This document shows positions 1-64,000 of a stretch of DNA of 64,000 nucleotides, piece by piece; position 1 is the stretch's first letter, and every line of letters starts with the position of its first letter. The notes under the pieces were generated by a model, which was given only the letters and a program-made list of their open reading frames with translations, did not search any database and was not told the DNA's origin. The DNA comes from Candidatus Micrarchaeota archaeon (GTDB taxonomy: Archaea; Micrarchaeota; Micrarchaeia; Anstonellales; Bilamarchaeaceae). The position numbers and the translations under genes are program-made. The stretch is from positions 18,233-82,232 of the forward strand of contig JBFMCO010000022.1 of NCBI GenBank assembly GCA_040754495.1, in the 5' to 3' direction.

Positions 1-315
1 AAAGCGTGTATACGGGGAATTTTCAATACGGATGGAAGCATATACAGAAGATACTCCAAAAAATATTCGAATCACTCCGCCTGCTACAGGAACTACGCAG
101 TGATTCAATTCAAGATGGAGAGCAGGAGTATCATTCGCTGGATAAAAACCAGTTTAGAGACGCATGGGATCCGGGTAAATAGAATAATAAAAACCTCGAA
201 TTGCAGGGTAATAAGGATAACCAACCAGGATGGGGTCCGCCGATTTTACAAAGATATAGGGTTTACACACCCCTACCATGAGAGGAGATACCGCAAGATA
301 ACCGGAGTTGGCTGA
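1..315 (+). CDS. LAGLIDADG homing endonuclease, C-terminal fragment (5' end outside window)
   Basis: Frame 1 is open from base 1 and reads KACIRGIFNTDGSIYRRYSKKY... IRGIFNTDGSI is a LAGLIDADG-type second motif. Stop at 313-315. ORF-track entry 100..315 is the tail of this frame. Confidence 0.55.
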   Translation, partial: KACIRGIFNTDGSIYRRYSKKYSNHSACYRNYAVIQFKMESRSIIRWIKTSLETHGIRVNRIIKTSNCRVIRITNQDGVRRFYKDIGFTHPYHERRYRKITGVG

Positions 316-347
316 AGAGCGGACGGCTGTGATTAGACTTTAAAAGG

Positions 348-356
348 GGATGGGCC
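348..356 (+). promoter_or_regulatory. candidate archaeal TATA box upstream of tRNA-Lys
   Basis: CTTTAAAAG centred about 23 nt upstream of tRNA position 1 (375). Spacing is roughly as expected for archaeal promoters. Confidence 0.35.
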
Positions 357-374
357 AAAGATTTATCCGTTTAT

Positions 375-540
375 GGGCCCATAGCTCAGCTTGGTAGGGG
401 GGCCGCTCTTATTATAAGAGAGGCCTCGCCGTAAGCGACGGACTCTTATCTTTTGGAAAGGCACTTACAGCCCGTTTTGGGCCGCCTTTTCCCAAAAGGC
501 GGAAATCCGTGTGTCGAGGGTTCAAATCCCTCTGGGCCCG
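375..540 (+). tRNA. tRNA-Lys(CUU) with two introns (about 398-433 in the D-arm, 449-504 at canonical 37/38)
   Basis: Acceptor GGGCCCA/TGGGCCC. D-arm GCTC-AGCTTGGTA-G[intron]AGC. Anticodon stem ACGGA/TCCGT with loop CUCUUA[intron]A. T-arm GAGGG-TTCAAAT-CCCTC, discriminator G, no encoded CCA. Splice boundaries are ambiguous by 1-2 nt. Confidence 0.75.
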
Positions 541-541
541 T

Positions 542-564
542 CCCCTTTTTTAGTAAAAAAGGGG
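542..564. terminator. perfect 10-bp inverted repeat with T/A runs directly after tRNA-Lys
   Basis: CCCCTTTTTT-AGT-AAAAAAGGGG. T-run on + strand, A-run mirrored. Plausible transcription stop for the tRNA. Confidence 0.45.
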
Positions 565-654
565 CCAAAAAACTAATTGTTTGTCAACCCCCCGTGGTTA
601 CCATTTATCCAAAAAATCCAGCGGATTAAAAACGCGATTAGCGATAAAATATTC

Positions 655-1545
655 ATGTCACAGCCCCTGCAGAAGCCCGCGCAAGAGCACCAGCGCCTCC
701 AGACCACTCCCCGCATCCGCAGGCCTCCTTTCGTGATGTGCAGGGACATCGAGCAGGTGAGGGAGGTGCTGAGGATTTACGGCGCGATGGAGATGCACCT
801 GATGATGTCCGGAATCCTGGAGAACAGGAAGGAGATCGGGAGCCTCATGTATGCTTATGACGAGACTTCGAGGCAGGCGCTCGCGCGCGCCCCGCCGATG
901 GTGGTGAGGGTCCCGCAGGGCCTTCTGGACCAGCTTGCGATAGCCGGGGGCGCGAGCGGTGCCTACGTCCCGGGGACCAATATCGTCCTCGTGTCATCGT
1001 CGCCGGCCCGTTTCCCGGACGGGACGCCGCAGAGGGTGGAGGACATAATAACCCACGAGACTCTCCACTATCTCGACTATCTCCTTCATGCCAATCGCAT
1101 GGCCTTCAGGAGCCGGGGGCGGCTTGTGAATCCGGAGCCGCCGAGATTCTTCGACGAGGGAGCGACCAACTATGCTGCCCTCCAGGTCGTCAGCGGGATG
1201 CATCTGCCCGGAAACCGGGAAGCACCTGCCAACTACGCATATCCGACGGCAGTGATGGTGGCAATCGAGATGCTCGCAGGCATCGAAAGGCTGGCTCCGG
1301 CCATGCAGAGCGGCAACTGGGAGCATGTGCAGCAGGCAATCGACCAGAAGCTCGGCCAGGGCAGCTTCGAGCGGATACTGGATTGCGGCAACGGCGCGGA
1401 AGCCATCGGGCTCATACTGGAACTGGATAACGGCCAGCCCCCCTTTATAGACAGGCAGCTTCTCGAGCGGCATCCGGTCATGAGGAGGGCGAGGCGCGGA
1501 ATCGAGGCCATGAGGCCGCCGTCCATGGCGGGCCAGGAGATATGA
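655..1545 (+). CDS. hypothetical HExxH (zincin-like) protein, first gene of the giant-gene operon
   Basis: ORF 577..1545; the first ATG is at 655 (TTG at 577 is an alternative start). Motif IITHETLHYLDYLLH contains HETLH. Same strand as the two following genes and 71 nt upstream of the next. Confidence 0.6.
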   Translation: MSQPLQKPAQEHQRLQTTPRIRRPPFVMCRDIEQVREVLRIYGAMEMHLMMSGILENRKEIGSLMYAYDETSRQALARAPPMVVRVPQGLLDQLAIAGGASGAYVPGTNIVLVSSSPARFPDGTPQRVEDIITHETLHYLDYLLHANRMAFRSRGRLVNPEPPRFFDEGATNYAALQVVSGMHLPGNREAPANYAYPTAVMVAIEMLAGIERLAPAMQSGNWEHVQQAIDQKLGQGSFERILDCGNGAEAIGLILELDNGQPPFIDRQLLERHPVMRRARRGIEAMRPPSMAGQEI

Positions 1546-1616
1546 ATCGACCGGCGGTTCGCTAGCCATAAAAAGCGTCTCCTGCATATCCATTCGCCGC
1601 TCCGGGTGCGAACTAC

Positions 1617-1946
1617 ATGGCGAAGGAAAAAATCGACTGGTCACAGCCCCCCAACCCGTCACTGCCGTTTATCAGCCCGGAGAACATAGGCGAGGTCGAG
1701 AAGGAGGCGCTGGCGATGGCCAACAAGGCTATTTCTCTCCTTGAGCAGGCGATAGCAGCCTGGGACAACGCTAAGGACAAGCCGCCTGAGCTGAAAGGGA
1801 CGATTCAGAGGTACAGGCGGTTCCACGAGGCGCTGAGCGACTGGGAGAAAAGGATGCTGCAGTCCCTGGGGAAGGCGGATTTCAATGCCCGGGTGAGGAT
1901 GCTCGAGGAGTTCGTGAGGATAAGCAGGGCATACGAGGGTAACTGA
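1617..1946 (+). CDS. small helical hypothetical protein (109 aa), translationally coupled to the giant ORF
   Basis: ORF track. Its TGA stop (1944-1946) shares one base with the ATG (1946-1948) of the giant ORF (TGATG). Confidence 0.55.
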   Translation: MAKEKIDWSQPPNPSLPFISPENIGEVEKEALAMANKAISLLEQAIAAWDNAKDKPPELKGTIQRYRRFHEALSDWEKRMLQSLGKADFNARVRMLEEFVRISRAYEGN

Positions 1947-4900
1947 TGGGCCAGAAACCTGCGGAGAGGCAGCCCGAGGTGCGGGACGAAGGAGTCAGGG
2001 TCGCCCAGCCGCAGGTCCCGATGGTTCCGAGGGAACAGCCGCGCGGCGGCGCGAATGAAGCAGCCGCAAATGCCGCGACCGGCCTCGGCGTTATGGGCAA
2101 GTTCGCCGCGGTTCTCGATTTCATAATAGCAGACCCCAGCAGGGCCGAGGGGAGGCTCGCTGAATTCAGCCGGCGCCTGGAGCCGTACCGGGCGGATTAT
2201 CCCGAGGAGACGCGCATCGCCCTCGGCCTTTTCGGCGCCGCGTCACGAATGTACAGGGAAGCGCAGGACGCGCGGGCCCATGGAGACACGCAGCGCGCGC
2301 AGGAGCTGGAGGATTCCGCGAGGGCCCATTTCAGGGAGGGCATGGCGAAGGCCGGCTCCGTTCCCGGCATGGCGCAGGACATACACAGCCTGGCGGGTGC
2401 GGGAGCGTCGCCGGAATGGATTGAATCGCGCAAGGCGGCTTTCAACGACGTGGGGCTCGGGACGTGGAACAGGGCTATCGCCATCGACCAGGCGGTGGAG
2501 TGGCGGGTGAAGAACGACGCGATAATAGATGCCGGAGGCCCGGCTGCGCGGGAAGCAGAGGCCAGGATGCGCGATGAGGCAGTGAGGCTGGCCGAGGGCT
2601 CGAGGCAGGGCCAGGCCTTCAGCGAGCAGGATTATCAGGACACGATGAGGCGCTTTTCGGAGGCTTCCGCGCCTGTCACCGCCCTCGCAGCGCACATCCA
2701 CGGGGCGGCCGCGCTGTTCCACCAGGCCGCGATGAGGCAGGGCGTAAGCGAGCAGTACACGAAGGCGATGGAGGACCTGAAGAAGGAATTCGACAAGCTG
2801 CTCAAGAAGCTCGAGGAAGGGACCGCGACGAAGGAGGACGTGGAGAAGGCGAAGGAGCTGGCCGATGCAGTGAAGGCCGCTGAAACCGACCTAGAAGGGC
2901 TCTCGGGCGATGATGCAGTTACAGTCAGCGGAATCCATGCCCGCGGGCTCAGCGCCCTCAGGCAGGGGAAGGGAGAGATGGCGAGGGTGCAGCGCCAGCT
3001 CGCAAGGGAATACGCTAAAACGAAGGACCCCGGGATGAGGAAGAAGCTCGAGAGATGGAGCGCTGACCTCGCCAAGGGAAAGGCGCCGGAGGCCGAGTTG
3101 GAGAGGTGGCTGGAAGCGCAGAGGCCGGCGGAGTTCCGTGCGCTGACGACCGAAAACATAAAACGCGAAACCGCAGAAAGGGCGGGCCTGCTGCGGGAGA
3201 AGGGGTACGAGCGCAGCCATCCGCGCGAAACGAAAAGGATAGCTGAGCTGGACCGGGAAGCGGCCAAGGCGCTCGAAGAAGCGAAGGCATTGAGAAAAAG
3301 AGGCGACCTGGACGGCGCGGGGAAGCTCGAGGCGAAAGCGTTCAGGCTGCTTCGGGAGGCGAGGGCGAAAGTCCTCTGGCTCGAGCGGCTCGACAGGTTC
3401 CAGGCAAGGCTGGCCGGCATTAAGGAGCCTCCGGAAATGAAGAAGGCCGCGGAGGAGGTTTCGAAAGCGCTGGGCGGTGCATTCAATTTCATAGGGACGC
3501 AGGACGGGTGGCGGGCGAGGCTGGCATTCATCGCAGCGGACGTGTTCATCCGCTATGGCAAGGTTCTCCAGAGCAAGCCCGCGGCGCCGCTCCTCAAGGG
3601 CATCCTCAGCATCGTGGGCATCCTCTCGGACCCGAGGAAGAAGGTGGACGAGAAGAGGGCGCAGGAGGAGGTCGGAAGGCTGGAGCCGAAGGCGCTCTCT
3701 GCAGAGCTTGGCGGCCTCAAGGGCAAGGTCGATGACAAGGCGCATTCCAAGCTGACGGACGCGGTGAAGGCGGCATCAGGCTTCATAGGCACGAACCAGC
3801 AGTGGAGGGCAGCGTATCTCCTCAGGGGCGTGAAATTCTTCCTTGACAACCGGGAGAAGATTGGCACGCGGGGGAAGCTCTTCGAGGGCATCATGGGATT
3901 CCTCGGCAGGCTCGCCGACCCGAAGGGGGAGATAGGGGAAGAGGAGGCGAAGAGGGAGTTCGCGCGCATCACCGGGATACCTGCGGAAGCGCCGGCGCAG
4001 GCAGGCGGAAGACGGGAGGCGGCACTTACGGTAGCCGGCCTCAAGCAGGCCGGGGAAGGGTTCGAGAAGCGCCTCCGCGCCATACCAGGCCACGAGGAGC
4101 AGGTGCGCTCCATAACCGAAACAGTGAAGCTCGCCGGGGAGGAGTTCAGGGCTGGCAATGTGAAGAAGGCGCAGGAGCTCCTCGCGCTCGCGGAGAAGAA
4201 GGCCGCCGCCCTGGAAGGCGTAGTGGAGAGGGAAAAGAGGATAGACGCCTCAGGCGCGCCCGAGGAGGCGAGGGAGAAGCTGAAGAAGGCCGGCCTCGCG
4301 GCATTCAACGACTTGGGAAAGCAGAGCGGGGGAAGATTCGACACGGTAGTGAAGGCCACGGACCTGTTCCTGGGGGGGATGGAGCGGAAACTCTGGCTCC
4401 AGCCCGGCGGGGAGACGGCGGCCCTGAAGCTGCTCGATTTCATCGGCAGGCTGGGCGAAGGCGCGCTGCAGGGGCTGGAATTCGACTCCCAGGCCGCCGA
4501 ATCCGAGCTGTCTGATATATCGGCGCAGGCCGGGGAACTGTGGAAGGCGATGCTCGGCGCGTCCATCACCGAATGGCTCAGGCTGATAGAGGGATGGCGC
4601 ACGATGGGCGGGCTCGGCACGGCGAACGCGAAATTCCTGGACGACCTGGCAGAAAGCTACAGGGCGCTGCAGAAGCGGCTCGAGGAGGGCGCGAAGGCTG
4701 AGGACATCGAGCAGGAGGCATCGGCCCTCGAGGCGAGGGCGGAGCACGCGAAAAAAATCGGGGAGGAGCTCGAGGAAAGGGAGCGGGCGGTTGCGGTCTT
4801 CAGGGGGGACGTCGAGGACTTCAAGGCTGATACCGCTGCGTTCCGGGCATCCGAGCGGTTCAAAAAATACGCGGCCGATGCCGAGCCGTACGTGAAAAAG

Positions 4901-7900
4901 GCCGAGGAGTGGGAGGAGAAAGCGGCGACGTTCATGGCGGAAGCCGAGAAGCTGGAGGGCGACGCCAAGGCCGAGATGATAAAGAGGGCCGCTGATGCAG
5001 TGAAGCGCTCTGAGGAGCTGCTCGGCCACGCAGGGAAGATAATCGGGCTGCGGGAGGCCGGAGCGTCCGATGAGGTCGTTTCCGCGTACAGGAAGGCGGC
5101 GAATTCGTACATCGCAGTCTTCGAGCCGGCGCCGCCGGGGCTTGCAGGCGAGGCGCAGATATTTCCGGACGACGTTCTCGCCTACGCGGCAATCGTGTTC
5201 TCTGCAGCCGACAGCTACCTGTTCTTCAGGAAGCACGGGAGGGCCGAGGCGGAGAAGCGCGCCGAGAGGCTGGTTCTGGGCACGACCTTCGCCTCCCGCA
5301 TCGCGGATGCAGAAGCCGAGCTCAGGGGGCTGGACGGCGAGATGGAGTATGCCGAGGCTATTGACAGCGACACTGCGGCAAGGAAGCAGAAGCTCATGGA
5401 TTCCGCGACCGAACTCCGTGGCGACAAGAGGAAAGTCCCCAAGCCCCGCGAAGGCAGCGCGGAGTGGTACGGGCAGATGGCCCTCGATGCCTTGGAGCGG
5501 GGGGACTTCGCGGTTGCCGACCTGGCGGTGTATCGCGGCATGTTCGAGAAAGTGGCGCCTGGGGGCGGCAGGAACTACGTCCCGGAAGACATTGAGCGGG
5601 ACATAAGCGCGGTGCTCAGGGGAGAGAAGGTGCCGGCCGCCGGGGAACTGGACAGATACCTGACGCTCATAGATTCTGCTTCGCTGACCGCGCAAGCTGA
5701 CCTGCTGAAAAGGGACAACCCGGTTTCCGGCTCCGCGGAGGAGAGGGAGAGGAAGCAGAGGGTGCACAAGCTCGCTGAAGAAATAAAGAGGAGGGCGGAC
5801 GCGCACGATTTCGCGGGAGCGGAAAGGCTCCTTGAGATGGCGACGGTCTATACCGGCCTCGCAAGGGACAAGAAGTGGAAGGCGTTTGCCGGCGCGGACA
5901 GGATGGAGGCGGCCCTCGATGCCGAGCTTGCGGGCGGCGACCATTCCGGAGAGTTCCAGGCAGCGGTCGTGTACCAGAAGGCGAGCGAGGAGACGGCCTC
6001 GTTCCGCGCCTCGCTCGCGGATTGGGGAGCAGGGCTTGCAGAAAACAAAAAGCTCGTGGAGAGGGGCCTCCTGCGCGTGGAGCAGCTTGTCTCCGAAGGA
6101 AAGACCGAGGAGGCGGGCGCGCTCTTTGGTCAGCTCATGCTCTATGCCGGCGCGGTGAGGACCTTTGCCGCCCCGAAGAAAAGGGATGTGATACCCGGAT
6201 TCGACCCGGCATATGACAGCTCGAAGCTCGGAGGAATGGGCCTCGCGCTCGACGCGCTGATAAAGGGAGAGGCGGAGGTCGGCGGGAAGAAGCCGGAGGA
6301 GGTGTTCTCGCAGAGCTTCTTGGAGACGCAGAGGGAGTATCTCAACAAGAGGGCGGACGCGTATCTCAGGCTTTCAGAGAAAATGCCTGTCGGCGCGGAA
6401 ACGGTCGGGCAGGGGCTTGCCGAGGTACGGAGAAGGGCTGCGGAAGGGGACTTCGAGGGGGCACTGCGCCTGCTTGAGATGGCCGGCAACTACTACGGCG
6501 AGGCAGCCCCCGGCAAGCAGGCCGGGTGGAGATACAGGGATGCGACAAGGAAAGGGCCGGGCTACGAGAGGGGCAGGCAGGACATGCTGAACGCCATAAG
6601 CATGGAGATTGCGGCCAAGGACCCGGCGGACCATGACGAAGCTCTGGAGACGTTCAACAGCGGCAGTCAGAGAATATCTGTTGCAAAGGCCGCCATCGAG
6701 CGCTACGAAATCGTGGAGCGTAATATCTACAACGCCCTTCCGACAGCGGTGATAGACGAATGGGACCACCACGGCACGATTGCGCTGCGGGGGGAACCTA
6801 CACCCGAAAACGAGGAAGGGCCGGTGCTGGGCCGCGTAAGCATGGAAAAGATACGCAGGTACGAGAGCGAGCACCCCGATGATACGGCTCTCGGGGGAGG
6901 TCTGAGTCTCAAGACACTCCTTACGAAAATGAAAAAAGCGGCCGAAGAAGGGGACGACGAGGCATTCAGGAAATACGAGAAGGCGTTCTTCTCAAGGCTA
7001 TACCTGGTCGCTGGACGCATCTTGAGGCGGGAGCAGCTCGAGGAGAACAGGCAGGAGGTAAAAAAGTACATAGAGGTCCTCGAAGGCTTCACGGCGGCCA
7101 TTACAATCGACCAGCTTGTGCCTTACGGATGGCTGGAAGGGGACGATGAAAGGCTGAAGAAGGTCACGGCTCTTGAAAAACAGCTTAAAAATAACGAGAT
7201 AAGCAAGGCGGAGTTCGAGAGCAAGCTGAACGTGATTCTTTCCGAGCGCCTGCAGATGATAGAGCAGAACAAGTTCACGGACAAGGTCCCGGGGCCCATG
7301 AGGGAAACGGTCCGGCAGCTGGCGCCGAGGGCGAAGGCGTTGCTAGAGAGAGCCCGGGGCCTTTATGGCAAGCTCGAAAAGATGGACAACAACAGCAGTG
7401 AATTCCCGCTCGAGGAATACAAGCAGGTCGTAAAGGACTTGAGCGCGCTGACGGAGGAGTACCAGACACAGAGGAAGATTTCGGTCGCCTATTCACATAT
7501 CGACCAGCAGCTCCAGATGAATAAGAGCTACCATGAGGCCATCGCCGGAGAGGGCGCGTTAGCCTCGGATTACCCAGACGCTTATGGGAGGGCGGTCAAG
7601 TTCCTCGGCTTCTCGAACGGACATTTCAAAAAAGCCCAGGAGCTTCTCCTTAAAGGAGAGTTCAAACAGGCAGGCGCGGAGTTCGAGCGCGGTATAAACC
7701 GCCGCGAGTGGGCGCTGATGGAGGCCGACCCGAACGTGCTCTTCGGCCAGGCGAATACCTACCTTGGAAACCTCCCGATAAGCATGCTGACAGGAGTGCC
7801 CATCATCCCGGAATCCACGACAGCGATGGACGAGGTCAGCATGATCAAGCACAGGCCGGGCTGGGGCGTGCTGAAATTAGCCGCAAGGGGGAGGGGGGAG

Positions 7901-10900
7901 GACCCGTACAAGTATACGTACGGGTGGGCCAAGCAGCAGATGGAGAACGACCAGGACGTCAACCTTGGCAATCCGGCGAGGCCGGACTATGTGAAAGACC
8001 CCCAGCAGAGCTGGGCTTACTATAATTACAGCCCCATCACCGAGTACGGCGCCGACTTCATGGGCTACGAGGAGCTTGGAGGGCGGCTATGGAACTCGGT
8101 CCTTGAGGGAGATGGCAGGAAAGTCCAAAGATACCAGAAGCAGATGCTGGTGATGGAAGCCTCGGTTTTCTATATCCCGGTAGATACCTTCATAGACGGG
8201 ATAAACTCCAAGATTACATACAAGGACTGGCAAAAGAGGATACACTTCCAAGCCATGTATAACGGCGACCTCGCGTATGATGAGCTGTTTGGCGACTGGG
8301 GGCTCATGGACGCGAGGACCGGGGCCAAAATCGCAGAAGGCGTCGGGATGTTTGCGCTCTCCATCGCCACGATGGGCCTCGGGAGCGTTGGTTTCGTCGT
8401 GGGCGGGGGGAAGATGCTATGGGATGCCATAGACGGGATACAGAAGGACCTCGCCAAGTACGGCGAGGTAACCACCATGTCCTGGGTCAACCTCGGCCTC
8501 ACGGTCGTGGGACTCGGAGCGAGCGCAGCAGCAGGCAGGCTGGTGAAGGCGTCCCAGACGGCGATTGAAGCCGCAAAGCTTGGCGATGCTGCTAAATTCA
8601 CCACGCAGGTGGCGCGCGCCGGGAGGTTCGCGACCGCGGCGAGGGTCGTCGCCTACACCGATATAACCGTCAACGTAATCGGCATGGTGCCGCAGTTCTA
8701 TTACGGAATCAAGCTCATGGCGGAAGGGAAATACGCCGAAGGCACGCAACAGCTCGCTTTCGGCGCATTCTCGGCCTTCATGGCGTACCATGGCGGTGTG
8801 CAGCAGCTACGCGGCATGAGGGGCCTGAAGACGGAAATCGCGAAGATGGGGGCGCTGAGAGAGGCGCATGCCAAGGCCCCAGAGGTCTTTGCAAGCCTCT
8901 CTACTCCGGAGGGGATGTTCTCGTTCCTGCAGCGCGTCCGGGCGAGGGACCCGGTCTCGCTCGTCATCTATGACAACCTGCCGAAGCCCCAGCGCATACT
9001 TTTCGACGGGATGCTCGCTGACCGGAACGTCGTTTCCGCGCTCAAGAAAAACGATATCGGCTTGGCTAGGGGCGCCTTCGACAGCGGGCTCGAAACATTT
9101 AAGCAGCTATCCGACCTTGGCGGAACAAGGGCGCTCACGGACGCGGCGCATCTTGGCACGCAGGCCGGCCTCGAGCCGTTCATGAGAGACCTCCTGATAC
9201 CTGAAAGCGCGACCGGCCCGCAGCGCACGCGGAGGGACGCGGCGTATGCGAGGCTGGGGGAGATGAAGAAGCGGCCCGAGACCGCAGAGGCCGCGGCCAC
9301 CATAGAGACGCTGCTCAAGGACAAGGACGTGCAGAAAGGGAACGAAACAGGGGTTCTGAAGATAGGGTGGGCTGCCGACGAGATACGGAGCCAGCAGATG
9401 CAGACGATTAACAGATATACCGATTCAGTCGTGAGCGGCGAGCAGGCCCGCCTCGGATTATATTCGAGCGAAGGCGAAGCCGCGCGCGCGAACGCGAAAA
9501 GGATAGGGGATTCCTACCTTGCATATGCCAGGGCGAGGAGCGAGGGGAAGCCGTTCGACTGGGATTATCACGCAAAACGGATGGGCATGGGGCCGGAGGA
9601 TGCCAAAAAGCTGTTTGCGAAGCTGGATGCCGTGCCGGACGCGAGGACGGTAGCGGGAGTGATATCCAGGGAGGGCGTCCGCCAGGCAGTCCGGAATAGG
9701 GTGGCCCTTGACGGGCGCGCGATACTCGGGGACACGCCGCTTACCGAGCTCGCCGGCGAAGGGGCGCTGTTCTCAAGGTGGGGCGAACTCACCCCTGAAG
9801 ACCTTTTCGGCATGGCGCTAAACAGGAGGGAGAGGGCTGCAGAGGAACTCGAAGGGGCGGGCAGGGAAACGGATGGGAGGCTGGCCGCGGCAAAGAGGGA
9901 ACGGGCGACCGCCCTCTCGCGCGAGGCCGATGCCCTAGATGCAGAGGTAAAAAGGCGGCAGGCGCCCGAGGAGGTATTGACGCCCGATTCACTCCGCAGC
10001 GGCGCAAAGGAGAAGTTCGGGCGGGCCCAGCGCCTGCGCAGCGAGGGAAGGGACGAGGAGGCATTCGCGCTTGAGAGCGAAGCGAGGCGGAGCATAGCGC
10101 TCGCGGCAGACCTGGAGAAGTTCGGCGAATACGGCATCGTCCGTGCGACCCCGGACGGGCAGTTCATACACAGGGATTTCCCTGACAGGAGATTCACAAG
10201 GGCGGAGCTGGATGACGCTGCCATACTCGTGAGGGCCATCAGGAAGAGGGGCGTCCCGACCGACAAGCGCCTTCTGGCCATATACGACGCGCTGCCGAAA
10301 GAGGTCAAGAAGGATTACCGGGGCGGCGAGGACGCCCTGATGAAGTCCGTGCTCGATGTAATCTATTCACGGAGGGGGCAGGCGGCCGAGGCGGCGGCTC
10401 CGGTGCTCCGCTCCGAGGAGCTGCCGGTCCCCTCAGACCCGGCCCTTGCCGCAGTGGCCGGCATGACGGTGCCCGGGACGAACCTCAGGTGGGGAGTGAT
10501 ACCTCCGGACCAGGTGCTTCAGTGGCAGGCGAAGGTCTATGAGGCTTACAAGGCCGCGTACGGGAAAATCGGCCTCATCTACGACAGCCCGGAGGCGATG
10601 TTCGCGAAGAACCCAGAAGTCCTGGTCGCGACGGACGGCGAGGGGAGGATTGTCGCATTCACGATTCTGAAAAAGACCGCTTTCGGGACGAAGCTGTCCC
10701 TTGTCGGGGCGGTGCCTGACATCCCCGAGGGAAGGGCTGCCGCAAGGGCAATGATACAGGGCTTTCCAGCTCTCGAGGGTGCCTATATCACGGCACCGGG
10801 TGCTCCTGCGCATCTTGCAATCAAGGCCGGAGTGCCGGTCGTCCCTTACGATTCGGCAAGAATCATCCAGGGCGAGGTTCCGGCCGAGGCCGGAAGCCCG

Positions 10901-13900
10901 GGCGCGTACCAGAACGGGGAGGGGAAGTGGGTCCGCCAGGAGGCGCAGCGCGGGGACGGTCCTGAAGGCATGGCTGCCATTAGCAGGATGCCAGGGTTCG
11001 CGGACTCGGAGCTCGTGAAGCACGCCATAGCGCAGGACGGGGTGAAGCCCGGCGCGAAGCCCGAGGAGCTCACCTGGAACGACTTGGTTGAGCAGGCGGT
11101 GAAGATGGGCGAGCTTCCGGACAGGCCGGAAGTCAGGCAGAACGCGTTCGCGGTGCCTATGGTGATAAACGGGAAGCCCGAAATCGTGGTCAAGGTCATG
11201 TTCGGCAAGCCGCCGGCAGACGCGCTCGAGGTGCGCTCGGTCCTGCAATCAAGGGGAATTGGCGGGCAGGTAGCCGCGGATGCAATAAACCTTTACAAGA
11301 TTTTCAATGGCGAGCAGGTGCCGCTCGAAGTCGCATCAAGATACATGGACGTCACGCTGCATGACCAGTACACGCGCATAAAGCAGGAGAAGATTGCCTC
11401 TGGGATGCCAGAGACGAAAGCCGATGCCGAGGCCCTCGTGGAGGTAGCCAAAAGCATGGCGCCCCGCGCCGGAGAGGGCGGGTTGGAAGCGGGCGGCCCG
11501 ATATCTCAGGAGGGGGTGGAGCTCCTCAGGATGGCCGAGGGGAAGCTCGACCTCGTGGAGGGGCTGACCGGGGCGGATGTCGCGAAGGCGACACTGGACT
11601 GGAGCCAGCCCAGGCTGGAGATGCTCAGGATTCTTACTGTTGAGGGAAGCCCGTACCGGGAGCGGTTCCTCGCAGCGGACCCGGCCGAGCGCGCGGTCAT
11701 CGCGGACGCGATTGCAAGGGGCGCGACACCGGAGCGCGCGTTCCTCAAGGCGGCCGAGGGCATGGTGCCTGCGGATGGCCGAAAACTGCTTGAGGTGGGA
11801 GAGCGGCTGAAGGGGCTTCCCGAAGCAGAGAGGAATCTCAGGTTAAGAGACCTTGAATCGCTGAATCCGGCCCTCGGAAGGATGCTTAAGAGGCTGGCGG
11901 ACCCTGCGACTCCGGAAACTGTGAAACAGGAGATTGCGGCCGAATGGGATTCGGCTGTTGCGGGCGCAGAGAGGCATAAGCGGGTCAATGAGGCGAGAGC
12001 GGCGCGGGACGCTGCGCAGCTTGCTGAGCAGGAGCTCGCCCTGCTGAAAGGGACGCCGGACGAGCAGGCCGCAGGACGCGTGCCGGCATGGATAGAGTCG
12101 GCCGCGAAGGCAAGGGGAAAGGACCCCGCGGCGCTCCATGAGGCGCTCGTGAAGGCATACGGAGAAGGCGGAACCGAAGGCAGGCTCAGGGTGCTTAACG
12201 AGCTGGGCGCGCTCGGCGGGATGCCTGAGGGGGTGCGCTCCACCTTCGTGCAGAACAGCCCGGAGTTCTTCGAGCTCATAGTGCGGGGCGGCCTTGAAGG
12301 CCGCGTGGCGGCGATGCCTGGATTCGAGGGCGGGATCATAGTCAATGCGGAGAAGCTCGAGGGGCTTCGCGGGGCGTACAAAATCGACGTGGAGATGCCG
12401 GACGGGTCAAAGCGCTCGCTGTTCGTGAAGGCCGAAGACCTGGTGCCGGCGCAGCTTGGAAGCGAGCTTGCCGGGGGGCATGGGCTTCTTCCGCCCGTGA
12501 TACACGCGGCCGACGGACAGGGCATGCCCTTCACCTATGATACGGGGATAAGATACACGGACCCCGTCTCAGGGCAGGAGACGGCGCACATGCAGGAGTT
12601 CGGCATAATGGAGGACGTCCATGATTATGCGACAGCCAGGCACAGCGACGTCATCATGCTTCCGGACGGCAGGAGCGCGCAGGTTACCGTGGAGAGCGTG
12701 GCGGTCGTCTCCAGGGAGGTGTTCGCGGACCCGGCGAGGATGCAGGCGATACTAGCGGACGAGCATCATCCCGCGCACAAGGTTGTCAAGGCGTTCTGGG
12801 AGCTTGCAAAAACAGAGGAGGGAAGGCAAAGGATTTTCCAGGCATGGCGGGCCTATCACGAGCTCTCGAGGAGGGCCATGCTCCTCGACCGGTTCGACAG
12901 GAACACGGTGGCAGTGCTCGTCACCACCCCGGAGGGAGAAAGCGTCCTCACGTTCCAGCCCATCGACATGGACTATGTGGCGGGAAAGATAGGCTCGGAC
13001 GGCGACCTTCGGTTCTTCAATGACGACTTCGCGTCAGCGAGCGTGGATTTTGCTACGAAGATTGCGGGGGCTGCGGGGGTTCCCGCAGAGACCGTCCTGG
13101 GAGAGATGGCGAAGGCGTACGGCTCTGACAGTGTGTTCCCGCGCGAAGCCGCGGACGAGAGGGCGGCCGCAGCGGCCTCGGTGCGCGCCACGCTGAACAA
13201 ATACGACGGCAAGCCTTTCGGGGCCGGCTACGACGTCGAGGACTACGGCAAGACGATTGGAAAGGATTACGTCGAATACGGCGGCAGGGACAGGATAGTC
13301 GGCCGGAGGGACGGCCGCGCGATTCTGCACGCCGGCGACATCACCCCGCTCGGCGAGCGGATAGGCGGGGCCGAGGCTGAGGCCGATTTCAGCAGGTTCA
13401 ATCGGGAGAAGTTCGAGAGGATGGCAAAGCCGCTCGAAGAAGCGGCTCCGCCTCCGGCAGTGGAAGCGCAGCCGCCCGCCGGAGAGAAGACTCCGCCCGG
13501 AAAGCGCGGTGCCGGCAACGTAACGCCGCCGGCAAGGCCGGGTGCGATGCGGGGCGCGCCTGCAGGCGGGCCGAGAACCGTGCCGGGCAAACGGGGGGCC
13601 GGAGGCGGGGAGCCGGTTGCAGCGCCGGGCGGAAGGAGGAAGGTGGCAATCGGAGGCGGGGAGGTGGAGCTCGAGCCTGCGCCGGAAAGGGCTCCGGAGC
13701 TCGCCGCGATGAAGATAAGCGAGGACGAGCTTTCGCAGCTCGGCGTCTCATACCAGGGCCTTTATCAGGACGGCGCAGGGAGGAGGCTGAACGTATTCGA
13801 AACGGAGGCCGGGGGGGAGAGGAGGCTTGTCGCCATCCCGGCAGACCTCAGCGGGAAGGCGATGCTCGATGCAATCGGGGCCGAGGTGCGCGCCCTGGGA

Positions 13901-16900
13901 AGGCCGACGGAACTGCCGCCGGAGCTGCGCGGCATGCCGCCGGACGTTTCGTCCCAGGTCGGGATGGACGGGGCGCCAAAGGCAAGGCTGCTCTCGTCCG
14001 AGCCCCTGGGGCGCGGCTCGAGCGCGGACGTGTATCTTGCGGAAATGGTGATTGACGGAAGGCCGACCCGCGTCGCGGTGAAGATATACAAGAACCCGGA
14101 GGGAAACGGGACGTGGCAGGAGCGGGCAGAATATTTCGCGGACGAGGTGAGGAAAGCGAAGATCCTGGGCGATGCAGGCCTCGGCCCGAAGGTGTTCGGG
14201 ATTGCCGATGCGGGCGGGAACATGGCTTTCGCGATGGAGGTCATCGAAGGCAAGCCGATGTACATAGACGAGATGGCGCCCGGGCTCCGCGCGAAATACA
14301 TCAATGAGGACACGTTCGCGCAGGTCCGGAAAATGTATGACGAGCTGATAGCCCACGGATACGAAATCGGCGATTTCGATTTCATGATATTGACCGAAGG
14401 GCCGAATGCCGGCAGGGTTGTGTTCCTGGACGCCGGGGCGCTGCGGGAGGTGCCGCGCGGCGCCCAGGGCGAGCCACGGCCAAGGTACGGCGACGGCGCG
14501 AAGAGGGCGGAGGGCGGGAGGCTTCAGGCTGAGGCCATGACCGCCATGGAATATTTCACGAAGATGGACCGCGACGAGCTTGCCGCGGTAGCCGAGGTCT
14601 CGAAGGGCCTGCTCGGACAGGGCCATGTGGATTCGGACACCATGCGCCTGCTTGCGGTAAGATGGGGGAGCCGCGAGGGAAGGGCCAGGGCGATAGGAGA
14701 GTATATCACCAGTATCGCAGGGGCCGATGAGCAGAAGGCAAAGGCCACGTTCGACGCGCTGAAACGCATCGAGGCGGAAACCGGCATACGGCTGCTGCCG
14801 GATGGCGCGAGGTTCGAGGACCTTGCAGCCAGGGCGGGGGAGGGCGAGATATCGGAGGCGGAAATCATCGCGCCGATGTCAGGGGACGATTACCATGCCG
14901 CGCTCGCAGGGATGCGCACGCAGGCAGCACGCGAAAGCGTAGCGCTCCACTTCAGCGGAAGGGGCGAAATCCCGGACGCGGCCACCTTCGAAAATGCTGC
15001 CATACTGGCCGATGAGGCGGCAGGCGCGAAGGTGCCGGAGCAGGGCCAGGCCGAGCTGTCCGTATATTATGATGGGAACGGCAGGATAATCGGCATAGCG
15101 GATAACGAGCGGCTCTTCTACGGCGACCCCAAGGCGATAAATGACAAGACGCCGGAGGCGAAGGTCAGGGTGGACCTGGAGAGCGGCAGGATAGTCTCCA
15201 TGGACGAGCGCGGCATGAAGAACCCGCTCCTTGCGGACCTGGTAGGGCTGAGGATACTTCCGGGCAAGGGAGCGGAGGGCGCAGGGCCCGGCGGAAGGGG
15301 CCCGCCACCGTTGCCCCCGATGAAAGTGCTTGACGAAGGCAGCATAGTTTCGGCTTATGCAAGCGGGACAGGGCAGGCGCAGAGGACGAGGGCCGCCCGG
15401 TCGTTCGTGATGCTCGATGGCGAGGGGCAGGGGAGGGTGATATCGGAGCTGCGCTCCCAGGGCCGCCATGAAGAGGCCAGGCATCTTACCGAGCTGCAGG
15501 CGATAGGTGGGGAAGCCGGCGCAGGCATCGAAAGGGTTTACGGAATCCCGAGGGACGAGATTATCACGATATACGCGCGGGAGCCGACAGCCCAGGGCGC
15601 GAGGAAGGCGCTCGCGGAGAGGCTCGGCATCGTCATCCTGCCTTTCGAATGGGAGCATTATCCTGCGGACAGGAGGCAGTGGGTGTCCGTCCCGTACCGG
15701 GATTTCAGGTCTTTCGAGGACGACCACTTCCTCTTCGGGCTCATTACCTCAGGGAACATGATTGACACGGTCTCGCAGATGTATCCGGGAGGGAGGATAG
15801 CCTCCATAGAATACCATAACGGGGCGATAGGCGCTTACGAGGTCGCCATCAGGACGCAAAACGGGGAGACGCGCACCGTTTTCGTGAAGAGGCAGGATTT
15901 GCGCCCGGATGCGGCCGGCTCGGACTACTCGGTCCGCTCAGGCGTCCCGGCTCCTGAGGTCATCACCAGCGCCGGAGGCAGGGAGCTTACTTACGTCGGC
16001 CCGGACGGGGAGGTCTCGCGCTACGGCATTATAACCAACATGAGGGATTTCGGGGGGATGATGAGGTTCGGGGGAGTCGAGGCGCAGGTCAGGGCTACGG
16101 ACGAGACCGCGCTGTGGGACCTCGACAGGAGCCCCCTTGCCGGCTCGCTCATGTCTCAGGACCCGCAGGTGAGGGCGAAATTCTGGGAGGAGCTCGGCTA
16201 CATGCTGGCAGGCTCTTACGCGACCGGGATATGGGACAGGCATGCGGGAAACGCGCGCGCGATGGTCCTCGAGGTGCAGAACGCGGACGCGCACACGAAC
16301 CCCGCGGACCAATCATCACCGACAGTGGGCGAGGCGCTGTCGCAGAAGGGCTACTGGGTGTGGCAGCAGGACGGAAAGACGTACATGTTCATGATAGGCG
16401 GCATAGACACCGACACCGCGGCCAACTACCTTGCCGGCGAGGCGCACGGCAGCTTCGACATGACCGGCATGAACATAAGGTACGGCTATGTCGACCTCCA
16501 CAGCCTCTTTAACAGGCTAGCGACGATAAGAGGCACGAGCGTGGATGCGCTCGTCATGGAAGCCTTCGGCGATGTCAGCGGCGGTCAGGTGCCCGGCCCG
16601 GTCGCGATGGGCATGAAGAGGTGGTGGCGCGACTTCGGGAGCGACCCGCACTATGCCGATGAGATGGCCGGCCGGTTCTCCAGCCACGAAGGCGAGAGCA
16701 TAGGCTTCGGATACCCCAGGACCGAGCAGGAGCTGGACGTGATAAGGCAGGGGGGCGTGCTCCATCAGGAGAATCCGCAGAACGGCGACCCTTACACCAT
16801 CATCGCCTTCGCTGACGGCAGGTCTCGGATGAGGCCGGAATACGAGATAGTGCACCGTGAGGACATCGAAGCCCTCGACCCGCGCATAGCCGCGATGTTC

Positions 16901-19900
16901 CCTCCAGGGAGGGACATGTACGCCGTGGAGATAACCGGCGAGGTGCGGAAGGCCGTTCCGGACATAGACAAGAGGACGAACCGCATCCGGACCTCGGACG
17001 GCAGGATGGTCGCGATAATAGACTCGGCCGACCCGCTCGCGAAAACGCTGCTCGACGGGGGAATTCCTATGGTGAAGGCGAGGCGCGACATGCCCCGGCA
17101 GGGAGAAGTTGCCGTGGATGATGCGACCGGCATAATACGGGCCGCTCCAGGGTTCGGAAAGCTGACCGGAATCCAGGCCTACCAGGCCGGCCCGGTTCCG
17201 GTTTTCCGGGCGATGATGGGGGCAGGGGAGGGGTTCATGCTCGGGCAGTTCGCGCACATCGGCCATTATATATTGGCCAAGGAAACGAGCGTGAGGGAAG
17301 CCGCGCAGGTTCCTGCCGGAGTGGTGGCCGGGGAGATAGAAGCGCCGGGAATAGAGCGCATGCCCGCCCCGGCGCAGGTGGAAGGGGTAAGGGGCGGGAT
17401 GAGGGACCTGGTAGGGGCAGTCAGGTCCGGAGACGAGGGCAGGATAAGGGCCGCGGAAGCCGAGTACGATAAGAGGCTCGGAGTGCTGGCCAGGCTAAGG
17501 CCAGATACGGAACTGAGGGTCGTGGAAAACGAGACGCTGTTCGCGGACCTGGCTCCAGGGGGGCAGGCACAAGCGAAGGTGCTCGCGGCAGACTATCTCA
17601 GGAACAGGTCCGCAGGAAAGAAGCTTGACGGCGACCTGCTCGTCATCGACTACCTCGTATCGCATGGAATGAACGCGGTGGATGCGGCTGCGGCAGTCGT
17701 GAATCTGGGGGGCGCCGGGAAGGCGCCTGCCCCTGTGACGCTTCCGCCGTACGTTGCCGAGCACTTCGGGACCAGGCAGCCTGACCCGGTCACGGCTGAA
17801 AACGCGCTGATTCTTGCCGGGGACAGGAATACGCTCGGAAGATTGGGCATACCGGACGGCCTTGGCAGGGTCCTGAAAAGCGAGGGCATGGCTGTCGTGT
17901 CCGAAGGAAAGAGGATGACCGAGGTGAGAGGCTATTACGATCTGGAGAGCGGCAGGATAATATACCTCGGCAGGACGGACGCGCCAAGGGAGGTCACGGC
18001 GGGAGGAGTGGAGTTCGTCCTCCGTTTCGACCATGAGAGCGGGAGGGTATCCATTCCGGAAAGCGAGGACGTGCCGCTTCCGGATTCGATTGCCAGGCTG
18101 AACGGAATGCGCATTGCGCCCCCGCCCCAGGCAGTGCCGTTTGGCGTTTTCGGCATTTTCATGCCACTGTTCAAGTATTTCAGGAAGCCCCCGGCAGCCG
18201 CCCCGCAACCTGAGGCCGTGCCCATCAAGGTCCCGAGGTCCAGGAACGACATCCAGGGAAGGGCCGAGGGCATAAGGGGGCTGCCCCCGGACCAGCAGGC
18301 GCAGGAGCTTGCGGGGCTGCACGATGCCGTGGCCGCCGAGCATGGCGACGTTTATGCGAGGAATTACCGCGACATGATGGAGGAGCTGGTGAAGCATCCG
18401 GAGCATTCGGGCAGGATTCTCGACGAGTGGGAGGCGGTGAGGGCCGAGGAGAAGCATTACGAGGCGCTCGAGAGGGCGAGGAGGTATGCCTTCTCGGCCG
18501 CAGAGGGGTTCGGGATTGTCAGGGGGCAGGACAGGAAGCTCATATCAGGCGGAGAGTACGCGGCGGACATGGCACGCTCGAGGGGCGAGAAGCCCAAGGC
18601 ATTCCGGAAACGGCTCCTCGAAGCGTATGATGCCGGGTTCAGGAGAGGAGGCGTGCTCGATGCGAGGCTCGGCGTGGCAAATTCGCTGGGTGTGCTCGAC
18701 AATATAGTGGTAGAGTCGCGGCCGGGCGTCTTGGACGAAAAGAGGACGATGCAGGCGAGGAAGGAATTCATCAGGAAGAACCCGGAGTTCTTCGACCTAA
18801 TCATGAGGGGCGGACTCGAGGAGGTCATCTCCGCGAACCTCGGGGCCGGCGACGTGAGAATCGCAGGAGTCTCGCACGCGGGCGGCATGGCGCGGGGCGC
18901 GTACGGCGTGGAGGTCCTCCTTCCGGACGGCAGGAGGAAGCGCGTGTTCGTGAAGCTGGAGGACCTCGGGCCTGCCGCGTTCGGGGCTGATTTGGCCAGA
19001 GTCGAGGGCATGATTGCGCCGAAAGTCTTCACTGCGGATTCGCAGGGAAGGCCGCTCTCGTATGACGTGAGCTACAAGGACCCCATCGGAAAGAGGATGG
19101 TGAGCGGCCAGAGGCGCTTTGGCATCATGCTGGATGTCCGCGACACGGTAGGGCAGAAGGCCAGGGTGAGGACCGCGGACGGGAGGTTCAGGGAGATAAC
19201 GGTCACGAGCGTGGCGCTCGTTGGCGACGACATCTTCAATGCCAGGTCGCTTGACGGGATACCCCAGCCCTCCAGGGCCGCCGCGGAGGACTTCTGGACC
19301 GCAATGGGAAGCGAGGGCGGGCGCGAGGAGATGTTCAGGACGTGGTACGCGTACCAGGAGATGTCAAGGCGGGCCACCCTCAGCGACAGGCACACCGGGA
19401 ATTCGATGTACGTCATCGGCGTGACGTCGGATGGCGAGACCGTGAGGACGTTCCAGCCCATAGACCCGGACGATATCGGAGCCAAGGTCGAGGCCAGGCC
19501 GGAGGGCATGAACTTCAGCGAGTTCAACGATTTTTCCGCGCTCTACACGTCGAATTTCGTGAACGGCCTGTACCTCGCGTCGGATAACGCCGCGAGCCTC
19601 GGCCTGCTCAAATCCCCGATCAACCGCGCGCAAGCGAGCAGGGCAGCATCGAGCGACGCCGCGATGTCAGGGTGGAGGCTTCCGGAAGACCCCGGGTGGG
19701 TGAGGTCCGCGGCTGAGTTCATAATCATGGATTACGATGGCAAGCCGTTCGGCCTCGGAACGGACATGACGATAGGCGGGCACGGCTCGTACATAAAATA
19801 CCATGCCGGCAGGAGGAGGGCGGCAGGCTACGACGGCCGCGTCCGGATGTACTCGGACGAGATGCTGGCGGTTTATCGGGGAGCGCAGGACCCTGCCAAC

Positions 19901-22471
19901 GCGGCGGATGTCGCGCGCAGGGTGGATGAGCGGATGGGCTGGGAGAACGCCGGCCACATGAGGGCGCTTGAGCGGAGGTATCCGGACCTCGGCACCCTGC
20001 CTCCGCACATGCAGGAGTACAGGGAGCCCCTCGAGCGTGCGCGCAGGCGCATAGCGGGCGGCGAGAAGCCCGATGACGTTTACCTTGACGAGTCGAAGAG
20101 GATGCTGAGGGCTAATCCCCGGGAGAGGGCGAAGGCCGAGGACATAATCACGAGGCACGGGAGGGGCGTGGCAGACGCCGAGGTGTCCGCGGTCCTGGAG
20201 TTCCAGAAGAGAAACGGCATCGCGTCTTTCGAAGATGCGGCGTATGCATTCGTGAGACAGCAGGCCGCGCCGAAACCTCCAGCGGAACCGCTGCAGCCAT
20301 CCGAAGCCATTTACCGGAAGCATGAAGCGAATATTTTCGGCCCTGCCCGGGGGCAGCTTGGCAGCGAGCTCCTTGCCAGCCTGAGGGGCGCTGAGGAGAG
20401 GATAGCCGGCATGGTGCCTGAGGGGCCGGAGAGGGAGCGCGCGCTCAAAAGATGGGGCGAGTTTGCAGACCGGGCGCTCTCGCGCATCGCCGATCTCCCG
20501 GCACCCGAGCGCGCGGACGCGCTGGCGCGCTTCATGATAGCGGGCGACTATCTCCTCACAAGGGCGGCTGAGAACCCGGCGCGCACGAAGGCATGGCTCG
20601 ATTTCATCGCCGACAACCCGAACGCCGTCGAATACGCCATGCTCGCCAAACGAGGTCTCGACATAAGGGCGCAGGACATAGTCGTGGCCGAAATCCGCCC
20701 CAGCATCCATGACATGTCTGACAGGAAAGCGCTGAAGAAGGCCCTCGGGAAGAGGGTATCGTTCATGGAGGACGTGATACGCGAGATACCGGAAAGGTGG
20801 TTCATGGAGGCGGGGGTGAGGCGCGATTATATGATGGACCTTGCAGGTTCCGACCCGCTCAGGGCGGCGGCCGAGCTCGACCGCGTCACGATGCCGCACG
20901 GAATCAGTGTTGTGAGGAAGGCAACGGGCGTGTACCTCGCAGAGGTCTCGCACACGTTCTCGCTGCATGGCCAGCCGGACATCCGGGGCCTCGTAATAAC
21001 CGGCGCTTACGGGACGGGCGACATGTTCGACGGCATGACCGCGTATTTCAATCCCCTCAGCGGCAGGATTTTCATGCGCGGGACTGCCCATTTCGCGGAG
21101 GCCGGCATACCGGAATCCGCGCTTCCGGGCATGAAGATGACGTACGTGCATGAGATGCAGCACCTGCTCGACAACGCCGGCGGGTATGTCGCGGCACTCT
21201 CGGCCAGGTCTGCAGGGCGCGGAATGGCCTTCATGCCGGAATACCGCGCCAGGCTCGAGACCACGGCGGTCGCGAGAGAGGTCCTGGAGATGGTTCCCCG
21301 GCTGGGGGGCCGCGGGACCGAGGATGCCATCAACGCAGCCATCAGGAAGGACCCGGAGGAATACAAGCAGGCTTACAGGAAGGCGCTGGACGCCATGCGC
21401 ACAGGCGAGGACGGAAGGCCCGACCCGGACTGGGCGGGCAGGCCGCCCGAGGTTCTGCAGAACCGGCTGAGGAAGCTTATAGACGACGAATACCGGAGCC
21501 TTATGCCGCTGAGCTATACCGAGCTCTACGGGCCGACAACCGCAGGGATCGTCCGCGGGGAGATCACGGTCAGGAAGCCGGCCGCCCCCGAGGCCGTTCC
21601 CTTCAAGCCCGCCGTAGCCGCGGACTCGGCTCCGGGACGCGGGGAGCCGGACCTGCTGCGCTCTGCCAAGTATGAAAATGGAATCCTGACGATAGAGGCG
21701 GATTACCTGGGAGGCGAGCTTGCACATGCGGTGAAGCCGCAATTCGCCGAATCCGCGGTGAATGGCGAGTTCATCCCTTCCGGCGACAGGACAAAGCCGA
21801 GCGGCCTGTGGCTCTCGTGGGGCTCCGGCTGGGATTACTTCACAGGGAGCAACCCCGGCCTGATGTTCAAAGGCACCGTGAAGTTCAGGGCCGAGATGAG
21901 GTCCGGATTGAAGCTCTTCCTGCTTGACGGGCGCGAATCTTTCGATAGCATGATGGCCGAATTCCGGCGGGAAGTTAAGGTCGCCGAGACAACGGGGAGC
22001 GGGTATCCGGATGGCACCTGGCCTGATAACAACTGGGTGTACTACGAGAAGAGCCCATGGCAGTGGCTTAGGGAAAGGGGCTATGACGGCGTGGCCGTGA
22101 CGGAGGAGGGATATCTGGATACCAATTTCCAGTTCGGCTGGGACGCGGCCTCCATAGTCATTTTCGAGCCTGCGGGCAATGTGCGCCTGCCTGGAGGCGA
22201 AGCCAGGCTGGAGGAGTACAGGAAGGGTGCCCAGGGCAGCGCGGACGCCATGCTGCCCCTTATTGAAGAGGCAGGCCTGCCGTTATTCGGCCCGAATAAG
22301 GCGTATGACCTCATAGAGGCGTACGCCGGCGGCAGGGCTGAGCGCAGCCCGGGAAAGCGCATCGATGCCGAGGATGAGGCTTTCCTTAAAAAGCTCCTGG
22401 ACGAGAAACCGGGCCTTGAAGAGGCTGCGAAAAGGATTATCGAATACGTTAGAAAGAGGGAAGGGGGATAG
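1946..22471 (+). CDS. giant multidomain protein, 6,841 aa (repetitive helical region, hydrophobic cluster, 3 atypical kinase-like modules, 1 ePK/RIO-like module, HExxH site, unassigned C-terminal domain)
   Basis: Single uninterrupted ORF in the track. Competing ORFs inside it are antisense or off-frame, low-complexity Arg/Pro/Ser/Ala-rich shadows. Several catalytic-type motifs are conserved (see sub-features). Confidence 0.85.
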   Translation: MGQKPAERQPEVRDEGVRVAQPQVPMVPREQPRGGANEAAANAATGLGVMGKFAAVLDFIIADPSRAEGRLAEFSRRLEPYRADYPEETRIALGLFGAASRMYREAQDARAHGDTQRAQELEDSARAHFREGMAKAGSVPGMAQDIHSLAGAGASPEWIESRKAAFNDVGLGTWNRAIAIDQAVEWRVKNDAIIDAGGPAAREAEARMRDEAVRLAEGSRQGQAFSEQDYQDTMRRFSEASAPVTALAAHIHGAAALFHQAAMRQGVSEQYTKAMEDLKKEFDKLLKKLEEGTATKEDVEKAKELADAVKAAETDLEGLSGDDAVTVSGIHARGLSALRQGKGEMARVQRQLAREYAKTKDPGMRKKLERWSADLAKGKAPEAELERWLEAQRPAEFRALTTENIKRETAERAGLLREKGYERSHPRETKRIAELDREAAKALEEAKALRKRGDLDGAGKLEAKAFRLLREARAKVLWLERLDRFQARLAGIKEPPEMKKAAEEVSKALGGAFNFIGTQDGWRARLAFIAADVFIRYGKVLQSKPAAPLLKGILSIVGILSDPRKKVDEKRAQEEVGRLEPKALSAELGGLKGKVDDKAHSKLTDAVKAASGFIGTNQQWRAAYLLRGVKFFLDNREKIGTRGKLFEGIMGFLGRLADPKGEIGEEEAKREFARITGIPAEAPAQAGGRREAALTVAGLKQAGEGFEKRLRAIPGHEEQVRSITETVKLAGEEFRAGNVKKAQELLALAEKKAAALEGVVEREKRIDASGAPEEAREKLKKAGLAAFNDLGKQSGGRFDTVVKATDLFLGGMERKLWLQPGGETAALKLLDFIGRLGEGALQGLEFDSQAAESELSDISAQAGELWKAMLGASITEWLRLIEGWRTMGGLGTANAKFLDDLAESYRALQKRLEEGAKAEDIEQEASALEARAEHAKKIGEELEERERAVAVFRGDVEDFKADTAAFRASERFKKYAADAEPYVKKAEEWEEKAATFMAEAEKLEGDAKAEMIKRAADAVKRSEELLGHAGKIIGLREAGASDEVVSAYRKAANSYIAVFEPAPPGLAGEAQIFPDDVLAYAAIVFSAADSYLFFRKHGRAEAEKRAERLVLGTTFASRIADAEAELRGLDGEMEYAEAIDSDTAARKQKLMDSATELRGDKRKVPKPREGSAEWYGQMALDALERGDFAVADLAVYRGMFEKVAPGGGRNYVPEDIERDISAVLRGEKVPAAGELDRYLTLIDSASLTAQADLLKRDNPVSGSAEERERKQRVHKLAEEIKRRADAHDFAGAERLLEMATVYTGLARDKKWKAFAGADRMEAALDAELAGGDHSGEFQAAVVYQKASEETASFRASLADWGAGLAENKKLVERGLLRVEQLVSEGKTEEAGALFGQLMLYAGAVRTFAAPKKRDVIPGFDPAYDSSKLGGMGLALDALIKGEAEVGGKKPEEVFSQSFLETQREYLNKRADAYLRLSEKMPVGAETVGQGLAEVRRRAAEGDFEGALRLLEMAGNYYGEAAPGKQAGWRYRDATRKGPGYERGRQDMLNAISMEIAAKDPADHDEALETFNSGSQRISVAKAAIERYEIVERNIYNALPTAVIDEWDHHGTIALRGEPTPENEEGPVLGRVSMEKIRRYESEHPDDTALGGGLSLKTLLTKMKKAAEEGDDEAFRKYEKAFFSRLYLVAGRILRREQLEENRQEVKKYIEVLEGFTAAITIDQLVPYGWLEGDDERLKKVTALEKQLKNNEISKAEFESKLNVILSERLQMIEQNKFTDKVPGPMRETVRQLAPRAKALLERARGLYGKLEKMDNNSSEFPLEEYKQVVKDLSALTEEYQTQRKISVAYSHIDQQLQMNKSYHEAIAGEGALASDYPDAYGRAVKFLGFSNGHFKKAQELLLKGEFKQAGAEFERGINRREWALMEADPNVLFGQANTYLGNLPISMLTGVPIIPESTTAMDEVSMIKHRPGWGVLKLAARGRGEDPYKYTYGWAKQQMENDQDVNLGNPARPDYVKDPQQSWAYYNYSPITEYGADFMGYEELGGRLWNSVLEGDGRKVQRYQKQMLVMEASVFYIPVDTFIDGINSKITYKDWQKRIHFQAMYNGDLAYDELFGDWGLMDARTGAKIAEGVGMFALSIATMGLGSVGFVVGGGKMLWDAIDGIQKDLAKYGEVTTMSWVNLGLTVVGLGASAAAGRLVKASQTAIEAAKLGDAAKFTTQVARAGRFATAARVVAYTDITVNVIGMVPQFYYGIKLMAEGKYAEGTQQLAFGAFSAFMAYHGGVQQLRGMRGLKTEIAKMGALREAHAKAPEVFASLSTPEGMFSFLQRVRARDPVSLVIYDNLPKPQRILFDGMLADRNVVSALKKNDIGLARGAFDSGLETFKQLSDLGGTRALTDAAHLGTQAGLEPFMRDLLIPESATGPQRTRRDAAYARLGEMKKRPETAEAAATIETLLKDKDVQKGNETGVLKIGWAADEIRSQQMQTINRYTDSVVSGEQARLGLYSSEGEAARANAKRIGDSYLAYARARSEGKPFDWDYHAKRMGMGPEDAKKLFAKLDAVPDARTVAGVISREGVRQAVRNRVALDGRAILGDTPLTELAGEGALFSRWGELTPEDLFGMALNRRERAAEELEGAGRETDGRLAAAKRERATALSREADALDAEVKRRQAPEEVLTPDSLRSGAKEKFGRAQRLRSEGRDEEAFALESEARRSIALAADLEKFGEYGIVRATPDGQFIHRDFPDRRFTRAELDDAAILVRAIRKRGVPTDKRLLAIYDALPKEVKKDYRGGEDALMKSVLDVIYSRRGQAAEAAAPVLRSEELPVPSDPALAAVAGMTVPGTNLRWGVIPPDQVLQWQAKVYEAYKAAYGKIGLIYDSPEAMFAKNPEVLVATDGEGRIVAFTILKKTAFGTKLSLVGAVPDIPEGRAAARAMIQGFPALEGAYITAPGAPAHLAIKAGVPVVPYDSARIIQGEVPAEAGSPGAYQNGEGKWVRQEAQRGDGPEGMAAISRMPGFADSELVKHAIAQDGVKPGAKPEELTWNDLVEQAVKMGELPDRPEVRQNAFAVPMVINGKPEIVVKVMFGKPPADALEVRSVLQSRGIGGQVAADAINLYKIFNGEQVPLEVASRYMDVTLHDQYTRIKQEKIASGMPETKADAEALVEVAKSMAPRAGEGGLEAGGPISQEGVELLRMAEGKLDLVEGLTGADVAKATLDWSQPRLEMLRILTVEGSPYRERFLAADPAERAVIADAIARGATPERAFLKAAEGMVPADGRKLLEVGERLKGLPEAERNLRLRDLESLNPALGRMLKRLADPATPETVKQEIAAEWDSAVAGAERHKRVNEARAARDAAQLAEQELALLKGTPDEQAAGRVPAWIESAAKARGKDPAALHEALVKAYGEGGTEGRLRVLNELGALGGMPEGVRSTFVQNSPEFFELIVRGGLEGRVAAMPGFEGGIIVNAEKLEGLRGAYKIDVEMPDGSKRSLFVKAEDLVPAQLGSELAGGHGLLPPVIHAADGQGMPFTYDTGIRYTDPVSGQETAHMQEFGIMEDVHDYATARHSDVIMLPDGRSAQVTVESVAVVSREVFADPARMQAILADEHHPAHKVVKAFWELAKTEEGRQRIFQAWRAYHELSRRAMLLDRFDRNTVAVLVTTPEGESVLTFQPIDMDYVAGKIGSDGDLRFFNDDFASASVDFATKIAGAAGVPAETVLGEMAKAYGSDSVFPREAADERAAAAASVRATLNKYDGKPFGAGYDVEDYGKTIGKDYVEYGGRDRIVGRRDGRAILHAGDITPLGERIGGAEAEADFSRFNREKFERMAKPLEEAAPPPAVEAQPPAGEKTPPGKRGAGNVTPPARPGAMRGAPAGGPRTVPGKRGAGGGEPVAAPGGRRKVAIGGGEVELEPAPERAPELAAMKISEDELSQLGVSYQGLYQDGAGRRLNVFETEAGGERRLVAIPADLSGKAMLDAIGAEVRALGRPTELPPELRGMPPDVSSQVGMDGAPKARLLSSEPLGRGSSADVYLAEMVIDGRPTRVAVKIYKNPEGNGTWQERAEYFADEVRKAKILGDAGLGPKVFGIADAGGNMAFAMEVIEGKPMYIDEMAPGLRAKYINEDTFAQVRKMYDELIAHGYEIGDFDFMILTEGPNAGRVVFLDAGALREVPRGAQGEPRPRYGDGAKRAEGGRLQAEAMTAMEYFTKMDRDELAAVAEVSKGLLGQGHVDSDTMRLLAVRWGSREGRARAIGEYITSIAGADEQKAKATFDALKRIEAETGIRLLPDGARFEDLAARAGEGEISEAEIIAPMSGDDYHAALAGMRTQAARESVALHFSGRGEIPDAATFENAAILADEAAGAKVPEQGQAELSVYYDGNGRIIGIADNERLFYGDPKAINDKTPEAKVRVDLESGRIVSMDERGMKNPLLADLVGLRILPGKGAEGAGPGGRGPPPLPPMKVLDEGSIVSAYASGTGQAQRTRAARSFVMLDGEGQGRVISELRSQGRHEEARHLTELQAIGGEAGAGIERVYGIPRDEIITIYAREPTAQGARKALAERLGIVILPFEWEHYPADRRQWVSVPYRDFRSFEDDHFLFGLITSGNMIDTVSQMYPGGRIASIEYHNGAIGAYEVAIRTQNGETRTVFVKRQDLRPDAAGSDYSVRSGVPAPEVITSAGGRELTYVGPDGEVSRYGIITNMRDFGGMMRFGGVEAQVRATDETALWDLDRSPLAGSLMSQDPQVRAKFWEELGYMLAGSYATGIWDRHAGNARAMVLEVQNADAHTNPADQSSPTVGEALSQKGYWVWQQDGKTYMFMIGGIDTDTAANYLAGEAHGSFDMTGMNIRYGYVDLHSLFNRLATIRGTSVDALVMEAFGDVSGGQVPGPVAMGMKRWWRDFGSDPHYADEMAGRFSSHEGESIGFGYPRTEQELDVIRQGGVLHQENPQNGDPYTIIAFADGRSRMRPEYEIVHREDIEALDPRIAAMFPPGRDMYAVEITGEVRKAVPDIDKRTNRIRTSDGRMVAIIDSADPLAKTLLDGGIPMVKARRDMPRQGEVAVDDATGIIRAAPGFGKLTGIQAYQAGPVPVFRAMMGAGEGFMLGQFAHIGHYILAKETSVREAAQVPAGVVAGEIEAPGIERMPAPAQVEGVRGGMRDLVGAVRSGDEGRIRAAEAEYDKRLGVLARLRPDTELRVVENETLFADLAPGGQAQAKVLAADYLRNRSAGKKLDGDLLVIDYLVSHGMNAVDAAAAVVNLGGAGKAPAPVTLPPYVAEHFGTRQPDPVTAENALILAGDRNTLGRLGIPDGLGRVLKSEGMAVVSEGKRMTEVRGYYDLESGRIIYLGRTDAPREVTAGGVEFVLRFDHESGRVSIPESEDVPLPDSIARLNGMRIAPPPQAVPFGVFGIFMPLFKYFRKPPAAAPQPEAVPIKVPRSRNDIQGRAEGIRGLPPDQQAQELAGLHDAVAAEHGDVYARNYRDMMEELVKHPEHSGRILDEWEAVRAEEKHYEALERARRYAFSAAEGFGIVRGQDRKLISGGEYAADMARSRGEKPKAFRKRLLEAYDAGFRRGGVLDARLGVANSLGVLDNIVVESRPGVLDEKRTMQARKEFIRKNPEFFDLIMRGGLEEVISANLGAGDVRIAGVSHAGGMARGAYGVEVLLPDGRRKRVFVKLEDLGPAAFGADLARVEGMIAPKVFTADSQGRPLSYDVSYKDPIGKRMVSGQRRFGIMLDVRDTVGQKARVRTADGRFREITVTSVALVGDDIFNARSLDGIPQPSRAAAEDFWTAMGSEGGREEMFRTWYAYQEMSRRATLSDRHTGNSMYVIGVTSDGETVRTFQPIDPDDIGAKVEARPEGMNFSEFNDFSALYTSNFVNGLYLASDNAASLGLLKSPINRAQASRAASSDAAMSGWRLPEDPGWVRSAAEFIIMDYDGKPFGLGTDMTIGGHGSYIKYHAGRRRAAGYDGRVRMYSDEMLAVYRGAQDPANAADVARRVDERMGWENAGHMRALERRYPDLGTLPPHMQEYREPLERARRRIAGGEKPDDVYLDESKRMLRANPRERAKAEDIITRHGRGVADAEVSAVLEFQKRNGIASFEDAAYAFVRQQAAPKPPAEPLQPSEAIYRKHEANIFGPARGQLGSELLASLRGAEERIAGMVPEGPERERALKRWGEFADRALSRIADLPAPERADALARFMIAGDYLLTRAAENPARTKAWLDFIADNPNAVEYAMLAKRGLDIRAQDIVVAEIRPSIHDMSDRKALKKALGKRVSFMEDVIREIPERWFMEAGVRRDYMMDLAGSDPLRAAAELDRVTMPHGISVVRKATGVYLAEVSHTFSLHGQPDIRGLVITGAYGTGDMFDGMTAYFNPLSGRIFMRGTAHFAEAGIPESALPGMKMTYVHEMQHLLDNAGGYVAALSARSAGRGMAFMPEYRARLETTAVAREVLEMVPRLGGRGTEDAINAAIRKDPEEYKQAYRKALDAMRTGEDGRPDPDWAGRPPEVLQNRLRKLIDDEYRSLMPLSYTELYGPTTAGIVRGEITVRKPAAPEAVPFKPAVAADSAPGRGEPDLLRSAKYENGILTIEADYLGGELAHAVKPQFAESAVNGEFIPSGDRTKPSGLWLSWGSGWDYFTGSNPGLMFKGTVKFRAEMRSGLKLFLLDGRESFDSMMAEFRREVKVAETTGSGYPDGTWPDNNWVYYEKSPWQWLRERGYDGVAVTEEGYLDTNFQFGWDAASIVIFEPAGNVRLPGGEARLEEYRKGAQGSADAMLPLIEEAGLPLFGPNKAYDLIEAYAGGRAERSPGKRIDAEDEAFLKKLLDEKPGLEEAAKRIIEYVRKREGG
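8330..8800 (+). other. hydrophobic/Gly-rich cluster (probable membrane-spanning segments) inside giant ORF
   Basis: Translations such as GVGMFALSIATMGLGSVGFVVGGG, WVNLGLTVVGLGASAAAG and LAFGAFSAFMAYHGG. This is the only strongly hydrophobic stretch I saw in the 6,841 aa. Confidence 0.45.
12245..13370 (+). other. atypical kinase-like module A of giant ORF (catalytic-loop His replaced)
   Basis: FVQNSPEFFELIVRGG... SLFVKAEDLVPAQLG (Lys codon 12428-12430) ... LLDRFDRNTV (12887-12904) ... FQPIDMDYV (12962-12973) ... KYDGKPFGAGYD. Collinear with modules B and C. Confidence 0.55.
13970..14470 (+). other. ePK/RIO/Bud32-like small kinase-like module of giant ORF
   Basis: Gly-rich loop LGRGSSADVY (from 14006), VAVKIYK (Lys codon 14081-14083), AHGYEIGDFDFMIL (Asp 14372-14374), VVFLDAGAL (Asp 14429-14431). 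No Asn follows the putative catalytic Asp. Confidence 0.5.
15790..16720 (+). other. atypical kinase-like module B of giant ORF
   Basis: GAYEVAIRTQNGETRTVFVKRQDLRPDAAG (Lys 15887-15889), GIWDRHAGNARAM (16235-16252), MIGGIDTDTA (16400-16414). Confidence 0.55.
18767..19880 (+). other. atypical kinase-like module C of giant ORF
   Basis: FIRKNPEFFDLIMRGG... GAYGVEVLLPDGRRKRVFVKLEDLGPAAFG (Lys 18953-18955), LSDRHTGNSMYV (19385-19402), FQPIDPDDIG (19457-19471), DYDGKPFGLGTD. Confidence 0.55.
21149..21163 (+). other. HExxH motif (HEMQH) in the C-terminal region of giant ORF
   Basis: MKMTYVHEMQHLLDNAG. cat gag atg cag cac lies in the giant-ORF frame. Confidence 0.5.
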
Positions 22472-22489
22472 CTGCCGCTGGAAGGGGAC

Positions 22490-23026
22490 TCAGGGCACGG
22501 CCTGCCCGTTTATCACGAAGCTGAATTTCTGCCTCTCCTTCTCAAGCGCCTTCACGGTTTCCAGAGAGTCCTTCAGCATGCGCAGGAAAGGCTCCCAGGA
22601 GCCGCTGCCGGAATGGATGCTGCGGATGGCCTCGGAAACGACGACCTTCCTTTTCTTGTCCACGAAAGTGCAGTAGATGCTGCTTCCCCGGCGCCTGACA
22701 TCGATGCCGTATTCCGCGAAATCCTCCTCCGGCGGAAGTGTGGCGCCGAGCGCGAGCGCGGATGCGACGGATTCTATCCCCTTCCTCGGCTCGGACGAAT
22801 AGGACTGGACGCCGACGCCGTCCTTGAGATAAAGGCTGTCCGGAATCCTGAGGAGCGGCTCCAGCTCCCGGGGCATCCCGCCGGCGATTTCCGCGAGGGT
22901 GTCCATGAGGCGCTCTTTAGTTGCGCGGTCCCGCAGGAGCGGATCTGCCAGCATCTTCTGGAACCTTTTTTCGCCTATGTCCGTTACGGTTGCTCCGGCC
23001 GTTTTCTTTTTTCTCTTTCCTGCCAT
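22490..23026 (-). CDS. small hypothetical protein, paralog family member 1 (array convergent on giant gene)
   Basis: ORF 22490..23032 (GTG); ATG at 23026 preceded by GGTG. The core IPDSLYL...YGIDVRRRGSSIYCTFVDKKRKVVV...GSWEPFL aligns with the 24133..24663 product. Its stop lies 18 nt from the giant ORF stop. Confidence 0.65.
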   Translation of the reverse strand: MAGKRKKKTAGATVTDIGEKRFQKMLADPLLRDRATKERLMDTLAEIAGGMPRELEPLLRIPDSLYLKDGVGVQSYSSEPRKGIESVASALALGATLPPEEDFAEYGIDVRRRGSSIYCTFVDKKRKVVVSEAIRSIHSGSGSWEPFLRMLKDSLETVKALEKERQKFSFVINGQAVP

Positions 23027-23028
23027 CG

Positions 23029-23577
23029 TCACACCAGGTACATGTCGCCGCAGTCGCTGACCGCTACTCTCCCCGGCTTCGCCTTCGCGGCTGCCTCGGC
23101 GGCCCTTATCGCGCCAGCGACTTCCGCCCAGTCCTTTTTTTGCGGCTTGTCCATATAGCGCATGAGCGGCTCCCTCACCATTATCCTCCGGCCCATGTCC
23201 GCGAGCACGAGATAGACTGTGCTTGTCGTCTCATAGACGGCGATGCCGTATCCCATGTCGGGCTTCCGGTCCATATGGCCGGATGAAAGGAAACGCGCCA
23301 GGACAGCGTTTATCCCGAACCCGGCGTCATCCGAAAGCGTGATTGCATTACCGGCCTCGCGCCGGTAAAGGCGCGCGGGGAGCGCAAGCGCCGCCTTGAC
23401 ATCCTCGCTCCAGTTCTGCGCGTATCCTGCAAGGCCCGAAGCGGCGTCCTCCCGCGACACGGAGGCAGGTGGCGCAGCTTCTGCAAGATGGCCTTCAGTG
23501 GCGCCGGCCTTCGCGATGAACGGCTTTTCCGGCGGAGGCAGGGGCACTGGACCGCGGGCATCCCTTTTCTTTGGCAT
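23029..23577 (-). CDS. small hypothetical protein, paralog family member 2
   Basis: ORF track. LPARLYRRE...GYGIAVYETTSTVYLVLADMGRRIMV is collinear with members 1 and 4. The stop is 2 nt before the next start. Confidence 0.6.
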   Translation of the reverse strand: MPKKRDARGPVPLPPPEKPFIAKAGATEGHLAEAAPPASVSREDAASGLAGYAQNWSEDVKAALALPARLYRREAGNAITLSDDAGFGINAVLARFLSSGHMDRKPDMGYGIAVYETTSTVYLVLADMGRRIMVREPLMRYMDKPQKKDWAEVAGAIRAAEAAAKAKPGRVAVSDCGDMYLV

Positions 23578-23609
23578 GAGTAAAACTTGCGATGAACCGT
23601 TTAAAATGG

Positions 23610-24107
23610 CTAGGTCGCCTCGATGAGCCGCCAGTAGGTGTTGTTGTCGAGGATGTTCCTCGCCTTCGCGAGGTCGGCCGGGGGAATCTGCGCCCCCGTA
23701 TCCAGCGCCTTCTTCACCGAGCGCAGGAATGCGAGGTCGGCCCGGGCGGCGGTTATGCAGCCCTGGACGATGCGTTCTATCTTGCCCTTGGCTTCCTCCC
23801 GCGACGCCTCCCCGCTTTCCAAGGATACCTCGATTTTTGACGGGTCTGCCAGGCTCCTGAAAACCACGCCGGAGCCGCCAAGCTCGTCTTTCTTCCCTCC
23901 GGCCATGCCCCGGACGAAGCTCTCGACGCCCCTCCGGAGGACGCCTGCCCCGTTCTCCAGGTCCCGCTCGAGGTATTCGATTTTGCCATCAATCCCGCGG
24001 GCAAGGCCGGCCATCTCCAGGCCCTCGCCTTTTTCCGGGGCGGCGCCTCTTGACGGGAATTTTCCTGAATCGCGCTTTTTCGGGAAGGGAATCACCTTTC
24101 TCTCCAT
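23610..24107 (-). CDS. small hypothetical protein inside the paralog array (no clear similarity to the others)
   Basis: ORF track. Basic N-terminus FPKKRDSGKFPSRG resembles the N-tails of its neighbours. Short spacers of 25 and 32 nt to flanking genes. Confidence 0.5.
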   Translation of the reverse strand: MERKVIPFPKKRDSGKFPSRGAAPEKGEGLEMAGLARGIDGKIEYLERDLENGAGVLRRGVESFVRGMAGGKKDELGGSGVVFRSLADPSKIEVSLESGEASREEAKGKIERIVQGCITAARADLAFLRSVKKALDTGAQIPPADLAKARNILDNNTYWRLIEAT

Positions 24108-24132
24108 GGGGGGTTATTGGCGAATCGGGATT

Positions 24133-24663
24133 TTAAATTGAGCTAACCGAGCCTTCTTTCACAATCACGAACTCGAAGCGCCTGCCGCTGCGCCTGTAGG
24201 ACTCGGCGAGCCTGAGCGCCTGGGAGAGGCTGTCCAGGAATCCGGTCCAGGAACCGGTGCTGACGTACATGTTCTTTATGTCGTCGAACACGACTACGCC
24301 CCGCTTCCGGTCCACCAGCGTGCAGAAGGTGTTGTCGCCCCGCGAGCTGATGTGTATGCCATAATCCGGAAGGCCGGGCGGGAACCCTGAGCCCAGCATG
24401 AGCGCCCCTGCGGCTTTCGCCGCGCCTTTCTCGGCATCAGATGAGAAGGACGATTCGCCGGTGCGGTAAAGCCTGGCAGGGATTCCAAGAAGGTGGGCCT
24501 GCTCGTCGCTCATCGGGACGATTCTCCGCAGCTGTCCGATGCACTCTTCCCGCGTTACTGAATTGGCGTCGGTCATATTGCGCCTCCTCCTCCACTCCGC
24601 AAGGTCCGTCATCCCCGACTCGCGCTCCGGCGCGCCGGAGGAGCGGCCCTTCCCGCCAAGCAT
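24133..24663 (-). CDS. small hypothetical protein, paralog family member 4
   Basis: IPARLYRTGE...DYGIHISSRGDNTFCTLVDRKRGVVV...GSWTGFLDSL...FEFVI is clearly homologous to the 22490..23026 product. Confidence 0.65.
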   Translation of the reverse strand: MLGGKGRSSGAPERESGMTDLAEWRRRRNMTDANSVTREECIGQLRRIVPMSDEQAHLLGIPARLYRTGESSFSSDAEKGAAKAAGALMLGSGFPPGLPDYGIHISSRGDNTFCTLVDRKRGVVVFDDIKNMYVSTGSWTGFLDSLSQALRLAESYRRSGRRFEFVIVKEGSVSSI

Positions 24664-24703
24664 GCCATCTAACTCTTGCGAAGATATTTTAATGGGGCAC
24701 GGA

Positions 24704-25228
24704 CTAGCGGCCCGTCCTGATTCTGTCCGCGAAGCGCTCCATGGAGCAGGATGGGTTCCCGGGGTCGCGGACCGCCATCTCCAGCTCCTTGAGCCGCAAT
24801 CCGTCGGGATGGGCGCGGTCTATGAAGCGCGCGATAATTTTTCCGCCCTCTTCATGGAGCGAGAGATACCAGTATTTCACCCACTGCGAGATGTCGCCGA
24901 GAGTCTCGCCTTCCATGCGCGGCCTCTGCCTCGACGACTTGGTGTCGCAGAGCTCGAGGCCGCCCTCGAAGCGGGAGAGCCGGACCTTCGGCGGGAACGC
25001 GAGCGCCACGTAGATGTCGAAGCCCGGCTCTGCGCCGAGCGTCCTGCAAAGCTCGGCGATGGCTTGCCGGGCCTCCACGGTCTTCCGCATGGGTATCGGC
25101 CAGCCGGGGCTCGCCTTCCCGGCACGGTCGCCTTCCGGTTTCATGGCATCCAGCTCCCGCCTGGGGGGCCGGCCTGGCTTTTCCGGCGTGTCCGTTTCGC
25201 GGGGCGGGCCGGTGATCCTTTTGACCAT
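24704..25228 (-). CDS. small hypothetical protein, first gene of the convergent array (distant or unrelated to the paralogs)
   Basis: ORF track, ATG at 25228. Pro/Arg/Glu-rich N-tail like its neighbours. 40-nt spacer to the next gene. Confidence 0.5.
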   Translation of the reverse strand: MVKRITGPPRETDTPEKPGRPPRRELDAMKPEGDRAGKASPGWPIPMRKTVEARQAIAELCRTLGAEPGFDIYVALAFPPKVRLSRFEGGLELCDTKSSRQRPRMEGETLGDISQWVKYWYLSLHEEGGKIIARFIDRAHPDGLRLKELEMAVRDPGNPSCSMERFADRIRTGR

Positions 25229-25283
25229 AGGATATTACTTATGGTTATCAACATTTTTAAACAGAATTAATGACATATTGTGC
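25229..25283. promoter_or_regulatory. AT-rich divergent intergenic region (candidate bidirectional promoter)
   Basis: 55 bp between divergent starts 25228 (-) and 25284 (+). Contains ATTTTTAAAC and TTAATGA, in contrast to the GC-rich surroundings. Confidence 0.35.
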
Positions 25284-26207
25284 ATGATGCTCGCAGGACC
25301 CAGGGCCAGGCTTGCGCAGAGGGCTGCAAGGTTCTCTTCGTACGCGGTGCTTGCCGGCAGCCTGATGGGCGGATGCCATGACAAAGGCGGTGCCGCCCCT
25401 GCCGAAGACGGGGGCGCCGAACTTCCGTTCTACCGGCTTCCGAGGGAGAGGGACGCGTCAGCGCCGGATTCCGCAGGGGCAATGCCGCCGGCGGCTGCTC
25501 CGCCTGGCACGCAGAGCGCCATACGAGGCCCCCCGCCGCAACGCTCAAGCCTCGGCTGCCAGGACGGGATGGCGAATGCGGGCAGGTACTGCATAGACGC
25601 TTACGAAGTCCACCTCGTGGACGGAACGGGCTCGCCCCGTCCCTATTACACGCGCCCGCCGGAGGACATGCGGGGGCTTAGGGCGGCGACTGCTCCGGGC
25701 GTGTTCCCGCAGGGCTACCTGAACCAGCTCCAGGCGCGCACGGCGTGCCGGAATGCGGGCAAGAGGCTCTGCACGCTCGAGGAGTGGCAGGGCGCGTGCA
25801 GGGGAAGCGGAGGCATGAGGTATCCATATGGCATGTCGTTCGAGGAAGGGAGATGCAATACGCTGAAGTCGCCGCACATACTCGACAAAATCTTCCCGGA
25901 CATACCGCACCTCCGGCGCATGGGCAGGGAGTTCAACGACCCGAGGCTCCTGCAGGAGCCGGGCTACCTGGCGAGGGGCGGCGAATACAGCGGCTGCGCC
26001 ACGGAGAGCGGGATTCACGACATGGCCGGAAACCTCTCGGAATGGGTGGATGATTCCGTGGAGCGGGACGGCATGCTGTATGGGACTTTCGCGGGCGGAC
26101 CTTTCAGCGGGCCGGTGAAAGGCGGGTGCGGGCACTGGACGAGCGTGCATGCGGCGAAATACTCGGATTACTCGATAGGGACAAGGTGCTGCGCGGACGG
26201 GCGGTAG
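25284..26207 (+). CDS. FGE-sulfatase/SUMF1-type (C-lectin fold) domain protein with lipoprotein-like N-terminus
   Basis: In-frame ATG at 25284 (MMLAGPRARL...LAGSLMGGC). Motifs CRNAGKRLCTLEEWQGAC and GIHDMAGNLSEWVDD are typical of the FGE-sulfatase domain. The upstream part of ORF 25014..26207 overlaps the - strand gene. Confidence 0.65.
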   Translation: MMLAGPRARLAQRAARFSSYAVLAGSLMGGCHDKGGAAPAEDGGAELPFYRLPRERDASAPDSAGAMPPAAAPPGTQSAIRGPPPQRSSLGCQDGMANAGRYCIDAYEVHLVDGTGSPRPYYTRPPEDMRGLRAATAPGVFPQGYLNQLQARTACRNAGKRLCTLEEWQGACRGSGGMRYPYGMSFEEGRCNTLKSPHILDKIFPDIPHLRRMGREFNDPRLLQEPGYLARGGEYSGCATESGIHDMAGNLSEWVDDSVERDGMLYGTFAGGPFSGPVKGGCGHWTSVHAAKYSDYSIGTRCCADGR

Positions 26208-26222
26208 CGGTTTCCTGCCTTA

Positions 26223-26837
26223 TTATTTCGGGACGAACGAGACGCGCCTCCCTTCGACCGCATAAGCGCCTTTCGAGAAAGAGTCCACGACTTTCGCATA
26301 CGCCTTGTGCTCGTGCGCGAGTATTTTCGCGGCGACCTCCTCCGCGCTAATGCAATCCGCGATATCCACGGCCTCCTGGTAGATTATGGGGCCGGCGTCC
26401 AGGCTCTCGTCCACGAAATGGATGGTGAGCCCTGACACCTTCGCGCCGTAGTCGAAAGCCTGCTTCTGCGCGTCCGAGCCCGGGAAGGACGGGAGGAGGG
26501 CCGGGTGGATGTTGATTATCCTGTTCCGGTACGCATCGAGAAGCGCCTTTCCCTTGAGGAGCAGCATGTAGCCGGCCAGCACGACGAGCTCCGCCCCGTA
26601 TCGTTCAAGCAGCTCGAGGATGCGCATATCGAGCTCGCCGCGGCTCCCGAACGACTTCCGCTCCACCAGCTCGACAGGGATGCCGTTCTCCTTTGCGATT
26701 GAGACGGCCGGCGCATCAGGGTTGTTGGTGATGAGCACCTTCACTTCTGCGTCGCAGCGGCCGGCACGGATTTCCCCGAGAATCGCGCTGAAGTTGCTTC
26801 CCCTCCCGGAGGCCAGGACCGCCACCTTGACTGCCAT
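26223..26837 (-). CDS. purN: phosphoribosylglycinamide formyltransferase
   Basis: MAVKVAVLASGRGSNF...VLAGYM...IINIHPALLPSFPG...GLTIHFVDESLDAGPII. Full-length PurN-like pattern. Confidence 0.85.
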   Translation of the reverse strand: MAVKVAVLASGRGSNFSAILGEIRAGRCDAEVKVLITNNPDAPAVSIAKENGIPVELVERKSFGSRGELDMRILELLERYGAELVVLAGYMLLLKGKALLDAYRNRIINIHPALLPSFPGSDAQKQAFDYGAKVSGLTIHFVDESLDAGPIIYQEAVDIADCISAEEVAAKILAHEHKAYAKVVDSFSKGAYAVEGRRVSFVPK

Positions 26838-26887
26838 GCATATATGCGGGGAGAAAATGTTTTAATTATCTTGTGCGAAAGGAGCGC

Positions 26888-27175
26888 ATGGGGGAAAATT
26901 ATTCCGGCAGGTTCGCGATACCGGATGTGCCGGGGACGGAGCCTATTGAGAGCATCGTGGCCAGGCTTCGGCGCGACATCGCCTCCGATTGCTCGGGCCT
27001 CCTGCGGAGGGCGAAAACCGCCAGGGTGTCCCAGGCCGGCTCTTACCGGGCCCGCGTCTGGGAGAGCAGGATTTGCAGGATAATCGAGGCGAACGCGACG
27101 ACTTTCAGCATACTGGAGCTGAGGCGGCTCAAGCGCGAATGCACCGTGCTTTCGCAGGAGCTGCGGGGATTCTGA
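26888..27175 (+). CDS. small hypothetical protein (weak call)
   Basis: ORF 26873..27175; ATG at 26888 follows AAAGGAG. It fills an otherwise empty 370-nt gap between two - strand genes. No recognisable motif. Confidence 0.3.
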   Translation: MGENYSGRFAIPDVPGTEPIESIVARLRRDIASDCSGLLRRAKTARVSQAGSYRARVWESRICRIIEANATTFSILELRRLKRECTVLSQELRGF

Positions 27176-27208
27176 GCCTTGCCCTTTGCGCAAGCCGCGT
27201 GGCCAGGC

Positions 27209-28393
27209 CTACTCTTCGGTTATCCTCAGATTAGGATTGCACATCGCCCGCTCGATGAATTGCATGTGCTCCATGCTTATCGGGGCGATGCCCGCCGCTT
27301 CCCGTATTTTCTGCCCGTCGAGCATCTCCTCGTGGCTGCGGCCGCCAAGGCTCGTGAAGATTGCGCCCGCGAGGATGTCGGCCCACTTTCGCAGGAAATC
27401 CTCCCCCACCGCGAATGCCCCGGCGCCGAGCTGGCGCATGGAGCTGTCGAAAGACGGCAGTACCACCGTAACGTCAACTCCGTGCAGCATCATAGAGCGG
27501 AACGCTTCCGCCGGGTCGGAATAAAGCGCCTGGAGCATGTATGCCGCAATCTCCATCACGTCGCGCGGGAGCGGAACGTTGCCGTTGGCCTCGCGCTCGA
27601 GCATATGGGCCACCTCGTGCGCGAATGCCGAGCCTATCTGCGCGTTCAGTGAGCGCATCAGGAACTCGCGGGGGCTGCCGCTTTCCGCGGCGATCGACGC
27701 GAGCCTGGATATCATCAGCCGCAGGCACGACACATCCAGCGCGAAAAGGACGCTTGCCTCCTCCGTCAGCCCTTCCGCGGCGAACGCCCTTGCGAGGGCC
27801 TCTCCGGCCGCCCCGGCCCCGGTCCTTGCAAGGGATATCCTCATGCCTTCCGGGCGGCAGTCCAGCTCTTCCGGGCCGGCCAGCCAGAAATCAAGCAGCT
27901 GCGCGAGCCTGGCGGCGTTCTGCGTGGCGTTGAGCTCGAACCACAGGAGGCCCTCCATGCCCATGTTGAACCTGGCCCGGCCCACCCTCATCCCGTCCGA
28001 CTCGTCAAGGAACACGTGAACGGGCCGGCCGAAGGCCTCGAAACTGTGCAGCATGAGGCCCACGCTCTCCGGCCGGCCGAAGCGGGAGTGGAGCCCCCGG
28101 GAGAGGAACACCTCCCTTATCCCGGAGAGCACCTGGTGCCTCACGATTTCAGGGCTGTCGCCGCCGAGGGGGCGGAGGGCCTCCGAGATATCGCAGCGAA
28201 GGTTGTGATCCGTCATGCGCAGCTCCCGGATGAAGCGGCGCGAGGACGGGCCCGGGTTTCCGAACGCCTTTGCCAGCTTCAGGCCCTCCAGCACCGGCTC
28301 GTCAACTAGTCCTTTGAGCCGTCCGAACTTGAATGTCTTGCGCCGGAGCATGGGCGCGCAATATGACTTTATCTGCTCCTTGCCTACTGCCAC
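27209..28393 (-). CDS. hypothetical protein with HExxH motif
   Basis: ORF track, 394 aa. IGSAFAHEVAHMLEREANG contains HEVAH. No other family features recognised. Confidence 0.55.
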   Translation of the reverse strand: MAVGKEQIKSYCAPMLRRKTFKFGRLKGLVDEPVLEGLKLAKAFGNPGPSSRRFIRELRMTDHNLRCDISEALRPLGGDSPEIVRHQVLSGIREVFLSRGLHSRFGRPESVGLMLHSFEAFGRPVHVFLDESDGMRVGRARFNMGMEGLLWFELNATQNAARLAQLLDFWLAGPEELDCRPEGMRISLARTGAGAAGEALARAFAAEGLTEEASVLFALDVSCLRLMISRLASIAAESGSPREFLMRSLNAQIGSAFAHEVAHMLEREANGNVPLPRDVMEIAAYMLQALYSDPAEAFRSMMLHGVDVTVVLPSFDSSMRQLGAGAFAVGEDFLRKWADILAGAIFTSLGGRSHEEMLDGQKIREAAGIAPISMEHMQFIERAMCNPNLRITEE

Positions 28394-28504
28394 GTCATGA
28401 TTATCCTAGGGAACGTTTTAAAAAGTGGTCTAACGTTAAATATGATGGGCAATGCTTCAAAATGATTTAATTCCTTGCCAATCCAGTACATCACGGCGGT
28501 AGTC

Positions 28505-29209
28505 ATGCTGAGCATCGTGATACCAACATACAACGAGGAGGAGCACATCGGGGGGCTCCTCGAATCACTTAAGCCTCAGCTCGCGGAAGGCGACGAGATA
28601 ATAGTAGTGGACAGCCGCAGCCATGACCGCACAGCGGAGATAGCGCGGAGGCATGGCGCGAGGGTGATAGAGGAGCCCAAGAGAGGGAACGGCCTTGCGA
28701 GGACGGCCGGCGCGAGAGCCGCCCGGAACGGCATAGTGGTATTCGTTGACGCAGACTGCGTCCCCTCGGGCGGCTTCCTGGCGCGGATAAGGAGGCATTT
28801 TGCCTCGCAGGAGACCGTTGCCGTGGGCGGCCTCGACTTATATCACTCCGAATCCGGCCTGAACAGGCTCGTATATGACACGTTTTCCAGGAGCGTGTTC
28901 TTTTCCGCCATGCTGACGCACGCGCTGACAGGCAGGTATTGGCTCGCCTCGAACAACTCCGCCTACAGGAAGGACGTGTTCCTTTCCGCAGGCGGCTACC
29001 GCTCCGTGATATGCGAGGACACGGACCTCACGCGGAGGCTCCCTCCATCTAAGCACGTGGTGTATGACGCTCATCTCGTGCTCTCGCTCTCGGACCGCAG
29101 GTTCAAAAAAGACGGATTCCTGAGCACCATCTCGCTCTGGGGCAGGAGCAACATAGCCGCATGGACCGGCAGGGGCGCCGACAGCTCCGCCTACAAGACG
29201 TCCTATTAG
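28505..29209 (+). CDS. family 2 glycosyltransferase
   Basis: ATG at 28505. LSIVIPTYNEEEHI...IIVVDSRSHDRT...VVFVDADC (DxD) is a GT-A/GT2 pattern. Confidence 0.75.
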   Translation: MLSIVIPTYNEEEHIGGLLESLKPQLAEGDEIIVVDSRSHDRTAEIARRHGARVIEEPKRGNGLARTAGARAARNGIVVFVDADCVPSGGFLARIRRHFASQETVAVGGLDLYHSESGLNRLVYDTFSRSVFFSAMLTHALTGRYWLASNNSAYRKDVFLSAGGYRSVICEDTDLTRRLPPSKHVVYDAHLVLSLSDRRFKKDGFLSTISLWGRSNIAAWTGRGADSSAYKTSY

Positions 29210-30660
29210 GCGCGCTTCCATCTGACGCCGCCGGCCGCGGCCTTGTCCTCGAGCATGATGCCTGCTTCCTTCAGCCTCGCCCGGATGGCATCCGACTTCC
29301 CGTAGTCCTTTTTGGCTCTCGCCTCGTCGCGCATGCGGATTAGCGCCTCGAGCGCCGCCTCCGCGCTTCCGGCCGCCGGCGCCCCGAATTCAAGCAGGAG
29401 CGCGGAGAGCGCCGCGGCCAAATCATCGAGGCCAGCCTTCTTCTCCTCGAGGCCGAGCACCCACAGCATGCCTGAAAGCGAATCCGAGACCTTCCGGAGC
29501 TGCTCGTGGTCTACGCGGCCGCTCATGTGGGCATTCGCGATGCGGAGCAGGTTGAAGAGGGAGGCGATCGCCTCGGGCGTCCGGAGGTCGTCTTCCATGC
29601 AGGCGTGGAAGTCCGCAATCAGCGCGTCGCTCTTTTTCCTGAATTCCTCGTCCCTGTGCCCGTCGCCCTTCGTGGTGTCTATCTCGCGGATGAGGCCCAG
29701 CGAGTTGAATATCCTCTCCACGCTCTCCTCCATCGAGTCGAGAACGTCCTCGTCGTAGTCAAGCGGGCTGCGGTAGTGGGCCTGGAGGTAGAAGAGGCGG
29801 AGGGCGTTCGGGCTGCTCCGCGATAGGGCCTGCGCAAGCGTCACGAAGTTCCCGAGGGACTTGCTCATCTTCTCCCCTTCCACGGTCAGGAAGCCGAAGT
29901 GCATCCAGTGCCTGCAGAACTGCTCCCCGCTCGCAGCCTCGCTTTGCGCGATTTCGTTCTCATGGTGCGGGAATATCAGGTCCCGCCCCCCGCCGTGGAC
30001 GTCGAGCGTGCCGCCCGCGTACTTTCCCGCCATCGCAGAGCATTCTATGTGCCAGCCGGGCCTCCCCCTGCCCCAGGGGCTGTCGAACTCGATGATTTCG
30101 CCGCTCGTCTTTTTCCACAGCGCGAAATCGGCCGGGTCCTTCTTCGTTTCCTCGACCTCGAAGCGCGAGCCGGCCCGTATCTCCTCCAGGTTCTGCCCCG
30201 AGAGCGAGCCGTAACGGGGGAATGAGGAGATGTCGAAATAGACGCCGCTTTTCGTCTCGTACGCCTTCCCGCGCGCAATCAGCTTCTGCACGAGCGCGAT
30301 GATGTCCGGGATGTGCCCTGTGACCTTCGGATAGACGTCGGCCGGGAGGATGGAGAGCTTGCCAAAAAGCTCGAGCGCCTCGTCGTGGTTGGCTTTCGTC
30401 AGCGCGGCCGGGTCTGCCCCGGTCTCCTTGCAGCGCCTGATTATCTTGTCGTCAACGTCGGTTATGTTCTGGATATGGTAGATGATATGCCCACTGCGGA
30501 GGAGGTAGCGCTTCAGCACGTCGAATGAGACGTACGCCCGGGCGTGGCCTATGTGCGCGCTGTCGTAGGGGGTGAGGCCGCAGACGTACATCACGACCTT
30601 CCTGCCGCGCGGCGGGGAGAAGTCTTCCGCCCGCTTTGTGAGCGAATTGAAAAGGCGCAT
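29206..30660 (-). CDS. cysS: cysteine--tRNA ligase
   Basis: From MRLFNSLTK... MYVCGLTPYDSAHIGHAR (HIGH), KMSKSLGNF (KMSKS), WHIECS. The ORF-track N-terminal extension to 30936 overlaps the divergent gene and is not credible. Confidence 0.85.
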   Translation of the reverse strand: MRLFNSLTKRAEDFSPPRGRKVVMYVCGLTPYDSAHIGHARAYVSFDVLKRYLLRSGHIIYHIQNITDVDDKIIRRCKETGADPAALTKANHDEALELFGKLSILPADVYPKVTGHIPDIIALVQKLIARGKAYETKSGVYFDISSFPRYGSLSGQNLEEIRAGSRFEVEETKKDPADFALWKKTSGEIIEFDSPWGRGRPGWHIECSAMAGKYAGGTLDVHGGGRDLIFPHHENEIAQSEAASGEQFCRHWMHFGFLTVEGEKMSKSLGNFVTLAQALSRSSPNALRLFYLQAHYRSPLDYDEDVLDSMEESVERIFNSLGLIREIDTTKGDGHRDEEFRKKSDALIADFHACMEDDLRTPEAIASLFNLLRIANAHMSGRVDHEQLRKVSDSLSGMLWVLGLEEKKAGLDDLAAALSALLLEFGAPAAGSAEAALEALIRMRDEARAKKDYGKSDAIRARLKEAGIMLEDKAAAGGVRWKRA

Positions 30661-30762
30661 CGGAGATTTGTGCGCTCGAAAAATATTTATAAAGATACCA
30701 TACGAGTATAAGCCCAAACCGCTCCGGAATCCGGAGGGGAGTCTAGCAGGGAGGTATTGATT

Positions 30763-31134
30763 ATGGCAGAAGAGAAAAAAGAGGTCAAAGCGCCTGCGAT
30801 GGCGTCGACCACCGTCTCTGGGCTGAGCAATGAGAGCAAGTTGTGGGCGGCGTTGTGCTACGTCTTCCCCATCCTCATGTTCATCCTGGTCTACGTGATG
30901 GAGGACAAGAAGAAGGACAAGTTCATCTTCTTCCATGCATGGCAGAGCCTCCTGGCAGGCCTTGCGGGCTGGGCAATCTCCATGGTGATTGCGGTCGTCA
31001 CGTTCGGCATCGGCTCGCTGTGCTTCCCGGTTTACTGGCTGGTGCTGCTCTACTTCGCGTACAAGGCATACCAGGGCGAGAAGTTCCTGCTGCCGACGAT
31101 TGGCCCGATGGCCGAGCAGTACGCCAGCAAGTGA
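30763..31134 (+). CDS. small membrane protein, DUF4870-like
   Basis: ATG at 30763 after GGGAGGT. LWAALCYVFPILMFILVYV...FFHAWQSLLAG. Three hydrophobic segments. Confidence 0.55.
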   Translation: MAEEKKEVKAPAMASTTVSGLSNESKLWAALCYVFPILMFILVYVMEDKKKDKFIFFHAWQSLLAGLAGWAISMVIAVVTFGIGSLCFPVYWLVLLYFAYKAYQGEKFLLPTIGPMAEQYASK

Positions 31135-31235
31135 GTTTTTTTCATTTTTCTTTCTTATTTTCCCTCTTTATCCGGGAATTCGGACACCAATAGCGGATTT
31201 TTAAAACTTATCCCCGATTTATCCGCGGTGATAAT

Positions 31236-31685
31236 TTGGGTATTGATATTGGCAAATCGCTGAAAGTGGCGACAATTCCGATCGTGATTCTTATCGCCAT
31301 CGGGGTGTTTTCGAGCATCGTCGGGGCCATCCCGGTCCTGAACATACTCTTGTGCCTCGTGGGCATACCCCTCGCGCTTGTGAGCTGGGTGGTTACCGCC
31401 TGGTCCGGGTACAAGGCGGTCAAGGAAGCGCAGATGGACCTCGTAGGCGGCGCGGTCACCGGCGGCCTCACGGCCCTCATAGCGGGCATAGTGAACGGCA
31501 TCGTCAGCTTCGTGCTCAGCCTCCTCGGCATGGGCGTCGGGGTTGCTACCGGCGGTGACGTTGGCGGCGCTGCGGTTGGCGCGGGCTTCGGCCTGGTCTT
31601 CATCGTGATAGGCATCGTGGTCGGCACGATATTCGGCCTGGTGCTCGGTGCGATAGGCGCTTTCGTAGCAGGGATGAAGAAGTAG
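31236..31685 (+). CDS. Gly-rich multi-pass membrane protein, hypothetical
   Basis: ORF track (TTG start). Almost entirely hydrophobic/Gly-rich (GVATGGDVGGAAVGAGFGLVFIVIGIVVG). The antisense 172-aa ORF is a shadow. Confidence 0.5.
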   Translation: MGIDIGKSLKVATIPIVILIAIGVFSSIVGAIPVLNILLCLVGIPLALVSWVVTAWSGYKAVKEAQMDLVGGAVTGGLTALIAGIVNGIVSFVLSLLGMGVGVATGGDVGGAAVGAGFGLVFIVIGIVVGTIFGLVLGAIGAFVAGMKK

Positions 31686-31777
31686 GTTTCTTTTTCCCTT
31701 ATTTTTCCCTTTTCTCTATTCTTCAAGACCCTAGACCGGAAACTGGAAACCGCAAGTCATACCTGAGGCCCGGGAGT

Positions 31778-34700
31778 TCACAGGAAATCGGACAGCCCCA
31801 TCTGCTTGACCTTGTCGTCCTCGAATATGCTCTTTATCTCCCGCTCGACAAGCACCAGCCTCTGCTTCAGGTAGGAGGGAAGGTCGTAGCGGTCGCATAT
31901 GTCGCGGGATATCTCCAGGTATTTCTCGATTCCGCCCTTGTTGATTGTGAGGAGGAGGTTGCCCCCGCAGCGCGCGCACTTGCCCGCCAAGGGCACCCTG
32001 CGGAAGATGGTGTTGCACGAGACGCAGCGGAAGGTCTGCCTTGAGAAGGAGCGCAGGTTGCCGTAGAGGTCCGGGATGAAATGGCTCAGTATCAGGCGCT
32101 CGGCTGCATCGCGCCTATCAACCGGGCGGAGGCGGCCCTGGAGCCTGAACTGTATGTCTATCTTGTCCGGTATGGACTGCAGCTCCACGTAAGCCGTCCG
32201 TATGTTCCCGACATCAAGCGTGCCGCCCGGATGCGTGATGGGAAGCTCGTACTGCTCGTCGGTCCCCAGGACGTCCTTCACGGTCTTGAGCTTCACCTCG
32301 CCCGGCGGCGCGAAGCGCTCCGCGGCCTCGTAGAACTCGAGGGGGTAGCGCGAGACGATTTCGATGCAGTGCGCCTCGTCGTCCACCTCCTTGGGGTTTA
32401 TCTCTATGGAGAGCACGAGGGGCGCGTCCATGGTGCCCCCGCGCTTCTCGTCGAGGAACCTGCGGGAGAAGTTGATGAGGGCGTCCATCAGGAGCATCAC
32501 GCAGTCCTCGTCGCCGTCGCACCGAATCGTAAAGACCTGGTTGTTCAGAAGAACATTCTTTTCTTCCAGGGATTGGCCTTCCACATCGAGGCAGTATGCC
32601 GGAACTCCGTCTGTGAATTTCTCAATCGACCTGACCTTATCGAAAATATAGTCGCTTTGAGGCACGACCGTGAACAGCTTATTCTGGTATTTGATAAATC
32701 GCGCATCGCTCGACAGACCGTTTCTTCTCAGTTCGGACATTCGTTCTGCCTTATGCTTCACAGAGGGCGCGCAGATATTTGCAAAGGCATATAGGTCGGT
32801 GCCATAAAGACTAATGAATCTCTGCGAAAGCAAACGCGGGGTTTTTCCGAGCTCTTTATACCTTTCAAGGACCTTTTTGCCAGGCAAACGCGGTTTGGTT
32901 TTGCCATACCTGCAGAAGATTCCAAATCGCAAAAGCAGCGTGCCGAAATCCTCCAAAAGATTTTGTGAAACGGAGTAGAAGTGCATTCTCGGGGGGGTGG
33001 CGATTACACTTCCATCTCCGTCAAAATAAGCAGAAATAAAGGATTTGACAAGACGGTCAGGCAGTGAAAAGACGAGATTTGGAACCCGTTTCGTGTAGGC
33101 ATTTGAGCCGGTCTTCAAGACTTTATCAAACAGAAGGTGGATTATCCGGCTGCACATTGTTATCTGAGTGCCGTTCTCGCCAAGATAAGGGTTCGTCATA
33201 AAAACGCTTTTGATGGCGGCAATAAGCCGGTTCTGCATTATTTTATTGCAAACCCTGAAGCTGACCTGATAACACGAAGGGCTTCTCCGTGCATACCCCT
33301 CTGAGACGAAGTAGCCGAGAATGAGCATCAGGTCCTCATCTATTGGAATTCTTACCGGCAGCCCCAGGTTATCTCTCTTCATGGCAATTTTTGCATCCAT
33401 GGGCAAATCCTCAAAATTGCACACCCCCTCTTCCACAAGGATTTCGAAATGGGAGAGTGGAACGCGTCCATACCACCTGCTCGGAGTCCGTCTCTCGATT
33501 TTGTTGAGCGGCAGGATTCTGAGCAGCAAATCGCGATGATTATAGAATATTTTCTTGAAAAAATCCTTCGAGCGAAGTATTATCGCTTCTTTTTCTTCCT
33601 TTTTTAGTGGAGATAGGGCCTTTGCAAGATTGAGCACGCGGGAGTCGTCTATCGTGTGCGGATTGAATTTTATGCAAACTGGCAGATCGGAGCCTTCAGT
33701 CATATCTTTTGCCTGAACTGCGCTAAGCGCCCCTTTGTTGAGGCAAAGAATATTATGGTCGGGAGTCACGGTAATCTCCCGGTGGGTGGTTGTCGTAAGC
33801 TTAATCCATTTATCGGGAGCCTTTGCTCTGATGAAGCATTTGATTTTTTTACGGATTGTTTTGTGGGATTGGAGGTCTATTCCGAATGAGTAAAGAGTTC
33901 CGGGAACTTCCACTTTTTCTGTATAAGCATCAAGCCGCTTGACCCTGTCGGGGTATTTGGCAAACATTTCTTCGGTAACATCGCCCAGTGCCCTTTTGAT
34001 ATATTTTTTCTCGTGCTCATCAAATATGATAATCTCGGTTGCCGGATGGAAGCAGTTCCTTCTCTTCGCCGTGTGGAAATACGGGTGGCCGTAGCCGACG
34101 TTGGCCTTGTTGAAGCCCACGATGCGGCACAGGACGCCGGCGCTCGTGTGCGGCGAGAGCCCGACTGCCAGGTGGCCTATCAGGTCGTCCTTCGACTTCA
34201 CGTTGTAGAAGGGCTTCATGCCGTAGAGGTTGATTAGCATGTCGTCGATGAAATCCGCCACACGCATGAAGTACGCGGCGCCGTTCTCGGAGAGGACGAT
34301 GTCCTGGTGCCGCAGCGCCAGCGTCTGGGAGCCGCTCTCGAGGGGCTTGCCAAGATAATCCACGGCATAACCGAGCGCCCTGGCCCTATCGAGGCTTATG
34401 CCCACCTCGTCCGGCGTGAAATGCGTGAGCGGGATGTCTGTCGCGTCGAAGCGGGAGGTGCCGTCCCTGAAAACGTAGACGTCGTGCTTTGCGCGGAGGA
34501 AGCCCTTCTCCAGCCGCTCCGGGATGCGGATGGTGTTCGAGAGGCCCTTCACCCCCTTCACGTCTTCCGGGGAGCTCCCCACCCGGTCCTTCACGCGCTC
34601 GAAGAGCTCCATTATGTCTACGGGCCTGCGGTCGTAGGAGAGCGTCTTCATCTCGCAGTGGATTTCGTACTCGCAGATGCGGCCGCACTTCTGGCATATC

Positions 34701-36658
34701 CGCTCCTCGGCGGCCCTGCCGCCGCAGACGTCGCAGCGCCGGTAATAGCCGAGGCGGCGGCATTTTTCGCATCGCAGCCTGGCGAGCTCCAGGTTGATCG
34801 TCTTCTCGCCCTCGGCACCCCTGAGGGCACGGTGGACCTTGCTCAGGCTCCGGTTCTTGAACGAGCCGGTCGGGAAGAGGACGTGCGGCGAGCCGTCCAT
34901 CTTCCTTTCCTTTGCCTTCTCCGGCCTGCCCATGCGCGCTCCTATATAAGTAGGAGCCTTGGCCTTGATGCGTATCTGGGAGGCCGCGTTCACGATTTCG
35001 AGCGCGCCCTTTGCGGCATCGTATGCCGCTTCGAAGCGGGAGAGGTCTATGCGGCCATCCGAAAGCGCCCCCAGCGAAGAGAGGAGCGCGTACGCGTCGT
35101 CGCCGTCAAGGATGACATTCCCGTCGTGCACCCTGTGCTCCGCGAGGAGCTCCTCCAGGGCCCTTTTCGCAGGCGATGGCGGAAGGACGAGCGAGCGGAG
35201 CCTGCCATCGTGCATCTCCAGCTTCCCGCCCTTGAGCCAGTCCGCCAGGGATTTGAGCTGGTCCGGCGACAGGTCGTGCCAGTGGAATGTGTAGCGCGGA
35301 TGTAGAGGCACGCCATGCGTCCGCGAGAATGCAAAAAGCCCCGGCGCGTCCATGGCGGCAGGAGGCTGGACTCCCTTGGATTCGAGCTCGCGCTCCCACC
35401 ACTCTTCGCAGTAGCCGGATGGCATGAGGGGGTGGTTGGACTTGTGGAAATCGCCGTACGTGCAGAGCAGGTCGCCCAGGAAAAGGATTTCTTCCACCTC
35501 GTCCTTGATGCCGTACGACTCCTCCAGCGTCCGCACCTTCATCACGCGCCCGCTTTTGAGCTTCACGACCGGCGGCTCGAGCCCCTCGTGCGCCGCGACC
35601 ACGCAGCCCTTCCCGGGGCGCTCTATCTTCATGTGAGTCCCGTAGGCCAGGAAGTTGTCGAGCAGTATCATCGTGGCAGGATGGACGTCCTTGCCCATGA
35701 GGCAGGTGGTCTTGCTCCTGCCGTAGCGCAACCGGAACCCGCCCTTGGCCGAAGGGTGGCTGAAGACCGGCCTCCCCGCTACAAGCCCTTCCATGTAGGT
35801 CCAGTCCGGCTTCACCTCGACCTTGTCCGCCTTTTTCTTTATCTTGATGATTTTCTCGAGCCAGTCCCAGCCCAGCTTGAGCTTCTTGGCGTATTTGAGG
35901 AGCTTGGCGGCCTTCGCTGCCACGCCCTCGCACATGACGAGGGGCACGCCGCCGCGCACGCGGTCCGTCTCCACTCCCGGCACCCCGCGGTAGGTCGAGA
36001 CCTCGATTTCCTCGGTCGGGTCGCCGTCTATGCAGACCGGGCAGTTGGATGCTATCACGCGCACGTCGTCCTCCGGCGGCATGTACTGGAGGTGGGTTAC
36101 GCGCGTCTCGTATGTCGTTACCTCCTCGTAGTATCTTGCAATCTGGGAGTCCGTGGCGCGGTAGTCCCCCACGCTGCATACGCGGCGCGCGATGTCGGCA
36201 AGCACCAGGCTGAGGGCGGCCGCAGTGCCTCCTGCGCTCCGGATGGGGCCCGCATAATAGACCGCCACGTAGTCGCTCCCGTCCGGGTTGCGCTTTATCC
36301 TCACTTTCGCTATGCCCTCGGTCGGGGCGACCAGGACGCCCTCGGTGAGTATGCCGAGGCCCGTCCTCACCGCCTGTTCGATGAGAAGCTCCTTGGACGC
36401 CTTCATCAGCTCGCCGCCGGCGATTTTGCGTGCGATTTCGAACGCGATGTCCTCGCGGCCCATGCCACCTTTTTCCATGTCCCGGATGAGATCTGCCACT
36501 CCGGGGGGGCCGACGATACCCTCCACGCGGGCGGCGATGTCCTTGGCTATCTTGACTTCTATGTCGTCGCTCGGGTCATAGCCGAGCCTCCTTGCCTCTG
36601 AGGCGACGGCGTATGCCTTCTGCAGCCCCTCGCGGAGCGTCTCCACATACTCTCCCAT
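31778..36658 (-). CDS. polC: DNA polymerase II (PolD) large subunit DP2, interrupted by one intein
   Basis: 1,626 aa. Zn-finger run CEKCRRLGYYRRCDVCGG...CQKCG. Catalytic region GHPYFHTAKRRN|C...|CDGDEDCVMLLMDALINFSRRFLDEKRGGTMDAPLVL, which is contiguous in intein-free DP2. Confidence 0.9.
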   Translation of the reverse strand: MGEYVETLREGLQKAYAVASEARRLGYDPSDDIEVKIAKDIAARVEGIVGPPGVADLIRDMEKGGMGREDIAFEIARKIAGGELMKASKELLIEQAVRTGLGILTEGVLVAPTEGIAKVRIKRNPDGSDYVAVYYAGPIRSAGGTAAALSLVLADIARRVCSVGDYRATDSQIARYYEEVTTYETRVTHLQYMPPEDDVRVIASNCPVCIDGDPTEEIEVSTYRGVPGVETDRVRGGVPLVMCEGVAAKAAKLLKYAKKLKLGWDWLEKIIKIKKKADKVEVKPDWTYMEGLVAGRPVFSHPSAKGGFRLRYGRSKTTCLMGKDVHPATMILLDNFLAYGTHMKIERPGKGCVVAAHEGLEPPVVKLKSGRVMKVRTLEESYGIKDEVEEILFLGDLLCTYGDFHKSNHPLMPSGYCEEWWERELESKGVQPPAAMDAPGLFAFSRTHGVPLHPRYTFHWHDLSPDQLKSLADWLKGGKLEMHDGRLRSLVLPPSPAKRALEELLAEHRVHDGNVILDGDDAYALLSSLGALSDGRIDLSRFEAAYDAAKGALEIVNAASQIRIKAKAPTYIGARMGRPEKAKERKMDGSPHVLFPTGSFKNRSLSKVHRALRGAEGEKTINLELARLRCEKCRRLGYYRRCDVCGGRAAEERICQKCGRICEYEIHCEMKTLSYDRRPVDIMELFERVKDRVGSSPEDVKGVKGLSNTIRIPERLEKGFLRAKHDVYVFRDGTSRFDATDIPLTHFTPDEVGISLDRARALGYAVDYLGKPLESGSQTLALRHQDIVLSENGAAYFMRVADFIDDMLINLYGMKPFYNVKSKDDLIGHLAVGLSPHTSAGVLCRIVGFNKANVGYGHPYFHTAKRRNCFHPATEIIIFDEHEKKYIKRALGDVTEEMFAKYPDRVKRLDAYTEKVEVPGTLYSFGIDLQSHKTIRKKIKCFIRAKAPDKWIKLTTTTHREITVTPDHNILCLNKGALSAVQAKDMTEGSDLPVCIKFNPHTIDDSRVLNLAKALSPLKKEEKEAIILRSKDFFKKIFYNHRDLLLRILPLNKIERRTPSRWYGRVPLSHFEILVEEGVCNFEDLPMDAKIAMKRDNLGLPVRIPIDEDLMLILGYFVSEGYARRSPSCYQVSFRVCNKIMQNRLIAAIKSVFMTNPYLGENGTQITMCSRIIHLLFDKVLKTGSNAYTKRVPNLVFSLPDRLVKSFISAYFDGDGSVIATPPRMHFYSVSQNLLEDFGTLLLRFGIFCRYGKTKPRLPGKKVLERYKELGKTPRLLSQRFISLYGTDLYAFANICAPSVKHKAERMSELRRNGLSSDARFIKYQNKLFTVVPQSDYIFDKVRSIEKFTDGVPAYCLDVEGQSLEEKNVLLNNQVFTIRCDGDEDCVMLLMDALINFSRRFLDEKRGGTMDAPLVLSIEINPKEVDDEAHCIEIVSRYPLEFYEAAERFAPPGEVKLKTVKDVLGTDEQYELPITHPGGTLDVGNIRTAYVELQSIPDKIDIQFRLQGRLRPVDRRDAAERLILSHFIPDLYGNLRSFSRQTFRCVSCNTIFRRVPLAGKCARCGGNLLLTINKGGIEKYLEISRDICDRYDLPSYLKQRLVLVEREIKSIFEDDKVKQMGLSDFL
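32522..34054 (-). mobile_element. intein (511 aa) with LAGLIDADG homing-endonuclease domain in PolD DP2
   Basis: Starts CFHPATEIIIFD after KRRN. Block B ITVTPDHNIL. LAGLIDADG motifs LILGYFVSEGYA and FISAYFDGDGSV. Block F-like AYCLDVEG. Ends ...NVLLNNQVFTIR directly before CDGDED. Confidence 0.8.
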
Positions 36659-36745
36659 CAGTCCGCCCTGGAAAATTCGAATACCAATTTAAACATGAGC
36701 AAATTAAATAACTCTGCTCTTCCGGCAGAGGCCGGAGGCTCTTTC

Positions 36746-36960
36746 GCCGAGGTAGCTCAGTCGGCTAGAGTGCTCGACTCATAGGTAAAGTCCGATGAGT
36801 GATGAGGTCTGAGACCGATGATATTAGCGCACTCAACTGAGACATCGAGAGGTCGGGGATTCGAAACGGTCTCCTGCAGCCCGCATCCGGCATCCAGAAC
36901 CCGAAACGGCTGGTTGCTGGCGACTGGTTGCTGGAAACCGCGAACCTTCCCCCCTCGGCA
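36746..36960 (+). tRNA. tRNA(CAU), elongator Met or Ile2 type, with two introns (36784-36843 at 37/38; about 36867-36947 in the T-loop)
   Basis: Acceptor GCCGAGG/CCTCGGC + A. D-arm GCTC-AGTCGGCTA-GAGT. Anticodon stem CTCGA/TCGAG, loop CUCAUA[intron]A. T-arm GGGGA-TTCGAAA[intron]TCCCC. Followed by a T-run. Confidence 0.7.
36793..36840 (+). ncRNA. candidate box C/D guide RNA embedded in tRNA(CAU) intron 1
   Basis: GTGATGA (36799-36805, box C consensus), CTGA (36809-36812), CGATGAT (36816-36822), CTGA (36837-36840) in C-D'-C'-D order. A 12-14 nt spacer lies before box D. Confidence 0.45.
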
Positions 36961-37105
36961 TTTTTCCACTGGTTTACAGTTTCCGGTCCCGGGTTTTCAC
37001 TTGGGAAAAATGCCGGCCCTTGGAGCCGCAGCTCCAAGCGGACGGCAAGCAAAACATATATACGCTTTTTCTCCGATTGACATCCCGCGACCAAAAGGTG
37101 AGACT

Positions 37106-37345
37106 ATGGAACTTCGGAAATGCGAAAGCTGCGGCATGGCTATGGTAAGGCTCTCTGACTTCGGCGGCATGAAGAACGACAACAGGTACTGCAAGCACTG
37201 CGCTTACGACAACGGCGACCTGCGCCCCAGGCACGAGGTGCGCGAGGGGATGATACTCTACTACATGAAGACCAAGGGGAAGGACCGCAGGAGCGCGGAG
37301 GAGTACGTTGACGAAGTGATGGCCGGCCAGCCCGCCTGGCAGTAG
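37106..37345 (+). CDS. small zinc-ribbon protein (79 aa)
   Basis: ATG at 37106 after AAAGGTGAG. MELRKCESCGMAM...RYCKHCAY has two CxxC pairs. The upstream part of ORF 36818..37345 overlaps the tRNA and is rejected. Confidence 0.55.
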   Translation: MELRKCESCGMAMVRLSDFGGMKNDNRYCKHCAYDNGDLRPRHEVREGMILYYMKTKGKDRRSAEEYVDEVMAGQPAWQ

Positions 37346-37434
37346 TGGCAGAGAGAAAAGTTTTCTGTCGCAAGGATTCCGGCGTGAAAACAACCATTTA
37401 TAATTTGTTGATGCGTTTAGCGTAAGGGATTCCC

Positions 37435-37608
37435 ATGACAGACGAAATCAAATTCCCGGCTCCTGAGGGCGGATTGGCCGTGCCGGCCGAGGTGCTTTCG
37501 GAAGCCCAGAAAATAAAGAAAGGCATCTGCCCTTCGTGCGACGGCAGCCTCGTCTTCCAGGAAGGCTGCAAGGTCTGCTATTCCTGCGGCTGGGGCGGCT
37601 GCGAGTAA
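37435..37608 (+). CDS. 57-aa Cys-rich zinc-ribbon protein (not in ORF track, below its size cutoff)
   Basis: Read directly: MTDEIKFPAPEGGLAVPAEVLSEAQKIKKGICPSCDGSLVFQEGCKVCYSCGWGGCE*. The pattern CPxC...EGCxxCxxCGWxxC resembles the C-terminal Zn finger of some ribonucleotide reductases. Confidence 0.5.
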   Translation: MTDEIKFPAPEGGLAVPAEVLSEAQKIKKGICPSCDGSLVFQEGCKVCYSCGWGGCE

Positions 37609-37672
37609 TTCTTGAAAAATCCCTTCGGGATTTTTATTGTTTTCCCTGCTATCCAGTTCCGATGGTGATTGC

Positions 37673-37966
37673 ATGGGGCTCAAGGAACTGAAGCCGGACA
37701 TAGTGAAGGCGTATTTCGATTTCAGCAAGCTCGTCGACAAGACTGACAAGCTCAGCCAGAAGGAGAAGGAGCTGATAGCGGTCGGCGTCTCGCATGCACT
37801 GCTTTGCAGCTTCTGCATAGAGGACCATGTGCAGAAGGCCAGGGTAGCTGGCGCGACTGAAGAGGAGATTGCCGAGGCGATACTGGTAGCCGCGAAGGTA
37901 AGGGCAGGCTCCGCGCTTACATACGCCCAGAAATATGCCTTCAGGAACGAGCCGCCCAAAGGCTAA
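37673..37966 (+). CDS. carboxymuconolactone decarboxylase/AhpD-like family protein
   Basis: From MGLKELKPDI... LSQKEKELIAVGVSHALLCSFCIEDHV has the CxxC..H pattern typical of the CMD/AhpD family. Confidence 0.6.
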   Translation: MGLKELKPDIVKAYFDFSKLVDKTDKLSQKEKELIAVGVSHALLCSFCIEDHVQKARVAGATEEEIAEAILVAAKVRAGSALTYAQKYAFRNEPPKG

Positions 37967-37971
37967 TTAAT
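37964..37971 (+). promoter_or_regulatory. candidate TATA box upstream of tRNA-Ala
   Basis: TAATTAAT ends 26 nt before tRNA position 1 (37997). Confidence 0.35.
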
Positions 37972-37996
37972 CCCTTTTACCAAGTATTTTTTCATT

Positions 37997-38165
37997 GGGC
38001 TCGTAGCTCAGCATCTTGAGGGAAAAGCGCCTAACAATGGGTTTTGGCCCAGCTTTTCCCAAAAGCTGGAAGCAGAGCACTCGCCTTGCAGTTTCCTCGA
38101 AACCGGAAACGGGAAACAGGAGACCGGAACGCGAGGGGCCGGGGGTGCGAGTCCCCCCGAGTCCA
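37997..38165 (+). tRNA. tRNA-Ala(UGC) with two introns (about 38012-38065 in the D-loop; 38091-38129 at 37/38)
   Basis: Acceptor GGGCTCG/CGAGTCC with G3:U70. D-arm GCTC-AG[intron]CTGGAAGCA-GAGC. Anticodon stem CTCGC/GCGAG, loop CUUGCA[intron]C. T-arm GGGGG-TGCGAGT-CCCCC. Discriminator A, then a T-run. Confidence 0.7.
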
Positions 38166-38235
38166 TTTTCTCATTTTGAACCATATGGAAACACTTAAAA
38201 AGCGTAATATACACAATACCCCTAGAGTGGTACTT

Positions 38236-38937
38236 ATGAAGCTTGTTCACGAGCAGGACCGCAAGAAGGACGAGGACAAGGGCATCCCGAAGGGGAAGGC
38301 GCCGCTTCTCGAGGAGATAGGCGGCACCGGGGGATTTTCCAGGAAGGGCTTTGTTCTGGCGGCAGCCGCTGCAGCCATTATCGCGGGCAAGTCCGGCTGC
38401 ACTTACGAAATCGGCGGCGTGCCCGTCCCTGAAGAGGAGGACGGGGGCAACGATGCCGGAGGGGCGGATGCCGATGTAGACGGAGGCGAGGTCACCGACG
38501 GCGGGCATGACGAGGACGCGGGCATGGACGGCGGTCCGGACGCGGATGTCGACGGCGGAGAGACGGATGGCGGCGTCACGGACGGCGGAGAGACCGACGG
38601 TGGCGTAGAAGACGGCGGGACCGATGGCGGCGCTGATGCCGGCGGCCCGCTCTGCGCGGGAGTATACAACGAAGTTGTCGTCAACGGACCTTTCGACAGG
38701 AACGTTGATACGGAAGTCGGCGGGTACTACTTCAGATACCTGTCCTACACGACGACCACGGTCACGATGGACATCCGCTGCGGCTCGGACAGCTCGTTGG
38801 TCGAGGCCGCCCATGTGTTCACTGTCGGCGTGGAGGGCACGATAAACGTCCCTGCCGACAGCAAGAGGATACGCGTCACCGTGAACAGCAAGAACACGTT
38901 CACCGCGAACTGCGATGTAACGGTGGAGAACCTGTAG
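38236..38937 (+). CDS. secreted/Cys-anchored protein, family member 1 (D/G/T-rich linker + conserved C-terminal domain)
   Basis: ATG at 38236. FVLAAAAAAIIAGKSGC, then an acidic DGG-rich linker. C-terminal GPLCAGVYNEVVVNGPFDRNVDTEVGGYYFRYLSYTTTTVTMDIRCG...VPADSKRIRVTVNSKNTFTANCDVTVENL. Confidence 0.7.
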   Translation: MKLVHEQDRKKDEDKGIPKGKAPLLEEIGGTGGFSRKGFVLAAAAAAIIAGKSGCTYEIGGVPVPEEEDGGNDAGGADADVDGGEVTDGGHDEDAGMDGGPDADVDGGETDGGVTDGGETDGGVEDGGTDGGADAGGPLCAGVYNEVVVNGPFDRNVDTEVGGYYFRYLSYTTTTVTMDIRCGSDSSLVEAAHVFTVGVEGTINVPADSKRIRVTVNSKNTFTANCDVTVENL

Positions 38938-38946
38938 GGTGATTTA

Positions 38947-39540
38947 TTGAGATTGCAGCCCCGGAATGAGGAACACAAGGAAGAAAAGAAGGAAGGATTC
39001 GCGAGAGAGCCCCTTCTCGAGAGGGCAGGGAAGAAGGCGGGAATAGCCCTCCTCGCAGCCGGACTTGCCGCAGGCTGCACGTATCAGAGCAGCAGCCTCC
39101 CCAGTGGTGATGGCGGAACTGACGCCCACCAGGATGCCGGCATGGACGGCGGCGCCGATGCAGGACCGGACCTCGATGCGGGACCGGATTCCGGTCTTCC
39201 GGATGCGGGAACGGATGCAGGTTTCGATGCCGGCACGGACGGCGGAGGGCCGCTGTGCGTAGGCGTCTTCAACGAGGCAGTGGTCAATGGGGCCTTCGAC
39301 AAGAACGTGCCGAGGGCCGTGGGCGGATACAGCTTCAATTACACGGCTTACACCACGAGCACAATCACCATGGACATCCGCTGCGGCTCGGACAGCTCGG
39401 GCGTAGCGCTCGGCCAGGTCTTCACTGTCGGAGTCGAGGCCGTAATAGACGTCCCTGCCGACAGCAAGAGGATACGCGTCACCGTGAACAGCAAGAACAC
39501 GTTCACCGCGAACTGCGATGTGACCGTGGAAAACCTCTAG
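38947..39540 (+). CDS. secreted/Cys-anchored protein, family member 2
   Basis: TTG start (uncertain). IALLAAGLAAGC, acidic linker. The same C-terminal domain ends in the identical VPADSKRIRVTVNSKNTFTANCDVTVENL. Confidence 0.65.
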   Translation: MRLQPRNEEHKEEKKEGFAREPLLERAGKKAGIALLAAGLAAGCTYQSSSLPSGDGGTDAHQDAGMDGGADAGPDLDAGPDSGLPDAGTDAGFDAGTDGGGPLCVGVFNEAVVNGAFDKNVPRAVGGYSFNYTAYTTSTITMDIRCGSDSSGVALGQVFTVGVEAVIDVPADSKRIRVTVNSKNTFTANCDVTVENL

Positions 39541-39650
39541 CCTACCCTTATCCCTTTATTCTTATCGCTCCATGCTTCTTATGCGGTCATGATGAGAAGA
39601 GGTATTCCTGAATGATGATGGGACGTCAGAGCTGAACCGCACAGATTTCC

Positions 39651-40175
39651 ATGGAGAAGAAGGCAGAGGGGATTGTAGAGATCGTTTCGGCAGCAGCCAT
39701 CGCCGGAGCTGTCCTTTATTTCTCGAGCGACATATCGGCCCTCGGCTCCTATGGGTATGCCGGGGCATTCCTCATAGCGATGCTCAGTTCGGCCACGATA
39801 ATATTCCCTGCGCCAGGCTGGGCTGCGGTGGTGGCCCTCAGCGGCACCCTGGACCCCCTTCTTCTTGGCATAGTGGTGGGGGCGGGCTCCGCCATCGGCG
39901 AGATTACGGGCTACCTTGCCGGCGACGGCGTGCGGGACATCATGAACAGCCGGCTGAAGGAGGCCAGGAAGTTCGAGGATTTCGTGAAAAAATACGGAAT
40001 CATGGCGATAGCCGTGCTAGCGTTCATACCCAACCCCCTATTCGACATAGCCGGGATTATAGCAGGCGGGCTGAGGATACCGTGGTGGAAGTACCTACTC
40101 TCATGCGCTGCAGGCCGGATAATCAGGTATGTGCTCCTTGCTTACATCGGGGCGTTCACGATAGGCCTGCTCTAG
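39651..40175 (+). CDS. DedA/YqaA-type (VTT domain) membrane protein
   Basis: YAGAFLIAMLSSATIIFPAPGWAAVV...GAGSAIGEITGYLAG...FIPNPLFDIAGIIAG matches the VTT/YqaA pattern. Confidence 0.6.
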   Translation: MEKKAEGIVEIVSAAAIAGAVLYFSSDISALGSYGYAGAFLIAMLSSATIIFPAPGWAAVVALSGTLDPLLLGIVVGAGSAIGEITGYLAGDGVRDIMNSRLKEARKFEDFVKKYGIMAIAVLAFIPNPLFDIAGIIAGGLRIPWWKYLLSCAAGRIIRYVLLAYIGAFTIGLL

Positions 40176-40295
40176 CCTGATGGGAACGTATATAAAGAGG
40201 GAAAAACATAATTATCTGCTTAAAAAAGGGACAAAGTTCGCAAGAAATCTGTTTCTGCGGCCCTTTTTGATACAAAATTACAGGGAGGTGGGGAG

Positions 40296-40751
40296 ATGAA
40301 GATGGGGGCAATAGACCTGGATATCCTGCGGGAGCTGCGCGAGAACTCAGACAGGCCGGTGCGGGAGCTTGCCAAGAAGATGGGATTGCACCCGAACACC
40401 CTGCTGCAGCACATAAGGAAGATGGAGAGCAGCGGCATCATCGTGAAGTATACGGCAGAGATAGACTACACCAAGCTCGGCTACGACCTGCAGGCTCTTG
40501 TGATGATAAAGGTCGGCAAGGAGGTCCGGAGCGACTGGAAGGTTCTCGATGAGCTGCGCGCGTTCAAGGACGTCTCGGCGCTCTATGCGATAACCGGGGG
40601 CTACGACCTTTGCGCCATCGTGAAGACGAAGAACAGGGAAACGCTCGCAAACCTGCTCTCCGAGATAAACAAGAGGCCGTACGTGGTCGAGACGAACACG
40701 ACGCTCATGCTCCACGCTTTCAAGCACGCGTACGAGTTCAACCCGCTCTGA
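40296..40751 (+). CDS. Lrp/AsnC family transcriptional regulator
   Basis: DLDILRELRENSDRPVRELAKKMGLHPNTLLQHIRKMESSGIIVKYTAEIDYTKLGY: HTH plus RAM-domain pattern. 151 aa. Confidence 0.8.
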   Translation: MKMGAIDLDILRELRENSDRPVRELAKKMGLHPNTLLQHIRKMESSGIIVKYTAEIDYTKLGYDLQALVMIKVGKEVRSDWKVLDELRAFKDVSALYAITGGYDLCAIVKTKNRETLANLLSEINKRPYVVETNTTLMLHAFKHAYEFNPL

Positions 40752-40754
40752 GGC

Positions 40755-41690
40755 TCAGTCCTTGTGGAATACCATGCCATACATGTCATGGTATTCGTCT
40801 ATCCTCTTCCGCATCAGCGTGGCAGGCACATAGTGGAATCCGGTGAGCTGGAAGATGGAGCTGATTTCAGGAATCTGGAGGACGGTGACGGCGATGCGTA
40901 TAAGCCTGGCCAGCTTCTGGACTTCATTGTCATCCGGATGGAGGTCCGTCCTGACGACAAGGGGCGACTCCTCGATGGAAATGAGCCTGCCTCCAGGGGG
41001 GAGCGTGTTGAAAAGCATGCTGGCGACGTTGCATTTCTCATCCGAGCCCCTGATCCAGTGCATGACGTAAGACAGGATGGCGGTCCTTACTTCCCCGCCG
41101 TCCTCCACCTCGCGGAGGTCCTTTGCGTCCCTGCACTCGAAGCGGACACGCAAGAGCTCCAGCTCCCGCACCATCAGCTGCATTTTCCGCCCGTCGTCGG
41201 AGTCAACGATGTGGAGCGATGCGGGGTGGATGCCCGGGGATACGAAAGGCATGGACTCGATGAGCCTCTGCATCGCATTCCTCACGTTGGCCCGTGCCAG
41301 GCCGAGCATCACTTCCGACATGTCCAGCAGTATGAACTTGAGGGGGAGCTTCGGCACCTGGAGCAGGCTGTCCTGTGTGGAGAGGACTTCTGCGGACATG
41401 CTCACCATGAGGTTAGCGGAAAGGACGCCGGTGCCGCATCCCAGTTCCGCAATCGGGCCGGCCGAATGCCCTTCGGCGACATAGTTCCTGAGAATCTCGA
41501 GCGCAATCGGGTGGTGGCTTTCGCGCATCCATTCATCGTAGCGCGGCGCGAACCTTTCCGTAGCCCGGAGCACGGTTGCCAGGGTCGGCGGTTTCATGAG
41601 ACGGGCGTCCGGCGAGCGGCTTATGATAAGCGGCATCGGCCTTCCTGAAGCCATAGAATTGCCGCCTGCGTCCCCTCCCATTATACCCAC
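40755..41690 (-). CDS. class I SAM-dependent methyltransferase (start uncertain)
   Basis: Motif I IAELGCGTGVLSANL. The later LPPGGRLISIE is typical of post-II/III motifs. Several in-frame Met codons near the N-terminus. Confidence 0.6.
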   Translation of the reverse strand: MGIMGGDAGGNSMASGRPMPLIISRSPDARLMKPPTLATVLRATERFAPRYDEWMRESHHPIALEILRNYVAEGHSAGPIAELGCGTGVLSANLMVSMSAEVLSTQDSLLQVPKLPLKFILLDMSEVMLGLARANVRNAMQRLIESMPFVSPGIHPASLHIVDSDDGRKMQLMVRELELLRVRFECRDAKDLREVEDGGEVRTAILSYVMHWIRGSDEKCNVASMLFNTLPPGGRLISIEESPLVVRTDLHPDDNEVQKLARLIRIAVTVLQIPEISSIFQLTGFHYVPATLMRKRIDEYHDMYGMVFHKD

Positions 41691-41730
41691 AGGGATATAT
41701 GTTCTACCATTTATTTAAAAAGGCTTCCGC

Positions 41731-42678
41731 TCAGGAGGGTTTCTTGAAGCAGAGGCAGCGCATCTCGCCCCAGTAATCCGGAGGCAGGCCCGGGCCGCGG
41801 AGCACCTCGGCCAGGCGGACCACTTCCACCCGCGTCTCGGCCGCGGCCTGCATGTCGGTCTCGGCCACCCGGGCTATCCACTTGTCCCTCACCCAGCCGG
41901 AAACATCCTCGCTCATGTCGAGCGGGCGGCTTATGAATGCCAGGAGCTTGGCGCCTTCGGAGCCGACGACGCCGTAGGGAAGGGGCAGCCATGGGTAGAC
42001 GTCCATAATTATGAACCGCCCGCCGTCCCTCAGGAGGTCGAACGCATTCGTCATCACGGCCCCCCTGCTCGCCAGCGTCTGGAAAGAGCCCCACCAGAGG
42101 ACTATGTCGAACATGGCCGGCTTCACCACCGGGCTTTCCCGGACGAGGCCCTCCATGGAGAGGTCGATTGACGCCATCGTGACGGCCTTCCCGTCCGGCC
42201 TGATGAACTCCGCCAGGTTCGACCTCGCTATTAGGTTCAGCTCGGGCGACACCTCGTTGGCGAATACGCGCAGGCCCGAGTTAGCGGTGTGGAGGAGATA
42301 GCGCGACACCATCCCGGTGCCGCAGGTGGCATCAAGGATGAGTTTCGCGTGGTTGATGTCAGGCACGAGGGACCGGAGCTTCATCCAGTTGACCGCGATA
42401 GCGGTATACTGGCCCGTCAAATCCATGAAGACGTCGAGGGAGCTCCCGCCGCCCTCGTGCGGGCGGGCCAGATACCCGCCCGTGGTAACCCGGACGGCCC
42501 CGAAGCCTCTTTCGCGCAGGACTTCATCTTCGTGCTGGCTTCCGTTTCCGAAAAGCGCGGGTGATTCTTCCACAAGCGGGGCAGCGCCGCCGCCTGCGCG
42601 GCGCAGGCCGGAGATGGGGACGCTCCGCTCGCCCTGGACTACGAACACGCGCTGGGGCTTCCTGAAACGTTCCGGCAT
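41731..42678 (-). CDS. class I SAM-dependent methyltransferase
   Basis: ATG at 42678 (ORF track GTG at 42687). Motif I ILDATCGTGMVSRYL, then LRDGGRFIIMDV. Confidence 0.6.
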   Translation of the reverse strand: MPERFRKPQRVFVVQGERSVPISGLRRAGGGAAPLVEESPALFGNGSQHEDEVLRERGFGAVRVTTGGYLARPHEGGGSSLDVFMDLTGQYTAIAVNWMKLRSLVPDINHAKLILDATCGTGMVSRYLLHTANSGLRVFANEVSPELNLIARSNLAEFIRPDGKAVTMASIDLSMEGLVRESPVVKPAMFDIVLWWGSFQTLASRGAVMTNAFDLLRDGGRFIIMDVYPWLPLPYGVVGSEGAKLLAFISRPLDMSEDVSGWVRDKWIARVAETDMQAAAETRVEVVRLAEVLRGPGLPPDYWGEMRCLCFKKPS

Positions 42679-42816
42679 ATCACCCACTCGGGACTTTATT
42701 AGACTGGAAAGGTATTTAAGTTATTATATATGTCGCGTCTTGGATAATAACGCGTTGCACCCGGAAAACAGAACTCGGGCCCGGGGCACTGAACCGGAAA
42801 CCGGCTGCCGGGGGCT

Positions 42817-42853
42817 GGATGCAGGAAAAAAATAGCGGGGGGTAGATTTGAAC
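42817..42853. repeat. 37-bp direct repeat, copy A (partial copy of initiator-tRNA 3' end plus its downstream flank)
   Basis: GGATGCAGGAAAAAAATAGCGGGGGGTAGATTTGAAC is identical to 42960-42996. No complete tRNA can be folded around copy A. Confidence 0.8.
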
Positions 42854-42959
42854 CCCCAGCCTTTTTATAATCGGAATCCTGGCCCCGGAGAAAAAGGCTA
42901 GGGTTAACCCAAAAACCAGTTTCTCGGAACCCTGAACCCGAAACGGGAAACCGGAAACA

Positions 42960-42996
42960 GGATGCAGGAAAAAAATAGCGGGGGGTAGATTTGAAC
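42960..42996. repeat. 37-bp direct repeat, copy B (overlaps the intact initiator tRNA 3' end)
   Basis: Identical to 42817-42853. Covers tRNA positions from the T-loop to the discriminator (42976-42996) plus 16 nt downstream of the tRNA. Confidence 0.8.
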
Positions 42997-43080
42997 TACC
43001 GGTCCCTGGGTTATGAGCCCAGTGGGAACTCCAAGCTTCCCATAGGGCAAATTCTAGATGTTAGAATTTGTTACCCCGCT
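42976..43080 (-). tRNA. initiator-type tRNA-Met(CAU) with one intron (about 43042-43071) between position 9 and the D-stem
   Basis: Minus strand: AGCGGGG-TA-[ACAAATTCTAACATCTAGAATTTGCCCTAT]-GGGA-AGCTTGGAGT-TCCC-A-CTGGG-CTCATAA-CCCAG-GGACC-GGTAG-TTCAAAT-CTACC-CCCCGCT-A. A1:U72 and three G:C pairs next to the anticodon loop are archaeal initiator hallmarks. Confidence 0.75.
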
Positions 43081-43221
43081 TTGCTTGGAGCACTTTAACC
43101 CAGATTGTCCTAACAGAAGTCAGAACGAGAATAATTAGCGGGCTAATGCTTTATAATGGTGATTGAAATTCAGGCGCTAGATGAAGTAAAAGAGAAAGAA
43201 GGAGAAAAGGGAGGAAGAAAC

Positions 43222-43791
43222 TCACTTCCTCTTTTTCGCCGGCGCGACGGGCCGCGGCGGAGGCTCCTCCTCTTCCACCGGCTCCTCTTCGGACATCCCG
43301 GCCTCTTCCTCCGCAGGCTCTTCCTCCTGCGGCTCCTCTTCCTCAGGCTCGGGCCTCCTCGCTGCGGGCCTCGGGGACGGGGCTGCCATCCTCTGCGGCG
43401 GCGGGGCCTTCTCGGTCTCCATCTTCTTCACGATTTTGTGGACCATCTCGCGCTCCATCTGCTCGCTCTTGCGCGAGTCGTCCTCGAGCTTGCCCTTGTG
43501 GTAGTAGAAGCCGGCCATGAACATGAGGCCCGAGATTACCAGCGGGACCAGCAGGGAACCGAGGTAGAGCGACGGCAGTATGACTGTCGCGAACTCGTTC
43601 TTCAGCTTCGCGAACTCGGATGGAGGAGTGACGCCGCACTGCTGCAGCTTGGTGAAATCGTTCGTGGTGACGAAATCGACTACTGCTCCGATTATTCCGC
43701 TTGCATACGATATTATCACATAGGCCGCGCCCACGATGACCAGGAGGCCCAGCACTACAAACAGATAGCTTACAACCTTGAATTTACTCAT
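43222..43791 (-). CDS. membrane protein with acidic/Pro-rich C-terminal tail, hypothetical
   Basis: ORF track. Hydrophobic segments (VSYLFVVLGLLVIVGAAYVI, LLVPLVISGLMFMAGFYY), then EEEEPQEEEPAEEE and a basic end. Confidence 0.55.
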   Translation of the reverse strand: MSKFKVVSYLFVVLGLLVIVGAAYVIISYASGIIGAVVDFVTTNDFTKLQQCGVTPPSEFAKLKNEFATVILPSLYLGSLLVPLVISGLMFMAGFYYHKGKLEDDSRKSEQMEREMVHKIVKKMETEKAPPPQRMAAPSPRPAARRPEPEEEEPQEEEPAEEEAGMSEEEPVEEEEPPPRPVAPAKKRK

Positions 43792-43812
43792 ATTTACACC
43801 CCCTCGATTATA

Positions 43813-44586
43813 TTAGGATAAAGTAAAATAAATCCTCCTGTTGTCCTTCCCCTTGTTGTCGAGACGGAGTATGGCTATCCTGCCTACCTCCGCAAGGCTC
43901 CGCACGTGAGTCCCGCCGTCCGCCTGGACGTCTATGCCGGGAATCTCGACGATGCGAAGCTCGCTTATGGATGGCGGCAAAGCGCCTGCAAGCTTCACGA
44001 CGCCAGGTATCTTCATCGCTTCCGCGCGCGGAAGAGTATAGACCTTGAGCGCTGCGCCGCTTGAGAGCGCGTCGTTCGCCTTCCGGACGATTTCCTCGAA
44101 TTGCGGGCGGTCGAACGAAGCGAGGCTGAAGTCGAAGCGCGCCTTGTCCTCCTCGAGCTGATTTCCCGTAATCAGCACGCCGAGCTCCTTGTACATGGCA
44201 GCTCCGAGCACGTGCGCTGCCGTGTGCATGCGCATGAGCTTGTAGCGCCGCTCCCAGTCTATCACGCAGCGGACATGGTCGCCGGCCCCGAGTTTCCAGT
44301 TCCCGGTTTCGTCTTTGGGTTCAGCGTCCAGAAGGTGGACGATTTGGCCGTCTTTCTTGAATACGTCCACGACACTGAACACGGAACCGGGAGCGGGCGG
44401 CCCTGCGCCGGAGACCGGCTGCCCGCTGCCGGAAACCAGCGCGATGCTGCCCCGGTCGGCAGGCTGGCCGCCGCCCCTCGGATAGAACACGGTCCTGTCG
44501 AGGACGACCTCCTTGCCGCTCACCGACAGGACCTGCGCGGCGCACTCGCGCATGTAGCTGTCATCGAGATAAAGGGCCTGGCTCAT
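43813..44586 (-). CDS. alaX: alanyl-tRNA editing protein AlaX-like
   Basis: LYLDDSYMRECAAQV...VVLDRTVFYPRGGGQPADRG, MRMHTAAHVL (HxxxH), ADGGTHV. Length matches AlaX-M type. Confidence 0.75.
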   Translation of the reverse strand: MSQALYLDDSYMRECAAQVLSVSGKEVVLDRTVFYPRGGGQPADRGSIALVSGSGQPVSGAGPPAPGSVFSVVDVFKKDGQIVHLLDAEPKDETGNWKLGAGDHVRCVIDWERRYKLMRMHTAAHVLGAAMYKELGVLITGNQLEEDKARFDFSLASFDRPQFEEIVRKANDALSSGAALKVYTLPRAEAMKIPGVVKLAGALPPSISELRIVEIPGIDVQADGGTHVRSLAEVGRIAILRLDNKGKDNRRIYFTLS

Positions 44587-44640
44587 AAAGCTTTTAAATG
44601 CAGGAAAACATTAATAGGTTGGGATTAGGAGCTGATTGTC

Positions 44641-45150
44641 ATGGCAGGAAGGGACACGAGGCCGAAAGAGGAGATTCTGGAGACGCACGCCCAGACGGGC
44701 GAGGCGCAGAGGCAGCAGCAGGAGGCTGCGCAGAGGCAGGTCGGGGGGATAGACCTCTCGAGGCTGGTCGCCGCAAAGCAGCAGGTCCGCGGAGCTGTGA
44801 CCGAGCAGTCTGCGCACGCGTACCAGGTTGCCTCCACGACAAGAAGGGTGTTCATGGAGGAGGTCGAGCGCAGCAGGGACATCACCCTGAGGGGCAACGT
44901 CCGCGATTCCGAGATGATGAGGATAGCCGCCAACCCGGAAGCCTTCGAGAACTGCAAGGTCCAATACGGATACAACCAGAGGCAGAGGATATACAGCGTC
45001 GCAACCGAGTTCGACGGCAGGCCGAGAATCCTCACGGTGCGCGTCGGGGAGAACTTCATGGAGATGTCGCTCGCAGACAGGCAGGGCACCGTCCTCGAGA
45101 CCATGAGGCAGGAAGACGGAAGGGGCATAACATACAGCAGGGCAGGCTGA
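44641..45150 (+). CDS. hypothetical protein (169 aa)
   Basis: ORF track. ATG start, stop 2 nt before the rpiA start. Q/E/R-rich N-terminus. No motif recognised. Confidence 0.45.
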   Translation: MAGRDTRPKEEILETHAQTGEAQRQQQEAAQRQVGGIDLSRLVAAKQQVRGAVTEQSAHAYQVASTTRRVFMEEVERSRDITLRGNVRDSEMMRIAANPEAFENCKVQYGYNQRQRIYSVATEFDGRPRILTVRVGENFMEMSLADRQGTVLETMRQEDGRGITYSRAG

Positions 45151-45152
45151 TT

Positions 45153-45806
45153 ATGAGCCAGGCGAAAATTAACGCCGCAAGAGCAGCGCTCGGATACGTG
45201 AAGGACGGCATGTGCATAGGCCTTGGCAGCGGCACGACAGTCCGGGAGTTCATAAGGCTGCTCGGGGAAAAGGTCCGCGGCGGCCTGAAGGTGAGCTGCG
45301 TGACGACATCGTTCGATTCGCGCATGCTGGCAATCGAGTGCGGCATATTCGTGACCGAGACGGACGCCATCGACGAGATAGACCTCACGGTGGACGGGGC
45401 CGACAAGGTCACGAAGACCGCCCTCCTCAAGGGAGGCGGGGGGGCGCTGACAAGGGAGAAGATAATCGGCTACAACGCGAAAAGATTCATAATCATTGCA
45501 GACGAGGGCAAGGTCCAGGAGGGGACGCTGGAAGGCGAGGTAAATCTCGAGGTGCTCCCTTTCGCGGCCCCGCTTGTCATGCGAGCGCTCAAGAGATACA
45601 ACCCCAGGATACGGATGGCGAAAGCCAAGCTGGGGCCGGTGATAAGCGACAACGGGAGCTTCATAATAGACTGCGAGATGAAGCTCGACGACCCGAGGAA
45701 GACGGAGCAGTGGCTAAAGAGCATCCCGGGCATAGTCGAGAACGGAATCTTCACGAGATTCGACGTCATAATAGTCGGCAGCGAGAAGGGCCACAGGGTC
45801 CTCTGA
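45153..45806 (+). CDS. rpiA: ribose-5-phosphate isomerase A
   Basis: MSQAKINAARAALGYVKDGMCIGLGSGTTV...DLTVDGADKV...LLKGGGGALTREKI. This is the C-terminal part of ORF 44598..45806, whose upstream part is a frame artefact. Confidence 0.85.
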   Translation: MSQAKINAARAALGYVKDGMCIGLGSGTTVREFIRLLGEKVRGGLKVSCVTTSFDSRMLAIECGIFVTETDAIDEIDLTVDGADKVTKTALLKGGGGALTREKIIGYNAKRFIIIADEGKVQEGTLEGEVNLEVLPFAAPLVMRALKRYNPRIRMAKAKLGPVISDNGSFIIDCEMKLDDPRKTEQWLKSIPGIVENGIFTRFDVIIVGSEKGHRVL

Positions 45807-45844
45807 TTAACGGCTTATAAAAATCCAGAAGAATGGCTTTCCGC

Positions 45845-45943
45845 TGTTGGCACGGGGGAACCGTCCGCAGACGGTGGGTCCTGTGCCCAAAGGGCGTCCT
45901 GGGGTCAAGAATCAGACTAGCCCGGCATGGCGCCTAAGGTTTT
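45845..45943 (+). ncRNA. candidate small structured RNA of unknown class (weak)
   Basis: TTATAAAAA (45815-45823) lies about 25 nt upstream. Nested helices GGCACGGG...CCTGTGCC enclosing CCGTC-CGCA-GACGG, then GGCG...CGCC enclosing CTGGG...CCCGG. Ends at a TTTT run. No ORF. Confidence 0.25.
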
Positions 45944-46045
45944 CTACAGAGCCGATTTTACGCTATTCGTTTTGGGATTTCGGAATTTATGACAAAGAAA
46001 TATACTTTTAAACACATCTGCACAGAAGAGAGGTAGGTGTTTTTC

Positions 46046-46747
46046 ATGACTATTGAGAGGATGAAATCCCAGAGGGGGGCTAACGAGGCGAGGAATGCGA
46101 GGGTCGCGAAGGTTGCGGCAACGGTTCTGCTCATAGAGGGGCTTGCGTCCATATGCGCTGCCCAGGGCTGCAGCGACCCGTTCACGTCTTCGGGAATAAA
46201 GACCGAAACCGATTCCGGCACAGGCGGGCATGGAGGCACTTCCGGCTCCGGGGGCAGCAGCGGCATGGCCGGCTCGGGCGGGCTCGCGGGAACAGGAGGC
46301 GAGGCCCAGGGCGGCAGCGGCGGCGTTGGCGGAACCGGCGGAGCCGCAGGCATGGGGGGAAGCGGCGGCTTTGCCGGAGCGGGAGGCCAGGGGGGCGTAG
46401 CAGGGCAGGGAGGAGCGGGCGGCATGGCTGGCGCAGGAGGCGCCGGCGGAGCGGGCCCTCTGTGTGCCGGGGTTTATAACGAGTTCGTGGACCACGGGAC
46501 GTTCCCGAAGAACACGCCAACCGAAGCCGGAGGCTACTACCTCAACTACCTGTCCTACACTGCCACCACGATAACCATGAATATCCTGTGCGCCTCGGAC
46601 AATTCAGCCGTCGCGAGCGGCGAGGTTTTCACGGAGAACGTCGAGAAGACCGTCAACGTCCCGGCCGATGGCAAGAAAATCAGGGTGACGCTGCATAACA
46701 TGAACACTTTCCAGGCCGTTTGCAGCGTGACCGTAGAGCCCCTCTGA
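46046..46747 (+). CDS. secreted/Cys-anchored protein, family member 3 (Gly-rich linker)
   Basis: ATG at 46046 after GAGAGGTAGGTG. LLIEGLASICAAQGC, a long GGxGG linker, and C-terminal GPLCAGVYNEFVDHGTFPKNTPTEAGGYYLNYLSYTATTITMNILC...VPADGKKIRVTLHNMNTFQAVCSVTVEPL. Confidence 0.7.
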   Translation: MTIERMKSQRGANEARNARVAKVAATVLLIEGLASICAAQGCSDPFTSSGIKTETDSGTGGHGGTSGSGGSSGMAGSGGLAGTGGEAQGGSGGVGGTGGAAGMGGSGGFAGAGGQGGVAGQGGAGGMAGAGGAGGAGPLCAGVYNEFVDHGTFPKNTPTEAGGYYLNYLSYTATTITMNILCASDNSAVASGEVFTENVEKTVNVPADGKKIRVTLHNMNTFQAVCSVTVEPL

Positions 46748-46866
46748 AAGCCGCTCCGGCGGCTTTCCTTTTTCAGCTTTTTTTCATCCGTTGTTTTGGC
46801 TAATGTTTAAAAATGCTAGCCATTAAATCACAAACAGACAAAAATCTTAACAAAAGGTGGGAGAGG

Positions 46867-47850
46867 ATGGGCAGACTACACAGCAAGCAGGAAGCGGACG
46901 CAGCGCCGCACGGGGGAAGGACTGTTTCTGAGAAAAGAAGGGCTCTTTCGAAATGGCTGATAGGGGCCTCGGTGGCCGCTTCCGCCGCTCTTGCAGCCGC
47001 ATCGTGCAGCGAGAGGAACGAGAATCTGTACATCCCGATTCCGCCGAGCGGAAACACGACGGATGGCGGAACCACGAACGATGGCGGGCCGGAAACAGAC
47101 GGGGGGCAGACGAGCGACGGCGGCACTACCGACGGCGGATGCGTTTCGCCTGCGCCGGTCTGCAACTCGCAGTACGTCTACGGCCTGCTCAATGTAGGCG
47201 AGATGCTGCTGATAGGGGATTACCGGGTGAGGCTGGCCGACACGAACGAAGCCGGCGGGGAGCAGAGGGCAGTTGTCGAGGTCCTCGACTCCTGCAACAG
47301 CGTGATAACCAGCCAGCCGGTCAACGAGAACGACACGGTCGTCTTCCAGGTCATGGGGACAGATATCGAAATCGAGGTCGCGGTTACGCATGTAACCGTT
47401 TCGGCGCCGAAATCCGCACGCATCACTGCCGAGATGACCTGCACTGACGGCGGGGTCACGGATGGAGGAGTGACGGACGGAGGCAATACCGACGGCGGCC
47501 CGGCTGACGCAGGCCCTGACGTTGATGGCGGCGCGGCCGATGGCGGAAGCGACGGCGGCCCATCCTGCACCGGCGTGTACAACGAGTCTGTCGATAACGG
47601 AGAGTTCGACAGGAACGTGGACGTCGAGGTCGGCGGCTACCATTTCAGGTACCTTTCCTACACGACCACCAGCGTCACCATTGACATCAGGTGCGGCGCG
47701 AGCAGCGCGGACGTGGCCCTCGGCGAGACGTGCGGGACCGGCGTCGAGAGGGTGATAGACGTCCCCGCAGACGGCAAGAGGATACGCGTCACCCTTGAGA
47801 ACAAGAACACGTTCCGCGCCATAATGGACGTAACGGTCGAGGACCTCTGA
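46867..47850 (+). CDS. secreted/Cys-anchored protein, family member 4 (extra middle domain)
   Basis: ATG at 46867 after GGTGGGAGAGG (alternative ATG 46813). ASVAASAALAAASC. Middle domain GDYRVRLADTNEAGGEQRAVVEVLDSCN...FQVMGTDIEIEV. The shared C-terminal domain ends VTVEDL. Confidence 0.7.
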   Translation: MGRLHSKQEADAAPHGGRTVSEKRRALSKWLIGASVAASAALAAASCSERNENLYIPIPPSGNTTDGGTTNDGGPETDGGQTSDGGTTDGGCVSPAPVCNSQYVYGLLNVGEMLLIGDYRVRLADTNEAGGEQRAVVEVLDSCNSVITSQPVNENDTVVFQVMGTDIEIEVAVTHVTVSAPKSARITAEMTCTDGGVTDGGVTDGGNTDGGPADAGPDVDGGAADGGSDGGPSCTGVYNESVDNGEFDRNVDVEVGGYHFRYLSYTTTSVTIDIRCGASSADVALGETCGTGVERVIDVPADGKRIRVTLENKNTFRAIMDVTVEDL

Positions 47851-47855
47851 GGGGG

Positions 47856-49133
47856 ATGCACATGGACAATCTCAAATTGCGCAGGGGAAGCGTCGATGAG
47901 AAAGAGGGGAGGGAGGACGCGAAGCCGAAGGAGAAATGGGGCAAGTGGCTTCTTGGAAGCGGAGCGGTCACATCCGTGGCTGCGGCTGCAATCATCGCAA
48001 TCTCGTGCGGCGACTCAAACACGGACCATTACATACCGATCCCGCCTAACGGCAATGTCGACGGCGGGACTACGGAGGACGGAGGCCCGGTCACGGACGG
48101 CGGGGACGAGGACGGCGGGGTTACCGATGGAGGGGATGGGGGGACCTGCACGCCGCCAACGCCATCTTGCGCCACCCAGACGGTCAACGTTCTCATGAAC
48201 GTAGGCGAGCAGCTTGTCGTCGGCGATTACAGGATAAGGCTGGCAGACACGAACGAAGCCGACGGGGAGCAGAGGGCCGTTATCGAGGTCCTGGATTCCT
48301 GCAACCAGCTCATCCGCTCCGAGCCTATTAACGAGGACGGCAGCAAGGTCTTCCAGGTGATGGGCACCGATATAGAGATAGAAGTCAGCGTCACGAACGT
48401 AACGATAACCGGCGCGAAGTCTGCCAGGGTAAGCGCGGAGATGAGATGCACAACCGGCACCGACGGAGGCCCGGTCACGGATGGCGGCCCGGAGACGGAT
48501 GGAGGGCCGACCGAGACTGACGGAGGGCCTGCCGATGCAGGCCCGGACGTCGATGGCGGAGAGACCGATGGCGGGCCTGTTACGGACGGCGGGACCGAAG
48601 AGGACGGTGGCGCCACGGATGGAGGCCCCACTGACGGCGGGCCGGACGTGGACGGCGGGCCTGTCGAGGAGGACGGCGGAGTTAGCGACGGCGGCCCCAC
48701 GGATGCCGGCCCTGACGTCGATGGCGGCGCGGCCGAAGACGGCGGCGTAACCGATGCCGGGCCCGATGTGGACGGCGGGGCTGACGCCGACGCTGGCGTG
48801 ACCGACGGAGGCGCGGATGCCGACGGCGGCACTGTAATCGTCTGCAGCGGCCTGTACAACGAGCACGTTGACAACGGCGAGTTCCCGAGGAACGAGGACG
48901 TGGAGCTGGGCGGATACTACTTCAGGTATGTCTCCTACACGCCAAACACGGCCACGGTCGAAATATACTGCTCGGCCGACAGCTCTCTTGTCAGCGGCGG
49001 GATGACGCTCACGCAGGGGCACGAGGAGACCCTCGAGCTTCCTACAGACGGGAAGCGCATCCGGTTCTTCCTCGAGAACAAGAATACGTTCAGGGCCATA
49101 ATCGACGTAAACGTCGAGGACCTCCCACCCTGA
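47856..49133 (+). CDS. secreted/Cys-anchored protein, family member 5 (extra middle domain, longest D/G/T/P array)
   Basis: SVAAAAIIAISC. Middle domain GDYRIRLADTNEADGEQRAVIEVLDSCN...FQVMGTDIEIEV. About 125 aa of xDGGP-type repeats. C-terminal domain ...ELGGYYFRYVSYTPNTATVEIYC...GKRIRFFLENKNTFRAIIDVNVEDL. Confidence 0.7.
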   Translation: MHMDNLKLRRGSVDEKEGREDAKPKEKWGKWLLGSGAVTSVAAAAIIAISCGDSNTDHYIPIPPNGNVDGGTTEDGGPVTDGGDEDGGVTDGGDGGTCTPPTPSCATQTVNVLMNVGEQLVVGDYRIRLADTNEADGEQRAVIEVLDSCNQLIRSEPINEDGSKVFQVMGTDIEIEVSVTNVTITGAKSARVSAEMRCTTGTDGGPVTDGGPETDGGPTETDGGPADAGPDVDGGETDGGPVTDGGTEEDGGATDGGPTDGGPDVDGGPVEEDGGVSDGGPTDAGPDVDGGAAEDGGVTDAGPDVDGGADADAGVTDGGADADGGTVIVCSGLYNEHVDNGEFPRNEDVELGGYYFRYVSYTPNTATVEIYCSADSSLVSGGMTLTQGHEETLELPTDGKRIRFFLENKNTFRAIIDVNVEDLPP

Positions 49134-49177
49134 TTCTTTTCCTTCAATTTTATAAACTGCCGCAGCGATAGCAGCGC

Positions 49178-49702
49178 ATGCGCATCCCTGAGAGGATAAG
49201 GAGCGAGCTCAAGAAGCCGCTCGGTGCGCTGCACAGGGACTTTCGGGAAATCAGGCGGCTCAGCCGGACCCACAGGGTAATTTCCGTCGGGGACGTCTGC
49301 ACCCTCGGCCTGCTGGCCATGGGCATAAAGCCGCATCTGGCTGTCTTCGACCATCTTTTCATGAGGCACCGCCTCGACCCCGGCATGGTGAGGATTCTGG
49401 AGCTCCATTTCAGGAAGCCAAGGAGATACCGGAACCCGCCCGGAACAATCTCCCGGAAGATACTTGATGATGCGGCAGGGCTCTTGTCGCATGGCGGGGC
49501 CGTGCTCATAGACGGGGAGGAGGACCTCACGGCGCTGGCGTTCATACTTGCCGCTCAGGAAGGGGACGTAGTCATATACGGACAGCCGGGGCAGGGGATG
49601 GTGGTCGTCAAGCCTGATGAGAAGATAAAGAAGAAGGTCAGGGGGTGGCTTTCAGCCGCCGCCGCCCTTGGTCATGAAGTAGAAGGCCATGTAGGCGAAT
49701 AG
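49178..49702 (+). CDS. DUF359 family protein (GTP-dependent dephospho-CoA kinase type)
   Basis: VISVGDVCTLGLL...AVFDHLFMR...YRNPPGTIS...VLIDGEEDLTALAFILAAQEGDVVIYGQPGQGMVVV. TTTTATAAA lies 26 nt upstream of the ATG, suggesting a leaderless transcript. Confidence 0.65.
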   Translation: MRIPERIRSELKKPLGALHRDFREIRRLSRTHRVISVGDVCTLGLLAMGIKPHLAVFDHLFMRHRLDPGMVRILELHFRKPRRYRNPPGTISRKILDDAAGLLSHGGAVLIDGEEDLTALAFILAAQEGDVVIYGQPGQGMVVVKPDEKIKKKVRGWLSAAAALGHEVEGHVGE

Positions 49703-49846
49703 CGTAAGCACGACGGCGATTATTATCTGTGTCTGCTGGTCGAGCATCACCGCCGGCTCAAGAAGGGAGGTGCCTAGGAACGTCACTCCTGCCCCTATGC
49801 CCAGGGAGATGACCAGGAGGATGATGTTCTTAAGCGTGCTTCCCAT
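49652..49846 (-). CDS. small two-helix membrane protein (64 aa)
   Basis: ORF track: ILLVISLGIGAGVTFLG and IIIAVVLTLFAYMAFYF. Overlaps the 3' end of the convergent gene. Confidence 0.4.
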   Translation of the reverse strand: MGSTLKNIILLVISLGIGAGVTFLGTSLLEPAVMLDQQTQIIIAVVLTLFAYMAFYFMTKGGGG

Positions 49847-49858
49847 CGTCGCACCGCA

Positions 49859-50110
49859 TTACTGGGACTGAACTGACGGGCCTTTCGTGACTACTATCAC
49901 GTCCTCGACTGATTTGACGTTCTTGTAGAGTATGCTCTTTTCGCGGAGCGCCTTCTTCGCGTCGTCCTTGCCCGCAGGGAGCGGCTCGATGAGAATCCTA
50001 GATACCTCGCCGCCCTCCAGGTCGACTATGAAGTCCTGGGCGTTGCCGATGAACTTCCCGGAGTCCGTGAAGATGTCCATGCCGTAGAGTCTGGATAGCT
50101 TCGTGCTCAT
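49859..50110 (-). CDS. PRC-barrel domain protein
   Basis: LYGMDIFTDSGKFIGNAQDFIVDLEGGEVSRILIE is a PRC-barrel pattern. 83 aa. Confidence 0.6.
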   Translation of the reverse strand: MSTKLSRLYGMDIFTDSGKFIGNAQDFIVDLEGGEVSRILIEPLPAGKDDAKKALREKSILYKNVKSVEDVIVVTKGPSVQSQ

Positions 50111-50176
50111 TCTAGATCACCTTGCGTTCCTAATCGCTGAACAAATTAAAAAACCTTCCCTCATACCAATACGACG

Positions 50177-50794
50177 ATGGAACGGGAAATGCTCGCATAT
50201 GCAGGGTACGTCGTTTTCTTCGCCCTTCTTGTCGGCTCAGTGTTCGCAGTGCCTTGGCTCGCTTTCACAAGCGACATGGACGCGGCTTATAAGGCATTCT
50301 CATTTACCTGCCACCAGAAGCTTTCGCGCTCGCTCTGCCTCTTTGGCGGCGGAAGCGGTTACTGGATAGCCGACTGCACCCCGCAGGAAGGCGCTTTCAT
50401 CCCGGGCGCGAGCGACAGGACGGCCGTGAAGGTCGTTGCGGACTCGGTCACCGGATACAAGATGCCGGTCTGCTCGCGCGATGTTGGGCTCTATGCCGTG
50501 ATGCTCCTTGGCGGCCTCGTTTACCCCTTCGTCCGGAGGCTTGATGACGGGGCCATGTACCCGGCGGTTTTCCTTGTGCTCGCAATCGTGCCGCTGGGAA
50601 TCGACGGCAGCCTGCAGCTCGTGTCTGAGCTCGGGCTCCTGCCTTTCATATACGAGAGCACCAACATTATACGGCTCGCTACCGGCGCGATAGCCGGATT
50701 CGCAGCCGCATTCTACGCGATACCGGTGCTGGCCAATCTCGTAAGCCCTGCCGAGGCGGGGCCGGCGGCTCCGGCGAAGCGGAAAAATCAGTAG
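50177..50794 (+). CDS. DUF2085-type membrane protein
   Basis: FSFTCHQKLSRSLCLFG...MPVCSRDVGLYAVMLLGG. Multi-pass. Confidence 0.6.
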   Translation: MEREMLAYAGYVVFFALLVGSVFAVPWLAFTSDMDAAYKAFSFTCHQKLSRSLCLFGGGSGYWIADCTPQEGAFIPGASDRTAVKVVADSVTGYKMPVCSRDVGLYAVMLLGGLVYPFVRRLDDGAMYPAVFLVLAIVPLGIDGSLQLVSELGLLPFIYESTNIIRLATGAIAGFAAAFYAIPVLANLVSPAEAGPAAPAKRKNQ

Positions 50795-52029
50795 TCGGCA
50801 AGGCTCTTCTGGCTCCTGTCCACCGCCTTCCTCGCCGCCTGCAAATCGTCGAGGACCAGCTGGCCGAAGACGCCGTCGTAGCCGGGCACCCACTTCACCT
50901 TTCCGGTGTTCACCCGCACGAGGGCGTCGGCTATGTCCTTCCCGGTCGCGAGCCGGAGCTGCTCCTCCGGCGCCTCATAGACTGCGAACTCGTTGCCGAA
51001 ATAGCGGATGAGCTTGGAATATTCCTCCGCGACCAGGGCTGAGGTCTCCGGCTTCTTCATCGCCTTCGAAATGACCGTGGTCAGGGGGACGATGTACTGG
51101 AACGGCACGGCATCAGCCGGCCTGAAGCCGGCCTTGCGGTCTGCAAGGTCGCTCACCCGATGGAGCACGCCTATCGTGAGCTTCTTCCTGCACACCGGGC
51201 AGATGTTCCCCTTCGCCTTGGATTCCGCTGGCGAGAGGAGCACCTTGCAGTCCCTGTGGCCGTCGAAATGGTACTTGCCCTCCTCGGGATAGAACTCGTA
51301 CGTCTTGAGGAGCCCCTTCCTGCTCTTGATTGCGTCAGTGACGGATTTGTATGTGGGTTCGCCGAGCTCGAAGACGTTGGCCTCGCGGCCGAGCTTCTCC
51401 GGGCTGTGCGCGTCGCTGTTCGAGAGGAGCGTGAAGCGGTCGAGCCCGCTCACGGTCCAGTTCATGGCAGGGTCGCTTGAGAGGCCGGTCTCGAGCGCGT
51501 AAATCCTGCGCGCCTTCTCCTCGAACGCCTCCTCGACCGAATCCACCCCGCCCCGCGAGCCGAATACCGAGAACCAGGGCGTCCAGGCATGGGCGGGGAT
51601 TATCATGATGTCTTCCGAGATGGAGAACAGCTCGTCGGCAAGGGCCGCGCTCGACATCATGAGCGTCGGCCGCCCGTCCTCTTTCAGGTTGCCATGATGC
51701 GAGAGCCGCTCGTTTACCTGCGCGACGATATCAAGGGAAGGTGCAAGGAGCACATGGTGCATGCGGCGGTTCTTCCCGCGGTAGTCGTAGGTCACGCTCA
51801 CTTCCGTGGAGAGTATGAAGCGGATGCCGCCAAAAGAGAACAGCCCGCTCCCGTCCTCCTGCAAATCGCGCCTGAGCTCGGAGAAATACCCCGGGTGGGT
51901 GAAATCCCCTGTGCCCATCAGGCTTATGCCCTTCACCTTCGCGCCTTCGGTGAGGCCGGATATGTCGCAGCGCGGGCTGGTGGCGCGTGCGTATTTGCTG
52001 TGCACGTGGAAGTCAGCGATTATCCGCAT
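50788..52029 (-). CDS. PHP-domain nuclease, endonuclease Q (EndoQ/TIGR00375)-like
   Basis: MRIIADFHVHSKYARATS...GISLMGTGDFTHP at the N-terminus, a later Zn-ribbon CPVCRKKLTIGVLHRV, and about 413 aa, as in archaeal EndoQ. Confidence 0.6.
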   Translation of the reverse strand: MRIIADFHVHSKYARATSPRCDISGLTEGAKVKGISLMGTGDFTHPGYFSELRRDLQEDGSGLFSFGGIRFILSTEVSVTYDYRGKNRRMHHVLLAPSLDIVAQVNERLSHHGNLKEDGRPTLMMSSAALADELFSISEDIMIIPAHAWTPWFSVFGSRGGVDSVEEAFEEKARRIYALETGLSSDPAMNWTVSGLDRFTLLSNSDAHSPEKLGREANVFELGEPTYKSVTDAIKSRKGLLKTYEFYPEEGKYHFDGHRDCKVLLSPAESKAKGNICPVCRKKLTIGVLHRVSDLADRKAGFRPADAVPFQYIVPLTTVISKAMKKPETSALVAEEYSKLIRYFGNEFAVYEAPEEQLRLATGKDIADALVRVNTGKVKWVPGYDGVFGQLVLDDLQAARKAVDRSQKSLADY

Positions 52030-52080
52030 CGGCTGGAAAAGGCGGCCAAACTATTTAAAGAGCCCCTGCGATATGCGCTC

Positions 52081-52845
52081 ATGGGAGGAAAGAGGAAGGC
52101 GGAGCCCGTGCCATCGCGCAGCCCGTCAACGGCAATGCGTCCCTTCGAAAACGCTTTCGAAAGGGCATTCGGGATGAAGACCGGAGACATCGGAAAGAGC
52201 TGGGAGGGGGCCAAGTCACTCTTCAACCATGGAAAGGCCGAACCCGCCATGAAGGAGCTCCTCGAGCGCGCGGACGAGCGGCTCGGATACGCCCTCATCG
52301 GAGCCGGATGCCTGCTCCTTTTCGTCCTCACCTTCGCCGCCTCGGCCGAATACGTGCATGTGGTCAATTTCGAGTCCAGGACGGTAGGCGACATAGTCGG
52401 GGAGCAGCTTCCGACGCTGGACCCGCCCATACTCATTCCCATAGCGGCTTATTCGTTCATCCTCCACGCCGTCCTGACCTTTGCCCTCAATCTGGCGCAG
52501 GAGTTCGCGGCGTTCCACATCGCGAGGCTGACCGGGGGGACCGGGACTTTCAGGCAGCAGCTTTATCTTTCCTCGGTGGTGTGGCTGGCCGTGTCGATGT
52601 CCTGGTCCGTGACGCTCCTCGGGCCGCTATACTGCCTTGCGTTCGTGGCGATAGCGTCCCTCATCCTCGTCACCTTCCTCTACCTCATGGTCTACATGAA
52701 CGGGAGGGCGTATGCGATAGCGCACAACATCTCCCTCCTTCACGGAGCGACGATAGCATTCGTGCTCGTAGTCCCGAAGATAGCCATCTGGATGCTCGCC
52801 TCCTCGGCGCTCGCCACCCTGATGGGCCTCCCGATAGGTGCCTGA
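52081..52845 (+). CDS. multi-pass membrane protein, hypothetical
   Basis: In-frame ATG at 52081. The ORF-track upstream part is antisense to the EndoQ-like gene. At least five hydrophobic segments. Confidence 0.5.
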   Translation: MGGKRKAEPVPSRSPSTAMRPFENAFERAFGMKTGDIGKSWEGAKSLFNHGKAEPAMKELLERADERLGYALIGAGCLLLFVLTFAASAEYVHVVNFESRTVGDIVGEQLPTLDPPILIPIAAYSFILHAVLTFALNLAQEFAAFHIARLTGGTGTFRQQLYLSSVVWLAVSMSWSVTLLGPLYCLAFVAIASLILVTFLYLMVYMNGRAYAIAHNISLLHGATIAFVLVVPKIAIWMLASSALATLMGLPIGA

Positions 52846-52846
52846 C

Positions 52847-53803
52847 ATGCCGTTCGACCCGAAAAAATTCATAGCCCAGGCGGAGAAGGAAATCGCGAAG
52901 ACCCTTGGCAGGGAAACCGCCGTCACCGCAGTCTCTGGCGGAGTGGATTCGTTCGTTGCCGCGACGCTCGCGGCAAGGGCATCCCCCGGCCAGGTCCACA
53001 TCGTCTATGTGGACAACGGCCTGATGCGGAAGAATGAAACCGAGAAGGTCAGGTCCGCGGCCCGCGCGCTCGGCGTCGAGCTGCACGTCCTTGACGGCAG
53101 GGCGAGGTTCCTCGGGGCGCTTGCAGGAGTAGCCGAGCCCGAGGCCAAGCGGAAAATCATAGGAGAGGTCTTCGTGAGGATGTTCGAGGAGGAGGCGAAA
53201 AAGCTCAACGCCGCCTTCCTCATCCAGGGCACCATCGCACCCGACTGGATAGAAAGCGGAGGCATGGGCCGCGACACGATAAAGAGCCACCACAACGTGG
53301 GCGGGCTGCCCGAGAAAATGCACCTCAAGCTGTGCGAGCCTCTGCGCGAGCTGTACAAGCACGAGGTCCGGATGGTCGGGAAGGAGCTCGGGCTCCCGGA
53401 GAGCATATACCAGAGGCAGCCGTTCCCGGGCCCGGGCCTCGGCGTCCGCATAGTGGGGGAGGTCACCGCGGAGAAGGTGCTGATTGTGCAGGATGCGTGC
53501 GACATCGCCGAGACCGAGATAGACGCCGCGGTCGCGGCCGGGAAGATGGAGAGGCCGTGGCAGTATTTCGCTGCTCTCCTGCCCTCGAAGACCGTAGGCG
53601 TGCGCGGGGACGAAAGGGCGTACCAGTATACGGTCGTCGTCCGCGCGGTCCGCTCTCTTGACGGCATGACCGCGAATTTTTCCCACATCCCGCCCGAGGT
53701 TCTCGAGAGGATTTCCACGCGGATAACGAACGAAATCAGGACGGTGGGGCGCGTGGTCTACGACATCACGAACAAGCCGCCCGGGACGATAGAGATGGAG
53801 TGA
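52847..53803 (+). CDS. guaA: GMP synthase (glutamine-hydrolysing) subunit B, ATP-pyrophosphatase
   Basis: AVTAVSGGVDSFVAA (PP-loop), KSHHNVGGLPE, QRQPFPGPGLGVRI, ends TIEME. The ATG at 52847 directly follows the upstream stop. Confidence 0.85.
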   Translation: MPFDPKKFIAQAEKEIAKTLGRETAVTAVSGGVDSFVAATLAARASPGQVHIVYVDNGLMRKNETEKVRSAARALGVELHVLDGRARFLGALAGVAEPEAKRKIIGEVFVRMFEEEAKKLNAAFLIQGTIAPDWIESGGMGRDTIKSHHNVGGLPEKMHLKLCEPLRELYKHEVRMVGKELGLPESIYQRQPFPGPGLGVRIVGEVTAEKVLIVQDACDIAETEIDAAVAAGKMERPWQYFAALLPSKTVGVRGDERAYQYTVVVRAVRSLDGMTANFSHIPPEVLERISTRITNEIRTVGRVVYDITNKPPGTIEME

Positions 53804-53812
53804 CGGAGTGGC

Positions 53813-54793
53813 CTAGACGAGGGACGGCTCGATGGATACCGGCCACTTCGTCCCCTGCGGCCCGGCGACCAGCCCGCTTTTTATCAGCTTGGCCCTGCCG
53901 CATGCCTGGTGCAATGCCGAATGGATGTCGTCCTTGAAGAACCAGGACTCGAAAAAATTGTTGCCCTGCGGATAGAACGAGGCAAGCTCTGCAAGGGTCC
54001 CGAGCACCCCGTTCGAGATGTCATGCAGGCAAAAGCCATGGTAATCCTCGAAATATGCGAAATAGGAAGGATTCGCCCTCGAATAGTGCCGCAGCATGGC
54101 AGCATACATCAGGGAAAGGAGCGCAAGCGACTCCTCGGGGTTTGCGGAAAGCTCGTTCGCAAATGCGAACGCCCTCCGAAGCCTTATTCCGAGCACCTCG
54201 AAAAAAACGACGTTCCCCCCGCATGCATGATAATTGGCTTCAGGATGCGGGATTATGATGCCGGACAGCTCCATGTCTCTCATCGCCTCATCAAGGTCCG
54301 GGCAGGAAGCGCGCTCGGACGAGTCGAACTTCGCCTGGATGGCATCGCGCTCGCCGCGTCCATCGGCCTCGTAATACCGCCGCATGAAATCGGCACGGCG
54401 CGCGATGACGCCCGTCCCGTCCTCCACGTAGCCGGAGTACATGGCCGAGACCGCCCGGCCGCCGAGGGCGGATATACGGAGCTCGCGCGCATCGATGAAA
54501 TTTTGGGGGAACATGCTCCTGGCAAAACGCAGGGCGAGGAAGCGCATGACGTGGTTGGCCGGCTCCCGCGGCGAAACCTGGTACGGGGAGACGTATTTTC
54601 CATCGGCGTGGTACAGCTGGAAACTCATACCCCGGGCGCCGTCCATATCCTGCAGCCGCTCGACCATGCCGGAATATCTCCCGGAAAGCATGCGGCTGAC
54701 GCTGGCCTCGTCGGTCCGGCAAAACGGCTCGCGCTCTCCCCGGACAGGCTGCGCGCAGCGTATCCGCGGGCGGGCCCGGCTGGTCCCATCCAT
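53813..54793 (-). CDS. hypothetical protein (326 aa)
   Basis: ORF track, ATG start. No motif recognised. The antisense 304-aa ORF is judged a shadow. Confidence 0.45.
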   Translation of the reverse strand: MDGTSRARPRIRCAQPVRGEREPFCRTDEASVSRMLSGRYSGMVERLQDMDGARGMSFQLYHADGKYVSPYQVSPREPANHVMRFLALRFARSMFPQNFIDARELRISALGGRAVSAMYSGYVEDGTGVIARRADFMRRYYEADGRGERDAIQAKFDSSERASCPDLDEAMRDMELSGIIIPHPEANYHACGGNVVFFEVLGIRLRRAFAFANELSANPEESLALLSLMYAAMLRHYSRANPSYFAYFEDYHGFCLHDISNGVLGTLAELASFYPQGNNFFESWFFKDDIHSALHQACGRAKLIKSGLVAGPQGTKWPVSIEPSLV

Positions 54794-54819
54794 GTTATAC
54801 TAAGTAGTTTGACGTGTTT

Positions 54820-55407
54820 TTAAATGGGCTGCCATGCGCGTTCGGCGGCGGACAGCCGGTGCCGGCCGCCCGGCACGATGCTCCTCCTGAAGGCCATGCG
54901 CAGGGACTGCTCGCCATCGTCGTTGTGGGCCAGCCTCAGGCCGGCCGCTTCCAGCGTTGGGCGTATGCACCCGGCAAATGCCTTCATTGCATCCCTGTCG
55001 CGGAAGTTCTCGACGCTCCGTATCGCAGCCCCGCCCCGCGTGAGCACCATGCAGCCGCCCCCGGATTTCCCCAGCCACAGCTCGGCCGCGGTTATTTGCC
55101 CGTAGGTAAGCCTCTTCGGGCCCATGCCGAGCGTCGGCTGGATGAGCAGCCCCTCCTCGAACACCCTGAGCGGCACCTTGAAGAGGAGGCCGTTCGACTT
55201 CAGGTACATGCCGAAGAATCCCATGAACGCGAGCCCGCTCAGGGCGAATACGAATGCCGTAGGGGCCGCGCCGGAAAGGGGCTCGTGAGGGGAGGCGAGG
55301 ATGTATATGGGGATGACCAGCAGCGGCATGAAGGAGAGTGCAAGCACCACGAGCCCGGCTGAGCTGTGGTCTTGCGAATAGTCCCTTGCGTCAGCGACCA
55401 TCTTCAT
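54820..55407 (-). CDS. membrane protein, hypothetical
   Basis: ATG at 55407 (TTG 55413 in track). Two N-terminal hydrophobic helices, then a soluble domain. Confidence 0.45.
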   Translation of the reverse strand: MKMVADARDYSQDHSSAGLVVLALSFMPLLVIPIYILASPHEPLSGAAPTAFVFALSGLAFMGFFGMYLKSNGLLFKVPLRVFEEGLLIQPTLGMGPKRLTYGQITAAELWLGKSGGGCMVLTRGGAAIRSVENFRDRDAMKAFAGCIRPTLEAAGLRLAHNDDGEQSLRMAFRRSIVPGGRHRLSAAERAWQPI

Positions 55408-55424
55408 GGGCAAACCATCCGGGG

Positions 55425-55703
55425 TCAGATGCTCTCGAGCAGCCTGAGGAACCTGGAATGCAGCGGCGTCGAGCCATCCAGCCGCAGCTCCGAAACGTTC
55501 CTGGCGACACGCATGTCTAGGTCGGCCCGCGCCATCGCTTGCGCGCCGCCCGTCCTCGCGCCCTCTGCCGGGGTGCGCACGTGCCTCGCGGCCCTCCCGA
55601 GGGAGTCGAGCGCGCCATGGAGCTCCCGCTCCTCCCTCCTTATTGAAGGCAGCTGCCGCTCGGCCTGCTTCGGGGCAACTCTTTCGCGGAACGTCTCCAC
55701 CAT
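55425..55703 (-). CDS. small hypothetical protein (92 aa)
   Basis: ORF track, ATG start with GTTAAAAAG just upstream. Charged helical composition. Confidence 0.35.
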   Translation of the reverse strand: MVETFRERVAPKQAERQLPSIRREERELHGALDSLGRAARHVRTPAEGARTGGAQAMARADLDMRVARNVSELRLDGSTPLHSRFLRLLESI

Positions 55704-55822
55704 GTTCCCACTTTTTAACGTTTATTGCGATAAATTAGTGCATGAAAGAGTTTTAATGCCTATCGAGCGCCTATTGGGGTGCGTATCATAGGTTTAATTG
55801 TCTTCACGCATATGAATAGTGC

Positions 55823-56245
55823 GTGAGAAAAAGTCTTGTCCGGAGCGATGAGGAATTCGGCCAGGGTATGCGGCTCCTCGAGCGCGACCTGGGCAACGTC
55901 TTCAGGAATGCCCAGAACGCCCCTCCCGAGCAGCGGGCGTGGGCGCGGGACGTGCTGGAGGAGGCGGCGAGAATCGCAAGGAGCGGCGGCGACAGGCGGA
56001 GCCTTGAGCGCATGCTCCGCTCTCCGCCAAGCGGCGTATCGGCACAGCTCGTTTCCGCCCTCGCGACTGCGGCGAATTCTGCGCTCTCGCTTCCGGATAC
56101 GCAGCAGCAGAGGGCGGCCGTTGGCAGCGAGCTTGAAAATGCCGCGTCCCAGCTTTACAGCGGCCACCTTCCGGGGCAGGGGCCTCCGGCCGGCATGCTC
56201 GAGCATTACCGGCGCGTGATGAAAAGCACGCCGCGGAAGCAGTGA
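55823..56245 (+). CDS. hypothetical protein (140 aa; start uncertain)
   Basis: ORF track (GTG start; ATG at 55868). Precedes the TPR gene on the same strand. Confidence 0.35.
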   Translation: MRKSLVRSDEEFGQGMRLLERDLGNVFRNAQNAPPEQRAWARDVLEEAARIARSGGDRRSLERMLRSPPSGVSAQLVSALATAANSALSLPDTQQQRAAVGSELENAASQLYSGHLPGQGPPAGMLEHYRRVMKSTPRKQ

Positions 56246-56275
56246 TTAAGTTACTTTCGGCGCCTTGTTCTCTCC

Positions 56276-56782
56276 ATGGAAGGGATAGAGGAGGCGAAGG
56301 GGCTCGTCGTCCAGCAGCGCTACCGGGAGGCGGCCGACGCCCTCGACCGCATGCTCGCAACCGATAGCGGCCGGGACGACCTGTGGTACCTGCGGGGCAT
56401 CGTCTCGCTGAAGATGAAGAACTACGACGCGGCCCTGGAGTGCTTCGAGCGCGCCCTCCTGCTCGGCCGCCGCTCGCGCTATTATCAGATAAAGGGTATG
56501 GCCCATTTCGAGCTCTTCGAGATGGACCAGGCCGTGGAGGCCTTCGGCGAGGCCCTCGCCATAGAGCCCAAGGACGCCACCACCAATTTCTTCCTGGCCA
56601 TCTGCTACATGTTCATGGACGACCCGCGCTCGGATGCGCACATACGCCGCGCGCGAGAGCTTGATGGCCGCAAGACAAGGCAGCTCCTGCTGAACTTCTA
56701 CACGCTCTTCATGAAGGACGACCCACGCATCAACGATGCGCAGAAGAAGAGGATTGAAGAGCGCATGAATGGGCTGAAGTGA
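56276..56782 (+). CDS. TPR-repeat protein
   Basis: Repeats such as WYLRGIVSLKMKNYDAALECFERALLL and YQIKGMAHFELFEMDQAVEAFGEALAIEP. Confidence 0.65.
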   Translation: MEGIEEAKGLVVQQRYREAADALDRMLATDSGRDDLWYLRGIVSLKMKNYDAALECFERALLLGRRSRYYQIKGMAHFELFEMDQAVEAFGEALAIEPKDATTNFFLAICYMFMDDPRSDAHIRRARELDGRKTRQLLLNFYTLFMKDDPRINDAQKKRIEERMNGLK

Positions 56783-56850
56783 AACGTGATTAGGCTTTTC
56801 CCTAATGAAATCCCCGCTTTTTAAGTGAAGAAAACGCAGTATAATCGGTC

Positions 56851-58029
56851 ATGAAGAACAGCATATTGTTGCTCGGACTAATGATTTGGGGAGTTCTTTC
56901 CTTTGCGTATGGGGGTGCGGCTTATTCGACGAACGCCTACTATGCCGTGATGTTCGATGACCGGGGCCTCGCTAGCACCGCGCTGCGGCTCGATTACGTG
57001 AACAACGGGCAGGGTGCGATTGACCACATCAGCCTGGACATACCCGGGAACGACGTGCGCATCGTCAGCGCTTATGTGAAAGAGGAGTGCCTGCCGGAAA
57101 ACAGCTCGCCCCGGGATTACGGCTATTACTACTACGATGACTGTCCTTACCCGGGTTACAGTTTCGTGCCGGCGAAACTGACGGCATTGGGCGGCGGCAG
57201 CTACAGCATCGCATTGAACAAGACAGTCCAGAAGGGCGGCGGCACCAGCATTCTGGTTTTCTACCGCGCTTTCGGATATGTGGACGATACCCTGACCGGG
57301 AAGAGGTTCGATTTCGAGACACCCGGGTACGATTTCGATGTGGAGAGCACGCGGGTGGCCATCGACGTGGATGAGGACCTGCACCTCAAAGAAGGCGGCA
57401 GCGAGGGCAATTATAACCAGATGCGGAGTGCCGTGCTTGCGGGGGGCGCGGCACCGGGCTCAAGCAACCTGCAGTCAGCTCTCTCCAGCTCGTACAGCTA
57501 TGTCAGCTATGCACACGGATATGTGAGGCAGAAGAGCGCCCTGCTTGCAGGCGAGTCGTTCACGATGAGCGGCAATTACGGGAAGGAATGGCTACAGCTT
57601 TATCTGCCCGAGATGGCTGCCATGTTGCTGGTCCTGGCAGGGGTCGGTTGGTTCGTGCGGAAGAAGGCAAACGAGGCGGAGCGTCAGGTGCAAAAGGGCA
57701 ACGGCGAGAGGAAGGGCGACCTGGCCGATGTCGCCGTGTTTTCATTCATCTCCGCGGTGGGATTTGCGCTGCTCATATCGCTCGCGGTGCTCGTGATTTT
57801 GTGGAGCAGGACGAAGGCGGAGGACCCCGGCGTGCTGGCGCTTGCCGGATTCCTTGCATGGCTGTCGGTCACGGCATACCTCTACATCCAGAAGAGCAAG
57901 GAAGGGAACGGCCTTGCAGCGGCGATGATGTTCGTCGGCTTCAGCGTTATAATCACTCCCTTCATGCTCCTGATGGCGCTGTGGATATGGTCGCTGGTGG
58001 CGTATCATCCGCCCTATTACTACTATTGA
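56851..58029 (+). CDS. secreted/membrane-anchored hypothetical protein (392 aa)
   Basis: N-terminal signal-like MKNSILLLGLMIWGVLSFAYG. Four C-terminal hydrophobic helices. Confidence 0.5.
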   Translation: MKNSILLLGLMIWGVLSFAYGGAAYSTNAYYAVMFDDRGLASTALRLDYVNNGQGAIDHISLDIPGNDVRIVSAYVKEECLPENSSPRDYGYYYYDDCPYPGYSFVPAKLTALGGGSYSIALNKTVQKGGGTSILVFYRAFGYVDDTLTGKRFDFETPGYDFDVESTRVAIDVDEDLHLKEGGSEGNYNQMRSAVLAGGAAPGSSNLQSALSSSYSYVSYAHGYVRQKSALLAGESFTMSGNYGKEWLQLYLPEMAAMLLVLAGVGWFVRKKANEAERQVQKGNGERKGDLADVAVFSFISAVGFALLISLAVLVILWSRTKAEDPGVLALAGFLAWLSVTAYLYIQKSKEGNGLAAAMMFVGFSVIITPFMLLMALWIWSLVAYHPPYYYY

Positions 58030-58052
58030 GGATGGGTGCGGGTGCCATCTTT

Positions 58053-58625
58053 TTATCCTTTTTTCCCGCTCATGCGCTGGAACACGAGCACCGCAACGAG
58101 CGCCAGCGTGAGCAGCAGGAAGAACATCGCCAGGACGCCTACGAAGCTCTGCGAACCTGATTGAAGGGAGCCGAGTGCCGAGGACAGGCATGCGCCCTCT
58201 CCGCAGCCTGTTGGGATTGTGGCATTCTGGGACGGGGGGGCAGTCACCGCCGGCGAACCGGTAAGCGCGCTGATTATTATGGGCATTGCGGCATAAAGGA
58301 AGAGTAGCCCGACGCTGATGATTGCGGAGCCGCTGGCAAGGAGCATGACGACGCTCATGCGCCTTCCTTCCACTATCCCCCTCCCGGTGCGGGTGAGGCG
58401 GTAGTATTTCCATTTTTTTTCGGCATACTCCGGAACCAGCTCGATAAGACCCGCCTTCTGGAGCTGCCCCACGTGCTCCAGGACCGTCGGCGCGGAGATG
58501 CCGAGTTCGGCGGCAAGCTCGCTCTGGGTCTTCTGCCTCTCGCGCAGCGCCTTGAGCATTTTCGTGCGGGTCTCGGCCCCCATGGCGCGGAGCATCTGGC
58601 GGCTCACGACAACGTCCTCGTCCAC
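58053..58625 (-). CDS. ArsR-type winged-helix regulator fused to C-terminal transmembrane segments
   Basis: TRTKMLKALRERQKTQSELAAELGISAPTVLEHVGQLQKAGLIELV, followed by two hydrophobic helices. Confidence 0.6.
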   Translation of the reverse strand: MDEDVVVSRQMLRAMGAETRTKMLKALRERQKTQSELAAELGISAPTVLEHVGQLQKAGLIELVPEYAEKKWKYYRLTRTGRGIVEGRRMSVVMLLASGSAIISVGLLFLYAAMPIIISALTGSPAVTAPPSQNATIPTGCGEGACLSSALGSLQSGSQSFVGVLAMFFLLLTLALVAVLVFQRMSGKKG

Positions 58626-58714
58626 GGAAAGGGTACGCAGGGCGCATTTAATTGTTTTACGAAATGATTAGGCGACGCCGGCAAGCGCAGGGAGCGCATA
58701 CGCTCCATGGGGAG

Positions 58715-59044
58715 CTAGCCGAAAAGCAGCACGCCCGCCACGATGGACGCGTTCACGAGGGTGAAGAGCGCGTATATCGCTATGATATGCCTCTCATTAT
58801 GCACTATGCCATAGAGCATCCAGAAGACCGCCCCGACCGTGTATGCAAACCACGACAGGGCGGAAACGCCGGAGGCGTCCTTCTCCAGCCAAATCTTGGC
58901 CGCCTGGGGAACTGTCATCAGCACGGTGAAAAGGGCCACCGCGAAGACAAGATTGTCGAACGCGGCTTTCCACTTCTCCGTCACGGGCCTCCGCACGGCC
59001 CTGGCCGCTGGGGCCGATGACGACAACTTTCCGGGTTTTACCAT
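58715..59044 (-). CDS. SemiSWEET/PQ-loop family transporter
   Basis: Three helices with TVPQAAKIWLEKDASGVS (PQ motif). 109 aa. Confidence 0.6.
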   Translation of the reverse strand: MVKPGKLSSSAPAARAVRRPVTEKWKAAFDNLVFAVALFTVLMTVPQAAKIWLEKDASGVSALSWFAYTVGAVFWMLYGIVHNERHIIAIYALFTLVNASIVAGVLLFG

Positions 59045-59096
59045 GCAATGCAGATGCCCGGGCGGGTTAATATTTCTTCGCTAAGTTGCCTATTGC

Positions 59097-59558
59097 ATGA
59101 GGACGCCCGTCCTTGCGCTTATCGCGCTCCTTGCCGTCGGTTGCATCGAGCCGCAGGTCAGCCAGGAGCTGCCTCCTGACCTGTATATAGCCTATTCGTA
59201 CGGAGCGTGCCACGCCGAGTGGGGCCGCACGGTGATAGAGATAGACGCCGAGGGCCGCGGCACCTACGAGAGCGGCATAGGGAACGGGGATGCCGGAGAT
59301 GGGCCGGGCGTCGTGAGCGAAACGAGGCTGTTCAGGCTGGACCGGACCGAGCTTCTCTCGCTCCTCAACGGGATAGAGAGGTCCGGATTCTTCTACCTCG
59401 AGGACAGGTACGCGAACCCGCTCATCGTGGACGGCGACTGCAACTATATCTCCGTGACGCGAAACGGAACGGAGAAGATGGTTTCCATCTCGAACACGAA
59501 GCCGCCGGAAGCGTATTCGAAGGCGGCCGCGCTGATATCCGAAGCCGCTTCGGGCTAA
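59097..59558 (+). CDS. lipoprotein-like hypothetical protein
   Basis: MRTPVLALIALLAVGC signal/lipobox-like N-terminus. 153 aa. Confidence 0.5.
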   Translation: MRTPVLALIALLAVGCIEPQVSQELPPDLYIAYSYGACHAEWGRTVIEIDAEGRGTYESGIGNGDAGDGPGVVSETRLFRLDRTELLSLLNGIERSGFFYLEDRYANPLIVDGDCNYISVTRNGTEKMVSISNTKPPEAYSKAAALISEAASG

Positions 59559-59962
59559 TGGCCTGCGGCGTAGCCGGGCCATAATCCATCGCAGTCCTCC
59601 GAGCTCTCCCCGGTCTTGCTCGAAGTCAGCACCGCGCACTGGTCGCCCTCTTCCACGCGGTAGATATCCAGGGCGAAGCCCTCGCCGCCGGCCGATGCCG
59701 TGCCTGATGAGCGGCACGCCTGCCTGCCCCGCCAGCTCTCGATGCCCTGGACCGTGAAATTCAGCTTCGTGCCGAAGACATCCATGTATCCCTTGTCCCC
59801 GGCATGGCAGCGGGCCGCGTCGAATGAGACGTTTTCCAGCTCCACGCGCACGCTGCTCCCGATGCTCCGGTAGGTCAGATAGCTGAAAAAGCCGGCCGCG
59901 GCAAGGCACGAGAGCAGGAGGAAGGAGAATACTATGAGCGCCTCCCTCGGCCCTATGCTCAT
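59555..59962 (-). CDS. N-terminally anchored hypothetical protein
   Basis: The ATG at 59962 overlaps the upstream stop (ATGA). MSIGPREALIVFSFLLLSCLAAAGFF. Confidence 0.45.
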   Translation of the reverse strand: MSIGPREALIVFSFLLLSCLAAAGFFSYLTYRSIGSSVRVELENVSFDAARCHAGDKGYMDVFGTKLNFTVQGIESWRGRQACRSSGTASAGGEGFALDIYRVEEGDQCAVLTSSKTGESSEDCDGLWPGYAAGH

Positions 59963-60858
59963 GACGCTTCCTCCAGCTTCTTGCGCATCTGGTTCAGCCA
60001 CACGCGCTCCTTGACAGCCCTGGGAACTACGGACTGCGCCAGCTTGTCCAGGTTGCCGAGGCGCTCCCGCGACGTCCAGACCTTCTTTTTCTTGAGCGAG
60101 CGCAGGTAATCCGGGTTGGCGAGCAGTATCTGCCGCACCATCCGCTCGTAATGCTGGCGCTTCCGCGTGACCTCCTGGAATTTCCGGAGGGCTGTCGTTT
60201 CTGCGACCGTCCCCTTGCCGCGCATGCGCATAAGCTGCCCCTGCGCCTGCATCTCTGCGTACCTGAGATTGTTTATCAGCGTCATGAACTTGGCAATCGG
60301 TATCTGGATGAGCGAATCGGAAAGAAGGAGGAGCCAGCCTTCCTTGAGGAGCATCTTGTCTGCCTTCTCTATAGCCGCCATCGCATCCTGCTTGTCCATC
60401 TCGCCGCTAACATAGCCCCGCAGCTGGGGGTACGTGGCCGCGAGGGCCTTGGAATCTACCGTGCCCACCCAGCCCTTGAGGAAGCCCTTCGCGTCCTTGA
60501 GCTGGGCGCGCCATGAGCGGAGCGTCGCAAGCTTCGCCGCGGCCTCCTTGGCCGGCACGCTCTTGAAATCCAGGAGCCACGCCTTCTTCTGGAGGACCTT
60601 GCCGATGTACTCGTCATCCATGAACGCCTGGAGCAGTTCGGGGTAGTATTTGTGGAGGGCGCGGAATTCCTCCAGGCAATAAAGCAGCTCGTCGTATATC
60701 TCCGAGGTCTTCTTCGCTATCTCCAGCCTTGTTTCGGCCATCTCCTTCTTGATGTCGCGGTCGTAGATGCGCCGGTACTGCTCGTCAAGCCTCTTTAGCT
60801 TCTCCTTCTTCTCGCGCAGATATGCGGCGGCTTCCTCGAGGTATTCGACGAGAAGCAT
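59959..60858 (-). CDS. helical hypothetical protein (299 aa)
   Basis: The ATG at 60858 shares a base with the upstream stop (TGATG). K/E/L-rich helical composition. Confidence 0.45.
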   Translation of the reverse strand: MLLVEYLEEAAAYLREKKEKLKRLDEQYRRIYDRDIKKEMAETRLEIAKKTSEIYDELLYCLEEFRALHKYYPELLQAFMDDEYIGKVLQKKAWLLDFKSVPAKEAAAKLATLRSWRAQLKDAKGFLKGWVGTVDSKALAATYPQLRGYVSGEMDKQDAMAAIEKADKMLLKEGWLLLLSDSLIQIPIAKFMTLINNLRYAEMQAQGQLMRMRGKGTVAETTALRKFQEVTRKRQHYERMVRQILLANPDYLRSLKKKKVWTSRERLGNLDKLAQSVVPRAVKERVWLNQMRKKLEEAS

Positions 60859-61694
60859 CAGCGGCCACCCCTCTGCCTCCCATACTCGTGCATCATCGTG
60901 AGGGCATCGATGTCCAGCTTCGGCGTCTCGCATATCACCGTGCCGGAGTAGCCGTTCTCGGCAAGGACCTTCATGAAGGGACGGAACGGCGGCGTGTTGT
61001 TCGAGCCCAGGGGCAGGTGGTTGCGCTCGCCCTTCTCGTTGTAGTTTATCTCCGAGAAATGGCAGTGGAAGCGCTTCACGTAGTCCCCGAGCTCGCGCTC
61101 GAGCTTCCTGAATATGGCCCGGTACTCTTCCTCGCCTTTTATGGGGAAGTCGCCGCGGGCGTGCAGGTGCGCGAAATCGAGCGCAGGCTCTACCATGTCA
61201 ATCTCCTGGGAGAGCCGGATGTTCTCGTCCAGGCCGCCGAATGCGCTTTTTTTGCCGACGGTCTCTGCCCCGAGGCGGATTCTGATGTTGTGGGTTTTGA
61301 GTTCCGAGACGATTTCGAGGAGGGCGGATTTTGCCGCGCCGAAGGCCTCGGCAGGCGTGAGCTTCTGGTAGAAGCCTGGATGGAAGACCGTGATGCCGCC
61401 CCCTGCGAGCGCTGTGATGCGGGCGGACGCGATTATGTGGCGGCGGGTGTTCGCCATCTTCACCTTGTCGTCCGTGCACAGATTCACGTAATAGGGCGCA
61501 TGCGAAGAGAGGGAGATGTCAAGCTCGCCTGCGGCCTTGCGGACCTCGCCGGCGGAGGCCTCGCCCATGCGGACGCCCTGGACGAACTCCATCTCCATCG
61601 CGGTGAGGCCGAGCTCCCGGCAGCATCTCACGCCCTCCAGGGTGCTTTTTGCCTCGCACTGGATGGGGATGCCCGCGGGGCCGAATCTTATCAT
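60858..61694 (-). CDS. xylose isomerase-like TIM-barrel protein, endonuclease IV (Nfo) family-like
   Basis: MIRFGPAGIP...LGLTAMEMEFVQGV...LSSHAPYYVNLC...VFHPGFY...LDFAHLHARG. Confidence 0.55.
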   Translation of the reverse strand: MIRFGPAGIPIQCEAKSTLEGVRCCRELGLTAMEMEFVQGVRMGEASAGEVRKAAGELDISLSSHAPYYVNLCTDDKVKMANTRRHIIASARITALAGGGITVFHPGFYQKLTPAEAFGAAKSALLEIVSELKTHNIRIRLGAETVGKKSAFGGLDENIRLSQEIDMVEPALDFAHLHARGDFPIKGEEEYRAIFRKLERELGDYVKRFHCHFSEINYNEKGERNHLPLGSNNTPPFRPFMKVLAENGYSGTVICETPKLDIDALTMMHEYGRQRGGR

Positions 61695-61749
61695 GAAAAT
61701 TAGTAAGGAGGTAAAAAAATAAAACTGCTCCTGCCCGGATGGGGCGGGA

Positions 61750-63243
61750 TTAGTGGCTGTAGTTCAGCCTGAGCAGGACGAGCGGCGCAGCCTCGAAGGG
61801 ATTGAACTGCATGTCGGCAAGGCCCGCCGCCTGTATGGAGAGCCTGTCGAGCAGCTCGAGGTCTATCGCGCCGCCAAGGAGCGCGCTGCCTGCGTGCATC
61901 CCGGAGCCCGAGGCGTTCATCGCGCCGCCCGCAAGGACAGACGGTATGAACGGCCCGGCCCTGAAGAGCGGCACGCCTACGAGGCCCCTGAAGTGGAGCT
62001 CGTCGTCCGACAGCCTTACCGCGCCCACAGTCCCGGGCGTGTCTGCGCCGACCAGCGCATGCATCCAGAGCATGTTCACCTCTGCCCAGGGATTGTAGCC
62101 GTCCACCCAGCCCCACGGAATCTCGCCGCGGAGGCGGACGCCAAGGGGATTGAACGGGTTGTTGCTGCCGAAGACGCCGAGGGAGAAGTACCTGCCGTAG
62201 CGGTAGCCGCCTTCCCCGCCAAGCTCGTAGCCGTGCGACAGCTCGTTTAGCGTCTGGCCGTCAAGGTGCGAAAGTATCGACGTCGAAATGCCGCGGTAGC
62301 CGCCGAAGACGAGGGCGTAAACCGAATGCTCGCCGAAGCGCAGCTCGCCGCCGGCACCGATTGCGCCGGTATAGCTCCGCAGGCCGCTTGTGGCCTGGCT
62401 GGTCTGGAGCGTGAGCGCGTAAGACGAGAAGCGCCCGTTTACGAGGATGGAGAGATGGTCGCCTACCGGGACGTACCCGGTCGCGCCGGCAAGGTACGCG
62501 TCGCCCGAATTGCCCATAGAGCCGAAGCGGGAGAGCTGGAGGCGCTCGCCGTTGAAATCGAACACTGGCCTCCTGACGCGCACAGGCTGCACCGGCGGTT
62601 GCTCGGGCCGGACGACCGGGGCAACAGGCTGCACCGGCTGTACCGGCCGGACGGGCGCCGGAGGCGCTTCAACCCTCACGAGCTCCAAGAAACCGTTCGG
62701 AGCCGTGACCGAGAACGTGTGGCGGCCTGCAGGGACGCTGAGCGTAATCTCTATGGGCGTGCCTATCGCGAGCGTGGTCTGGTCTATCTCGCGGTGCGTG
62801 AATCCGGAGATGCGCGTGGTGCCTGGAGCCGTGGACGGCGTCTGCTCGCCACCGGCAGGGCCGAGCGAATATTCAATCGGCCTGGACACCTCGGTGGTGC
62901 CCTCCGGGAAGCGGTCCCTGCGCACGGCTGGGTAGAACCGGACGGTGAATCTGGCGGGACCTTCGATCGTGAGCGTTGGGACATTGACGTCGCCTGCTTT
63001 GAGATAGACGTCGCGCGTCGCGCTCCCGTCGGTTATGCTCGTCCTCTCGCCGCTGACCGAATGCACCGGCTGCGCGGCCTGCGTCGTGGCATGCACCTCG
63101 GGCTCCTGTGCCCGGGCGACGTTGTCAAGAAGCGGCGCCCCCAAAAGAATGGCGCCTGCGAGGGCGTATTTGGATGCCGCCCGTCCTATTGAGCCCCTCT
63201 GGCGGCTCAAAGACTCCGCACTTTCTCTGTTGGAAAATTTCAT
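61750..63243 (-). CDS. secreted hypothetical protein with P/V/Q-rich spacer and beta-rich C-terminal half
   Basis: Signal-like YALAGAILLGAPLLDNVARAQE. PVRPVQPVQPVAPVVRPEQPPVQPVRVRRPV (about 62568-62661). The Gly/aromatic-rich alternating C-terminal half ends LVLLRLNYSH. Confidence 0.55.
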   Translation of the reverse strand: MKFSNRESAESLSRQRGSIGRAASKYALAGAILLGAPLLDNVARAQEPEVHATTQAAQPVHSVSGERTSITDGSATRDVYLKAGDVNVPTLTIEGPARFTVRFYPAVRRDRFPEGTTEVSRPIEYSLGPAGGEQTPSTAPGTTRISGFTHREIDQTTLAIGTPIEITLSVPAGRHTFSVTAPNGFLELVRVEAPPAPVRPVQPVQPVAPVVRPEQPPVQPVRVRRPVFDFNGERLQLSRFGSMGNSGDAYLAGATGYVPVGDHLSILVNGRFSSYALTLQTSQATSGLRSYTGAIGAGGELRFGEHSVYALVFGGYRGISTSILSHLDGQTLNELSHGYELGGEGGYRYGRYFSLGVFGSNNPFNPLGVRLRGEIPWGWVDGYNPWAEVNMLWMHALVGADTPGTVGAVRLSDDELHFRGLVGVPLFRAGPFIPSVLAGGAMNASGSGMHAGSALLGGAIDLELLDRLSIQAAGLADMQFNPFEAAPLVLLRLNYSH

Positions 63244-63343
63244 GGACTTACATTAACTAAAACACTTTAAAAACGTGTCGCTTGATGAGGTTGTCTGTTG
63301 CTGGGTAGGCCCATTTAAAATACTTTCGAACATAAAGTATAAC

Positions 63344-64000
63344 ATGCAAAAATCCGAGGACGGCAGCGACGGCTCCGGACGTCGCAAGAAGGACGCCCTC
63401 AGCGGCAAGTCGAGGATGGCCATCCCGCTCCGCAGCATGATGGCGAGCGAGGAGCCGGCGGTCGAGGGACTCGCCGCACAGCCCGACGCGATGCTGCAGG
63501 GCGCGCGCATCGACAAGACGCCGCAGGACTTCTACCTCGTCGAGGGCATACTCGGCGAAGGCGGCATGGGCAGGGTATACCGGGGCAGGATGATAAAGAC
63601 CACCAAGCCGAAGAAGGGGAAAGAGGGAGAGGAGAAAGGGGCCAAGACCGTGATCAACAGGGAAGTCGCCATCAAGGTCATAAACTTCGATTCCGCGTTC
63701 GCGAACGCGGACCCTGCAAACATCGAGCAGACAAAGAAGATGATGTACGACCGCTTCCTGAGCGAGGTCGAGCTGGTCGCAAAGCTCAAGCACCCGAACA
63801 TCGTGGATATTCTTGATTTCGGGGAGCTGGACGACGGGAAGCCTTTCTGCGTGATGGAGCTCCTGAAGGGGCAGGACCTCGACCAGGTGATTGAGGCCGC
63901 AGGCATGCTTCCCTGGGATTTCACGAAGACGGTGGCGGTGCAGGTCTGCAAGGCCCTCGAGGCGGCGCATGGCTACGAGGAGGACGGCGAGAAGAAGCCC
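63344..64000 (+). CDS. Hanks-type Ser/Thr protein kinase, N-terminal part (3' end outside window)
   Basis: Read directly; it is not in the ORF track because the frame stays open to the window edge. LGEGGMGRVYRG (Gly loop), EVAIKVI (Lys), KLKHPNIVDILDFG, CVMELLKGQDL. Confidence 0.7.
   Translation, partial: MQKSEDGSDGSGRRKKDALSGKSRMAIPLRSMMASEEPAVEGLAAQPDAMLQGARIDKTPQDFYLVEGILGEGGMGRVYRGRMIKTTKPKKGKEGEEKGAKTVINREVAIKVINFDSAFANADPANIEQTKKMMYDRFLSEVELVAKLKHPNIVDILDFGELDDGKPFCVMELLKGQDLDQVIEAAGMLPWDFTKTVAVQVCKALEAAHGYEEDGEKKP

Follow-up and report, generated by a model that had tools for sequence, protein, structure and literature searches.

A conserved, predicted C'/D'-type kink-turn in the anticodon-loop intron of a Micrarchaeota CAU tRNA gene is a probable cis-acting guide to wobble C34

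The first intron of a CAU tRNA gene in a 64,000-nt stretch of Candidatus Micrarchaeota DNA (hereafter the window) carries an element that is shared with orthologous introns. Judged by its sequence, the conserved part, consisting of NUGAG-U, one free base, NUGA, a hairpin, a 3-nt bulge and GA, is a C'/D'-type kink-turn. Its anatomy, conservation, covariation, fixed spacing and predicted energetics were established directly. We regard as the best explanation, and as probable, that intron 1 is a single-kink-turn guide that acts in cis on the unspliced precursor to direct 2'-O-methylation of C34 (Cm34), after which the precursor would refold for splicing.

Read from the sequence, the host gene is complete and elongator-Met-like, with G1-C72 and A73, and it consists of three exons and two introns:

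36746..36960, + strand, complete CAU tRNA gene
36746..36783, + strand, exon 1, tRNA positions 1-37 (C34 is 36780, C32-A37 are 36778-83 and G22-C27 are 36768-73)
36784..36843, + strand, intron 1, 60 nt, at the canonical 37/38 site between A37 and A38
36844..36865, + strand, exon 2, tRNA positions 38-59
36866..36946, + strand, intron 2, 81 nt, in the T-loop at position 59/60
36947..36960, + strand, exon 3, with U60, the T-stem 3' strand UCCCC, the acceptor 3' strand CCUCGGC and discriminator A73
36961-65, T-run terminator directly 3' of the gene

The initial annotation ended this gene at about 36880, which is wrong: the T-loop intron at 36866-36946 is followed by the 3' T-stem and acceptor strands at 36947-36960. 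Intron 2 is predicted to fold as a textbook hBHBh' structure composed of the T-stem, a UUCG/CGAA helix, two 3-nt bulges and CGGU/ACCG. The unspliced CAU tRNA gene escaped both ARAGORN and Rfam (gathering thresholds) because the 81-nt second intron splits the T-loop, and neither reported a C/D family there. When spliced in silico, the tRNA is a 74-nt cloverleaf that ARAGORN calls tRNA-Met. It is not the initiator, as it has G1-C72 and lacks a GGG/CCC anticodon stem; a separate initiator-like tRNA gene lies at 42976-43080, and the anticodon loop CUCAUAA is common to both. Based on the anticodon and on analogy with the intron-bearing elongator tRNA-Met genes of N. equitans and haloarchaea, we read the host as a likely elongator tRNA-Met. 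It could in principle be tRNA-Ile2(CAU), in which C34 is converted to agmatidine, and Cm34 would then not be expected.

For comparison, introns were gathered with patterns that specified the exons only, which also picked up false matches in bacterial tRNAs. Two sets resulted from the matches listed: 31 distinct introns with the same exons as the window, and about 64 distinct archaeal tRNA-Met introns with the motif. The phylogenetic spread of the motif is that of a sample rather than a census. Most of the 31 same-exon introns adjoin the same PolD gene as in the window. At least 24 loci have the PolD DP2 gene beside the tRNA, as the window does, with 67-88% amino-acid identity over matches of which several end early at contig ends. 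Of the 112 archaeal-type tRNA-Met introns among the matches listed, 69 contain the strict motif (shuffles predict 0.055), and of the 75 that have the 5' anchor, 69 continue with the hairpin and NNN-GA (3.5 expected), although these shuffle statistics are inflated because the motif introns stem from related sequences. A covariance model built without the window scored the window at 32.3 bits (E = 7.6e-6), and intron 1 was the sole significant match in the 64 kb. Across 1.08 Mb of loci, the model returned one match per locus, and every match that was compared with pattern or seed coordinates lay inside a tRNA-Met intron.

The elements of intron 1, as this comparison defines them, are as follows:

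36792..36800, + strand, D'-type guide CC-G-AUGAG-U (U36800-A36795 are predicted to pair with A31-U36, with G36797 on C34)
36802..36805, + strand, AUGA, the D'-like box on the non-bulged side of the kink-turn (with G36804 and A36805 in the sheared pairs)
36806..36816, + strand, GGUC-UGA-GACC hairpin that forms the kink-turn's canonical (C) stem and holds CUGA 36809-12
36817..36824, + strand, C'-like box, the bulged strand (bulge GAU 36817-19, sheared GA 36820-21, U36822 facing U36803)
36829..36834, + strand, tail GCACUC, the complement of exon G22-C27 (36768-73), at the place expected for a D guide
36837..36843, + strand, CUGAGAC, in which UGAG 36838-41 supplies the 3' side of the 4-bp helix at the centre of the bulge-helix-bulge (BHB) and pairs with C32-A35

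The segment NUGAG-U (36795-36800), the complement of A31-U36, is kept in all 64 listed distinct motif introns, and its invariant U36800, at position N+2, pairs with A31. Beyond this helix, G36794 lies opposite A37, and C36793 and C36792 pair with the intron bases G36784 and G36785. These pairs between the first two intron bases and CC covary (GC 25, AU 2, CG 1, UA 1; as dinucleotides, GG:CC 25, AG:CU 2, UG:CA 1). The resulting duplex of 6 bp, one mismatch and 2 bp is short; typical box C/D guides pair over 10-12 bp. RNAalifold recovered the guide:anticodon duplex, the intron-start pairs and the hairpin, none of which had been supplied beforehand. G36797, opposite C34, is N+5 upstream of AUGA 36802-05. 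Because the spacing between guide and box is the same in 64 of 64 listed introns, the fifth-nucleotide rule marks C34 every time. An anticodon-directed guide had been proposed before, and wobble C34 indeed remains its likely target by that rule, but the guide itself is the upstream AUGAG at 36795-99 and not the segment at 36802-06.

Downstream of the guide, the two strands of the predicted kink-turn vary only within narrow bounds. In the 64 listed introns, the D'-like box is AUGA in 43, CUGA in 7, UUGA in 6 and another sequence ending in -GA in 8, with GA invariant. The bulge follows the form N-R-U (GAU in 42, AAU in 13, UAU in 6, UGU in 2 and UGA in 1), and the GA after it is likewise invariant. 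A register with a 3-nt bulge fits all 64 listed introns, and no other register does. At the sequence level, the element thus has the Watson-Crick C-stem, the 3-nt bulge and the tandem sheared G-A / A-G pairs of a kink-turn, and it resembles L7Ae-binding K-turns further in its pyrimidine-pyrimidine third pair (U36822 with U36803); a K-turn by itself does not imply methylation. As an internal C'/D'-type motif, it is a variant form, having a closed stem in place of a loop and AUGA in place of CUGA, and its C'-like box matches RUGAUGA at 5 of 7 positions. We considered two other arrangements and rejected both. A double tandem G-A helix formed symmetrically by UGAUGA/GAUGAU without a bulge fits only 45 of the 64, namely those with a GAU bulge. 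A second kink-turn, made of the 3' CUGAG and exon G22-A23 with a GCNC stem, fits only the '...CUCUGAGAA' subclass and neither the window nor the AGCACUGAGAA class.

The hairpin between the two strands is maintained by compensation rather than by sequence. Relatives have 29 distinct stem sequences and 42 loops, the latter GNRA-type and others on the covarying stem. Compensatory changes were counted in 23 cells, and covariation was 0.694 compared with 0.137 in shuffles (0 of 500 reached the observed value) and at most 0.098 when the partners were slid. The third pair in the RNAalifold consensus is CG in 18, UA in 6, AU in 6 and GC in 1. The seed alignment was picked by a paired-stem filter, so its 100% pairing in the hairpin holds by construction.

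The initial annotation had read intron 1 differently, as a canonical C-D'-C'-D sRNA. All of its motif strings are present (GTGATGA at 36799-36805, CTGA at 36809-12 and 36837-40, CGATGAT at 36816-22, CGATGAG at 36793-99, and GAGTGC at 36768-73, tRNA positions 22-27), and its claim that the intron carries a box C/D-type element is supported. The ordered four-box layout appeared in 0 of 200,000 mononucleotide shuffles of intron 1 and is therefore more than chance, but the assignment of the boxes fails in the 31 distinct orthologous introns. An intron that acts as a dual guide, with box C at 36799-36805 or 36793-99, D' at CUGA 36809-12, C' at 36816-22 and D at CUGA 36837-40, and with the D guide ATTAGCGCACTCAA aimed elsewhere, for example at rRNA, is accordingly very unlikely. 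Seen in the window alone, such a guide would have its four boxes in order at near-canonical spacing; CUGA 36809-12 and GAUGA 36817-21 could make a good K-loop here, in a register that also marks C34; and weak matches to Rfam C/D families span the intron. The orthologues contradict it. The CUGA at the D' place is really the loop of the covarying hairpin and occurs in 1 of the 64 listed distinct motif introns, the window's own. The exact RUGAUGA at 36799-36805, taken as box C, in fact combines the end of the guide with the D'-like AUGA of the non-bulged strand, and in the alternative box C, CGAUGAG, G36794 varies (G 24, U 3, A 2, C 2 in the 31 orthologues). The CUGA taken as terminal box D is present in 16 of 31 orthologous introns, where it overlaps the UGAG needed for the BHB helix, and its distance from the D-guide region is inconstant (6-12 nt). 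A terminal kink-turn of boxes C and D joined by a terminal stem is not conserved in the 31 orthologues, which have no such stem. The Rfam matches are far below threshold (sR9 at 13 bits and SNORD41 at 15.5 bits, against gathering scores of 36-41). Rfam and a strict C/D regular expression found no other C/D sRNA in the window.

The tail GCACUC follows the kink-turn. Its pairing with GAGUGC had been discounted earlier, but complementarity to the tRNA's own positions 22-28 proved to be conserved, albeit without a fixed register to a box D. The best tail-exon duplex spans G24-G26 in 30 of 30 same-exon relatives, with a mean length of 5.50 compared with 4.21 ± 0.17 in shuffles (0 of 500 as long). 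In lineages whose exon is AGAGCGCC, GGCGCUCU replaces the tail sequence. The tail-exon pairing also belongs to the minimum free energy (MFE) fold of the window precursor. As an N+5 methylation guide the tail was rejected, since the predicted target shifts between G24, U25 and C27 from one orthologue to another, and no second guide for a second methylation was found: the tail lies anywhere from 6 to 12 nt from the 3' end, with no conserved box D after it. Within the intron, base pairing between tail and guide region gave no overall signal (mean 4.9 compared with 4.6 in shuffles); it is visible only in some Nanoarchaeota-type introns.

Intron 1 has the bulge-helix-bulge of a 37/38 intron, with 3-nt bulges U36-A37-G36784 and A36842-C36843-A38 on either side of the central helix. 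Its splicing-strand 4-mer is UGAG, UAAG, UGGG, CGGG or CGAG in relatives. A fold constrained to this form is feasible, at a predicted -45.5 kcal/mol, whereas without constraints the window precursor reaches its MFE, -50.5 kcal/mol, in the guide-paired form. Local MFE folds of the 64 listed introns contain the guide duplex in 46 and the BHB form in 8. The two folds are mutually exclusive, as both use C32-A35.

The closest described case is the elongator tRNA-Met of N. equitans, whose 66-nt intron yields a stable C/D-like RNA (Randau 2012, Genome Biol 13:R63; PMC3491384). The earlier statement that no intron-borne guide has been described in a CAU tRNA is thus outdated. That RNA has a consensus box D, a degenerate mid-intron box C and a GC-rich hairpin; its authors assign it neither a target nor a cis mechanism and present it as an isolated example (PMC3491384). 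The host gene type, the 37/38 intron and the DPANN affiliation agree with ours, as does the layout, compared by the published description only. The window lineage differs in being Micrarchaeota, and its host tRNA has a second intron. Metagenome-assembled genomes labelled Nanoarchaeota (L047, L086 and L112) carry the window's motif, and we infer by analogy that the N. equitans intron RNA may have the same motif.

In the haloarchaeal sR-tMet, the C'/D' motif is reportedly unusual, being formed around tandem sheared G-A pairs. This RNA and the tRNA-Trp intron had been named as precedents, and both are apt analogies. The intron of euryarchaeal pre-tRNA-Trp is reported to be a complete dual guide, having boxes C, D', C' and D and directing both Cm34 and Um39 (Clouet d'Orval 2001; Singh 2004). 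The two introns share the 37/38 site, a guide against their own tRNA, wobble C34 as a target (predicted here), and guide-paired and splicing-competent folds that exclude each other. They differ in that only an internal C'/D'-type kink-turn is conserved here, with a closed-hairpin stem rather than a K-loop, that the duplex is 6+2 bp, and that the second segment (positions 22-28) keeps no constant N+5 register. In haloarchaea and humans, box C/D RNPs install Cm34 in elongator tRNA-Met, guided by sR-tMet (Joardar 2011), which is reported to act on the intron-containing precursor, and by SNORD97/SCARNA97, respectively; a box C/D guide for this modification is predicted in Pyrococcus. The nucleotide and the tRNA predicted here are the same, but those guides come from separate trans-acting genes, whereas ours lies within its substrate's own intron.

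In the model that we consider probable, the kink-turn would be bound by L7Ae, and Nop5-fibrillarin would be recruited to 2'-O-methylate C34 to Cm34 on the unspliced precursor. Segment 36829-34 would pair with exon positions 22-27 and may keep the D and anticodon arms open. The precursor would then refold to the cloverleaf and BHB, with C32-A35 now paired with UGAG 36838-41, and splicing endonuclease and ligase would remove the intron. What we infer in this scheme is the binding of the proteins, the methylation and the order of the steps. Several features count against a guide: there is a single kink-turn, without a conserved terminal box C/D pair or terminal stem, the duplex is short, AUGA stands for CUGA, C' matches at 5 of 7 positions, and the isotype may be Ile2. 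In some archaeal systems, both motifs (the terminal C/D and the internal C'/D') are required for efficient methylation. Searches with phmmer and tblastn, weak in that the query sequences were approximate, found no fibrillarin, Nop5/Nop or L7Ae gene in the 64-kb window or the fetched loci, and a literature search found no report on these genes in Micrarchaeota.

The kink-turn could instead serve purely as a structure or chaperone, recognised by L7Ae or a different K-turn protein, while AUGAGU masks the anticodon loop. Together the two would control precursor folding, splicing timing, or intron stability or circularisation, with no methyl transfer. The single kink-turn, the missing terminal C/D motif and the short duplex speak for such a role, as do the exclusive folds, of which the guide-paired one is predicted to be the more stable, in the manner of a splicing switch; L7Ae, moreover, binds kink-turns in several non-C/D archaeal RNAs. 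Masking alone, however, leaves unexplained both the unvarying 2-nt spacer, through which C34 falls exactly at N+5 in 64 of 64 listed introns, and the box-like NUGA and RUGAU flanks. In the other archaea examined, Cm34 formation in elongator tRNA-Met depends on a guide. We hold a purely structural role to be unlikely.

Action in trans is distinctly improbable. On the model of the stable N. equitans intron RNA, the excised and possibly circular intron would act on other pre-tRNA-Met molecules, on other CAU tRNAs (initiator or Ile2) or on rRNA; the tRNA-Trp intron RNP is reported to act in trans, and the initiator-like tRNA at 42976-43080 offers the same CUCAUAA loop. Against this, the guide duplex reaches into the first two intron bases with covarying pairs, and the substrate must therefore be unspliced pre-tRNA-Met rather than a mature or other tRNA; the tail, too, complements its own exon positions 22-28 and covaries with them across lineages. 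Trans action on a second copy of the same precursor cannot be told from cis action by sequence alone. Chance likeness of an ordinary tRNA intron to box motifs is scarcely credible. Any complement of the anticodon (AUGAG) inherently includes AUGA and the BHB strand UGAG is inherently CUGA-like, which accounts for two of the four boxes (GAUGAG 36794-99 belongs to the guide, and CUGA 36837-40 shares bases with UGAG 36838-41), but the kink-turn core is conserved, covarying and specific to the tRNA-Met intron, and the shuffles of the four-box layout also speak against chance, which is refuted for the core motif.

Extending the cis-acting guide beyond the window, we tentatively suggest that DPANN archaea may have kept the elongator tRNA-Met intron as a minimal, self-targeting guide RNP with one kink-turn that couples methylation to splicing. 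One C'/D'-type kink-turn and a 6-8-bp cis guide would then suffice for L7Ae-Nop5-fibrillarin to make Cm34, and the favoured guide-paired fold would need to be resolved before the BHB forms, hence the coupling.

Cm34 of elongator tRNA-Met is guide-made from archaea to humans, and its guide is known for only a minority of archaeal lineages. If the intron supplies the guide in cis, this would explain the retention of a 45-65-nt intron in this one tRNA by reduced DPANN genomes. It would, if true, be the smallest natural box C/D guide known, a natural single-kink-turn ('half-mer') C/D RNP that could serve as a test case for minimal RNPs, and a built-in checkpoint that places modification before splicing. 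The model predicts methylation before splicing and names the bases to mutate. The motif also provides a covariance-model signature for intron-bearing tRNA-Met genes that tRNA scanners overlook, as they did here.

A CAU tRNA gene with two introns holds the interval in which the initial annotation had placed a box C/D guide RNA. The features considered here are as follows.

Features of the window (position, strand, description)
461-540, + strand: "tRNA-Gly(CCC)", 80 nt, ARAGORN's sole call in the window
31778-36658, - strand: PolD large subunit (DP2) with an intein, divergent from the tRNA, its start ~90 bp away
36746-36960, + strand: CAU tRNA gene with two introns
36784-36843, + strand: intron 1, 60 nt, at the canonical 37/38 position; the interval of the initial annotation
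36866-36946, + strand: intron 2, 81 nt, in the T-loop (59/60); not seen in the initial annotation
36818-37345, + strand: mechanical ORF overlapping the tRNA, conserved in relatives only C-terminally, from ~37040, as a Zn_ribbon_2 protein
42976-43080, - strand: second CAU tRNA, initiator-looking, 105 nt, with A1-U72 and a GGG/CCC anticodon stem

Because it has two introns, the CAU tRNA gene is missed by standard scanners. ARAGORN made no call at 36746-36960. Rfam had no match there at the gathering threshold, and its permissive mode yielded no more than a broken tRNA match of 17 bits. Removal of both introns in silico left a cloverleaf of 74 nt that has G1-C72 and A73 and whose anticodon loop reads CUCAUAA; a T-run follows it. 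ARAGORN called near-spliced candidate sequences tRNA-Met. The isotype is taken by analogy to be Met rather than Ile2(CAU), a weak point of the reading. Intron 2 is predicted to fold as a textbook hBHBh' (BHB, bulge-helix-bulge splicing motif), with the T-stem, a UUCG/CGAA central helix, two 3-nt bulges, and a CGGU/ACCG outer helix; within it, the 11-nt sequence CTGGTTGCTGG is directly repeated, at 36910-20 and 36924-34. It is absent from most syntenic relatives, and the related loci L133, L140, L123, L143/L147, and L150 appear to carry a T-loop insertion likewise, seemingly at the same site. Loci L122, L142, L143/L147, and L150 have no normal acceptor and D-arm upstream of the D-stem 3' strand; their tRNA-Met genes may hold another intron or be split or permuted.

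The two other tRNA features also look unusual. The second CAU tRNA has an insertion of ~30 nt, with a 9-bp hairpin, directly behind the 5' acceptor strand, probably a non-canonical intron, and its Rfam match spans model positions 10-63 only. The atypical-looking "tRNA-Gly(CCC)" combines a good T-arm (GAGGG TTCAAAT CCCTC) with an odd 5' half and may be a mis-parsed intron-bearing tRNA. Since the overlapping ORF is conserved only from ~37040, its true gene start lies downstream of the tRNA. The DP2 intein has a LAGLIDADG domain (residues ~925-1362). The window has a GC content of ~0.60, and its proteome is not acidic. Among the matches listed, the nearest public relatives are MAGs labelled Candidatus Micrarchaeota; one related locus, L115, has identical gene order and 88% DP2 identity across the first 400 residues.

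For comparison, tRNA-Met-type genes were gathered with exon-only patterns that left the intron sequence free, in a scan of one genome per species (at least 120 loci) and in a JGI metagenome scan with the window's own anticodon-arm exons (30 loci). The introns compared are orthologous, since at least 24 related loci share the window's arrangement of DP2 beside the tRNA; a downstream zinc-ribbon gene follows in ~13. The set included 31 distinct introns with window-identical exons, and a shared motif was found in 64 distinct introns among the matches listed.

The order of elements conserved across these 64 introns is NUGAG, U, one free base, NUGA, a hairpin, a 3-nt bulge, GA, and mostly a pyrimidine. 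NUGAG is AUGAG in 55, UUGAG in 6, and GUGAG in 3, and the U after it is invariant, as is the GA 3' of the bulge. The NUGA box is AUGA (43), CUGA (7), UUGA (6), or another sequence with terminal GA (8), and the N-R-U bulge is GAU (42), AAU (13), UAU (6), UGU (2), or UGA (1). The strict motif occurred in 69 of 112 archaeal-type introns among the matches listed, where shuffles predict 0.055. Of the 75 that have the 5' anchor, 69 also had the hairpin plus NNN-GA, compared with 3.5 expected. Since the hairpin seed alignment was picked via a paired-stem filter, its 100% pairing is uninformative and only covariation counts. The hairpin, with 29 stem and 42 loop sequences, showed 23 compensatory cells and a covariation score of 0.694, against 0.137 in shuffles (0/500) and at most 0.098 with partners slid.

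RNAalifold, run on 31 orthologous precursor segments without the proposed model being supplied, recovered the hairpin and a duplex between A31-U36 and intron UGAGUA. It also paired the intron's first two bases with the CC that precedes the guide, and these two pairs covary (GG:CC 25, AG:CU 2, and UG:CA 1). A covariance model built with the window excluded matched 36792-36823 at 32.3 bits (E 7.6e-6), the sole significant match in 64 kb. Over 1.08 Mb of loci it gave 70 matches, one per locus, and those checked against pattern or seed coordinates all lay inside the tRNA-Met intron. The intron 1 motif is a real, conserved RNA element.

Guide positions, counted upstream from the D'-like AUGA (36802-05)
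N+1, G36801, + strand: variable
N+2, U36800, + strand: invariant, pairs with A31
N+3, G36799, + strand: pairs with C32
N+4, A36798, + strand: pairs with U33
N+5, G36797, + strand: pairs with C34

The guide-to-box spacing is identical throughout the 64 introns, with no alternative spacing in any, and a 3-nt bulge is the sole register that fits all of them. The initial annotation was therefore right that the fifth-nucleotide rule points to wobble C34, and its interpretation is supported in part. It had arrived at this target, however, from an incorrect AUGAG copy and an incorrect D' box, and its four-box assignment fails. The strings it listed are all present where it placed them, and their ordered layout exceeds chance (0/200,000 intron shuffles). 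Orthologous introns, both the 31 same-exon and the 64 motif introns, keep another element order than C-D'-C'-D. The "exact RUGAUGA" box C (36799-36805) consists of the final guide bases plus AUGA 36802-05, which is the non-bulged strand of the kink-turn and the box D' equivalent because its GA abuts the hairpin. The D' CUGA (36809-12) is the loop of the GGUC-UGA-GACC hairpin, and the window is the sole one of the 64 distinct introns to have CUGA in this position. The C' box CGAUGAU (36816-22) is real and reads as stem C, GAU bulge, sheared GA, and U, but its first G is not conserved. CUGA 36837-40, taken as box D, is present in 16 of 31 orthologues (20 of 64 overall). It shares bases with UGAG 36838-41, whose pairing with C32-A35 is needed for the splicing motif's central helix; in relatives this 4-mer is UGAG, UAAG, UGGG, CGGG, or CGAG. 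CGAUGAG (36793-99), proposed as an alternative box C, is in fact the guide, and the G in it is not constant (G 24, U 3, A 2, C 2). Part of the resemblance is forced, because a sequence complementary to the CAU anticodon loop includes AUGA and the strand that pairs with CUCA in the BHB looks like CUGA.

C32-A35 are needed both for the guide-paired fold and for the cloverleaf-plus-BHB fold, so the two are mutually exclusive. For the window precursor minus intron 2, the unconstrained MFE structure is the guide-paired fold (predicted, -50.5 kcal/mol), compared with -45.5 kcal/mol for the splicing-competent fold. Of the 64 distinct introns, 46 have the guide duplex in their predicted local MFE structure, whereas 8 have the BHB fold. 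The duplex spans the boundary between exon and intron, and its pairs there covary, so the substrate has to be the unspliced precursor.

In the predicted guide-paired MFE structure, the hairpin is accompanied by a helix that joins intron GCACUC (36829-34) to exon G22-C27. This 6-bp GCACUC/GAGUGC match had been considered too short to matter; tail-exon pairing is, however, conserved and longer than in shuffles. The best duplex covers G24-G26 in 30 of 30 same-exon relatives, with a mean length of 5.50 against 4.21 ± 0.17 (0/500). The tail variants GCGCUCU, GUGCUCU, GCAUUCU, and GUACUCU are transitions that keep pairing, and lineages with exon AGAGCGCC have the tail GGCGCUCU. A second methylation guide was rejected, since the tail lies at a variable distance from the 3' end (6 to 12 nt) and, among the compared introns, is not followed by a conserved box D. 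We read the tail as a structural pairing that stops the D and anticodon arms from closing while the precursor is in the guide-paired fold, the least secure part of our interpretation. Another tail, with ACUCAUAU or CUCAA, occurs in L047, L086, L005, L057, and L080 (labelled Nanoarchaeota, Woesearchaeota, or Methanosarcinales) and not in the window's subgroup. That sequence is an anticodon-loop copy complementary to the intron's own guide, by up to 9 bp in L047, and may act as a self-inhibiting or decoy pairing.

Among the matches listed, the motif is carried by MAGs labelled Nanoarchaeota, Woesearchaeota, Nanohaloarchaea, Aenigmatarchaeota, and Micrarchaeota, and by some labelled Methanosarcinales, an assignment given by the record label alone. 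It is absent there from tRNA-Met introns of Thermoplasmata, Thermoproteota, Bathyarchaeia, and Asgard MAGs. The Thermoplasmata-labelled introns (L001, L004, L033, L075, L089, L100, and L103) lack the kink-turn motif and have another conserved, T-arm-like core, AAGGGUUCGAAAAA, and the 3' end GCGCUAAGA. Asgard-labelled introns (L010, L039, L044, L067, L073, L081, L085, and L108) share 5' AUCU, AAGGGCUAG or AAGGGUUAG inside, and CCUCAGAUG(A/C)G ending near the 3' splice site; judged by sequence, these are a separate intron family, also with an anticodon-complementary (G)AUGAG.

In the portions of the literature available to us, the tRNA-Trp intron is a guide for Cm34 and Um39, and Cm34 of elongator tRNA-Met has separate guides in haloarchaea (sR-tMet) and humans (SNORD97/SCARNA97) and a predicted separate box C/D guide in Pyrococcus. 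The initial annotation knew of no intron-borne guide in a CAU tRNA, but such a case is published. In N. equitans, the elongator tRNA-Met intron, 66 nt long, was reported to build up as a stable RNA; it combines a six-GC hairpin with a consensus box D and a degenerate box C, and was termed a potential C/D box sRNA, with no target given (Randau 2012, PMC3491384). By that description, it is the closest known relative of the window's element. The anatomy is better defined here than in the available literature, as a single C'/D'-type kink-turn with a putative cis guide to C34 on the precursor.

Our observations on intron 1 comprise RNA anatomy, conservation, covariation, spacing, and predicted energetics only, from which we infer the protein steps. 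L7Ae would bind the kink-turn, Nop5-fibrillarin would methylate C34 on the precursor, the RNA would refold to the BHB form, and endonuclease and ligase would then splice it. The single kink-turn, short duplex, and non-consensus boxes weaken a guide reading. On balance, we lean toward intron 1 being an intron-borne C/D-type guide in the tRNA-Met of DPANN archaea, of a kind already known.

Follow-up and report, generated by a model that had tools for sequence, protein, structure and literature searches.

The life of DPANN archaea, Micrarchaeota among them, is one of attachment to other archaea. Little is known of how they recognise their hosts and keep hold of them, and most DPANN surface proteins are listed simply as 'hypothetical'. 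Among the described systems, archaeal lipoproteins offer a comparison for the genes considered here. The enzymes of the archaeal pathway are AliA (arCOG02177) and AliB (arCOG02178). In the Haloferax volcanii proteins HVO_1176 and HVO_1705, which are lipidated by AliA/AliB, a Cys follows the small residue that closes the N-terminal signal, and a low-complexity linker leads from this Cys to a folded extracytoplasmic domain. Lipobox-containing proteins are predicted to be common in DPANN and SignalP6-predicted lipoproteins are reported to be prevalent in this group, in which the AliA family is reported with gaps (PMC12462473). Five genes in the window (the whole 64,000-nucleotide stretch of DNA analysed here), lying in two clusters, encode proteins with the same order of parts. 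Unlike the Haloferax proteins, they have a far longer n-region with conserved motifs, a Cys near residue 47 and mostly Ala at −3; their folded domain is neither a substrate-binding protein nor any described family, and their lipidation is predicted. We consider it somewhat probable that they are lineage-specific surface proteins of a Micrarchaeota (DPANN) archaeon, of the lipoprotein type and built from an anchor, a stalk and a head.

The five open reading frames listed by the first-pass annotation are all present on the + strand (Table 1). For three of the five (members 1, 2 and 3), NCBI gene calls of equal length are byte-identical. An SD-like GAGGTAGGTG lies 5′ of the member 3 ATG and an SD-like GGTGGGAGAGG immediately 5′ of the member 4 ATG; these motifs and the identical NCBI calls support the start codons. 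A TATA-like TAATATACA is located about 30 nt 5′ of the member 1 ATG. Only 9 bp separate member 1 from member 2, and 5 bp separate member 4 from member 5. The hairpin that follows member 3 is terminator-like in sequence and, if it acts as such, would split member 3 from a member 4-5 unit. The possibility that these are spurious high-GC reading frames was rejected, since it is the + strand proteins that are conserved in other genomes, and the overlapping minus-strand frames are high-GC shadow ORFs.

Table 1. Positions in the window of the five family genes, their parts and a hairpin.
Feature	Coordinates	Strand	Description	Basis
Member 1	38236..38937	+	ATG start, 233 aa	ORF and translation; identical to MEW6035417.1
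Member 1 parts			n-region with 'APLLEE' motif, h-region, Cys55 (codon 38398-38400), acidic DGG stalk, C-terminal head 38644-38934	
Member 2	38947..39540	+	TTG start, 197 aa	ORF; identical to MEW6035418.1 (P0088)
Member 2 parts			'EPLLERAGKKAG' motif, lipobox-like GLAAG/C, Cys44 (codon 39076-39078), acidic stalk, head 39247-39537	
Member 3	46046..46747	+	ATG start, 233 aa	ORF; identical to MEW6035427.1
Member 3 parts			h-region ...ICAAQG/C, Cys42 (codon 46169-46171), Gly-rich stalk, head 46454-46744	
Hairpin GCCGC-TCCG-GCGGC	46750..46785	+	GC-rich, then T-runs; directly 3′ of member 3 stop codon	Read from sequence
Member 4	46867..47850	+	ATG start, 327 aa	ORF and domain alignments
Member 4 parts, N-terminus			'RRALSKWLIG', h-region, AAAS/C, Cys47 (codon 47005-47007), then 'NLYIPIPP'	
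Member 4 parts, rest			Stalk 1, middle beta-sandwich domain 47134-47448, stalk 2, head 47557-47847	
Member 5	47856..49133	+	ATG start, 425 aa	ORF and domain alignments
Member 5 parts, N-terminus			'KWGKWLLG', h-region, IAIS/C, Cys51 (codon 48006-48008), then 'DHYIPIPP'	
Member 5 parts, rest			Stalk 1, middle domain 48141-48455, 128-aa acidic stalk 2, head 48837-49130	

Each protein carries one of the Cys-terminated hydrophobic stretches that had been read at its N-terminus (AGKSGC, LAAGC, AAQGC, AAASC and IAISC), and the anchor Cys is an invariant column of the five-way alignment. The earlier proposal that the five are paralogues, probably exported and anchored through a Cys, is borne out, export being predicted from sequence. 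An N-terminal h-region followed by Cys was found in 70 of 91 family sequences, most of the others being fragments that start in the stalk or head. Among the 70, position −1 is G, S or A in 57 and position +2 is G, T or S in 57, and a median of 16 uncharged residues (range 5-24, often 12-14) precedes the Cys, too few to make a stable TM helix. All five window members have K/R residues ahead of the h-region, giving the expected order of a basic n-region and an uncharged h-region (~7-22 residues). The core of the PROSITE lipobox pattern PS51257, used in the form {DERK}(6)-[LIVMFWSTAG](2)-[LIVMFYSTAGCQ]-[AGS]-C, matches four of the five window members, member 1 alone failing to match with its K at −3; in its strict form it matches about half of the family representatives. 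We propose that the N-terminus is a Sec-type lipoprotein signal, in which a basic n-region and a short uncharged stretch would lead to a lipobox-like [A/L][A/S/G][G/S/A]-Cys, and that the Cys would be lipid-modified by an AliA/AliB-type pathway, anchoring the protein to the membrane.

As judged from the sequence, the putative export signal is atypical, with a long charged n-region that puts its Cys at residue 42-55 (family median 47); the PROSITE lipoprotein rule, which places the Cys at residues 15-35, fits none of the five members. The n-regions are 25-45 residues long and carry subfamily-specific conserved motifs directly before the h-region (PLxER..KKA or FSKWLL), and at position −3 of the family Ala is commoner than Leu. 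One could envision, in place of lipoproteins, signal-anchored (type II) membrane proteins, with the n-region in the cytoplasm, the h-region retained in the membrane and the Cys at the outer interface having another role; this Cys might form an intermolecular disulfide, say, or be lipidated while the signal stays uncleaved. The length of the n-regions and their motifs adjoining the h-region are in keeping with this alternative, as are the well-backed start codons and the position of the Cys outside the classical lipoprotein rule. However, an uncharged stretch of this length is short for a membrane span, and small residues as strictly conserved as those at −1 and +2 typically mark a processing site. 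Moreover, other proteins of the window use canonical short lipoprotein signals: an unrelated ORF at 59097 has a textbook signal, MRTPVLALIALLAVG/C, as does an FGE-sulfatase-domain protein at 25287 (...LAGSLMGG/C). We think that a type II arrangement is unlikely. A Cys beyond residue 35, Ala or Lys at −3 and long, motif-bearing n-regions are nevertheless points against a lipoprotein, and the conserved n-region motifs would also suit the cytoplasmic tail of an uncleaved signal anchor.

Other routes of export were rejected on motif tests. A Tat signal (S/T-R-R-x-F-L-K before the h-region) is absent; RR occurs only in member 4 (KRRALSKWL), and members 1, 2, 3 and 5 have no twin arginine beside the h-region. 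A class III (type IV pilin-like) signal, [KRDE][GA][ALIFQMVED][ILMVTAS]3, is not present in members 2-5, and only member 1 (RKGFVLA) fits by eye; such signals have a short n-region, and the n-regions here run to 25-40 residues. The archaeosortase/PGF-CTERM arrangement of PGF motif, TM helix and basic tail is likewise absent, all five proteins ending right after the beta-sandwich (VENL, VEPL, VEDL, VEDLPP).

According to the lipoprotein model, an intrinsically disordered stalk would keep the folded part off the membrane, and its length would change through gain or loss of repeat units. The stalk segments, of 36-128 residues each, are Asp/Gly/Thr/Pro-rich or Gly-rich; that of member 3 is Gly-rich (GGxGG/AG) and not acidic, with G44 A13 S11 among 94 linker residues. 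In member 5 the DNA of stalk 2 contains tandem repeats of 18 to 51 nt. The length differences between near-identical strain variants are mainly stalk indels: the variant P0002 differs from member 4 mainly by a 37-aa insertion in stalk 2, and P0006 differs from member 5 by several stalk indels. Calcium-binding repeats of the RTX type were considered for the stalk and rejected on the wrong period and the lack of a Pfam match.

The C-terminal head comprises 97 aa with 32 invariant columns in the five-member alignment, which agrees with the consensus given by the first-pass annotation. Pairwise tblastn between members gave E values of 1e-24 to 1e-50 and 46-77% identity, and further copies were not detected in the 64-kb window, where the next best tblastn matches had E > 0.2. 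The AF2 model of the head is all-beta with a pLDDT of 90.3. C4 and C46 of the head, each retained by no fewer than 90% of 49 diverse copies, probably form a disulfide. The earlier statement that neither shared domain is recognisable holds against described sequence families (Pfam, NCBIfam and PDB sequences). Neither the five members nor the 49 diverse domain copies gave a Pfam or NCBIfam family match to the head, and the family profile run against PDB sequences and Pfam returned noise only (a quorum-sensing activator at E 0.03 and cytochrome f at E 0.7). Based on the alignment and the predicted structure, the head is a previously undescribed small beta-sandwich that defines a real lineage-specific family. 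No ligand-binding motif was identified in it. We suggest that the distal end of these proteins would consist of one to three compact 8-stranded beta-sandwich domains, each with a conserved Cys pair, and that the heads would do the work of the protein, most likely by binding a ligand of the envelope or of a host surface. Candidate ligands are the S-layer, glycans and the host cell of the episymbiont.

The DUF1608 domain of the Methanosarcina acetivorans S-layer protein MA0829 (PDB 3u2h) aligns structurally with the head at 11-14% identity and may have a similar fold. DUF1608 (Pfam PF07752/TIGR01567) is a tandem two-subdomain unit of a large lattice-forming protein, whereas the head is a single 97-aa unit on a stalk. 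One hypothesis is that the family members are envelope struts or S-layer tethers, in which the lipid-anchored stalk spans the space below the S-layer and fixes it or sets its spacing, and the head docks on a Micrarchaeota S-layer protein that itself has a DUF1608-type domain. Any likeness is, however, at the level of the fold only, with identity no higher than 15%; Foldseek finds nothing, there is no sequence similarity or Pfam/NCBIfam match between DUF1608 and the family, and 3u2h was not recovered when the family profile was run against PDB sequences. In addition, five to seven diverging paralogues with strain-variable stalks would be unexpected of a structural tether, and an S-layer gene is absent from the neighbourhood. 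We regard such a role as quite improbable.

The head can also be compared with domain I of class II fusion proteins and fusexins (dengue E domain I, 3uc0; archaeal Fsx1, 7p4l). Only the domain-I-like unit is found here. Domain II with its fusion loops, domain III, the stem, the C-terminal TM segment and sequence similarity are all missing, and a C-terminal hydrophobic segment is absent from the five proteins, which end at the head (...VE[DN]L). This is not a fusogen architecture. An extension of both comparisons is that the head represents an ancient free-standing beta-sandwich unit of S-layer DUF1608 and of class II fusogen-fusexin domain I. The stalked lipoproteins would then be host-docking or membrane-contact molecules, perhaps opening cytoplasmic bridges, and the n-region motifs would provide a sorting route to the contact site; we hold this to be highly improbable. 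The periplasmic domain of the CcmF/CcsBA cytochrome c haem lyases (PDB 6zmq, 7s9z), at 15% identity, is in CcmF an insertion in a polytopic membrane enzyme, whereas the family has neither the haem motifs (WWD, conserved His) nor a cytochrome-maturation gene context.

Members 4 and 5 do share a middle domain, with 69% identity over ~105 aa. It had been described as a second domain, and it exists as such but does not stand as an independent novelty: its predicted fold (member 5 model, pLDDT 76.6) is the same as that of the head, and on these models it is probably a divergent duplicate of the C-terminal head.

Relatives of the family had to be sought with HMMER, since a word-indexed protein search started from the five-domain alignment came back empty, missing even the window's own proteins. 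The exhaustive HMMER scan yielded 86 relatives. No relatives emerged when GTDB genomes and JGI metagenome contigs were scanned for patterns of the five-sequence alignment, and exact look-ups yielded no contig for member 1, member 4 or P0009. The genes hold conserved syntenic positions as orthologues in related genomes, where the heads are 38-56% identical to their syntenic orthologues as compared with 60-90% for the neighbouring genes; the heads diverge faster than the genes around them.

The first-pass annotation saw in the family a variable cell-surface repertoire. Read as a phase- or antigen-variable one, it would be analogous to the size-variable Vlp lipoproteins of Mycoplasma and would serve to evade viruses or host responses. 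Vlps likewise form a tandem gene family in which a lipobox anchor precedes repeats whose extent differs from strain to strain, but they have no conserved folded C-terminal head. Variability as such stands: there are multiple tandem paralogues, the repetitive stalks differ in length among near-identical strains, and the heads evolve fast. Members 1 and 2 also have a 66-nt tract of 100% DNA identity inside the head domain, a sequence feature that suggests gene conversion. Weak matches of the member 5 N-terminus to the NCBIfam models for VlpC, VlpA and the Mplas variable lipoprotein domain (E 5e-5 to 4e-3) point the same way. However, these matches cover only the signal peptide and stalk and fall far below the family cut-offs (NF045730, 23.3 bits against 160; NF045729, 17.3 against 175; NF033817, 17.3 against 22), and the other four members have none. 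A switching repertoire is harder to reconcile with the loci, as orthologous syntenic positions are kept across genomes in which the neighbours are only 60-90% identical. Because of these conserved syntenic orthologues, and because no cassette, inversion or switching machinery was noticed in passing beside the clusters (invertible promoters, homopolymer switches, silent cassettes and recombinase genes included), the loci do not look like a shuffling antigenic-variation system. We judge a Vlp-like repertoire to be very unlikely.

This multi-copy family, conserved in position across related genomes and probably surface-exposed, offers concrete candidates for a role in the envelope or in contact with the host, with a compact, confidently predicted head that has no Pfam model. 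It would also lend itself well to testing, outside the haloarchaea, the archaeal lipoprotein pathway that was recently discovered, and an extended signal peptide with conserved n-region motifs is unusual. Should the proteins be only anchored structural components, their value would lie mainly in a new domain-family entry and a marker for a Micrarchaeota clade.

Bacterial contamination was rejected: the contig carries DUF359, archaeal ribosomal-type neighbours and a PolD large subunit that contains an intein, the NCBI labels are of Micrarchaeota, and archaea are also the source of the syntenic loci. The 6.5-kb stretch separating the clusters, earlier labelled 'housekeeping', deserves the label roughly, its annotated contents being a VTT/DedA-type membrane protein, an Lrp/AsnC regulator, two methyltransferases, a TM protein, an AlaX-type editing protein, a small hypothetical protein and RpiA. 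A functional link to the adjoining VTT/DedA gene was considered and rejected, the adjacency being part of a larger conserved synteny; L003 has the VTT gene but lacks cluster 1.

All five open reading frames predicted by the first-pass annotation were found on the + strand at the positions it gave (see the table), and each encodes the hydrophobic stretch terminated by a Cys that it described, the Cys forming an invariant column of the five-way alignment. Alignment also bore out a common C-terminal domain (the head), which comprises the final 97 residues and has 32 invariant positions. Identity between members ranges from 46 to 77% (E-values of 1e-24 to 1e-50 in pairwise tblastn), and no sixth copy was found in the window with either the five-sequence profile or a broader 49-sequence profile. 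Members 1, 2 and 3 are the same in sequence and length as NCBI entries MEW6035417.1, MEW6035418.1 and MEW6035427.1, labelled 'MAG: hypothetical protein AB1529_02285/_02290/_02340 [Candidatus Micrarchaeota archaeon]' and located on an 88.9-kb contig. Minus-strand ORFs overlapping the members were dismissed as shadows of the 61% GC sequence. The window is archaeal, its archaeal gene content including the large subunit of PolD (DNA polymerase II) with an intein and DUF359; an AlaX-type editing protein, RpiA and an Lrp/AsnC regulator are also encoded.

Coordinates of the family members and of other features in the window
Feature	Position	Strand	Description
Member 1	38236-38937	+	
Member 2	38947-39540	+	
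Member 3	46046-46747	+	
Member 4	46867-47850	+	with middle domain
Member 5	47856-49133	+	with middle domain
Giant single ORF	1946-22471	+	6841 aa; one third of the window; strong GC and AT skew
Lipoprotein ORF	25287-26207	+	canonical signal ...YAVLAGSLMGG followed by C; FGE-sulfatase-domain protein; unrelated to the family
PolD large subunit	31778-36658	-	interrupted by intein
Intron-containing tRNA gene	37996-38166	+	just upstream of member 1
Partial tRNA match	42984-43041	-	30 bits, slightly over the Rfam gathering score; model positions 10-63
Conserved hypothetical	44641-45150	+	one 169-aa ORF, between AlaX and RpiA
Lipoprotein ORF	59097-59558	+	canonical signal MRTPVLALIALLAVG followed by C; weak DUF6438 match; unrelated to the family
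497-aa ORF	61750-63243	-	signal-like N-terminus; Pro/Val-rich repeats PVRPVQPVQPVAPV; Gly/aromatic-rich C-terminal half

Neither the head nor the additional domain of members 4 and 5 (the middle domain, approximately 105 aa with 69% identity between the two) had been recognised, and indeed neither matched Pfam or NCBIfam above noise. Scanning 49 diverse copies one by one against these databases, and the family profile against all PDB sequences, gave nothing beyond noise. AlphaFold2 predicted the head as an all-beta domain of eight strands (mean pLDDT 90.3), in which each of C4, C46, the VGGY turn and V94 is retained by 90% or more of the copies; a DGK turn belongs to the family consensus. C4 and C46 probably form a disulfide, which would suit an extracytoplasmic location. 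The predicted middle domain (pLDDT 76.6) also has eight strands, with the order and lengths seen in the head; profile-profile comparison aligned the two over 67 columns (E 4.9e-5, probability 68%) with VGGY placed on VGDY, and the head HMM matched the middle domain weakly and in register. Thus, the middle domain is real and lacks a database family, as claimed, but it shares the predicted fold of the head and is not an independent second novelty; the shared strand order and the two alignments indicate that it most likely arose from the head by an old duplication and then diverged. That both domains represent one fold, and probably one family, is newly recognised here. Heads also occur in tandem in the relatives P0005, P0038 and P0051.

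An N-terminal hydrophobic stretch followed by Cys was seen in 70 of the 91 sequences examined, the remainder being mostly contig-truncated fragments that start in the stalk (the low-complexity linker after the Cys) or in the head. The residue at −1 is G, S or A in 57 of these 70, positions −2 to −4 are chiefly A, L, S or G, and +2 is G, T or S, again in 57. In the window, the core pattern of PROSITE PS51257 fits four of the five, and member 1, the exception, carries Lys at −3. The family agrees only in part with a classical lipoprotein signal, since the Cys (median position 47) is too far from the N-terminus, a consequence of a long, highly charged n-region. Subfamily-specific motifs lie in this region immediately ahead of the hydrophobic h-region: 'PL(L/T/S)E(R/G)..KKA' in the member 1/2 type (17/70) and '(R)F(S/G)KWLL' in the member 4/5 type (24/70), the latter also having 'NY(I/V)PIPP' a few residues past the Cys. 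That the n-regions are genuinely long is clear because Shine-Dalgarno-like motifs precede the ATG of members 3 and 4, the motifs are kept in orthologues, and NCBI start calls agree. This extended, motif-bearing signal peptide is a new feature. One could envision that the n-region remains uncleaved as part of a signal anchor and functions in the cytoplasm. The uncharged stretch, with a median of 16 residues, has the length of a signal peptide and is short for a membrane span, and we regard the signal-anchor topology as unlikely.

The best-supported interpretation is that the members are lipid-anchored, stalked surface proteins, in which the conserved Cys would receive the lipid anchor and the stalk would carry the head at the cell surface. 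It is favored because the Cys context is kept across very divergent n- and h-regions, and because two unrelated ORFs of the window bear textbook lipoprotein signals, internal evidence that the organism makes lipoproteins. It is also favored by a published account (PMC12462473) according to which lipoproteins predicted by SignalP6 are prevalent in DPANN, where AliA, a family of lipidation enzymes, is reported to occur as well. In kind, the members fall into a known category, archaeal lipobox surface proteins. Membership in DUF1608, as judged by sequence match, in class II fusogens or in Mycoplasma Vlps was rejected on testing, as was assignment to Tat substrates, pilin-like signals or PGF-CTERM substrates. 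The main structural alternative, in which the family tethers the S-layer, draws encouragement from a report of a DUF1608-like domain in the Micrarchaeota S-layer protein, for which no anchor is established (bioRxiv 10.1101/2021.04.28.441871). A Foldseek search of the PDB returned nothing below E 0.1, and the likeness to S-layer and fusogen domains is at best at the level of fold (identity 15% or less); we consider the tether role improbable.

Stalks are mostly rich in Asp, Gly, Thr and Pro, with units such as DGG and DAGPDVDGG, and those of member 3 and its nearest relatives are Gly/Ala-rich. The stalk DNA contains tandem repeats of 15 to 51 nt, and length differences between near-identical strain variants fall in the stalks, as in a member 4 variant with a 37-aa insertion in stalk 2 (between the middle domain and head) and a member 5 variant with several stalk indels. 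The window and two related Micrarchaeota contigs, L001 and L003, share the gene order PolD, CMD, [members], VTT, TM protein, AlaX, two small ORFs, RpiA, [members], DUF359, PRC, DUF2085. Both cluster positions are filled in L001, with four members; L003 has a two-headed and a short member after RpiA, and in a fourth genome (L004) three tandem members occupy a different locus. The conserved hypothetical between AlaX and RpiA is a single ORF in the window, and in its place the relatives (L001 7904-8408; L003 6708-7227) have two adjoining genes, of 92 and 73 aa.

The family evolves faster than the surrounding genes, since neighboring proteins of the window and L001 are 60-90% identical whereas the heads are 38-56% identical; the N-terminal and middle parts are approximately 52% identical. 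Within the heads of members 1 and 2, otherwise 70-80% identical in DNA, a 66-nt tract (38849-38914 and 39452-39517) is 100% identical, which suggests local gene conversion between these adjacent paralogues. No switching machinery was noticed next to the member clusters. Because the lineage is one of obligate episymbionts, and the family has several paralogues, stalks that vary and heads that evolve fast, we favor a role of the head in binding or adhesion, either at the envelope or where the host is contacted. The family is a good candidate for studies of DPANN surface biology, with no functional surprise so far.

A word-indexed protein search returned zero family matches. When 1.84 billion cluster representatives were searched exhaustively with HMMER, 86 proteins matched at E ≤ 1e-3, 34 of them at E ≤ 1e-10; wherever a match has a named source, that source is a Micrarchaeota MAG and the protein is labelled 'hypothetical protein'. 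Weak, repetitive matches (P0075, P0077 and P0082) are likely false positives. The source MAG holds two further members, adjacent on another contig (AB1529_06710 and _06715; P0019 and P0009), which brings its total to seven copies or more, distributed over three clusters. P0030, a 675-aa protein from a Logan assembly, has the head at its C-terminus, and the rest of the protein includes a lipoprotein signal that is short and of bacterial type, a region rich in Cys and, by eye, apparent DUF1566-like repeats; the domain may have been transferred between DPANN archaea and a bacterium. P0043 and P0049 each contain the domain twice and lack a signal, the gene neighbors of P0043 being archaeal, and P0074 lacks both a signal and the second Cys of the matched copy. 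We conclude that this is a new, undescribed domain family, nearly restricted to Micrarchaeota.

The tRNA gene upstream of member 1, with 5′ end GGGCTCGTAGCTCAG, T-arm GGGGG-TGCGAGT-CCCCC and 3′ acceptor CGAGTCC-A with a G3:U70 pair, was not called by default ARAGORN or Rfam; allowing long introns, ARAGORN reported a tRNA with a 91-nt intron. Inspected by eye, it could alternatively be a tRNA-Ala(UGC) with two introns. The partial tRNA match, located between a methyltransferase gene and the gene for the TM protein, could represent a further tRNA that is split or contains an intron. In the L003 homologue of PolD, a LAGLIDADG_3 domain lies between the PolC_DP2 catalytic parts. The 497-aa ORF has no Pfam match, nor does either half of the giant ORF; giant proteins of this kind have been reported in other DPANN archaea.

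Follow-up and report, generated by a model that had tools for sequence, protein, structure and literature searches.

Duplicated tRNA gene ends are routinely taken as the borders of integrated elements, and one such duplication lies beside the initiator tRNA gene in the window, the whole 64-kb stretch of DNA analysed here. Does it mark the remains of a mobile element, or has it another origin? The repeat itself proved to be as first reported: the 37-mer GGATGCAGGAAAAAAATAGCGGGGGGTAGATTTGAAC occurs exactly twice, 143 bp apart (Table 1), with no such repeat expected by chance (0 matches across 100 shuffles), and ungapped similarity around the two copies reaches 72 nt at 83% identity (42782-42853 versus 42925-42996). 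Copy B, described in the initial annotation as the T-loop-to-discriminator end of the tRNA plus 16 nt beyond it, maps precisely to that part of the gene; the tRNA share of the repeat amounts to the final 21 bases of this gene, and its left boundary falls at the T-loop (G53/T54). Copy A was likewise correctly reported to have no matching 5' half, and ARAGORN calls no tRNA in its region. Its T-stem is broken, with GGGGG opposite CTACC, and copy A and the GGGGG before it fold into a G-C hairpin of 6 bp (42838-42857) with T-runs on both strands. A direct repeat of a tRNA 3' segment, one copy of which completes a functional tRNA, is what an att pair would present. The comparisons below show an old, cargo-free duplication that relatives share and whose copies stay uniform, rather than a fresh insertion of a mobile element.

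Table 1 Features of the initiator tRNA locus, in window coordinates.
Feature	Position	Strand	Content
Initiator tRNA-Met(CAT) gene, 105 nt	42976..43080	-	Called by ARAGORN after intron removal; Rfam tRNA match
tRNA exon 1	43080..43072	-	
Non-canonical intron, 30 nt	43071..43042	-	Between nt 9 and 10
tRNA exon 2	43041..42976	-	
Repeat copy B	42960..42996	-	tRNA nt 53-73 (42996..42976) and 16-nt trailer
Trailer part of copy B, 16 nt	42975..42960	-	TTTTTTTCCTGCATCC, T7 run inside
Flank B, 62-nt native-type tRNA trailer	42898..42959	-	Colinear with the L133 trailer, paralogous to flank A; heptamer microsatellite GTTYCNG, T5 run, palindrome GGGTTAACCC (42901-42910), terminal TAG; based on TRF (period 7) and the four-genome alignment A1
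Invariant block 1, 27 nt	42890..42916	-	GTTTTTGGGTTAACCCTAGCCTTTTTC, identical in 4/4 filled genomes (alignment A1)
Junction piece X, 44 nt	42854..42897	-	CCTTTTTC, 16-nt variable loop, CGATTATAAAAAGGCTGGGG
Invariant block 2, 36 nt	42838..42873	-	CGATTATAAAAAGGCTGGGGGTTCAAATCTACCCCC, identical in 4/4 filled genomes (alignment A1)
Repeat copy A	42817..42853	-	Dead tRNA 3' fragment, nt 53-73, and the same 16-nt trailer with T7 run
Flank A, second diverged tRNA trailer copy	42761..42816	-	Leads into the methyltransferase gene promoter
Methyltransferase gene beyond flank A	41731-42687	-	

The tRNA, initially described as intact, is recognised as such once its intron is taken out: ARAGORN then calls a 75-nt tRNA-Met(CAT) in which A1 pairs with U72 and the anticodon stem holds three G-C pairs. 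The unspliced gene receives no ARAGORN call, and its Rfam tRNA match (43041..42984) covers model positions 10-63 only, both because of the intron between nt 9 and 10. Orthologues in L001, L002 and L006 (L numbers denote fetched loci) are intron-free, as is tRNA-iMet in many relatives; in others (L127/L134, L003, L004, L007, L009, L012, L128, L137) introns vary in position, interrupting the anticodon stem, the T-loop (the case in L128) or the D-loop, or occurring two at once. The intron differs even between the closest pair, lying at 9/10 in the window and in the anticodon stem in L134, and with flanking genes 94–97% identical at four-fold sites this implies either very fast intron turnover or allele exchange. 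At L137:4416-5070, two inserted ORFs separate tRNA-iMet from the membrane-protein gene; one of them gives a weak LAGLIDADG_2 match, and they may represent a free-standing or decayed homing endonuclease.

An AlaX-type editing protein next to the locus places the window in the Micrarchaeota (DPANN). The usual order in relatives is AlaX, a 185–200-aa membrane protein, tRNA-iMet and a convergent VTT/DedA-like gene; a subset including the window carries two methyltransferases and an AsnC regulator (a 2.6-kb block) between the tRNA and VTT. This block was considered as the inserted element and rejected, since in L136 and L141 it accompanies a tRNA without a second copy; its far end shows no tRNA-like fragment. 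Elsewhere in the window, a single ORF of 6841 codons (1946-22471, plus strand), presumably encoding a giant protein, directly follows a 322-aa ORF and tRNA-Gly(CCC) at 461-540, and the large subunit of DNA polymerase D (DP2; 31778-36658, minus strand) is split by an intein with a LAGLIDADG domain.

Comparison with relatives, as the initial annotation had proposed, revealed both states of the locus. The two-copy layout is present in the window, in L134 (GCA_964540525.1), in L148 (Logan SRR5198901) and in L001 (JAGVNI010000007), while L128, L130/L132, L133, L136, L140, L141-147, L002 and L006 are single-copy, a state seen in about a dozen related species and corresponding to the empty target site expected of an att pair. 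The closest relative is L134 (91% amino-acid identity in AlaX and 96% in the methyltransferase). In a neighbour-joining tree of AlaX, a single protein to be read with caution and from which L148 was left out, the window and L134 formed one clade with L128 as sister, and L001 grouped with L140 and L133; the L148 AlaX falls within the same 90%-identity cluster as that of L001. The filled state is therefore patchy, with L128, L133 and L140, the loci nearest to both filled clades, being single-copy, so that purely vertical descent would require three losses or more. Between the window and L001, only 37% of AlaX four-fold sites are identical, and a layout common to two clades this far apart indicates that the duplication is old.

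The same comparison leaves practically no room for the repeat being an assembly artefact, a collapsed or duplicated repeat, which the initial annotation had named as a refutation. It is true that the assembly of the closest relative (GCA_964540525.1) breaks within the tRNA gene, inside its intron, where the end of contig L127 and the start of L134 overlap by 55 nt; this break hints at strain heterogeneity at that position. Yet four assemblies from different projects, the window and three others, independently carry the two-copy layout, each with lineage-specific substitutions, and the repeat is therefore no artefact of assembly.

We then dissected the 106-nt spacer, which consists of 62 nt of native-type trailer (flank B) and a 44-nt new junction piece (X). 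The 62 nt are colinear with the trailer of the empty site in L133, and this majority of the segment is thus not the foreign DNA that an att pair should enclose. The single trailer of L133 aligns with flank B of L001 over 56 nt without gaps (p<0.001), the alignment ending at GGGTTAACCC and the VTT stop-codon position. Flanks A and B are paralogous to each other in the window, L134 and L148 (all p<0.001), and the two units are hence homologous past the gene and into the flanking non-coding DNA, as in a segmental duplication. The trailers of tRNA-iMet in this clade (L128, L133, L134, L148 and L001; 42900-42971 and 42761-42816 in the window) form a degenerate heptamer microsatellite, and GTTYCNG (TRF period 7) also occurs in the trailers of single-copy relatives.

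The junction piece X was seen only in the window, L134, L148 and L001. A 9-bp stem, AGCCTTTTT/AAAAAGGCT, had been reported in the spacer; it is present, and extends to a 13-bp hairpin with 92% complementarity (42854-42866/42891-42903) between the right arm of X and the end of flank B, the arm AAAAAGGCTGGGG being the inverted complement of the trailer end CCCTAGCCTTTTT. X also holds a TATA-like ATTATAAAA, and the tRNA strand carries four oligo-T tracts within ~170 nt. Several origins and functions for this stretch were tried and rejected. X has no significant similarity to the 5' part of the tRNA, and alignment of the spacer to that part is no better than that of shuffled sequence, which disposes of a decayed tRNA. 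Neither the loop nor the remainder of X matches the tRNA or the 3' end of the neighbouring VTT gene, of which X is therefore no recognisable relic (similarity not significant). The spacer contains no ORF; as a coding remnant, X would yield a peptide with no homologue in the fetched loci, and the third-position bias is not significant. A search of the region against Rfam 15 returned the tRNA alone, all other matches having E >= 0.47 and scores far below the gathering thresholds of their families, and a conserved RNA fold was likewise dropped, as minimum-free-energy structures differ among genomes, no Rfam family applies and distinct sequences are few.

Of this segment, 62 of 106 nt are native-type trailer, nothing is encoded in it, and no integrase domain was found in 36 window ORFs; that it is foreign or a miniature element, as the initial annotation proposed, is not supported. 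The alternative offered in the initial annotation, a local tandem duplication, fits at least as well: the units are homologous through their flanks.

The two copies have not evolved independently. In the window, both are identical 37-mers ending TTTTTTTCCTGCATCC; in L134, both are identical 35-mers ending TTTTTACTGCATCC (L134:88-122 and 215-249), and the three differences between these genomes appear in both copies of each. Flank A of L148 is ~93% identical to flank B of L001, more than to its own flank B. Identity within genomes combined with difference between genomes implies exchange between the units, by gene conversion or unequal exchange, and these comparisons show homogenisation for which gene conversion is the probable mechanism. 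Uniformity is not equally well preserved everywhere: L148 keeps a perfect 21-nt copy, while that of L001 is decaying (16 perfect nt, then a 1-nt deletion and a C-to-T change), with a decayed acceptor strand.

Two blocks of the spacer and copy A are invariant in all filled genomes (Table 1). The second comprises 20 non-tRNA and 16 tRNA-derived nt, and both together hold 47 non-tRNA bases. Around them change is frequent: the window and L148 disagree at 7 of the 16 loop positions between the blocks, indels abound in the proximal trailer (four-genome alignment A1), and the tRNA leaders of the window and L001 are unalignable. As the 47 bases stayed invariant across lineages whose synonymous sites are saturated, we attribute their conservation to selection; the alignments show a junction module under constraint, whether it serves the host or is a cis site belonging to a selfish unit.

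When the window is compared with L134, the spacer is 77% and flank A only 54% identical, against 94–97% at the four-fold sites of flanking genes, and the 73 nt after flank A are again 96% identical. Together with the differing introns, this identifies the stretch from the tRNA to flank A as unusually prone to change or allele exchange. AlaX (43813-44586) is itself more diverged from its counterpart in L127/L134 (80% identity at four-fold sites, 91% in amino acids) than the adjacent membrane protein and methyltransferases (94–97%), an excess that suggests mosaic recombination around the tRNA locus.

Whether an element was ever involved was pursued further by searching for its parts. No integrase or recombinase domain was found by Pfam in the 36 window ORFs scanned; many ORFs have no Pfam match at all, so that an integrase of a new kind may still lie elsewhere in the genome. 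The initial annotation had suggested that the 37-mer might be found as an attP on viral or plasmid contigs. The 37-mer, the 21-nt tRNA end and two spacer patterns had zero exact matches in IMG/VR viral contigs, the DPANN mobilome being poorly sampled; blastn of the unit gave no match in phages and just two in plasmids, each of 31–36 nt and corresponding to a tRNA 3' end on haloarchaeal megaplasmids. A metagenome scan with the junction 20-mer AAAGGCTGGGGGTTCRAATC returned 73 matches, all of them ordinary tRNAs and none with the hairpin context.

These results bear on the most serious rival explanation, an eroded integration scar. A tyrosine recombinase element would have entered at the T-loop of tRNA-iMet, leaving copy B as attL and copy A as attR; its cargo would then have been deleted and the leftover retained or exapted. 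The repeat does run from the T-loop past the 3' end, as after SSV1-type integration, which leaves a 44-bp repeat (PMC3293823). Its left boundary lies exactly at G53/T54, a crossover site preferred by tRNA-targeting integrases, and relatives offer empty sites. Left of copy A stand 12 nt, AAAGGCTGGGGG, that resemble variable loop and T-stem in genuine tRNAs, one of them an archaeal initiator-like gene in L099, just as the P arm of an attP would. Further decayed 3'-end copies lie downstream of tRNA-iMet in L003, L007 and L001, a second type of copy that starts at the same position. The exact boundary, the tRNA-like 12 nt and this second type of copy, like the patchy distribution and the 44-nt junction that matches no source among the sequences compared, count against an old duplication.

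On the other side, 62 of the 106 spacer bases are orthologous to native trailer, which obliges the element either to have carried a host-like trailer or to have captured one by imprecise excision, followed by near-precise deletion of the cargo. No integrase remnant, attP or element gene was found, and 47 non-tRNA bases would not stay invariant in a dead scar. The claim of attL and attR thus keeps the duplicated tRNA end, the T-loop boundary and the presence/absence among relatives, and loses the foreign segment, the integrase and the attP. We consider an eroded scar possible but rather unlikely.

A further argument for the scar came from L128 and L129 (L128:2820-2960 versus L129:1700-1957), whose sequences match at 100% over 1768 nt before parting abruptly at the T-stem of tRNA-iMet. 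Both contigs encode an identical AlaX protein, and tRNA-iMet of L129 has an alternative compensated T-arm (AATGG/CCATT) followed by unrelated downstream DNA; the alternative 3' end had no match in the viral-contig scan. The point of divergence is either a true integration junction or a chimera within a Logan contig, tRNA k-mers being shared between species, and we downgraded it as proof of active integration for that reason.

The decayed copies in L003, L007 and L001 belong to a second module downstream of tRNA-iMet (L003:2224-2290; L007:7305-7370; L001:7610-7660), in which a T-run comes after a palindromic pseudo-3' end, GCGGRCTTTGRAC..GTYCAAAC(C)AACCGYYA. A single compensatory change is seen in this module (GAAC/GTTC to GGAC/GTCC), which in L003 has a copy of the 15-nt trailer TTTTTCTCAAAAAAT on each side. 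With its intron swaps, trailer duplications and palindromic 3'-end copies, the initiator tRNA locus of these Micrarchaeota is a hot spot of rearrangement.

Could the unit instead be a live, non-autonomous miniature integrative element? Core, flank B and X (~127–143 bp) would then be excised and reinserted at the T-loop of tRNA-iMet by an integrase acting in trans, with the invariant blocks as recombination sites. The patchy occurrence across two clades, which would in that case reflect gain and loss of a DPANN unit, the conserved ends with a variable middle, the location always at the same tRNA and the identity of the att-like copies within each genome would all be in keeping with this, as would a spacer that is 77% identical between the window and L134 amid genes at 94–97% at four-fold sites. 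We nevertheless judge it improbable: there is one copy per locus, with none elsewhere in the 64-kb window or at other positions of the 148 fetched loci; no integrase was seen; the unit is mostly native trailer; recombination alone would not make both trailers identical; and variation in the unit tracks host clades.

Even less credible is a separate gene, be it for the 3' half of a split tRNA, for a small RNA or, on the plus strand, for a micro-ORF of 17 codons (TTG..TAG, 42848-42898). The TATA-like ATTATAAAA does lie upstream of copy A and resembles the promoter box of the tRNA itself, but a transcript from it would begin ~10 nt before the T7 run. As a tRNA half, copy A has a broken T-stem, which in L001 is joined by a decayed acceptor strand, and the window offers no complementary 5' half or leader. 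As a small RNA, it matches no Rfam family and its predicted folds are inconsistent between genomes (z-scores of -1.8 to -2.6). The micro-ORF draws on the constant length of the loop and on several loop changes at third-codon positions of the plus-strand frame; these amount to 5 of 9 changes (binomial p about 0.15, calculated by hand), which is not significant, and no fetched locus encodes a homologue of the peptide. We place very little weight on any of these variants.

We therefore lean, tentatively, towards an old segmental duplication that took in the tRNA 3' end and its trailer, a reading that covers its origin, its homogenisation and its retention as a cis module. The duplicated segment begins at the T-loop of the initiator tRNA gene, passes its 3' end and takes in a trailer of ~60 nt; upstream, copy B makes up the end of the working tRNA, and the downstream unit (copy A) is a dead 3' fragment. 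The two are joined by the 44-nt junction, whose right arm, an inverted copy of the end of the first trailer, creates the 13-bp hairpin. This geometry suggests a fold-back/template-switch or some other illegitimate recombination event, with re-entry into the tRNA probably at the T-loop. The live tRNA, acting by gene conversion, would since have kept the fragment and the first 14–16 nt of trailer identical within each genome, while selection would have held the 47 non-tRNA bases of the junction module invariant. As for a present role, the stack of cis-acting hairpins and the four oligo-T tracts may stop or insulate transcription downstream of the tRNA. We predict this terminator or insulator function from sequence, and with low confidence; against it stands that archaeal termination is not known to depend on hairpins.

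The locus has several counterparts among described systems. Quasipalindrome or template-switch duplications arise by fold-back during replication with microhomology, and are usually neutral and decaying. The present locus shares with them the direct duplication, the inverted adjacent copy at the junction (here the 13-bp hairpin) and a slippage-prone microsatellite context, but differs in being conserved and kept uniform. The CIMEs of Streptococcus derive from integrative elements, carry little cargo between their att sites and depend on a helper for mobilisation. Att-like flanking repeats, the lack of a recombinase of its own and a tRNA-type target are features that the segment described here has as well; at ~130–145 bp it is at most a candidate mobile unit, whereas CIMEs are kilobase-sized and clearly foreign.

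With attL/attR of the SSV1 or pNOB8 type, the likeness lies in a direct repeat of a tRNA 3' end, one copy rebuilding the tRNA and the other forming a displaced fragment. The repeat measures 37 bp here, a length similar to the 44 bp of SSV1 (PMC3293823). It includes a 16-nt trailer and a diverged extension, it encloses no element, just a mostly native spacer of 106 nt with neither int(N)/int(C) nor an intact integrase, and its layout spans deeply diverged lineages. Foreign intervening DNA, an integrase and an attP define that family, and the locus shows none of the three; we therefore do not class it with integrated elements and regard conserved tRNA 3'-fragment duplication as its best description. 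A tRNA-end repeat can evidently persist without cargo over genus-level divergence, maintained by conversion and provided with a selected junction module, and automated callers of att sites or provirus borders would mislabel it.

A last parallel is tRNA-Thr of Caldiarchaeum subterraneum, where a fragment lies near the full gene and introns are heterogeneous (Sugahara et al. 2012, PMC3293823). A tRNA fragment near the full gene and an intron content that differs among close relatives recur here; in Caldiarchaeum a 1.8-kb insertion encoding a recombinase stands between the gene and the fragment, which is a 5' piece (PMC3293823), in contrast to the 3' fragment without recombinase at our locus. Though of modest practical significance, the initiator tRNA locus of these Micrarchaeota, as a place of frequent rearrangement, is relevant to ideas that tie the disruption of tRNA genes to recombination.
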